DNA of 32,000 nt from an uncultured Actinomycetes bacterium (GCA_963843975.1 CAWJMG010000003.1:2490001-2522000); one strand, 5' to 3'; positions 1 to 32,000 are shown, numbered from the stretch's first letter. The notes: generated by a model from the sequence alone, not told the origin. Made by a program: numbers and translations.

Positions 1-2
1 CC

Positions 3-377
3 GAGTCGGCCACACCCACGCCGCCCCCGTCGACGACCTCGGCCGCCCCGAAGCCGACGCCGACCACGTCGAGCCCGGAGCCGACCAGCGACTCGCCCAC
101 CCCGGAGCCGACCACCGAGTCGCCCGAGCCCGAGACGACCTCCGCCGAGCCGACGCCGGAGCCGACGTCCGAGACCCCCACCGCGGAGTCCACGACCGCG
201 GTCCCGAGCGCGTCGACGAGCGTCGGCCAGGGCACGCCGCCGCCGGCGTCCGACTCGGGCGGCATGCCGTCGTGGGGCTGGATCATCCTGCTCGTCCTCG
301 CCGCGGTCGCTGCCGGAGCGGGCTGGCTCCTCAGCCGCCGCCGCGACGACGACCCGTCAGCCGAGTCCGAGGTCTAG
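3..377 (+). CDS. 3' end of a Pro/Thr/Glu/Ser-rich exported protein with a C-terminal TM anchor (partial; 5' end is outside the window)
   Basis: The frame opening at nt 3 reads ...TPTPPPSTTSAAPKPTPTTSSPEPTSDSPTPEPTTESPEPETTSAEPTPEPTSETP...GGMPSWGWIILLVLAAVAAGAGWLLSRRRDDDPSAESEV*. A hydrophobic helix plus RRR stop-transfer tail follows. Stop TAG is at 375-377. No LPXTG motif was seen. Confidence 0.5.
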   Translation, partial: ESATPTPPPSTTSAAPKPTPTTSSPEPTSDSPTPEPTTESPEPETTSAEPTPEPTSETPTAESTTAVPSASTSVGQGTPPPASDSGGMPSWGWIILLVLAAVAAGAGWLLSRRRDDDPSAESEV

Positions 378-380
378 ACC

Positions 381-1031
381 TCAGGCCTGGAGGTCGGCGA
401 TGCCCTTCAGCAGGAGCAGGAGTCCGATCACGACGAGGACGACCGCCATCACGGCGGAGTTGTTGCGCACGAGCCAGTCACGGGCGACGCCGAGCGGCCC
501 CAGGACGCGCTCGCCGAGCACGGTGTACGCCAGCACCGGGATCGCGACGCTCACGGACGCCACGAGCGTGAACACCACGACTGCGACGATGTCGCCCCGC
601 GCAGTGAAGTCGTCTGCGCCGATCGCGAGGCCGGCCGCCGCAGCGAGGAGGAGCACCTTGGGGTTCGCGGCCGACAGGAGCAGGGCGACGCGGAACGCCC
701 CGGCGGGAGCGGCGCCGCTGATCGAGCGCATCCAGGCCGGCTGCTCGGCGTCGGCGGCTCGGCCGGTCCACTGCTTCACGCCGTACGCCACGAGCCCAAC
801 CCCGCCGACGACGCGCAGCCACGACGCCCACGACGGCGTGTAGTCCGACTGGTCCACGACCTCGGCCAGGAGCACGAAGACCGCAGCCGGGGCGCCCACG
901 CCGAGGAGCCAGCCCGACAGGAACGACCAGGCCGCCGCGCGGGCCCGGTCGGTGAACAGCAGCAGGATCACCGGGATCACCGGGAACGGCGAGGCCGCGA
1001 TGCCGATCGCGAGCGGCAGCACCTCTCCCAC
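381..1031 (-). CDS. GAP-family (DUF2910 / Sap-like) multi-pass membrane protein
   Basis: 216-aa ORF with N-terminus MGEVLPLAIGIAASPFPVIPVILLLFTDRARAAAWSFLSGWLLG and about 6 hydrophobic segments. The pattern matches my memory of the GAP/DUF2910 family. GC3-rich coding. Confidence 0.6.
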   Translation of the reverse strand: MGEVLPLAIGIAASPFPVIPVILLLFTDRARAAAWSFLSGWLLGVGAPAAVFVLLAEVVDQSDYTPSWASWLRVVGGVGLVAYGVKQWTGRAADAEQPAWMRSISGAAPAGAFRVALLLSAANPKVLLLAAAAGLAIGADDFTARGDIVAVVVFTLVASVSVAIPVLAYTVLGERVLGPLGVARDWLVRNNSAVMAVVLVVIGLLLLLKGIADLQA

Positions 1032-1061
1032 GGGCCCTCCTCCGTACGGCGTGACCGAACC

Positions 1062-2063
1062 CTAGGTGTAGTTCCCCGTGAGGTTGTGAACGCGGGCTGC
1101 GGGAACGTCGCCGCCGATGCCGGTGTGGGGTCGGTGGTGATTGTAGGAGTGGATCCAGTCGGCGTAGGTCGCGTCGCGGGCGGCCTGCGAGGGGTAGGTC
1201 TGGGCGTAGGCCCACTCTGAGGCCAGCGTGCGGTTGAAGCGTTCGACCTTGCCGTTGGTCTGGGGCCGATAGGGCCGGGTCCGCTTGTGCTTGACCTCCT
1301 TTCCGAGGGCGGAGGCGAAGTCCTTGGATCTGTAGCAGGGGCCGTTGTCGGTCATGACCGCGGTGACGGTGATGCCGGCCGCGTTGAAGAACGCCCTCGC
1401 TCGCTTCCAGAACGCGGCCGCGGTCTCTTTTCGTTCGTCGGGCAGCTGCTCGGAGTAGGCCAGCCGCGTGTGGTCATCGACGGCGTGGTGCAGGTAGACG
1501 TAGCCGCGGGATGACTTGGCCCCCTGACGCGCGGCTCGGGTCCGTGAGACGCGGGCGCGCTTGTCCTGCTCGGAGCCGCGGCCATAGGCCCGCCAGCCAC
1601 CGCCGTCGGGGATCTTCCCGAGCTTCTTGACGTCCACGTGCACGAGGTCGCCCGGAGCGGCAGCCTCATAGCGGGTCGGCTTGGTCTTGCGGACGGGCAG
1701 GCCCGTGGCCTGGTCGAGGTGGGTCAGCAGCGGCATCTGGTAGCGGGCCAGCACCCGCCCGACGGTCGAGCGGGGCACGCCCAGGTGGTAGGCGATCCGG
1801 TGCGGGCCCCACCGACGGGTGAACCGCAGCCCGACGATGCGCTGCTCGAGCCGGCGCGGGCACCGGGTCGGGCTGCGCAGGGGCCGCGACGACCCGTCGG
1901 TCATCGGCATGCCCGCCCGGTAGCGGGCAGCCCACTTCGACGCCGTCGCCGGCGAGCACTGGAACCGCTCAGCGGCCCGGCGGACCGCCCAGCCGTCCTC
2001 GACGATCAGCTTGGCCAGGCGAAGACGACCGACAGGGGTGAGCGGGGCGTTAGCGTGAGTCAC
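1062..2063 (-). CDS. IS481-family DDE transposase (HTH plus integrase-core domain)
   Basis: 333 aa: MTHANAPLTPVGRLRLAKLIVEDGWAVRRAAERFQCSPATASKWAARYRA... then ...HVDVKKLG...VYLHHAVDDHTRLAY...TDNGPCYRS...RPQTNGKVERFNRTL. This is the typical IS481/rve layout. Start is GTG at 2063. The stop TAG lies in the flanking CCTAGG. Confidence 0.9.
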   Translation of the reverse strand: MTHANAPLTPVGRLRLAKLIVEDGWAVRRAAERFQCSPATASKWAARYRAGMPMTDGSSRPLRSPTRCPRRLEQRIVGLRFTRRWGPHRIAYHLGVPRSTVGRVLARYQMPLLTHLDQATGLPVRKTKPTRYEAAAPGDLVHVDVKKLGKIPDGGGWRAYGRGSEQDKRARVSRTRAARQGAKSSRGYVYLHHAVDDHTRLAYSEQLPDERKETAAAFWKRARAFFNAAGITVTAVMTDNGPCYRSKDFASALGKEVKHKRTRPYRPQTNGKVERFNRTLASEWAYAQTYPSQAARDATYADWIHSYNHHRPHTGIGGDVPAARVHNLTGNYT

Positions 2064-2163
2064 GAAGACCTCCGGGCGAGGGTTGGTGTGGTAACCCCCT
2101 CCGTACCGGAGGTCTTCGCTATCCGTCTACGCCCCGCCGTTCACAACGTCCCTGGGAACTACA
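1067..2163 (-). mobile_element. IS481-family insertion sequence, apparently intact (about 1.1 kb)
   Basis: Terminal inverted repeats 1067-1092 (TGTAGTTCCCCGTGAGGTTGTGAACG) and 2138-2163 (reverse complement TGTAGTTCCCAGGGACGTTGTGAACG) match at 23/26. Both ends are flanked by CCTAGG (1061-1066 and 2164-2169). The element carries a single DDE transposase ORF. Confidence 0.85.
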
Positions 2164-2352
2164 CCTAGGGCAGCACGGTCTGCGCCGGGCCGGCTGGAGC
2201 CGGGGCCCGGCGGTCGACGCCCGTTCCCCAGCCGGACACCAGACATTCGCGGCGTGATCCGGCCACCGCCACCCTGCGCGGTGAGTGTCGGAGGGCAGGA
2301 GTCGGGAGGCTCCGGGGGCGCCCGCCCCCACAACCACGTGAGGAGACCTTTC

Positions 2353-3877
2353 GTGAAGACCACCAAGACCTTGACGATCGTCGGCGTCAGCGCCGCGCTC
2401 GTCGCGCTCGGCGCTCCGCTGGCCAACGCGTCGCACGACGCCGAGGCGGGCGGCACCACGAGCTCGCAGTCGCCGTACATCGTGCCCGTCGCCGATGGCG
2501 TCACCACGCGCGCGATCCTGACCGCTGGCGACTCCGTCGGCGGCTACCGGTTCGCCGGCATCCCGGACGGCCTTGCGGCGTTCGAGAACGACGACGAGGA
2601 CGGCTACGGCGACGACACCTTCACGGTGCTCGTCAACCACGAGATCGGCACCGACCGCGTCACCGGCGCGCCGCTCGGCGTCGTGCGCGCCCATGGGGCC
2701 GCGGGCGCGTCCGTCACCAAGCTCACGATCTACGAGGAGACCCTCAAGGTCGTCAAGGCCGAGGACCTCATCCAGCGCGTGTACGACTGGAAGGACGGCG
2801 CGTGGGCGCCGACGGCGACGGCGTTCAACCGCTTCTGCTCGGGCGACCTCGCGCCCGTCTCTGCCTTCTACGACAAGGCGACCCGCACCGGCACCAAGGA
2901 GCGGATCTACCTGAACGGCGAGGAGAGCGGCAACGAGGGTCGTGCCGTCGCGCACGTCGCCACCGGCAAGGACGCGGGCTCGAGCTACATCCTCCCGTGG
3001 CTCGGCAAGTTCAGCTGGGAGAACGCCGTCGCCAAGCCCGGCTACGGCACGAAGACGGTCGTGGTCGGCACCGACGACACCACGCCGGGCCAGATCTACG
3101 TGTACGTCGGCACGAAGCAGAAGACCGGCAACGCGGTCGAGCGCGCGGGTCTCACCAACGGCACCGTCTACGGCATCAAGGTCGAGGGCGTAGGCAACGG
3201 CTCTGCCAGCGAGATCAGCACCGCCGTCCTGCCCGTGAACGGTGCAACCTCGCCCTTCACGCTCGTCCCGCTCGGCGACGTCTCGGCCCTGACCGGTGCG
3301 CAGCTCCAGACGGCCAGCAACAGCGCCGGCGTGACCGAGTTCGCCCGCCCCGAGGACTCCAGCTGGGACCCGAGCAACGCGAAGAACCTGTACGCCGCCA
3401 TGACGAACGCGTTCAACCGTCAGACGCGGCTGTGGAAGTTCACCTTCACCGACGCGGGCAACGTGCTCGCCGGTGGCACCGCGACGATCGCCCTGCAGGG
3501 CCCGGCGTTCGACCCGGCGAAGTCCAACGCGGACCAGGCCGGCCCGCGCATGCTCGACAACCTCACGGTCAACGCCAACGGCGAGGTCCTGGCGCAGGAG
3601 GACGTCGGCGGCAACGACTACCTCGGCGGCATCTACCGGATCAACCCGGCGACCGGCACCTCGACCCTCATCGCCCAGCACGACCCGGCGCGGTTCGTCA
3701 CCGGTGCTCCCGGCTTCCTGACGACCGACGAGGAGAAGCTCGGGCATCATCCCCGTGCCGTTCCTCGGCAGGGGTGCCTACCTGATCGACAGCCAGGCCC
3801 ACTACGCCACCGACGCCGAGACCGTCGAGGGCGGACAGCTCCTCCTGCTGCGCATCAAGGACCCGAAGCGCAGCTAG
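2353..3877 (+). pseudogene. Secreted DUF839/PhoX-like beta-propeller protein, interrupted by a +1 frameshift at about 3736 (true pseudogene or consensus error)
   Basis: RBS GGAGA then GTG at 2353. Sec signal VKTTKTLTIVGVSAALVALGAPLANA. Body contains ...TVLVNHEIG...FNRFCSGD...YLNGEESGNEGR...EFARPEDSSWDP... Frame 1 ends sensibly at ...FLTTDEE. Frame 2 continues SSGIIPVPFLGRGAYLIDSQAHYATDAETVEGGQLLLLRIKDPKRS* to the stop at 3875-3877. The family assignment is from memory. Confidence 0.55.
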
Positions 3878-4046
3878 CACCCCCGAACGGCTGCACGACC
3901 CACGTGCCCGGTCGCTCCCTCTGCGGAGCGGCCGGGCACGCGTGCGTCGGCGTACGCGCTCACACGGACCTCACGAACCGAAACGCGCAGGCAACAGATG
4001 CCTGCCACGCTGGGTGCACCGAACGCCGATCCCGGGAGTCCCAGCA

Positions 4047-5903
4047 GTGAGCGATGCCGGTGCCGAGGCCGTGACGAGCCGACCCCGTGGGCCGATCGAG
4101 GGCCTGCTCGACGAGGTCTGGCGCGAGGTCGCCGTCCTCGACGACGGCGACATCGCGACGTACATCCCCGAGCTCGCCAAGGCCGACCCGTCCACCTGCG
4201 GCATCAGCCTCGCGACCCTCGACGGGCAGGTGTACGACGCCGGCGCGCTCGTGCCGTTCACCATCCAGTCGGTGTCCAAGCCGTACGTCTACGCGCTCGC
4301 CCTGGCCGACCGGGGCTCGGAGGCGGTGCTCGCGAAGGTCGGGGTCGAGCCGACCGGCGACCCGTTCAACAGCATCAGCCTCGACGACCGTTCGAGCCGC
4401 GCGTTCAACCCGATGGTGAACGCCGGTGCGATCGTCACCTCGAGCCTCGTGCACGGGCAGACGCGCGCCGAGCAGTTCGAGCGCATCCACAGCGGCCTCT
4501 CGGCGTTCGCGGGGCGCGAGCTGGCGATCGACGAGGACGTGTTCCACAGCGAGCGCGCGACGGGCGACCGCAACCGCGCCATCGCCTACCTCATGCGCTC
4601 GGCGGGCCTCCTCGACGAGGATGTCGATGCTCAGGTGGAGTGCTACTTCCGCCAGTGCGCAGTCCTCGTCACCGCACACGACCTCGCGGTGATGGCGGCG
4701 ACGCTCGCCAACAGCGGGGTGAACCCGGTGACCGGCGAGCAGGTCGTCCCCCGCGACGTGGTCGCGTCGGTGCTCACGGTCATGGCGACCTGCGGCATGT
4801 ACGACTACGCGGGCGAGTGGCTCTACCGCGTCGGGCTGCCCGCCAAGAGCGGTGTCAGCGGCGGCGTCTCGGCCGCGCTGCCCGGCCAGCTCGGCCTCGG
4901 CCTGCACAGCCCTCTGCTCGACGCCAACGGCAACAGCGTGCGCGGGGTCGCCGCCGCAGAGCTGCTCTCCAAGCGCCTCGGCATGCACCTGCTGCTGCCG
5001 TCCGAGCGCACCCGCAGCGGCCTGCGCCGCACCTACCGGGCCGACGCGATCCGGTCCCGCCGCGGCCGCCCGCGCGCGCACCGGGCCGTGCTCGACGCCG
5101 AGGCCTGGGCGATCGTCGTCCACGAGCTGGTGGGCGACGAGGGCTTCGCGAGCACCGAGCTGCTCATCCGCGCCGTCCTCGACGACCCGCGCCCGGCCCG
5201 CTGGCGGGTGCTCGACCTGCGTCGGGTCACCCGCATCGACACCGCGGCGAGCGCGCTGCTGCAGTCGCTCGTCGAGCAGCTCACCGAGGCGGGCGCCGTC
5301 GTCTGCATCGTGGAGCCGCGCACGATGCAGCCCCGCACCACCCTGCGGGTGCTCCCCGACTCCGTGCACCGGTTCGCCGACGCCGACGCAGCCCTCGAGT
5401 GGTGCGAGACCGAGCTGCTCAAGGAGCACGGGCTCACCGACGACCTCCTCGACGGGCTCGTGCCGCTCGCGGCCCAGGAGCTCCTCGAGGGGCTGCCCGA
5501 GTTCGCCGTCCAGGCGCTCGAGGAGCGCTGCACGACGCGGGTCATCACGGCCGGGGCCGTGGTCTTCGACGAGGGCGACCCGGCCGACGGCCTCTACTTC
5601 GTCGGGGCCGGTCAGGTGGCGGCCGACGTCCGCATCCGGAACCAGTCCGGGCGCCGCAGGCTGAGCACGATCTCGGCCGGCTCCTCCTTCGGCGAGCTGG
5701 CACTGGTCGACGGCAGCACCCGGTCGACCCGGATCGTCGCGCTCGAGCCGACCATCTGCCACGTGCTGTCGCCCGACGCGTTCGCCGAGCTGAGGCGCCG
5801 CGACCCGGCGTCGGCCTCCGAGCTCGTGCTCGCGATCTCGCGCAGCCTGTCGGCCAGGCTGCGCTCCTCCACGGCAGACGTCGCGGCCTTCGAGGACGCC
5901 TGA
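4047..5903 (+). CDS. glsA: Glutaminase A fused to a STAS domain and a cyclic-nucleotide-binding (cNMP) domain
   Basis: The N-terminal roughly 310 aa are classic glutaminase (YIPELAKADP...FTIQSVSKPYVYALAL...EPTGDPFNSI...NPMVNAGAI...GDRNRAIAYLM...MATCGMYDYAGEW..LPAKSGVSGG). A STAS-like block follows (RVLDLRRVTRIDTAASALLQSLVEQL). Then a cNMP block (GDPADGLYFVGAGQV...FGELALVDGSTRSTRIVA). The GTG start at 4047 follows GGGAG; an upstream in-frame start at 3942 is possible. Confidence 0.85.
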   Translation: MSDAGAEAVTSRPRGPIEGLLDEVWREVAVLDDGDIATYIPELAKADPSTCGISLATLDGQVYDAGALVPFTIQSVSKPYVYALALADRGSEAVLAKVGVEPTGDPFNSISLDDRSSRAFNPMVNAGAIVTSSLVHGQTRAEQFERIHSGLSAFAGRELAIDEDVFHSERATGDRNRAIAYLMRSAGLLDEDVDAQVECYFRQCAVLVTAHDLAVMAATLANSGVNPVTGEQVVPRDVVASVLTVMATCGMYDYAGEWLYRVGLPAKSGVSGGVSAALPGQLGLGLHSPLLDANGNSVRGVAAAELLSKRLGMHLLLPSERTRSGLRRTYRADAIRSRRGRPRAHRAVLDAEAWAIVVHELVGDEGFASTELLIRAVLDDPRPARWRVLDLRRVTRIDTAASALLQSLVEQLTEAGAVVCIVEPRTMQPRTTLRVLPDSVHRFADADAALEWCETELLKEHGLTDDLLDGLVPLAAQELLEGLPEFAVQALEERCTTRVITAGAVVFDEGDPADGLYFVGAGQVAADVRIRNQSGRRRLSTISAGSSFGELALVDGSTRSTRIVALEPTICHVLSPDAFAELRRRDPASASELVLAISRSLSARLRSSTADVAAFEDA

Positions 5904-6079
5904 CGCGGCGACCCGGGAGCGGACGCCCCCTGGGCGCCACGGTCACCCGTTCGGAGCAACGAGGCTCAGGGCGTCCGCAGTCTGGGACGTTTCTTGGACG
6001 TCCCGGGGGTGATCCCCGCAGGGGAAATGCCGATGATCGGGGGGTCAGAGAACCGCACGTCCTCGTTGGGGGAGCACGC

Positions 6080-6547
6080 ATGAAGATCCGGGTCGCCGTA
6101 CCGATCGCCGTCGCAGCCCTGTTCATGGGCTCGACCGCCGCGTTCGCGTCCAGCCACATCGCCGTACCCGCCTCCGCGCCCTCCGCCGACACGGTGAAGA
6201 CGGCCGTGCCCGAGCCCACCGAGACCGAGTCGGACGAGCCCGAGGCCACCGAGACCCCCTCGGTCGAGCCGACCGAGAGCGAGAGCCCCGAGGTCGAGGC
6301 CACCGAGTCCGAGACGCCGAAGGCGGCCGAGACCGAGTCTGAGTCCGCCGAGCCGCGGGCGACCCGCAGCCACGACGACTCCGACGACGACAGCGACGAG
6401 GCCGAGGACGGCGACCACCACGGCAGCGCGACGGCCGGATCCGGCGACGACGTCGAGGACCACGGTGACGACGAGGCCGACGACCACGGCGGCGACAGCG
6501 GCAGCGGCCACGGCGGCGACGACTCCTCGGAGCCGGACGACGACTGA
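6080..6547 (+). CDS. Small secreted, extremely acidic low-complexity protein (E/T/S/P-rich, then D/H/G-rich)
   Basis: RBS GGGGGAG then ATG at 6080. Signal peptide MKIRVAVPIAVAALFMGSTAAFASS. Then PEPTETESDEPEATETPSVEPTESESPEVEATESETP... and ...HDDSDDDSDEAEDGDHHGS..DDVEDHGDDEADDHGGDSGSGHGGDDSSEPDDD*. A hairpin follows the gene. Confidence 0.6.
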   Translation: MKIRVAVPIAVAALFMGSTAAFASSHIAVPASAPSADTVKTAVPEPTETESDEPEATETPSVEPTESESPEVEATESETPKAAETESESAEPRATRSHDDSDDDSDEAEDGDHHGSATAGSGDDVEDHGDDEADDHGGDSGSGHGGDDSSEPDDD

Positions 6548-6567
6548 GCGTCAGCGAGAGAACCCGC

Positions 6568-6602
6568 GAAAGGCCCGTTCCCCTCGGGGGAGCGGGCCTT
6601 TC
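6568..6602 (+). terminator. Stem-loop terminator downstream of the acidic secreted protein gene
   Basis: GAAAGGCCCGTTCCCC-TCGG-GGGAGCGGGCCTTTC: about a 15-bp GC-rich stem with one bulge, 20 nt after the stop. Confidence 0.55.
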
Positions 6603-6711
6603 GGCATCCCGGATCACACGATCGGGCCGCAGATGCGCCGAACAGGTGACGTGCGCCCGGTTCTGTGGCACAACTGTCCGGTGGGAAGGTAGGCGGTCCG
6701 GGGAGGGGCGC

Positions 6712-7767
6712 GTGAAGTTCGGCAAGAAGCGCTCGGCTCCCGAGCCTGAGCCCATCGACATCACCGAGCGGCTGTCGATCCTCGATCTGCGCGATTCCGC
6801 GCGCCCGGGGGCCGCGCCCGGGTCGGCAGCGCCCCCCGCCGCGGGAGCTCCCGCGGCGTCCGAGAGCGACGCCCTGCCCGGTCGTGTGGTCTGGAAGCCG
6901 ACCATCTACCAGCCCCCCGCGCCCGGCACCGCGGCGCCCGCCGACGTGGTCGCGGAGGCCGTGACCGCCCCGCAGCCCGTCGTGGCCGCCGCCCCGCCGG
7001 TCGCGGCGCCGACGCCGGTCCCCGCGGAGACGCCCGCCTACGCTCCCCCGCCCGCTCTGGCGAACCACCACGCCGACGCGGCGCGGTACGAGGCCGAGGC
7101 GTTCGAGCTGCCCAGCTTCGTCCCGCCGCCGGTGGAGCCCGAGGCGCCGGCGGCACCCGTCGCACCGGACGTGTGGGACCAGCACGAGCCGACCGTCGCG
7201 ACCATGGCCGAGCCGCCGGTGGCTTACGACGCCCCCATGACCCCCGAGGCCACCACGTCAGCGCCGCCCCCTGTCGACCCCGGGGCCGGGGCCGGCGAGC
7301 CCGCCCACGAGCCGTGGACGCATCACGAGCCCACGCCGCTGGAGCCCGCGGCGCCGGCGTACGACGTCCCGATCGCGCACGGGATCACCACCGCCGAGCT
7401 GCCGCCGTTCGAGCCGCAGTCCGGCGCCGGGGAGCCCGCCCACGCGCCGTGGACGGAGCACGCACCGACACGCCTCGAGCCGGCCTACCCGCAGCACGAG
7501 GAGCCGACGCCCCTCGAGCCCACGGCGCACACGTCGACGTACGCCGAGCGCGAGGCGCAGGTGCCCGACGCCCGCGCGGAGGACGAGTCGCGCGAACCCG
7601 TCGAGGCGGCTTCGGCGCCGGACCTCACCGAGCCCGTCCCGACCGTCCCCGAGCAGGTCGTCGACCTCACCGAGGCGCCGGAGCCCGTGCACGCGGCGGT
7701 CGTCGAGGCGCTGGCGGCCAACAACCGGCGGAGCGACGACGACGGCGTCATCCGCTGGACCTGGTAG
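6712..7767 (+). CDS. Pro/Ala/Glu-rich hypothetical protein with internal repeats
   Basis: RBS GGGGAGGGG then GTG at 6712 (VKFGKKRSAPEPEPIDITERLSILDLRD...). Repeated blocks GAGEPAHEPWTHHEPTPLEPAAPAY and GAGEPAHAPWTEHAPTRLEPAYP, plus a third partial EEPTPLEPTAH. High GC3. No family recognised. Confidence 0.5.
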   Translation: MKFGKKRSAPEPEPIDITERLSILDLRDSARPGAAPGSAAPPAAGAPAASESDALPGRVVWKPTIYQPPAPGTAAPADVVAEAVTAPQPVVAAAPPVAAPTPVPAETPAYAPPPALANHHADAARYEAEAFELPSFVPPPVEPEAPAAPVAPDVWDQHEPTVATMAEPPVAYDAPMTPEATTSAPPPVDPGAGAGEPAHEPWTHHEPTPLEPAAPAYDVPIAHGITTAELPPFEPQSGAGEPAHAPWTEHAPTRLEPAYPQHEEPTPLEPTAHTSTYAEREAQVPDARAEDESREPVEAASAPDLTEPVPTVPEQVVDLTEAPEPVHAAVVEALAANNRRSDDDGVIRWTW

Positions 7768-7872
7768 TCCCAGGGTCTGAAGCGCAGGGCTCTGACGCGC
7801 CAGCAGTTGCTGCGCCAGGGCAGCACGACGGCGAGGCGGCCCTGTGCGGCGACCCTCCGGGACGTGGCCGGC

Positions 7873-9051
7873 CTAGGCGGCCGGGCCGTGCCCCTCGAGG
7901 TGCGGCGTGAGCGTGAGGGGCTGGTCGAGCTCCTCCTCGGACGGGATCTCGGCCTCGACGTCCTCGGCCGTGATGGTGTTGGCCATCGCGTAGCCGATGA
8001 GGCCGGCGGCGATCAGCACCAGGAGCCCGGTCACGATCCAGGCGAAGGCGCCGGGCAGCTGCGTCGCCTTGAAGGCGAGGAACCCGACGACGATCGTCGA
8101 GGGCAGCGTGACGACCCACGCCATCACCATCTGCCCGATGACGCGCAGGTTGATGCCGACGCCCGAGGCGACACCCGCACCGGCGACCGATGACGCGGCG
8201 GCGTGCGTGGTCGAGATCGGCACGCCGAGGCCGGTGGCACCGAAGATCGCCGTGACGGCACCAGCGTTGGCCGCGACGCCCGAGGACGCATGCAGGGTCG
8301 TGATCTTGAGGCCCATCGTCTCGATGATCTTCCAGCCGCCCCAGATCGTGCCGAGGGCGATGGCGCCGTACGCCGCGAACTCCACCCAGGTCGGCACGGC
8401 GATGTTGCCGTCGGCACCCGCCGTGAGGTGACCGGTGCCGACGAGCAGGGCGGCGATGACACCCATGGTCTTCTGCGCGTCGTTGGCGCCGTGGCCGAAG
8501 GACACTGCCGCGGCGGACACGAGCTGCAGCCACTTGAAGGGCTTGGCGTTCTCGTGCGCGCCGGTGGCCTTGCGGATCGCGGCGATCAGGTACATCGCCA
8601 GGAACGCGATGAAGAAGGCGACGAGCGGGCTGACGACGATCGCGATCGCGGTCTTCTGCACGCTCGACCAGCTGATCGCGTCCGTGCCGCCGGCGGCGAG
8701 GCCCGCACCCACGAGACCGCCGATCAGGGCGTGGCTCGAGGATGACGGCATGCCGATCCACCACGTCGCGTAGTTCCAGGCGATGGCCGCGAACAGGGCG
8801 CCGAACACGACGGCGATGCCGGTGAAGTCGGGCTTCACCGTCTTGGCGACCGTGTTCGCGACGGCGGTGCCCACGATGAAGACCGCGGCGAAGTTGAAGA
8901 AGGCGGAGAACCAGACGGCCCACTTGGCCGGCAGCGCCCGCGTGGCGACGACCGTCGACACGGAGTTCGCGGCGTCGTGGAAGCCGTTGGTGAAGTCGAA
9001 CAGCAGCGCCAGGGCCACGACCGCGATGAGGGCGATCAGCGTGAGGTCCAC
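7873..9051 (-). CDS. pit: Inorganic phosphate transporter, PiT (PHO4) family
   Basis: ...LLFDFTNGFHDAANSVSTVVATRAL... and a second ...FGHGANDAQKTMGVI... signature, with about 10 TM segments. Start chosen at GTG 9051 (VDLTLIALIAVV) after GGTGGAG; the longer ORF to 9189 has a non-coding-looking N-terminus. Confidence 0.9.
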   Translation of the reverse strand: MDLTLIALIAVVALALLFDFTNGFHDAANSVSTVVATRALPAKWAVWFSAFFNFAAVFIVGTAVANTVAKTVKPDFTGIAVVFGALFAAIAWNYATWWIGMPSSSSHALIGGLVGAGLAAGGTDAISWSSVQKTAIAIVVSPLVAFFIAFLAMYLIAAIRKATGAHENAKPFKWLQLVSAAAVSFGHGANDAQKTMGVIAALLVGTGHLTAGADGNIAVPTWVEFAAYGAIALGTIWGGWKIIETMGLKITTLHASSGVAANAGAVTAIFGATGLGVPISTTHAAASSVAGAGVASGVGINLRVIGQMVMAWVVTLPSTIVVGFLAFKATQLPGAFAWIVTGLLVLIAAGLIGYAMANTITAEDVEAEIPSEEELDQPLTLTPHLEGHGPAA

Positions 9052-9135
9052 AGGATCTCCACCGTGCGAGGGCCCGCCCCCCTGGGCAGCCCGGACGGGC
9101 CCAATGTGGGGGCTCCCGGGCCGTGTGTCCACGGG

Positions 9136-9168
9136 GTGGAGTGAACAAACCACGAACGGGTGGTGAAC
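9136..9168 (-). promoter_or_regulatory. Three tandem 11-nt direct repeats resembling PhoP PHO boxes upstream of pit
   Basis: The minus strand reads GTTCACCACCC GTTCGTGGTTT GTTCACTCCAC, 85-117 nt upstream of the pit GTG. The 11-nt periodicity and GTTCA core match Streptomyces-type PHO boxes. Confidence 0.5.
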
Positions 9169-9287
9169 GGGGCCCGGGTGGGGCGACACGCCCGAGGAGC
9201 ACGCAGATAGGCGGTAAGGCCTGCCTCAGTCACGAACTGTTCTTCCGGCGTTCATCTGAGCACGTGAGGGCGGGCCGCCGAGACAGC

Positions 9288-9321
9288 GGTGGGGGCGGCC
9301 CCGGTCGGGACCGCCCCCACC
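9288..9321 (-). terminator. Stem-loop terminator after the NCS2 permease gene
   Basis: GGTGGGGGCGG-N12-CCGCCCCCACC: an 11-bp perfect GC stem, 24 nt beyond the stop at 9345. Confidence 0.55.
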
Positions 9322-9344
9322 GGGACGTGCGGCGCGGAGCCGGG

Positions 9345-10814
9345 TCAGGAGACGCCGAGCACCGTGCTGATCGGGTCGTAGGCGAAGTAGATGACGAACG
9401 CGGCCGTGACGACCCACATGAGCGGCTTGACCTCGCGGGCCTTGCCCGTGAAGACCTGGATGAGGGTCCACGAGACGAAGCCGGCGCCGATGCCGTTCGT
9501 GATCGAGTACGTGAACGGCATGATCGTGAGCGTCAGGAACGCCGGGATGCCGATCGAGTAGTCGGTGAAGTCGATGTGGCGGATCTGCGTCATCATCAGG
9601 AACCCGACGATCACGAGCGCGGGCGTGGCCGCCTCGTGCGGGATCACCGTGACGAGCGGCGAGAAGAACATCGCGATCAGGAACAGCACACCGGTGACGA
9701 GGGACGCGATACCCGTGCGGGCACCCTCACCGACTCCGGACGCCGACTCGATGTAGCTCGTGTTGCTCGAGACGCTCGCGGCGCCACCGGCGGCCGCGGC
9801 GATCGAGTCGACGAGCAGGATCGACTCCAGGTGCGGCACGTCGCCGTTCTCGTCGAGGATCTCGCCCTCGTTGGCGATGCCGAAGACCGTTCCCATGGTG
9901 TCGAAGAAGTCGCTCAGCATGAGGGAGAAGATCGCGAGGATCGCCGCGATCAGGCCGATCGCCTTGAAGCCGCCGAGCAGGTTGAACTGGCCGAGCAGGC
10001 CGAGGTCCGGCGTCGAGACGAGGGTGTCCGGCAGCTTCGGGACGTTGAGGCTCCAGCCGAGCTGGTTCGCGATCTTCCCGTCGGCGCCGACGCGCGGGCC
10101 GACGTGAGCGATGGCCTCGATGACGATCGCGAGGATCGTGGTCGCGACGATGCCGATGAGGATCGCGCCCTTGACCTTCTTGGCCACGAGCACCGCGAGC
10201 AGCAGCAGGCCGAAGACGAAGGTGAACGTCGGCCAGCCGCGCAGCGCGCCGTTGGTGCCGAAGGAGATGAGCGGCGTGCCCTGGCGGGTGATACCGGCGT
10301 CGACGAAGCCGATGATCGTGATGAACAGGCCGATGCCGACGCCGATGGCGTACTTCAGCTGCTCGGGCACGGCGTGGAAGACCGCGGTGCGGAAGCCCGT
10401 GAGCACCAGCAGCGCGATGATGATGCCCTCGATGACCACGAGACCCATCGCGTCGGCCCAGGTCATCTGCGGTGCGAGGGTGAACGCCACGAAGCCGTTG
10501 AGCCCGAGGCCCGCGGCGAGCGCGACCGGGAAGCGGCCGATGGCACCCATCGCGATGGTGAGCAGGCCGGCCATGAGCGCCGTCGCCGCCGTGACCATCG
10601 TGATGGCCTGGACGACGCTGCCGCCGCCGAGGAAGTTGTCGGTGCTGTCCTTCGCGGTGCCGATGATGAGCGGGTTCAGCACGACGATGTACGCCATCGT
10701 GAAGAACGTGACGAGACCACCGCGCACCTCGCGCGAGACGGTCGAGCCGCGCTCGGTCAGGTGGAACCAGCGGTCCCAGCCCGTCGTTGCGCGGTCAGGG
10801 GCTTCCACAGCCAT
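9345..10814 (-). CDS. NCS2-family nucleobase:cation symporter (adenine/guanine/hypoxanthine permease, AzgA/PbuG-like)
   Basis: 489 aa: MAVEAPDRATTGWDRWFHLTERGSTVSREVRGGLVTFFTMAYIVVLNPLIIG...SNTSYIESASGVGEGARTG... This is the typical AzgA-like N-terminus and signature, with about 13 TM segments. Confidence 0.9.
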   Translation of the reverse strand: MAVEAPDRATTGWDRWFHLTERGSTVSREVRGGLVTFFTMAYIVVLNPLIIGTAKDSTDNFLGGGSVVQAITMVTAATALMAGLLTIAMGAIGRFPVALAAGLGLNGFVAFTLAPQMTWADAMGLVVIEGIIIALLVLTGFRTAVFHAVPEQLKYAIGVGIGLFITIIGFVDAGITRQGTPLISFGTNGALRGWPTFTFVFGLLLLAVLVAKKVKGAILIGIVATTILAIVIEAIAHVGPRVGADGKIANQLGWSLNVPKLPDTLVSTPDLGLLGQFNLLGGFKAIGLIAAILAIFSLMLSDFFDTMGTVFGIANEGEILDENGDVPHLESILLVDSIAAAAGGAASVSSNTSYIESASGVGEGARTGIASLVTGVLFLIAMFFSPLVTVIPHEAATPALVIVGFLMMTQIRHIDFTDYSIGIPAFLTLTIMPFTYSITNGIGAGFVSWTLIQVFTGKAREVKPLMWVVTAAFVIYFAYDPISTVLGVS

Positions 10815-11001
10815 GGTGTGCCTTCCGGGAGGAATATGCCGCCGAGGGGTGGAGGGAAGTCGGCGACCAGCGGCTGAGGTTAACGGTCAGCGAACGGCCC
10901 GTCACGCTACTGGCGGGTTTTCCTCGGACGATCGCGAGAACCGCGAAACACGGTGGAAACAGAGTGGTTTCGGCTGGCGGTGGAAGTGCCCTGACATGCG
11001 A

Positions 11002-11036
11002 CGAGGCCCCTCGAAGTATGAGTTCGAGGGGCCTCG
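11002..11036. terminator. Strong orphan hairpin (14-bp perfect stem) with no adjacent CDS end
   Basis: CGAGGCCCCTCGAA-GTATGAG-TTCGAGGGGCCTCG. It lies about 190 nt upstream of the permease start (minus sense) and about 490 nt downstream of the hydrolase stop. Confidence 0.45.
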
Positions 11037-11453
11037 CACGCGGCCGCCGGCCGCTCCCGGGAGACCCGGTCACGAGCACGGCCTGCGGGTGCCGCCGCAG
11101 CCGCTGATCCCTGCCCGGGAGACCCGGGCGCTTCACGAGCGGATGGCCCGCCCGGCCGGTCCCGCTGGTCCGCTGCGGTGGCACCCGCAGCCAGGAGGGT
11201 TGCCCCTCCCGGATGGACCGACGTTCTCCGTCCGAGCCGCCCTTGCCGCCGGCGCCTGCTCCGGGTTGCCCCGGTGCCTGCCCCGTCCGCGAGGACGTGA
11301 GGAGATTGATACGCGCCCTGCGCCAACGGGCACAAGGGCTTTCGGCGACGAATCTTTGTGCACAGCTCCGCGCACAGGACCGTCCACAACCGCCCGTGCT
11401 CAGCCCCGAGGTTGTCCCCACCCCTGTGCACAAAACTCGTGGACAACCCCACG

Positions 11454-11516
11454 CGCTCGCACTGATCAATCCGTCGCTTCCCGACTCGGGAAACGACGGA
11501 TTGACCAGTGCGAGCG
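11454..11516. repeat. Long palindromic hairpin element, copy 1 (core ACTGATCAATCCGTCGCT...AGCGACGGATTGATCAGT family)
   Basis: CGCTCGCACTGATCAATCCGTCG-CTTCCCGACTCGGGAAA-CGACGGATTGACCAGTGCGAGCG: 23-nt arms with 1 mismatch, and the loop itself pairs (TTCCCG/CGGGAA). It sits 9 nt 3' of the hydrolase stop. A near-identical core recurs at 24276-24324. Confidence 0.8.
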
Positions 11517-11524
11517 AGGGGGTG

Positions 11525-12346
11525 CTAGGCCGTGAGGGCGCGGGGCTCGATGGGGGCGAGGAGGTCGGCGACGAGGTCGATCACCTCGGGGTCGGCGCCC
11601 ATGCTCATGTGGGTGGCCTGCACCTCGAGGTGCTGCGCCGACGGGTCGAGGCAGGCGCGCCAGTCGATGACGCCGTCGTTCATCGAGAACACCGACGTGT
11701 AGGCGACGTCGTCGGGGAAGTCGCCGTCGAGGACCGCCTTCACCTCGTGGGCGCACTCGCCGGTGAGGCAGTCCTCCGACAGCAGCCCGGGCACGCCGAT
11801 CGCGCGCAGCCGCGCGAGCAGTCCGATCTGCGCGGCCAGGGTCTCGCTCACGGCCAGCGGGTGCGTGTTCGGCGTACCGAGGGTCACGAGGGTCTCGACG
11901 AGGTCGGGCCGGCGTACGGCGACGAGCTTGCCGAGGGTGCCGCCACGGCTCCAGCCGACGATCGCGACGCGCTGCCCCGTGCGCTCGGCGACCGCCTCGA
12001 GCCTGCGCTCGAGGGCGTCGGCCATCTCGCGCGTGCAGCCGACGTTCGGGCCGATGCCGCTCTTGGACGTCCAGTGCCCGCGCAGTCGCAGCGCATCGGC
12101 CATGGGCGCGAGCGCGATGTCGGTGGCGGCGAACCCGGGCACGAGCAGGACGGGGACGCGGTCGGTGTCGACCTCGGTCTCGACCGGCTTGTGCTGCAGG
12201 ATCCGGCCGGCCACCGTGAAGACGGACAGGTTCTCGCGCACAGCGGTGAGCACCGGCGGCCGGAAGGTCGTCGGGTGCTTGATCAGGTCGCCGATCTCCT
12301 CGAGCGACCGCACCACCGGGTTGGACACGTTCTCAGTGTGCGACAC
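11525..12346 (-). CDS. Alpha/beta-fold hydrolase (lipase/esterase-like)
   Basis: ...VPVLLVPGFAATD...QRVAIVGWSRGGTLGKLVA (GxSxG-type nucleophile elbow GWSRG)...TLGTP... The ORF extends to 12877, but only the C-terminal roughly 270 aa look coding. The start is ambiguous: GTG at 12346 or 12328. Confidence 0.7.
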   Translation of the reverse strand: MSHTENVSNPVVRSLEEIGDLIKHPTTFRPPVLTAVRENLSVFTVAGRILQHKPVETEVDTDRVPVLLVPGFAATDIALAPMADALRLRGHWTSKSGIGPNVGCTREMADALERRLEAVAERTGQRVAIVGWSRGGTLGKLVAVRRPDLVETLVTLGTPNTHPLAVSETLAAQIGLLARLRAIGVPGLLSEDCLTGECAHEVKAVLDGDFPDDVAYTSVFSMNDGVIDWRACLDPSAQHLEVQATHMSMGADPEVIDLVADLLAPIEPRALTA

Positions 12347-12538
12347 GACGTCCCCGAGCGGAACGCCATTCCGCCGCCAACGGCCTCCGACGCTGCGGTG
12401 AAAGCCGCGTTTGTTGCGCTCTGAGCAACGAAGGCCCCCTTCATCGCAGCAGAGGAGGGTCAACGGGCGGCACAATCGCGCACGGGCAGCACAGAGCGCT
12501 ATCAGGCGGGTCACAGGTTGGGCCGCCACGGTCCTCCC

Positions 12539-13925
12539 ATGGCCGCACCCGCTGACCCCCGAGAGCACGGTTCCCCCGACCGTGCGTGGTCCGACGCCTC
12601 TCCCGGCGCTGATGCGGCCACGCTGGTCGCCCTCGCCCCCGACCCGACTCCCTCGCGGGACGGGGCGACGGCGACCACCGATCCCGGCCCGGCGCCGACC
12701 TCGGTCGGCGCCGGTACCGGAGACCGGCCCCACGTCGTCGTGGACGTCGTCGTCCCGGTGTACAACGAGGAGGCCGACCTCGGGCCGAGCGTGCGCCGCC
12801 TGCACGCCTACCTCGAGCCTCCACCTGCCTGTGACGTTCCGGATCACGATCGCCGACAACGCGAGCACGGACCGCACCTGGGAGATCGCCCAGGACCTCG
12901 CCTCGACGCTGCCGCACGTGGGCGCCGTCCGGCTCGAGGAGAAGGGCCGCGGCCGGGCCCTGCAGCAGGTGTGGTCGGCCAGCGACGCCGACGTCCTCGC
13001 CTACATGGACGTCGACCTCTCCACCGACCTGGCCGCGGTGCTCCCTCTCGTGGCGCCTCTGCTGTCGGGCCACAGCGACCTCGCGATCGGCACGCGTCTC
13101 GCCCGCGGCTCCCGGGTCGTCCGCGGCACCAAGCGCGAGGTGATCTCCCGCTGCTACAACCTGCTGCTGCGGCTCTCCCTCGCCACCCGCTTCTCGGACG
13201 CGCAGTGCGGCTTCAAGGCGATCCGCGCCGACCGGGCGAAGGAGCTGCTGCCGCTCGTCGAGGACACCGGCTGGTTCTTCGACACCGAGCTCCTCGTCCT
13301 CGCCGAGCGCTCCGGCCTGCGCATCCACGAGGTGCCCGTCGACTGGGTCGACGACCCGGACTCGCGCGTCGACATCGTCTCCACCGCCACGGCCGACATC
13401 CGCGGCATCGTCCGGCTCGCGCGCGGCATGGCGTCGGGCTCGATCCCGATCACGTCGCTGCCGTCGTACCAGGGCGCCGACGTGCCGCCGCGGCTCGGCC
13501 GCCAGCTCGTGCGCTTCGCCGCAGTCGGCGTCCTCTCGACGCTCGCCTACCTGCTGCTCTACCTCCTGCTGCGCGCCGGCCTCGGCGCCCAGTGGGCGAA
13601 CGCGACGGCCCTGCTGCTCACCGCGGTCGGCAACACCGCGCTCAACCGCCGCCTCACGTTCGGCGTCCGGGGTGCGACCGACCGGTTCCGCCACCAGCTC
13701 CAGGGCCTCGTCGTCTTCGCGATCGGCCTCGCCCTCACCTCGACGTCCCTGTGGGGGCTGCACACCGCCGCACCCGCGGCACCGCGCTGGCTCGAGGTCG
13801 GAGTGCTCGTGTCCGCCAACGTCGGCGCCACCCTCGTCCGCTTCCTGCTGTTCCGCTCGTGGGTCTTCCCGCGCCGCGAGACCCCTGCCCTGCCCGCACA
13901 GCCCGACCGGAGGACCACCTCATGA
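12539..13925 (+). pseudogene. GT2 glycosyltransferase (polyprenol-phosphate mannose/glucose synthase-like) with a C-terminal GtrA-like TM domain, interrupted by a +1 frameshift at about 12818
   Basis: Frame 2 reads ...VVDVVVPVYNEEADLGPSVRRLHAYLE. Frame 0 continues LHLPVTFRITIADNASTDRTWEIA...YMDVDLSTD...FSDAQCGFKA...WFFDTELL..., then a GtrA-like tail (LVRFAAVGVLSTLAYLLLY...NVGATLVRFLLFRSWVF). The N-terminal start is uncertain: ATG at 12539 or TTG at 12518. Confidence 0.75.
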
Positions 13926-16139
13926 GCACCGTCGACGACCCCACCTTCGTGCCGCCCCTGGACACGATCGACGAGATCGGCGAGGTCGACCCGGCCGGCA
14001 CCGAGCAGTCGACGGTCATGGACAGCGCCGCCGCGGCAGCGGCTGTGCCGCCGGCGATCGAGACCGGCCGCCTCGCCCGCCTCTGGCGCGGCAACGCGGA
14101 CGACCCGCGCTGGGTCCGCCCGGCTCTGCTCGCCTTGCTCGCGGGCACCGCACTGCTCTACCTGTGGGACCTCGGGTCCTCGGGCTGGGCCAACGCGTTC
14201 TACTCCGCCGCGGCCCAGGCCGGCAGCGAGAGCTGGAAGGCGTTCCTGTTCGGATCGTCGGACGCCGCCAACCTCATCACCGTCGACAAGCCGCCGGCCG
14301 CGCTCTGGCCGATGGCGATCTCGGTGAAGATCTTCGGCCTCAGCAGCTGGAGCCTGCTCGTGCCGCAGGCGCTCATGGGCGTCGCGAGCGTCGGCGTGCT
14401 CTACCTCGCCGTACGCCGGGTCGCCGGCGCGGCCGCCGGCCTGATCGCGGGCGCCGTGCTCGCGCTCACGCCCGTCGCCGTCCTCATGTTCCGCTTCAAC
14501 AACCCCGACGCGCTGCTCGTGCTGCTGCTCGTCGGCGCGGCGTACACCACCGTCCGCGCCACCGAGAAGGCCTCGATGACGTGGCTCGTGTGGACCGGCG
14601 TGCTCGTCGGCTTCGCGTTCCTCACCAAGAGCCTGCAGGCGTTCCTGCCCCTGCCCGCCTTCGCGCTCGTCTACCTGTACGCCGCCCCGACGACGCTCGG
14701 CCGCCGCATCCGCGACCTGCTCGTCGCCGGCGCCGCGATGATCGCGGCCGGCGGATGGTGGGTGGCGCTCGTCGAGCTCTGGCCCGCTGACAGCCGGCCC
14801 TACATCGGCGGCTCGCAGACCAACTCGGCCTGGGAGCTGATCATGGGCTACAACGGCCTGGGCCGGATCACCGGCGACGAGGTCGGCAGCGTCACCGGCG
14901 GCGGTGCCGCGATCGGCGCCAACGCCGGCGGCATGTGGGGCGAGACCGGCATCGGCCGCCTCTTCTCCAGCTCGTACGGCGGCCAGATCGCGTGGCTCAT
15001 CCCCGCGGCGATCGTGCTGGCCGCAGCTGTCCTGGTGCTCCGCGGCCGCGCTCCGCGCACCGACATGAAGCGCGCCTCGGTGATCCTCTGGACCGGCTGG
15101 CTGGCCATCACCGGCGCCGTCATCTCGTTCGCGGCCGGCATCATCCACGAGTACTACACGGTGGCCCTCGCACCGGCCATCGGCGCACTCGTGGGCATCG
15201 GCGTCGTCGAGCTCTGGAGGCACCGCGAGCATCTCGCGGCCCGCGCCACCCTCGCGGTGACGGTCACCGGCTCCGCCGTGTGGGCGAGCGTGCTGCTCGG
15301 CCGCTCGGCCGACTGGTACCCCGCGCTGCGCTGGATCGTGCTCGTCGCCGGCACCGTCGCCGGCCTCGCGATCCTGCTCGCCGACCGCATGAGCCGTCGC
15401 CTCGCCCTCGGCGCCGTGGGCGCCGGCCTCGCCGTGGCCCTGCTCGCGCCGACGGCGTACTCGCTGCAGACGGCGGCGCAGCCGCACACCGGCTCGCTGC
15501 CGACCGCCGGCCCGACCGTGTCCGGCGGCCGCGGCTTCGGCCCGGGCGGGCAGGGCGGTCCCGGCGGCCAGGGAGGTCCTGGCGGCCAGGGCTTCCCCGG
15601 CGGCCAGCTGCCGGGTGGCGGCCAGGGCTTCCCCGGCGGCGGGACGCTCCCGGGCGGCGGCACCCTCCCCGGCGGCGGCACGCTCCCGGGTGGCGGCACC
15701 TTCCCGGGTGGCGGCACGACGGGCGCGATGCCCGGCGGAGGGATGGGCGGCCTGCTCGACGCGGCCACGCCGAGCGCGGAGCCTCCAGGCCCTGCTCACC
15801 CAGGACGCCGACAGCTACACCTGGGTCGCCGCGGCGGTCGGCGCGCAGACCGCGGCCGGCTACCAGCTCGCCACCGGCTACCCGGTGATGTCCCTCGGCG
15901 GCTTCAACGGCAGCGACCCGTGGCCGACCCTCGAGGTCTTCCAGCAGTACGTCGCCTCCGGCCAGGTGCACTGGTTCATCGGCGGCGGGGGCGGCTTCGG
16001 CGGCCAGAACGGCGGAGCGTCCACCACCAGCGAGATCTCATCCTGGGTGGAGGAGAACTTCACCGCCCAGACCGTCGGCGGCGTGACGGTGTACGACCTG
16101 ACCGCCCCGGCGTCGGGAGCCACCAGCACCACCGCATGA
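13922..16139 (+). pseudogene. GT39/ArnT-like (PMT-family) integral-membrane glycosyltransferase, interrupted by a +1 frameshift at about 15782
   Basis: ATG at 13922 overlaps the GT2 stop (ATGA). ...WANAFYSAAAQAGSESWKAFLFGSSDAANLITVDKPPAALW..., with many TM segments. Frame 2 ends ...LLDAATPSAE. Frame 0 continues LQALLTQDADSYTWVAAAVGAQTAAGYQLATGYPVMSLGGFNGSDPWPTLEVFQQYVASGQVHWFI...WVEENFTAQTVGGVTVYDLT..*. Confidence 0.75.
15520..15760 (+). repeat. In-frame Gly/Pro-rich tandem repeat tract inside the GT39 gene
   Basis: Encodes GGRGFGPGGQGGPGGQGGPGGQGFPGGQLPGGGQGFPGGGTLPGGGTLPGGGTLPGGGTFPGGGTTGAMPGGGMGG. This includes four consecutive 18-bp units (GGC GGC ACS CTC CCS GGY). Confidence 0.8.
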
Positions 16140-16351
16140 CCGCGCGCTGAGCCCGCGCTTCGAGGGATCCGCGGGGCACGGGAGCGGGTGCTGTGCGACC
16201 ACGTCGCACCGCCCCGGGACCCCCGCGGCCCGCGGATCCTCGTCGTACGGCGCTCCGTTGCTCACTCCGGGTGACACCCGACTCACCCGGACGGCGCATT
16301 CATCGCGGAGCGGGCTGCTCCGATGCGTGACATGCGGGCATCATCGAACCC

Positions 16352-19300
16352 ATGCCTGACCGCCTCCCCCCGTGGTTGGCCGCTGCCGACCCGGCCGTGG
16401 CCGGTCTCGGCGACGTCGACCTCGTGGCCGCGGCGACCGCCGACGCCACAGGTCTGGTGCAGGTCGACGAGGACGGCTCGGTCCGCTGGACCGACGAGGC
16501 CTACCGGCTGCACGGCCGGCCCCGGTGGCGCCGGGTGCGCACGATCGACGACGTCGCCCACGGCCTCTCGGCCGCCGACGCCGGCCGCGTGACCGCGGCG
16601 TACCTGAACCTCGTGGGCAGCGGCGACGTCGAGCTGCTCTACACCGTGACCGGCGAGACGGGTCAGCCGCTCGACGTGCTGCTCAGCGGAGCGTGGCCGG
16701 GCTTCGCCATGGTCCAGCGGGCGGCGTACCAGCCGCCGAGGGCCGCGCCCGCGACGCCCGCGGCGCAGCCGGCCGCGACCGAGACCGTCGAGGACGAGGT
16801 CGTCGAGCCCGACGTCGCCGAGCCCGAGCTTCGAGGTCGTCGAGGACGAGGCGCCGGTCGTGGCGCACGTCCCCGCACCCACCGATGCCGCCGTGCCCGA
16901 CCCCGACATCGACCAGGCCTTCCGCGCGCTGTTCGACGCGAGCCCGAGCGGCCTCGCCGAGCTGCGCGGCGACGGCACCTTCGTGCGCGTCAACGAGGCG
17001 TTCTCCCGGCTCGTGGGTCGCACCTGGGACTCGCTCCGCGACACCGTCTTCGAGGCGCTCGTCCACCACGAGGACCGCGCGTCGGCGTTCGTCGCACGCA
17101 ACCGTCGCGAGGACGAGGGCGACCCCGTCGCGCCGTCGGAGTACCGCCTGCTGCACTCGGACGGCTCGGTCGTTTGGGTGCGCGCGCGCACCTCGCCGAT
17201 CGAGGCCGAGGCCGAGGACCGCCTGCTCGTCTCGCTCGAGAACGTCACCGCGTCGCGCGCCCGCGAGGAGCAGCTGCGCCACGACGCCCTGCACGACGCA
17301 CTGACCGGCCTCCCCAACCGCCGCCTCGTGCTCGACCGCCTCGACCGTGCGGTGTCGCGCGCCCGGCGCGGCGGCCAGCGGCTCGCGATCTTCTTCGTCG
17401 ACGTCGACGACCTCAAGCACGTGAACGACACGCACCCGTGGCAGCACAGAGCAGGCGACGTGCTGCTCACCAGCATCGCCGGCGCCATGCGCAACGCGCT
17501 CCGCGAGACCGACACGCTGGGCCGTCTCGCGGGCGACGAGTTCCTCGTGATCTGCGAGGAGGTCGGCGACGACGTCGCGGTCAACGAGGCTCTCCGAGCG
17601 CCTGGTCGAGGCCGCGCGCCAGCCGGTGCCGCTCGGTCCGCAGACGATCACTCCGTCGGTGAGCATCGGCCTCGCCCTCACGGGCGACGACGACGAGACC
17701 GCCGAGGAGCTGCTCGCCCGCGCAGACGCGGCGATGTACGTCGCCAAGAGCCACGGCGGCGGGCGCGTCGAGCGCGCCGAGAGCATCGCCGCCTCCTCGA
17801 CGCCCGACCTCGTCGGCGCACTGATGCGCGGCGAGCTGCGCATGCACTACCAGCCGGTCGTGTCGCTCGCGACGGGCGCGGTGCTCGGCGTCAGCGCCGT
17901 CCTGCGCTGGGTGCACCCGTCCCTCGGGATGCTGCCCGCGCACCAGGTGCGCACCGCGCTCGACTCGGCCTCCGTCCTCCCCGTCGTCGACTGGTGCATC
18001 GACCGCGCGATCAACGACGTCCGCACGGTGGCTCCGAGCCGCGTCGACCACGTGTCGGTGTGGCTGCCGGTGCCAGGCCGTGCGCTGCAGGCGACGTCCA
18101 CCCGCGACGCCCTGCGCGCCGCGCTCGCCGGCGCCGACGGCTCGCAGAACGCCGACACCTCGCCGTCGCTCGTGCTCGACGTGCACGAGTCCGACCTCGG
18201 CGTGCTCGCCCGGCGTCCCGCCCTGCGGCGCCAGCTCGCGGCACTCACCGAGTCCGGCCCCGTCGCCCTCGGCATCGAGCACCTGTCGGCCGACGTCCTC
18301 CCGCTCGGCTCCCTTCAGCTGCTGGGATCCGCGTCCGCGTCCATCGACCCCGAGCTCATCCTCGCGGCGTCGGAGAACGAGCCCAGCGAGGCGCTCGTCC
18401 GTTCGCTCGTCACCGGCGCCACGGCGCTCGGCGTCGTCACGGTGGCCACCGGGATCTCGACCCCCGAGCTGCTCGCCGAGGCGCGACGCCTCGGCGTGCA
18501 CGCGGTCTGCGGCGACCTCATCGGCCCGGCCGCCTCGCTCGAGATCTACTCCGACCTGCTGCACGGCGAGCGGATCACGCTGCCCGACATGCCCGAGGTC
18601 GCGGTCGTCGTGCCGCACGACGACGAGCTCTACAGCCCCGCCGCCCGCCCCGTGCTCGCCGCGATCCGCGCCCTCGAGGAGGACGACGACGAGGCCGACC
18701 TCGACGTCGCGGCCGATCTCGACGACGACGTGCTCGCAGACGACGAGGACGCCCCGGTGCCCGTCTCCGACGAGCACTCCGAGGACGCGGTCGCCGAGAC
18801 CGTCGACCTCACCGACGAGGTGCCCGCGGCCGAGCCGGACGAGACCGCACAGGTCGCGGCCCAGATGTCGGGCCGGCTGCTCCTCGGCGACGTCGTCGAC
18901 CTCGCCGAGCAGGTGGCCCGCGAGCTCGGCGTCGCCCTGCCGCCGCCGGACCTCGAGCGCGAGGGCGTGCCCTCGTCCGAGACCCCCGACCTCGTCGACG
19001 ACGGACCGATGCCCGACCGCGCGCCGTCACGGCTGCCCGGTCTTGCCGACCTGCATGCCGCCCTCGGGTCGCCCGAGGTCAGCCGTGCGCTCGACGACCG
19101 CACCGACCCCTCGCGCGGGGACGGCCCGCCGCCCGCAGCACCCACCGCGCTCAGGGCCGCAGACCCGGCGCCAGCGTCGGGCCCGACGCTGATCTCCGGG
19201 CCGGAGCCCGCGGGCACCCTCGAGGTGGGCGGCTCAGCCCTCCCCCTGTCGCTGGCCCCGGGACTCGCGGCCGAGCCGATGCCGTTCGTCCGCCCGACCA

Positions 19301-19539
19301 CCCCTGCCCCGGGCGAGGTGGACGGCCAAGCCGGTGATGGAGTGAGCGCGGCCGCCTCCGACGACGTCGACCTCACCGACGCGACGCGGGCGCCGGACGT
19401 CGACCTGCGCACCCGCGGCGGCGATGCCCCGCGCATCGTGGTGCGTGCCGGCAGCGACGACCCTCTGGCCACCGGCCGGCCCGTGCCCATGCTGCGGCTG
19501 CACGGCCGTGGCGGCAGCGACGGCGGCTCGATTCTCTAG
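16352..19539 (+). pseudogene. PAS-PAS-GGDEF-EAL c-di-GMP signalling protein with a long acidic/Pro-rich tail, interrupted by two +1 frameshifts (about 16830 and about 17589)
   Basis: Read across three frames. Frame 2: MPDRLPPW...VDEDGSVRWTDEAYRLHG... Frame 0: ...FRALFDASPSGLAELRGDGTFVRVNEAFSRLVG...HDALTGLPNRR...FFVDVDDLKHVNDTH...LGRLAGDEFLVICEE. Frame 1: LSERLVEAARQPV...SIGLALT...ADAAMYVAKSHGGG...ELRMHYQPVVSL...VLRWVHP... The GGDEF motif reads AGDEF, and the EAL motif position reads SAV. Confidence 0.75.
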
Positions 19540-19563
19540 CTGCTGCGCAGCACGTCGTACGCC

Positions 19564-19899
19564 TCAGTCGTAGCCGAGGTCGTGCAGGCGGTCGTCGTCG
19601 ATCCCGAAGTGGTGCGCGATCTCGTGCACGACGGTGATGTGCACCTCGTCGATGACCTCGTCGAACGTCGAGCAGATCCGCAGGATCGGGACGCGGTAGA
19701 TCGTGATCCGGTCGGGCATCGCACCGGCGTAGTAGTGGCCGCGCTCGGTCAGCGGCACGCCCTGGTAGAGCCCGAGGAGCGAGGGCTCGCCGGGCTCCAC
19801 GTCGTCCTCCACCACGAACACGACGTTGTCGACCAGGCGCGCGAGCTCGTCCGGGATCTCGTCGAGGGCCTCGGCCACGAGGTCCTCGAACTCCTCCAT
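19564..19899 (-). CDS. Small zinc metallopeptidase-family protein (zincin-like, DUF1025-type)
   Basis: MEEFEDLVAEALDEIPDELARLVDNVVFVVEDD...ITVVHEIAHHFGIDDDRLHDLGYD*, with an HExxH motif. Alternative GTG starts lie at 19905 and 19914. Confidence 0.7.
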   Translation of the reverse strand: MEEFEDLVAEALDEIPDELARLVDNVVFVVEDDVEPGEPSLLGLYQGVPLTERGHYYAGAMPDRITIYRVPILRICSTFDEVIDEVHITVVHEIAHHFGIDDDRLHDLGYD

Positions 19900-20065
19900 C
19901 GGCACCTGCAGCACGACCCGATCCTCCCCCACCGCGCGCCGGTCCGCCCCCGCGTTCGCTGCGGGGTGAGGGGGTGTGGGACCGTCGGGTGAAGCCGGTT
20001 TTGGATCGTCGTCCGGAGTCCCGTATGCTTCCGTGGTCCCCGACGGGTGACGTCGGAGGCCTCCG

Positions 20066-20138
20066 GCCCCCATCGTCTAGTGGCCCAGGACACCGCCCTT
20101 TCACGGCGGCAGCACGGGTTCGAATCCCGTTGGGGGTA
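20066..20138 (+). tRNA. tRNA-Glu (anticodon TTC)
   Basis: GCCCCCATCGTCTAGTGGCCCAGGACACCGCCCTTTCACGGCGGCAGCACGGGTTCGAATCCCGTTGGGGGTA. Cloverleaf arms pair, the anticodon loop is CTTTCAC, and no CCA is encoded. Confidence 0.9.
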
Positions 20139-20175
20139 CGCACCACAGCACGGCAGTTCGACAGCAGCACAGCAA

Positions 20176-20252
20176 GGCCCCGTAGCGCAGTTGGTTAGCG
20201 CGCCGCCCTGTCACGGCGGAGGTCGCCGGTTCGAGCCCGGTCGGGGTCGCCA
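20176..20252 (+). tRNA. tRNA-Asp (anticodon GTC), CCA encoded
   Basis: GGCCCCGTAGCGCAGTTGGTTAGCGCGCCGCCCTGTCACGGCGGAGGTCGCCGGTTCGAGCCCGGTCGGGGTCGCCA. The anticodon loop is CTGTCAC. Confidence 0.9.
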
Positions 20253-20254
20253 GC

Positions 20255-20290
20255 ACGAAGGGCGCCACTCTCACGAGTGGCGCCCTTCGT
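20255..20290 (+). terminator. Strong hairpin terminator after the tRNA-Glu/Asp pair
   Basis: ACGAAGGGCGCCACTC-TCAC-GAGTGGCGCCCTTCGT: a 16-bp perfect stem starting 3 nt after the tRNA-Asp CCA. Confidence 0.7.
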
Positions 20291-20337
20291 CGTTCCCCGG
20301 CCCGCCGCGCCCGTGGCAGCGACGAGCAGGTCGTACG

Positions 20338-20372
20338 TTCCAGGCCCGGCGAGGGAGTGCCCGGGCCTGGAA
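20338..20372 (-). terminator. Hairpin terminator downstream of xylB
   Basis: TTCCAGGCCCGG-N11-CCGGGCCTGGAA: a 12-bp perfect stem, 16 nt beyond the xylB stop. Confidence 0.6.
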
Positions 20373-20387
20373 GTCAGGGGCGCCCGG

Positions 20388-21782
20388 TCAGGGCGCCGTC
20401 GCCTCGCGCAGCGCCGCGTAGGCCTCGCGCACGTGCGGGGTGGGGTCGGCCTCGACCCAGCGCCCGGACGCCTCGGGCCACGCGACCGCGCTGCCCGCCA
20501 GCACCGTCGCTGCCTGCCGCGCTGCGCCGTCCGCGACGTACTCGCCGGGCTCGGCGAGGAACACCGGGCGGCCGAAGACCCGCGGCGCCACCTCGGCGAC
20601 GGCGGGGTTCTTCGCCGCGCCGCCGATGATCAGCACGCGGCCCACGGGCACGCCGAGGGCCTCGAGCGCCTCGACCGCGTCGGCGAGGCCGCACAGCATC
20701 CCCTCGACCGCAGCGCGGGCGAGGTTGGCCGGCGTGGTGTTCGCGAGCGTCATCCCCGCGAGGACGCCGGTCGCGTCGGGCCGGTTGGGCGTGCGCTCGC
20801 CGGCGAGGTACGGCAGCAGCACGAGGCCGTCGGCACCGGGCGACGCCGCGAGAGCGAGCCGCGCGAAGCCGTCGTGGTCGACTCCGAGCATGCGCGCGGC
20901 GACGTCGAGCACCTGCGCGGCGTTGAGCGTGCAGACCAGCGGCAGGAAGCGCCCGGTCGCGTCGGCGAAGCCGGCCACGGCGCCGCTGACGTCGTGGGTC
21001 GAGGTGTCCGACACCGCGAACGCCGTGCCGCTCGTGCCGAGCGAGACGACGACGTCGCCCGGACGCGCATCGAGGCCGAGGGCCGCGGCCATGTTGTCGC
21101 CGGTCCCGGGCGCGAGCAGCGTGCCCGGGGCGGCGCCCCAGCGTGCGTCGACCTCGCCGACCCGCTCACCGGGGCCAGCGACGACCGGTACGTCGAGCTC
21201 ACGGCCGAAGGCCCGCACGAGCAGATCGGTGCGGTATTCGCCCGTGGACGGCGACCAGTAGCCGGTGCCGCTGGCGTCGCCGCGGTCGGTGGTGAGGCCG
21301 CCGCCGCGCAGACGGCGGGTCAGCCAGTCGTGCGGCAGGCACACGGCCGTGGCGCGGTCGGCCGACGCGGCGTCGTGCTGCGCCGTCCAGCGCAGCTTGG
21401 TGACGGTGAACGACGCGACCGGCACCGAGCCGGTCGCATCCGCCCACGCCTCGGCGCCGAGCTCGGCCACGAGGTCGGCGGCCGCACCGGCGCTGCGGGT
21501 GTCGTTCCACAGCAGCGCCGGGCGGACGACGTCGGCGGCCTCGTCGAGCAGGACCATGCCGTGCTGCTGGCCGCCGACCGAGACGGCGCCGACGTCGTCG
21601 AGCCCGCCGGCGTCGGCGATCGCATCGGTGAGCGCGACCTCCCACGCCGCGGGGTCGACCTCGGTGCCGTCAGGGTGCGGGGCACGGCCGGACCGCACGA
21701 GCGCACCCGTCGACGCATCGCGGACCACGACCTTGCACGACTGCGTCGAGGAGTCGATCCCCGCGACGAGAGAGGAGCCCAC
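20388..21782 (-). CDS. xylB: Xylulokinase (FGGY carbohydrate kinase)
   Basis: 464 aa: [26 protein letters not shown]...GGQQHGMV...SFTVTKLRW...[11 protein letters not shown]...LIIGGAAKN. The gene starts 5 nt after the xylA stop. Confidence 0.9.
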
Positions 21783-21787
21783 CGCGA

Positions 21788-22954
21788 TCAGGCGGTGCCG
21801 AGCAGGTGCTCGATCGCGAGCTGGTCGAGCTGCACGTAGTGGTAGCCGCGCTCGGCCGCTGCCTCGACGTCGAAGGTGGCGTCGACATCCGCGACGAGGT
21901 CGTCGTACGTCTCCCCGGGGGCGAGGGTCGGGACGGCCGTGCCGCCGACGCGCGAGGCCTCAAGGGCCGCCTGCACGCGCGGGTCGGCGCGGAACGCCTT
22001 GGCCTTCTCGCGCAGCAGGATGTAGGTGCGCATGTTGGCCGCAGCCGACGCCCAGACGCCGTCGATGTCCTCGGTGCGCATCGGCTTGTAGTCGAAGTGG
22101 CGCGGGCCGTCGTAGTCGGAGGCCTCGAGCAGGTCGACGAGGAAGAACGCCGACTGCAGGTCGCCGTGGCCGAAGACGAGGTCCTGGTCGAACTTCGGGC
22201 CGTGCTGGCCGTTGAGGTCGATGTGGAACAGCTTCTCGTGCCAGAGGGCCTGGGAGATGCCGTGCACGAAGTTGAGGTTGGACATCTGCTCGTGGCCGAC
22301 CTCGGGGTTGAGGCCCACCATCTCGGAGTGCTCGAGCTCGTTGATGAACGCCAGCGCGTGGCCGATCGTCGGCAGCAGGATGTCGCCGCGCGGCTCGTTC
22401 GGCTTGGGCTCGATCGCGAACTTGAGGTTGTAGCCCTTGTCGATGGAGTACTGGCAGAGGAGGTCGAGGCCCTCCTTGTAGCGGCTGAGCGCGTCGCCGA
22501 CGTTCTTGCCGGCGTCGACCTCCGAGCCCTCGCGGCCGCCCCAGAACACGTACGTCTCGGCGCCGAGCTCGGCGGCGAGGTCCATGTTGCGCATGATCTT
22601 GCGCGTGGCGTAGCGGCGGATGTCGCGGTCGTTGTTGGTGAACGCGCCGTCCTTGAAGACGGGGTGCGTGAACGTGTTGGTCGTCGCCATCGGCACCTTC
22701 ATGCCGGTCGCGTCGAGCGCGTCCTTGAAGCGCTGGATGTGCTTGTCGCGCTCGTCGGCGTCGGAGCCGAACGGGATGAGGTCGTCGTCGTGGAACGTGA
22801 CGCCGTACGCGCCGAGCTCGGCGAGGCGGTGCACGGACTCGACCGGGTCGAGGTGGGGGCGGGTCGCGTCACCGAACGGGTCGCGTGCCTGCCAGCCGAC
22901 GGTCCACAGACCGAACGTGAACTTGTCGCCCGGGGTGGGGTTGGGGAAGTTCAT
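21788..22954 (-). CDS. xylA: Xylose isomerase
   Basis: 388 aa: [32 protein letters not shown]...[12 protein letters not shown]...FWGGREG...[18 protein letters not shown]...NPEVGHEQM...HIDLNGQ. This is a textbook class I (actinobacterial) XylA. Confidence 0.95.
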
Positions 22955-22977
22955 GGTTGCCTCCGTCGGGCATCTGG

Positions 22978-23010
22978 GGGAGTATTCGTTCAGCGGCCAA
23001 ACATACTCCC
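22978..23010. promoter_or_regulatory. Inverted repeat in the xylA / ROK-regulator divergent intergenic region (candidate operator)
   Basis: GGGAGTAT-N17-ATACTCCC: perfect 8-bp arms, centred in the 67-bp gap between the xylA ATG (22954) and the regulator GTG (23022). Confidence 0.4.
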
Positions 23011-23021
23011 GAGGAGGCGTC

Positions 23022-24260
23022 GTGTCGATAGCACCGACGGGCCCTTCGCGGCGGCCGCGGCCGACCGACCAGGCGGACGTACGTCGTCACAACGCCGGGC
23101 TCGTGCTCGGCGCCGTGTCGGGCGACGGGCCGATCTCGCGGGCGGAGGTGGCCGGCCTCACGGGCCTCACCCGCGCCACCGTCGGGTCGATCGTCGACGA
23201 GCTGCTCACCGCCGGGCTCGTGAGCGAGCAGGGCACCCGGGAGCCGCGCGGCGTCGGGAGGCCGGGCACCGACCTCGCGCTCGACCCGTCCGGCGGCGCC
23301 GGCATCGGCGTCGAGATCAACGTCGACGGGCTGTCGTCGGTCGTCGTCGACCTGACCGGCGAGGTGCGGCATCGAGCGACCCGCTCCGGCGACCAGCGCG
23401 GCAAGCCCGCCGGCACCGTGCTCCGGGCAGCCGCGAGGCTCGTGGACGACGCGCTGCGCGCCGCAGCGGCCGAGGGCCTGACCGTGCGCGGGATCGGCGT
23501 CGCCGTGCCGGGCCTCGTCGACCTCGAGGCCCAGGTGCTGCGGGTCGCCCCCAACCTCGGATGGTCCGACGTTCCCGTCCTCGACCGGATGCGCGGAGCC
23601 TCGAGCCTGCTCTGGCCGCGCGCGACCCTCGACAACGAGGCCAACCTCGCCGCGCTCGGCGAGCTCTGGTCGGGCGACCACGGCCAGACCGACAGCTTCG
23701 TGCTCGTCAACGGCGACGTCGGCGTCGGCGCCGGCGTCGTGCTCGAGGGCCGGCTGCACCGCGGCACGCGCGGCTTCGGCGGCGAGCTCGGCCACCTCAC
23801 GGTCGCGCCCGACGGGCCGGAGTGCCGCTGCGGCGCCCGCGGCTGCCTCGAGCAGGTGGCGGGCCTCGACTGGATCCTCCGCCGCGCTGGGCTGCGGCCG
23901 TCGTCCGCGCACGGCGCCGACGCCACGCCCACGCTGATCGCCGCCCTGGCCGAGGGCGAGCCTCGTGCGGTCGCGGCGGTCGAGGATGCCGGCGCCTCGC
24001 TCGGTGTCGGCATCGCCGCGATCGTCAACCTCTTCGACGTCGACGCCGTGGTGCTCGGCGGCATCTACGCCCCGCTCTTCCCGTGGCTCGAGGCGCCGGT
24101 GCGCGCAGCCGTCGAGCGGCGCGTCCTGTCGGCGCGGTGGGCACCGATCTCGATCGCGCCCTCGCGTCTGGGCCGCGACGCCGCCGTGGTCGGGGCCGCG
24201 CGGTCTGCGCTCCGCGACGTCCTCACCGATCCCCTCGGCGCCGTCGCCGAGCCCGCCTGA
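23022..24260 (+). CDS. ROK-family transcriptional regulator (XylR-like), divergent from xylAB
   Basis: RBS GGAGG then GTG at 23022. N-terminal wHTH ([49 protein letters not shown]). ROK body ([11 protein letters not shown]...[10 protein letters not shown]...GGELGH...[10 protein letters not shown]). Confidence 0.85.
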
Positions 24261-24275
24261 CCCCTCCTTGATCCC

Positions 24276-24324
24276 ACTGATCAATCCGTCGCTTCCGACC
24301 CCGGGTAGCGACGGATTGATCAGT
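24276..24324. repeat. Long palindromic hairpin element, copy 2
   Basis: ACTGATCAATCCGTCGCT-TCCGACCCCGGGT-AGCGACGGATTGATCAGT: an 18-bp perfect stem, 16 nt 3' of the ROK stop. The arms are identical to copy 1 at 11461-11510, apart from the copy-1 right arm mismatch. Confidence 0.8.
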
Positions 24325-24406
24325 TTCAGCGGGTGGCGGCGCTACGGTTCCTGCCAGTGGGTGCACGGGCGGATGCGCAGCGTGCACGCGAGGGCGGAGG
24401 GGCCTG

Positions 24407-26875
24407 ATGTCCGGCACGACCGACGACGGTGGCGCGGCCGTCGCGCACCCATCCCGTGCAGCACGGCTCGACCCTCGCTCCTGGCGCCGCGGCACCGGCC
24501 AGCTCTGGTCCTCGGCTGCCGACGCACCGCTCGAGCGGCGCCCCACCGACGTCGTCCTCCTCGTCCTGACCGTCGGCGTCCTCGCCCTCCTCTCGATCCC
24601 CGCGCCCGGCCCCGGCGAGGTCGACAAGGCGTTCACGCAGCTGCTCGACGCGCTGCCGGGCCTGCTCGGCTGGTTCTGGGAGACGGGGTACGCGCTCGCC
24701 CTCGGGTGGGCCCTGCTGCTCGTCGTGCTCGCGGCGGTGACGCGCGCCCGCCGGCGGCTCCTGCTCATGCAGGTGATCGCCGCCGTGGTCGCCCTCGGCG
24801 TCGCCACGGCGCTCGCGTACGCCGAGGGCGGGAGCTGGAGCGGGGTCTGGGACGCGCTGACGACTCAGGACACCAGCCGCATCTACCCGGCCGTGCGGCT
24901 GTCGCTCGTGATCGCGCTCATCGCGGTCTCCTCCCCGCACGTCTCGCGGCCGTACCGGCGCCTGGGCTGGCTGCTGGCCTCGTTCGGCACGATCGCCGGC
25001 ATCGCGCTCGAGATCGACCTCCTCGTCGGAGCCGCGGCAGGCGTCGTGCTCGGCGTCGCTGCTGCCGCTGCGGTGCACGTGGCGTTCGGCTCCCCCGGCG
25101 GGCACGTCCCGCTCGACCTCGTCACCGAGGAGCTCGCCGACCTCGGCGTCCGCCTCAGCTCGCTCGAGCACGCGCCGTCGGACCCGCGCGGGGTCGCGAG
25201 CGCCGTCGGCACCGATGCCGACGGCCGCCGCCTCCTGGTGCGGATCTACGGACGCGACGCGTTCGAGGGTTCCCTCATCGCCTCCACGTGGTCGCGGATG
25301 CTCTACCGCGACGGCGCCCCTGCCACGTCTGTCGGTCGTCAGTCGCAGGTGGAGCACGAGGCGTTCCTGACGCTGCTCGCCGAGCGCGCAGGTGTGCCGG
25401 TGCAGCCGGTTCTCGCCGCCGGGACGGCGTGGGGCAAGGACGCGCTGCTGGTGCGTCGCGACGACGGCCGCGACCTCGCTGACATCCCGCGCGAGGAGAT
25501 CGGCGACGACGTCCTCTCCGCTCTCTGGTCGGCGCTCAGCAGCCTGCACTCTGCGGGGATCGCGCACGGTCAGGTGCGGCCGCACGCGCTCTCGGTGCGT
25601 GACGACGGCACGGTGGCGATCGGCGACCTCGCCTCGGGGACGACGTCGCCCGACGCCGACGACATCGTGGCCGACAACGCGCAGATGCTCGTGTGCACGG
25701 CGACGAGCACCGACATCGAGACGGCGGTGCGCGTGGCGCACGAGTCGCTCGGGCAGGACCCCCTCGTCGCTCTGATGCCGTTCCTTCAGCCGGCCGCGCT
25801 CGACAAGGAGACGCGTGCCGCGCTGAAGGCGGCGCCGTGGAAGATGGCCGAGCTTCGTGCGGCGGTGGCGGCGGCGACCGGTGTCGACGAGCCGCCGCTG
25901 GAGAAGCTGCAGCGCGTCACGATCGGCTCGATCTTCATGATCGCGGTGCTCGCCTTCGTGGCGTGGTCGGTGATCAGCGCCGTCGCCGGCATCGGGATCA
26001 GCACGCTGGTGGACGAGTTCAAGGGCGCGGAGTGGGGCTGGGTCGTCGCCGCGATCCTCATCGCGCCGTTCATCCAGGTGGGGCAGGCCATCGCGACGCT
26101 CGGCGCCTCGATGGCCAAGCTGCGCTTCCTGCCGGTTCTCGGCCTGCAGTACGCGATCAGCTTCCTCGGCCTCGCCGTCCCCGGGTCCGCCGCGAAGATC
26201 GCGCTCACGATCCGGCACCTGCAGCTCGTCGGCAGCAACCCGACCGCCGCCGTTGCGATCAGCGTCATCAACACGCTCGGCGGCCTGCTCGTGCAGGTCC
26301 TCGTCATCGTGCTGACGCTGCTCACCGGCCTCGTGGTGCTCACGCCGTCGTCGCCGTCGTCGGGCAGCACGAGCTCGGTCGGCGGGGCGCTGGCGAGCAT
26401 CGACTGGACGAGGGTCGCGCTCGTCGTCCTCATCCTGATCGCGCTCGCCGTGCTCCTCTACTTCGCGGTGCCGAAGGTACGCCGCTTCGTCCAGGACCGC
26501 GCCGCGGACAGCATCGAGGCGCTGAAGGTGCTGCGCTCGCCCACCAAGCTGCTGCTGATCCTCTTCGGCAGCGTGCTCTGGAACGTCATCGCGGCGATGG
26601 CTCTCGGGGCCTCGCTGCGCGCGTTCGGCCAGACCGCGACGTTCGCCGAGCTCATCCTCATCAACACGCTCGTGTCGCTGTTCGCGGGCCTCATGCCGAT
26701 CCCCGGCAACATCGGCGTCTCCGAGGCCGCGCTCACGGCCGGTCTCACGGCCGTCGGCGTACCTCAGTCCGCGGCGCTGTCGGCCGCGATCGTCTACCGG
26801 GTCGCGACGTTCTACGTGCCGCCGGCGTACGGCGCGGTGGCCCTCAAGAGCATGCGCAAGCGCGGCTACCTGTAG
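24407..26875 (+). CDS. Large membrane protein: N-terminal TM region, protein-kinase-like fold, and a C-terminal flippase-like (LPG-synthase TM / UPF0104) domain
   Basis: 822 aa. The middle reads ...LLVRIYGRDAFEGSLIA...VEHEAFLTLLAERAGVPV...LSSLHSAGIAHGQVRPHALSVRDDGTVAIGDL (kinase-like). The C-terminus has about 8 TM segments, with ...FLGLAVPGSAAKIAL... and ...LMPIPGNIGVSEAAL..., typical of TIGR00374/UPF0104. Confidence 0.7.
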   Translation: MSGTTDDGGAAVAHPSRAARLDPRSWRRGTGQLWSSAADAPLERRPTDVVLLVLTVGVLALLSIPAPGPGEVDKAFTQLLDALPGLLGWFWETGYALALGWALLLVVLAAVTRARRRLLLMQVIAAVVALGVATALAYAEGGSWSGVWDALTTQDTSRIYPAVRLSLVIALIAVSSPHVSRPYRRLGWLLASFGTIAGIALEIDLLVGAAAGVVLGVAAAAAVHVAFGSPGGHVPLDLVTEELADLGVRLSSLEHAPSDPRGVASAVGTDADGRRLLVRIYGRDAFEGSLIASTWSRMLYRDGAPATSVGRQSQVEHEAFLTLLAERAGVPVQPVLAAGTAWGKDALLVRRDDGRDLADIPREEIGDDVLSALWSALSSLHSAGIAHGQVRPHALSVRDDGTVAIGDLASGTTSPDADDIVADNAQMLVCTATSTDIETAVRVAHESLGQDPLVALMPFLQPAALDKETRAALKAAPWKMAELRAAVAAATGVDEPPLEKLQRVTIGSIFMIAVLAFVAWSVISAVAGIGISTLVDEFKGAEWGWVVAAILIAPFIQVGQAIATLGASMAKLRFLPVLGLQYAISFLGLAVPGSAAKIALTIRHLQLVGSNPTAAVAISVINTLGGLLVQVLVIVLTLLTGLVVLTPSSPSSGSTSSVGGALASIDWTRVALVVLILIALAVLLYFAVPKVRRFVQDRAADSIEALKVLRSPTKLLLILFGSVLWNVIAAMALGASLRAFGQTATFAELILINTLVSLFAGLMPIPGNIGVSEAALTAGLTAVGVPQSAALSAAIVYRVATFYVPPAYGAVALKSMRKRGYL

Positions 26876-26885
26876 CGGCGCAAGG

Positions 26886-26917
26886 CAGCGGCCCGTCCCC
26901 GGAGGGACGGGCCGCTG
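26886..26917. terminator. Bidirectional hairpin between convergent genes
   Basis: CAGCGGCCCGTCCCC-GGA-GGGACGGGCCGCTG: a 14-15-bp GC stem between the stops at 26875 (+) and 26963 (-). Confidence 0.65.
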
Positions 26918-26962
26918 TCGTACGCCGGTCAGCCACCGGCGCGCTCGGGTGGTGCTGCGGCG

Positions 26963-27610
26963 TCAGGCCTTGGGCAGGTCGAGCGGACGCAGGACGCGGT
27001 CGATGCCGTGCGCGATCTGCAGGTTGCCCTTGTTGATGTCGTAGGCGTCCCAGCGCACGCGGGCGTCGGTCGAGTCGGGGTCGAGGTCGCGCAGCTCGAT
27101 CTTGCGGTTCGGCACGATGTCGACCGTGAGCGTGCCGCCCTGCGCGGTGGTCAGCGCGGCGCCGTCGGCACCGAGCGCGGTCGCGCGGTCGATCGTGGCG
27201 CCGGCGACGACGTGGTAGAGCAGCACCGTCTCGACGGTGTCGATGCCGAAGCTCGCGACCGCGTTGAAGACGCCCTGCTCGCTGGTGACCCACGTGCCGG
27301 TGGTCGAGTAGACGAAGAGGCGGAAGGCCTGGTCGCGCGGGATGAAGGCGGTGACGGGCACGGTGCCGTCGGTGAGGACCTTCACCGGGGAGTTCGGCTT
27401 GGCGCCGAGGACCGCGAGCGCGGCCTGGGTGACGATGTCGAAGTCGTTGGAGTTGGTGTCGAAGGTGTCGCCGTCCGACAGGAGGACCGCGGCGAGGGAG
27501 TTGGTGCCGGGGGCCGGCGTGGAGGCGTTGGCGGCCGGGGCGGCTGCGACGGCGCCCGTCGCGACGGCGGCTGCGGCGACGAACGAGGCAGTGGTACGGC
27601 GAAGGCGCAC
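26963..27610 (-). CDS. Secreted fasciclin (FAS1) domain protein
   Basis: RBS GGGAGA then GTG at 27610. Signal VRLRRTTASFVAAAAVATGAVAAAPAANA. FAS1 body ...DFDIVTQAALAVLG...LTDGTVPVTAFIPRDQAF...VLLYHVVAG...LQIAHGIDRVLRPLDL. Confidence 0.8.
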   Translation of the reverse strand: MRLRRTTASFVAAAAVATGAVAAAPAANASTPAPGTNSLAAVLLSDGDTFDTNSNDFDIVTQAALAVLGAKPNSPVKVLTDGTVPVTAFIPRDQAFRLFVYSTTGTWVTSEQGVFNAVASFGIDTVETVLLYHVVAGATIDRATALGADGAALTTAQGGTLTVDIVPNRKIELRDLDPDSTDARVRWDAYDINKGNLQIAHGIDRVLRPLDLPKA

Positions 27611-27806
27611 GGGGTCTCCCGGGGCTGTGCGGGCCCGGCTGTTCCGGGCGTCGACAGCACTTCCGCTCCCGCCACCCGGGTGGATGCAGACCGGACCACA
27701 TCCACCCCGACTTTCGACGGAGCGTGTCGACGCCGTCACGCCCTGGTGGATTTCTGCTGCTCCCCGTGCGTCGGCTACGATCTCCGGGCTGCCCACGGGT
27801 GGCGGA

Positions 27807-27880
27807 GGCCAGGTAGCTCAGTTGGTACGAGCGTCCGACTGAAAATCGGAAGGTCGGCGGTTCGACCCCGCCCCTGGCCA
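27807..27880 (+). tRNA. tRNA-Phe (anticodon GAA)
   Basis: GGCCAGGTAGCTCAGTTGGTACGAGCGTCCGACTGAAAATCGGAAGGTCGGCGGTTCGACCCCGCCCCTGGCCA. The anticodon loop is CTGAAAA, and no CCA is encoded. Confidence 0.9.
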
Positions 27881-27915
27881 CAGCATCACCGCAGGTCACA
27901 GGCCTGTTGGACGTC

Positions 27916-27946
27916 GAGAGGCCCGGGTCCATGACCCGGGCCTCTC
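27916..27946. terminator. Hairpin between tRNA-Phe and the integrase 3' end
   Basis: GAGAGGCCCGGGT-CCATG-ACCCGGGCCTCTC: a 13-bp perfect stem, 9 nt beyond the integrase stop. Confidence 0.6.
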
Positions 27947-27954
27947 ACAATCTC

Positions 27955-29127
27955 TCACAACGACCTCCGCGAACCCGATGCCCGGCGAAGCATCCGGTCG
28001 AGCGTGGCCATCGCGTCGACGGCTTCACCGTGCTGGGTGTGGGCGTAGATCCGCTGAGTGATGACGGGGTCGTGCCCATGAATGCTTGCGACGACATGCA
28101 CGGGAATCCCTGCGCCGAGCAACAAGGTAACGCTGGTGTGGCGCAGGTCGTGGAGCCGGACACGGCGCAGACCGGCCGCGGCGGCCACCCGGTGGAAGAC
28201 GTTGGTATACGTCTCTGGGCGCGGTGGTCGACCCGACGCGTCGGCGCACACGAACCCGTCGTCGACGTACGCCTCGCCGAGATCCCGGCGGCTGTCCGCC
28301 TGGAAGCGCTTCGTCGCACGAAGTGCGTCTGCGGCGAACGGGCCGAGGGGCACGACGCGCCGCGACCGTACCGACTTCGGCTCGCCCTCCGACACGCCGC
28401 CGCCGTCGTGCCCCAGCTGGACTCGGGAGCGTCGAACGACGACGAGGGGCTGAGCGCCATCGAGCTCGACGTCTGACCAGCGCAGACCCAGGACCTCTCC
28501 ACGCCTGAGCCCGGAGAGGCTGAGCGCGAACGGCCCTGCCCATTCGTGATCCGCTGTCGCACGCAGGAAGGCGGCGGCCTCGTCCTGCGTCCAGGAGTTC
28601 ATCTCTTGCGTTGGCTGCGGCAACAGGTCGACCAACTGCACTGGGTTTCGCACCAACAAGCCTTCGCGAACGGCAGCCTGGAAGACCTGCCTCAGGACCC
28701 CGAGCGTCAGGTTGACCGAGCGCGCGGCGAGCGGCCTAGGGCCGGCGCGCATCGTGTTGATCAGCGCGACAAGGTCGGACTTGGAGACGTGGTCGAGCCG
28801 CCGATGGCCAAACTGCTCGAAGGCGCGGTTCAGAGCGACCCGGTACCCCTCGAGCGTCTTGGGACGTACCGCATGGCGCCGGGACTCCAGCCACACCTGT
28901 GCGTACTCCTGCAGCGTCGCATCAACGTGACCCACGTACGTACCTGAATTGACCGCGACCCTGGTCGAGGCGACGAAGGCGCGCGCCTCCTTCAGCGTGT
29001 CGAAGGTCCGCGTTGCCTGGCGACGTCGTCCGTCGCGAGCCGTGCCAGCATCGACGACGCAGCGCCAGCGGGCAGAGCCGTCACTCAGGACGACCTTCCT
29101 GATGGGCTCGCGACCCGCGCGGCTCAC
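27955..29127 (-). CDS. int: Tyrosine recombinase / phage-type integrase adjacent to tRNA-Phe
   Basis: ...SARWRCVVDAGTARDGRRRQATRTFDTLKEARAFV (Arm/SAM-like N-terminus)...GLRRGEVLGLRWSDVEL...RLHDLRHTSVTLLLGAGIPVHVVASIHGHDPVITQRIYAH (R..HxxR..Y catalytic signature). The start is uncertain: GTG at 29127 was chosen, but the ORF is open to 29526. Confidence 0.85.
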   Translation of the reverse strand: MSRAGREPIRKVVLSDGSARWRCVVDAGTARDGRRRQATRTFDTLKEARAFVASTRVAVNSGTYVGHVDATLQEYAQVWLESRRHAVRPKTLEGYRVALNRAFEQFGHRRLDHVSKSDLVALINTMRAGPRPLAARSVNLTLGVLRQVFQAAVREGLLVRNPVQLVDLLPQPTQEMNSWTQDEAAAFLRATADHEWAGPFALSLSGLRRGEVLGLRWSDVELDGAQPLVVVRRSRVQLGHDGGGVSEGEPKSVRSRRVVPLGPFAADALRATKRFQADSRRDLGEAYVDDGFVCADASGRPPRPETYTNVFHRVAAAAGLRRVRLHDLRHTSVTLLLGAGIPVHVVASIHGHDPVITQRIYAHTQHGEAVDAMATLDRMLRRASGSRRSL

Positions 29128-29613
29128 GTACAGCCCCTGGACTCCGGCACAGCGATGAGTCTTGGGCCGCGAGAGGCAAGGCGCGGGCACGAGCCCGCCG
29201 GCCCTGTGGACGACACGCCTGGTGGTACAGCACAACTGCTGTACATGCCGCTCCGGCGGCCAAATTGCGTTGACGGGCAATCCACATCTCATGATGTGCG
29301 GCACGGCTGCTCGAGACGCCGAGACGAGACGCCACCGACGCTTCGACCGACCCCTTGCGAGAGCGTCGCAGGCAGGCGTGACGCTCGGAGACACCTGCCA
29401 GATCACCATGGTACGAGCACAAATGGGCCGTTCCGTGTCAGCCTGTGATCGTTGCTCGGGGACGAGAAGGGGACGAGCAAACGCGGGTCGGCGCCACCGG
29501 CGCCCCTGCCGATCGAAGGTGGCCACTCGCCTCTAGCGGTACGACTCCGGCTGCAGCGCGGTGACGGATTGTGGGGCTTAGTCTCCCGTGCCGCTCCGGG
29601 GCGCGATCAGCAG

Positions 29614-30342
29614 CTAGCGACGAGGCGCACTGACAGGGACGGAATCCGGGTGCTCGTGCCGAATCTGTGTCACTAGGAGGCTCGCCAGTCCCAGGACCCC
29701 CAGCGCATAGAGCCGCAGGTCGCCCCGATCCTGGATGTTGTGCCTGTCAACGTTGCCAAGCGCGGCAGTGAAGCCCACGGCGAGGTTTCGCCATCCAGTG
29801 GTCTCGTTGGCTTGAGAGCCCAGCCTCAACGGTCCGCCGTCGGCGAATGCCTGCGCGAAGAGTGGCTGGCCGAACATCTTGTTGCCCTTGTCGTCGAGTG
29901 GATTGCCTGACCATCTACGCACCTTGTCCTCCACGAACGTCGCGGCCGCGCTCGCGACCTGTTCCCACCGCCCCTCGTCGACACTGTGTCGGACGTGTAG
30001 CCAGAGCTCGGTGTCGAATGCCGTTGCATCGACGTCGTCCTCCGCGAGGAGACCGAGTTCGAAGATGGCGGCATCGATCAGTGCCACGGCGTCTCGAACG
30101 CGAGCGGCGAAGAACCTCGCATCACGCTCGGCCGCTGCGGGTGCGCCAGACGAGAATCCGACGCCATAGCGCAGGCTTGAGAACTTGGACAGGGTGTCAG
30201 AGTGCGACGGGAGCGCGGCGGACATCACTGCTGTCACCGACGCCTTCCACCGCTTATGTTCAGGCGTACTGCGCTGAACCTCGGGCTGATCGGCCTCCGC
30301 CTTCAATGTTTGTAGCTCGCTGATGGCGCGGTCAGGCTTCAT
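29614..30342 (-). CDS. Hypothetical protein with a C-terminal TIGR02391 (Hypoth_Ymh)-like domain
   Basis: 242 aa from ATG at 30342: MKPDRAISELQTLKAEADQPEVQ... The C-terminal half reads ...LWLHVRHSVDEGRWEQVASAAATFVEDKVRRWSG...GQPLFAQAF...TGWRNLAVGFTAALGNVDRHN..., which resembles the Ymh family as I remember it. GC is visibly lower than in core genes. Confidence 0.5.
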   Translation of the reverse strand: MKPDRAISELQTLKAEADQPEVQRSTPEHKRWKASVTAVMSAALPSHSDTLSKFSSLRYGVGFSSGAPAAAERDARFFAARVRDAVALIDAAIFELGLLAEDDVDATAFDTELWLHVRHSVDEGRWEQVASAAATFVEDKVRRWSGNPLDDKGNKMFGQPLFAQAFADGGPLRLGSQANETTGWRNLAVGFTAALGNVDRHNIQDRGDLRLYALGVLGLASLLVTQIRHEHPDSVPVSAPRR

Positions 30343-30446
30343 GGCTTCGACAGTAGCGGGCACTCCCGACACACCTGTCCAGGCTGTCGACCGCGAGCCG
30401 CGACCCCTGCTCTGGGCTACCACCTGCAGCCCCAGGGCTACACAGA

Positions 30447-30495
30447 TCAACTTCCCAAGCTGACAGTGCGGGTTCGATTCCCGTCACCCGCTCCA
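30447..30495 (+). other. Orphan 3' fragment of a tRNA-Gly (anticodon arm through CCA); att-like scar
   Basis: TCAAC-TTCCCAA-GCTGA-CAGT-GCGGGTTCGATTCCCGT-CACCCGC-T-CCA: anticodon loop (CCC), 4-nt variable loop, T-arm, 3' acceptor strand, U discriminator, CCA. There is no matching 5' acceptor (GCGGGTG) or D-arm upstream. Confidence 0.7.
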
Positions 30496-30899
30496 TTGTG
30501 ATGTCCCAGGACATCGGAATGGCCCGAACCCACGGGAACGTGGGCCGGCTGGACGGCCTAGGCGGAGGAAGCCGCGCCAAGGTGGTCACCGGGGGCGCCA
30601 TCGCCGTCGTCGCCACCTGGTCCGGATCCGCCTTGCGTTTACATGGGTCCGAGTCCCGGTGTGGTGCCGTGCAGCGTCGAGCATGTCGGCCGGCACCTGT
30701 TGGCCGACGAACTCGCCCACGACGGGCCGGCCACGGTTCGCGACGTCGTGGGATCCCGTCCTCGGCGGACGACGCCGACAAAGCGACTGACCAGCAGCAA
30801 CGTGCGCGTCCGCAGGCCCGGCCCAGCCGACACTGCGTCAAGCGCATTCCTTGCTGATCGAGCGTCGCCTAGCGGGTCCGGGACTGTCTCTGGAAGGTC

Positions 30900-31388
30900 C
30901 TATGCCCCGTCTCCGCGCCTGGCCGCTCTCAGCAGCCGCCTGCTGTGGCGCACAGTCCGGGGTGCGCTGGAGCCGAGGCGGAGGGTACGGCGCGCCGGAC
31001 CCGCGGCCTGGGACACGTGCAGCGCGCGGCGCATCTCGGAGAGCGCACGCAGCATCGCTTCTTCTCGCTGTTCTTCCAACGCGTCTCGAGGCGCCTCGGC
31101 ATCGCGAACGAACAAGGATGCCAAGGCTGCGCTGACCATGGCGAGAAGGAGAAAGCCCATGACCATCAACAGGATCGAGAGGGCCTGGCCAGCGTACGTC
31201 GTCGGGGGTTCGCCGACGAAGCCGACCGTCGTCACGAGGCTGATCGCCCACCAGATCCCCGCCCAGGGCGACTCCACCGTATCGGTCTCGATGGCGGCGG
31301 CGGCCCCGGCGGCGACCAGGGTAACCAGCGCACTGACGAGTACGAACGGAAGCACCCAGGCGCGTCGTACACGCCACTGAAAGGTCAT
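30900..31388 (-). CDS. Small two-TM potassium-channel-like protein with an atypical pore signature
   Basis: MTFQWRVRRAWVLPFVLVSALVTLVAAGAAAAIE (TM1)...SPWAGIWWAISLVTTVGFVGEPPTT (pore helix/filter)...GQALSILLMVMGFLLLAMVSAALASLF (TM2). ATG at 31388. The C-terminal tail is Arg-rich, so the 3' end is less certain. Confidence 0.55.
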   Translation of the reverse strand: MTFQWRVRRAWVLPFVLVSALVTLVAAGAAAAIETDTVESPWAGIWWAISLVTTVGFVGEPPTTYAGQALSILLMVMGFLLLAMVSAALASLFVRDAEAPRDALEEQREEAMLRALSEMRRALHVSQAAGPARRTLRLGSSAPRTVRHSRRLLRAARRGDGA

Positions 31389-31545
31389 GCGCGCGAGCCT
31401 AGGGCAGCTCTGCGACTCGCACGGACGACGCTCTGCGTCTCCCGTGCGACGTCGACGCCAGGCGGCAACCGCCGGGTGACCGTCGCCTGAGAAGCGCACC
31501 ACGCTCTCAACGATCTCTCAGGCGCGGGTCCCTAACGTCCCTGAC

Positions 31546-32000
31546 ATGGCTGACATCGCGATCCGCACCCAGGGGCTGAGCAAGTCCTACGGCGACACTC
31601 TCGCCCTCCGAGACCTAGACCTCTCGATCCCCACCGGCGAGGTGTTCGGGCTCCTCGGCCACAACGGCGCCGGCAAGACCACAACCGTGAACCTGCTGAC
31701 CACGTTGCTCCAACCCACCTCCGGTGTCATCGAGGTGGCGGGAGCCGACGCGTCCCTCCACCCGGACGACGTTCGGCGGATGATCGGCTACCTGCCCGAG
31801 AACGTGCAGTTCTACGACAACCTCACCACCATGGAGAACCTCCGGTTCTTCGGACGGCTGTCCGGGCTGTCCAAGCCCGATGCGCGCATCCGTGAGGTCC
31901 TCTCCTACCTGGACTTCTCCGACCACGACAACGATCGACTCGGGTCCTTCAGCAAGGGCATGCGACAGCGAGTGGGGATCGCCCAGGCGATCCTGCACGA
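31546..32000 (+). CDS. ABC transporter ATP-binding protein (5' part; continues beyond the window)
   Basis: MADIAIRTQGLSKSYGDTLALRDLDLSIPTGEVFGLLGHNGAGKTTTVNLL (Walker A)...MIGYLPENVQFYDNLT (Q-loop)...LGSFSKGMRQRVGIAQAILH (signature motif). Confidence 0.85.
   Translation, partial: MADIAIRTQGLSKSYGDTLALRDLDLSIPTGEVFGLLGHNGAGKTTTVNLLTTLLQPTSGVIEVAGADASLHPDDVRRMIGYLPENVQFYDNLTTMENLRFFGRLSGLSKPDARIREVLSYLDFSDHDNDRLGSFSKGMRQRVGIAQAILH

Follow-up and report, generated by a model that had tools for sequence, protein, structure and literature searches.

Five frameshifts confined to GAGCTC in a 32-kb actinobacterial sequence are probably consensus errors at a modified motif

Five frameshifts break genes in the window, the 32-kb stretch of actinobacterial DNA that was analysed, and we consider it likely, with a probability of roughly 80%, that they are systematic consensus errors from native-DNA long reads at a motif that carries a modification on each strand, and not mutations of the organism. 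All five are +1 shifts (at 3735, 12815, 15779, 16826 and 17586), and each is a one-base duplication that converts GAGCTC to a 7-mer (Table 1). The original prediction had described every frameshift in the window in these terms, and the five 7-mers read exactly as it gave them. Together they break 4 of about 21 genes, at a density of 5 per 32 kb and all within 14 kb. The extra bases fall at A2/T5 and at G3/C4, the two classes, symmetric within the palindrome, into which the events had been sorted. The codon phase varies, being xxG-AGC-TCx at 3735 and GAG-CTC at the remaining sites.

Three checks, a GC3 frame plot, a 7-state codon-position Viterbi model and tblastn with the proteins of relatives, agree that five is the full count. 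In the Viterbi model the reading frame switches on the same strand, with no stop close by, at 3746, 12817, 15781, 16830 and 17588 only. The tblastn frame changes are confined to the genes for GT2-GtrA (12816/12817), PMT/YkcB (by 15780) and PAS-GGDEF-EAL (16729-16860 and 17588/17590), and all seven syntenic neighbour genes keep a single frame against the relatives' proteins. Two other GAGGCTC copies were considered as a sixth event and rejected: the one at 5961 is intergenic and gapless in the alignment with a related locus (L081), while the one at 2306 precedes the start of the PhoX-like gene and has no relative for comparison. Nine further copies of these 7-mers are all in frame inside intact genes.

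Table 1. Affected and intact GAGCTC sites of the window, with the four broken genes.
Feature	Position	Strand	Description
GAAGCTC	3735..3741	+	GAGCTC with an extra A; +1 shift in the PhoX-like gene
GAGCCTC	12815..12821	+	GAGCTC with an extra C; +1 shift in the GT2-GtrA glycosyltransferase gene
GAGCCTC	15779..15785	+	GAGCTC with an extra C; +1 shift in the PMT_2/YkcB-type glycosyltransferase gene
GAGCTTC	16826..16832	+	GAGCTC with an extra T; first +1 shift in the PAS-GGDEF-EAL gene, acidic linker
GAGGCTC	17586..17592	+	GAGCTC with an extra G; second +1 shift in the PAS-GGDEF-EAL gene, within its GGDEF domain
PhoX-like secreted protein gene	2353..3877	+	507 aa repaired; one break
GT2 + GtrA bifunctional glycosyltransferase gene	12539..13925	+	461 aa repaired; one break
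PMT_2/YkcB_C membrane glycosyltransferase gene	13922..16139	+	738 aa repaired; one break
PAS-GGDEF-EAL signalling protein gene	16352..19539	+	1061 aa repaired; two breaks
25 intact GAGCTC sites	2460..30009		starts 2460, 4170, 5478, 5820, 6845, 7927, 13287, 14774, 15209, 18352, 18625, 18922, 19843, 21195, 21459, 22334, 22565, 22814, 23661, 23784, 25130, 26371, 26648, 28462, 30004

Deletion of one base per site gives four open reading frames of the lengths listed in Table 1, in which the Pfam domains match in full across the junctions; this bears out the claim that four otherwise sound genes carry the five shifts. The repaired proteins agree with their families end to end, and Pfam domains and homologues extend across every junction. 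In the PhoX-like gene the frame switch lies 3' of a downstream-frame stop at 3719 and between family-invariant D-E-E-x-S-G residues; the repaired junction (GAG GAG AGC TCG GGC, or E E S S G) recreates the invariant DEE-x-SG motif, and homologues align as far as residue ~500 of 507. At 12815 the relatives' sequence, GAG-CTG or GAT-CTG, has one gap of 1 nt in the blastn alignment, and the GT2 domain crosses the junction once it is repaired (Pfam). At 15779 they read GAGC-TG or GCTC-TG, again with a 1-nt gap; the frame switches at 15781, and the YkcB_C domain of the repaired protein starts at the junction. At 17586 the relatives' GA-GCTC or GA-CCTC also leaves a 1-nt gap, a downstream-frame stop stands at 17548, and the repaired GGDEF domain (residues 312-469) crosses the junction. 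The linker around 16826 is not conserved, and the extra base was located there by codon usage, which points to CTTC at 16829-16832, and by the composition model only. It had been stated that removal of one base restores both the frame and GAGCTC. This is true at all five sites; at 16826 two other single deletions also regain the frame, so that one of three alternatives gives GAGCTC.

The motif itself is common in the window. The estimate by eye of roughly 25-30 intact copies compares with 25 counted, all of them in coding sequence, which makes 30 in ~32 kb after repair. Five of five random insertions would fall inside GAGCTC with a probability of about 2e-12, and correction for 4096 hexamers brings this to about 1e-8. 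Coincidence, already judged very unlikely in the original prediction, is excluded. The specificity is directly visible: 5 of the 30 GAGCTC sites (17%) are affected, compared with none of the 62 other GRGCYC hexamers (GAGCCC, GGGCTC and GGGCCC; Fisher p = 0.003), and the wider BanII-type motif GRGCYC was rejected as the target on this count. The other NAGCTN hexamers of the window (75 sites) are likewise untouched. No flanking-base pattern that separates affected from intact copies was found among the 30 sites. The affected sites are mildly clustered (five of the first 14, none of the last 16; p about 0.014 by a hypergeometric hand calculation). Such clustering is not predicted by a purely per-site error model, and local coverage could cause it.

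These counts bear on the possibility that chemistry, basecaller or polisher errs on k-mers around GAGCTC irrespective of methylation. The pattern is that of an error signature and insertions are not the canonical product of modification, both of which would suit such a context artefact. Against it, the related hexamers of the window are spared, and confinement to one exact 6-bp palindrome is the mark of an enzyme that recognises DNA. Related loci speak to the same point. In 1.66 Mb of these, scanned as the window was, about 9 frameshifts are confirmed by homology, compared with five in the 32 kb of the window, and 3 of them were found in loci derived from Nanopore-only MAGs. Of the four such loci two are affected, L075 (about 3611 and 11937) and L023 (about 8974). 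The event at 11937 in L075, GCG[C]CTC, is of the kind seen in the window, since a C that belongs to no homopolymer is doubled, and it is the only control event resolved to the base; the one at 3611 is ambiguous in position and the one in L023 lies in a tandem repeat. No link to GAGCTC was found for these three. Among the 54 GAGCTC sites of the four Nanopore-only loci, none carries a frameshift. Thus, assuming the same platform for the window, the motif would not be error-prone per se, which argues for an organism-specific modification. On this evidence a context artefact is unlikely. As to the platform, an IS element and an island within one contiguous 32 kb hint indirectly at a long-read origin, as does the fact that similarly frameshifted relatives are Nanopore-only MAGs.

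The kind of event is informative as well. All are duplications of a non-repeated base; the window shows neither deletions nor stop codons, and its homopolymers are free of events. This spectrum is an error signature, unlike the natural indel spectrum. Single-base duplications do form a known spontaneous class, and a +1 ribosomal shift could in principle read all four genes, so that replication slippage or programmed recoding might be proposed. However, the sites lie outside runs and repeats, and the window's true G/C runs are intact, which leaves the motif-specific slippage that had been offered as one option unsupported. Five independent mutations in one hexamer would have a probability of order 1e-12. 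The position of the extra base within the motif and its codon phase vary, so there is no common slippery codon for a ribosome to use, and orthologues are single-frame at these codons. We give mutation or recoding next to no credence.

The comparison of orthologues at the same codons, which had been proposed as a check, was made with syntenic relatives of about 85% DNA identity. Their genes are intact (439-447, 706-709 and 1036-1263 aa) and carry no frameshift at the affected codons, and at three of the five sites (12815, 15779 and 17586) the single gap falls exactly at the motif; the lack of the extra bases in relatives is thus observed. The nearest matches reach 87% in the protein search and, for the repaired GT2 protein among genome contigs, 72% identity; two of the window's intact proteins, looked up as exact sequences, matched no record. 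When metagenomes were scanned for the pattern across site 12815, one further relative was returned, at ~80%, which reads GAGCTG. The dN/dS values 3' of the shifts are 0.08 (GT2), 0.21 (PMT) and 0.25-0.48 (GGDEF-EAL), compared with 0.11-0.41 for intact neighbours. By these substitution rates, relaxed selection downstream of the shifts is absent, and the genes appear to have spent no time as pseudogenes. All four broken genes are almost certainly undamaged in the living organism.

Such constraint is difficult to reconcile with real scars, the reading in which a SacI/Ecl136II-type enzyme cut the organism's own GAGCTC sites, for example on a transient loss of protection, and Ku/LigD resealed the ends with one added nucleotide. 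GAGCTC is a known restriction site and every insertion destroys it. SacI cuts GAGCT^C and Ecl136II cuts GAG^CTC. The three central events, GAG[C/G]CTC, are compatible with the blunt GAG^CTC cut and one nucleotide, but GA[A]GCTC and GAGCT[T]C demand another geometry. Judged from the cut positions, symmetric cuts in a 6-bp palindrome should leave even-length overhangs, and templated fill-in could therefore not yield +1. The polymerase of LigD does add non-templated nucleotides to ends (PMC8068969), but five of five added bases duplicate a neighbour, and deletions and larger rearrangements, also products of end-joining, are absent. If 17% of sites were scarred, hundreds of double-strand breaks and broken genes would follow, with about a fifth of the genes inactivated genome-wide. 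The motif is not depleted either, at 0.94 per kb in the window compared with 0.40 per kb in the 1.66 Mb of related loci; this gives no sign of restriction avoidance, which a protected host need not show. Genes for a suitable nuclease, Ku or LigD are absent from the window. Break scars, the second option of the original prediction, are for these reasons disfavoured, and we regard them as very improbable. The same holds for their more dramatic form, a lineage that survived a burst of self-restriction after it gained a SacI/Ecl136II-like nuclease or lost a methylase, with hundreds of one-nucleotide scars and many genes lost very recently, which is just as hard to credit.

The original prediction had ranked none of its three explanations. 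Its first, a consensus or base-calling error at modified GAGCTC, is favoured by the motif specificity, the relatives' intact genes and the dN/dS values. We infer the platform, the causal role of modification and the presence of a methyltransferase, and would describe the course of events as follows. Native unamplified DNA would have been read on a single-molecule long-read platform, most likely nanopore, and assembled and polished without short reads. GAGCTC would be modified in the organism, most plausibly as GAG(m5C)TC by a SacI/Sgr13350I-type methyltransferase. In a palindrome the modified base would be present in reads of both orientations, so that neither strand could outvote the other. 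The disturbed signal would be mis-segmented at some of the sites (5 of 30) and one inner base (A2, G3, C4 or T5) called twice; the extra base would then persist through polishing and the reading frame would be lost. Nanopore modification errors are known to be strand-specific (PMC11610603), and a palindromic motif is therefore the kind able to reach the consensus.

Published work offers both precedent and contrast for a consensus error at a modified motif. Propionibacterium strains with m5C in GRGCYC, which includes GAGCTC, showed 114-126 differences in native R10.4.1 assemblies, compared with 2 in a strain without this modification, and PCR reads abolished the differences (PMC11649196). In Listeria, systematic Nanopore assembly errors fall at GCWGC and GCTGG (PMC10687267). 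Such errors are described mainly as C>T and G>A substitutions (PMC11610603, PMC10687267, PMC11170131), whereas all five events of the window are single-base insertions, and a literature search found no report of insertions specific to methylated GAGCTC. Methyltransferases that produce m5C in GAGCTC are documented in Actinomycetota, namely M.Sgr13350I of Streptomyces griseus and one in a Patulibacter MAG (PMC11954522). A GAGCTC methyltransferase in the present organism is indirectly suggested by the error pattern, its sole ground. The earlier inference from motif specificity to a modification or restriction activity is reasonable as regards modification; no methyltransferase or nuclease gene was found in the window by Pfam. 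The Rfam matches in the window are three tRNAs only.

The biological weight of the finding is small because the four genes are almost certainly intact, and its main use is as a flag of assembly quality. If genes are hit elsewhere at the rate of the window (4 of about 21), a large part of the genome's annotation would consist of split genes or supposed pseudogenes. Gene counts, pseudogene statistics and pathway calls would be distorted in a poorly sampled actinobacterial lineage, whose nearest public relatives are about 85% identical. The collapse of frameshifts onto one palindromic hexamer offers a cheap, reads-free diagnostic of an artefact and of a likely methylation motif. If the platform is confirmed, one-base insertions would join the documented repertoire of modification-linked consensus errors.

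Three known systems invite comparison. Mutagenic Ku/LigD end-joining in mycobacteria resembles the window in adding single nucleotides at break junctions, with loss of the restriction site; it differs in that two of the five insertions do not fit one cut geometry, deletions are absent, the genome-wide load would be implausible and the genes show no decay. SacI-type restriction-modification systems and orphan GAGCTC m5C methyltransferases (M.Sgr13350I; the Patulibacter MAG, PMC11954522) share the recognition sequence and the high-GC Actinomycetota hosts. Such an enzyme would have both strands of the palindrome as its substrate; no gene of this kind was found in the 32-kb window. Lastly, Oxford Nanopore modification errors (Dcm/Dam; Listeria; Propionibacterium; PMC10687267, PMC11610603, PMC11649196) are, in the cases published, dominated by substitutions, unlike the frameshifting one-base duplications of the window. 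They are alike in falling on a fraction of the sites of one short enzyme-type motif, and further in that they outlast polishing, are organism-specific and betray the methylation motif.

Frame switches were detected with a GC3 frame plot and then with a seven-state codon-position Viterbi model. In this actinobacterial DNA (G+C of 72%), same-strand switches without a nearby stop occurred only at 3746, 12817, 15781, 16830 and 17588, all in the +1 direction. The original prediction had placed every frameshift in a GAGCTC hexamer expanded by one base, and its five heptamers were found exactly as written. Deletion of one base per motif gave single open reading frames, with Pfam domains spanning the junctions (see table). 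For the PhoX-like gene, hundreds of homologues found among 1.8 billion representative proteins align to residue ~500 of the repaired protein, and an alignment shows the invariant D-E-E-x-S-G motif restored at the junction; the left bound of this site is a downstream-frame stop at 3719. The site at 16826 belongs to an acidic linker that is not conserved; there the extra base was assigned to CTTC (16829-16832) by codon usage and the composition model only, and two further repairs are possible besides the one that restores GAGCTC.

Frameshift sites, repaired products and neighbouring elements
Feature	Position	Strand	Heptamer	Length	Observation
IS481-family transposase gene	1062-2063	minus			rve/rve_3 and HTH domains; adjoins PhoX-like gene
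PhoX-like	3735		GAAGCTC	507 aa	Pfam across junction
Glycos_transf_2 + GtrA	12815		GAGCCTC	461 aa	Pfam across junction; relatives GAG-CTG or GAT-CTG
PMT_2 + YkcB_C	15779		GAGCCTC	738 aa	Pfam across junction; relatives GAGC-TG or GCTC-TG
PAS-GGDEF-EAL	16826; 17586		GAGCTTC; GAGGCTC	1061 aa	Pfam across junctions; relatives at 17586 GA-GCTC or GA-CCTC
tRNA-Phe	27807-27881				directly before integrase gene
Tyrosine-integrase gene	27955-29526	minus

Among public sequences, the nearest relatives are MAGs that carry the label Candidatus Nanopelagicales (GT2 protein identity 87%); searches of public genomes, proteins and metagenomes returned no same-species sequence. In the loci of these MAGs (L081-L089), which show synteny with the window, the GT2-GtrA, PMT_2/YkcB_C and PAS-GGDEF-EAL genes are intact and the PhoX-like gene is not present. 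By tblastn of the relatives' proteins, frame changes were restricted to those three genes, and seven neighbours (glutaminase, PHO4, xanthine/uracil permease, hydrolase, zincin, FGGY kinase and AP-endonuclease-fold protein) kept a single frame. DNA alignment placed exactly one 1-nt gap at the motif at each of 12815, 15779 and 17586, and the orthologues are unshifted. Programmed frameshifting is very unlikely on that ground and on the varying codon phase of the sites. The frameshift observation is thus confirmed, with the caveat on the placement at 16826.

The ~3 kb block 1062-3877 (transposase and PhoX-like genes) is missing from L081, where an SfLAP-like gene adjoins the glutaminase gene, and is probably a lineage-specific insertion or acquisition. 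The intergenic segment 5975-6075 (TCTGGGACGTTTCTTGGACGTCC...ATGCCGATGATCG), upstream of a small gene (6080-6547), shows strong conservation with L081, unlike the non-coding DNA around it, and may be a promoter, operator or leader; it has no Rfam match. Neither has 10815-11524, the ~700 bp that separate the xanthine/uracil permease gene from the hydrolase gene and contain no convincing ORF; a similar-sized gap occurs in relatives (L081, 8257-9046). In 27807-32000, the tRNA-Phe and integrase genes are followed by DNA of lower G+C (0.66-0.68 versus ~0.73) with genes for a Hypoth_Ymh-domain protein, an ion-channel-like protein and a partial ABC ATPase. The arrangement resembles a genomic island inserted at tRNA-Phe, and its portion within the window shows no R-M gene.

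All 25 GAGCTC sites left intact in the window lie within coding sequence; repair raises the count to 30. Five random insertions would all hit such a site with a probability of ~2e-12 (~1e-8 corrected for 4096 hexamers), which bears out the original view that chance is very unlikely. Frameshifts affected 5/30 GAGCTC versus 0/62 GAGCCC, GGGCTC and GGGCCC (p = 0.003), and none of 75 other NAGCTN hexamers. No flanking base discriminated hit from unhit sites in the window. The hits cluster mildly (five in the first 14 sites, none in the last 16; hypergeometric p ~0.014 by hand calculation), which could be explained by local coverage.

Each event duplicates one non-repeated base. Slippage, another of the proposed explanations, is not supported, as none of the five sites is a repeat. 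The gene-breaking events of the window include no deletions or nonsense changes and its genuine G/C runs are unaffected; such a set does not match the natural indel spectrum. About 21 genes are present, four of them broken. Downstream of the shifts, dN/dS against L081 was 0.08 for GT2, 0.21 for PMT and 0.25-0.48 for GGDEF-EAL (intact neighbours, 0.11-0.41), a constraint as strong as in the intact genes. The same scan of 1.66 Mb of related loci gave about nine homology-confirmed frameshifts, versus five in this 32-kb window. End-joining scars at GAGCTC cuts, also proposed originally, would fit the three central events only, a second geometry being needed for GA[A]GCTC and GAGCT[T]C. A symmetric cut of a 6-bp palindrome leaves even-length overhangs, so fill-in is unable to give +1, and the implied load (~17% of perhaps thousands of sites, ~1/5 of genes) is implausible. 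The frameshifts are most likely a motif-specific assembly error and no feature of the organism's genome.

Microflora Danica MAGs are Nanopore-only, assembled with Flye and one Medaka round (PMC12313526). Two of their four comparison loci, L075 and L023, hold three of the approximately nine frameshifts. The clearest, in a PMT-type gene (L075, ~11937), reads GCG[C]CTC and is of the same kind as the window events, a one-base duplication outside any homopolymer. Another (L075, ~3611) is ambiguous between GATC[C]AG and CTC[G]ATC, and the third (L023, ~8974) lies inside a GCC-rich tandem repeat. Among the other public assemblies compared, homology-supported frameshifts occur in Actinokineospora pegani TRM 65233 (L003, 8313, 8995 and 9159, three in 850 nt), Streptomyces sp. 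RKAG290 (L074, 11572, in a CCCC run) and Amycolatopsis sp. cmx-4-68 (L042, 20833). None of the 54 GAGCTC sites in the four Nanopore-only loci is frameshifted, hence GAGCTC is not error-prone in itself; an organism-specific factor is suggested, presuming a similar platform for the window. We consider a k-mer artefact independent of modification improbable. L023 has 2 GAGCTC in 21 kb (10-24 in the other three loci; mean over all comparison loci, about 8 per 21 kb), and its MAG may avoid the motif.

The best-supported reading is the remaining original proposal, in which the consensus goes wrong at a motif that is modified; it is favoured over end joining and slippage, and the mechanism that follows is inferred. 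Nanopore modification errors are strand-specific (PMC11610603), which makes a palindrome the uncorrectable case: with both strands methylated, neither read orientation would be able to correct the other. Each of the duplicated bases (A2, G3, C4, C4, T5) is at most two positions away from the cytosine presumed to be modified, on one of the two strands. Pfam revealed no methyltransferase gene among the window genes. GAGCTC-specific m5C methyltransferases are known in Actinomycetota (M.Sgr13350I, Patulibacter MAG; PMC11954522), and the error pattern hints at an enzyme of this kind in the organism; the value of the pattern is as a quality-control signal. The published nanopore modification errors considered here are mostly substitutions, whereas the window events are insertions. 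In Propionibacterium strains with m5C GRGCYC, which includes GAGCTC, native R10.4.1 assemblies carried 114-126 differences, versus 2 in a strain lacking the modification, and the differences disappeared when PCR reads were added (PMC11649196).
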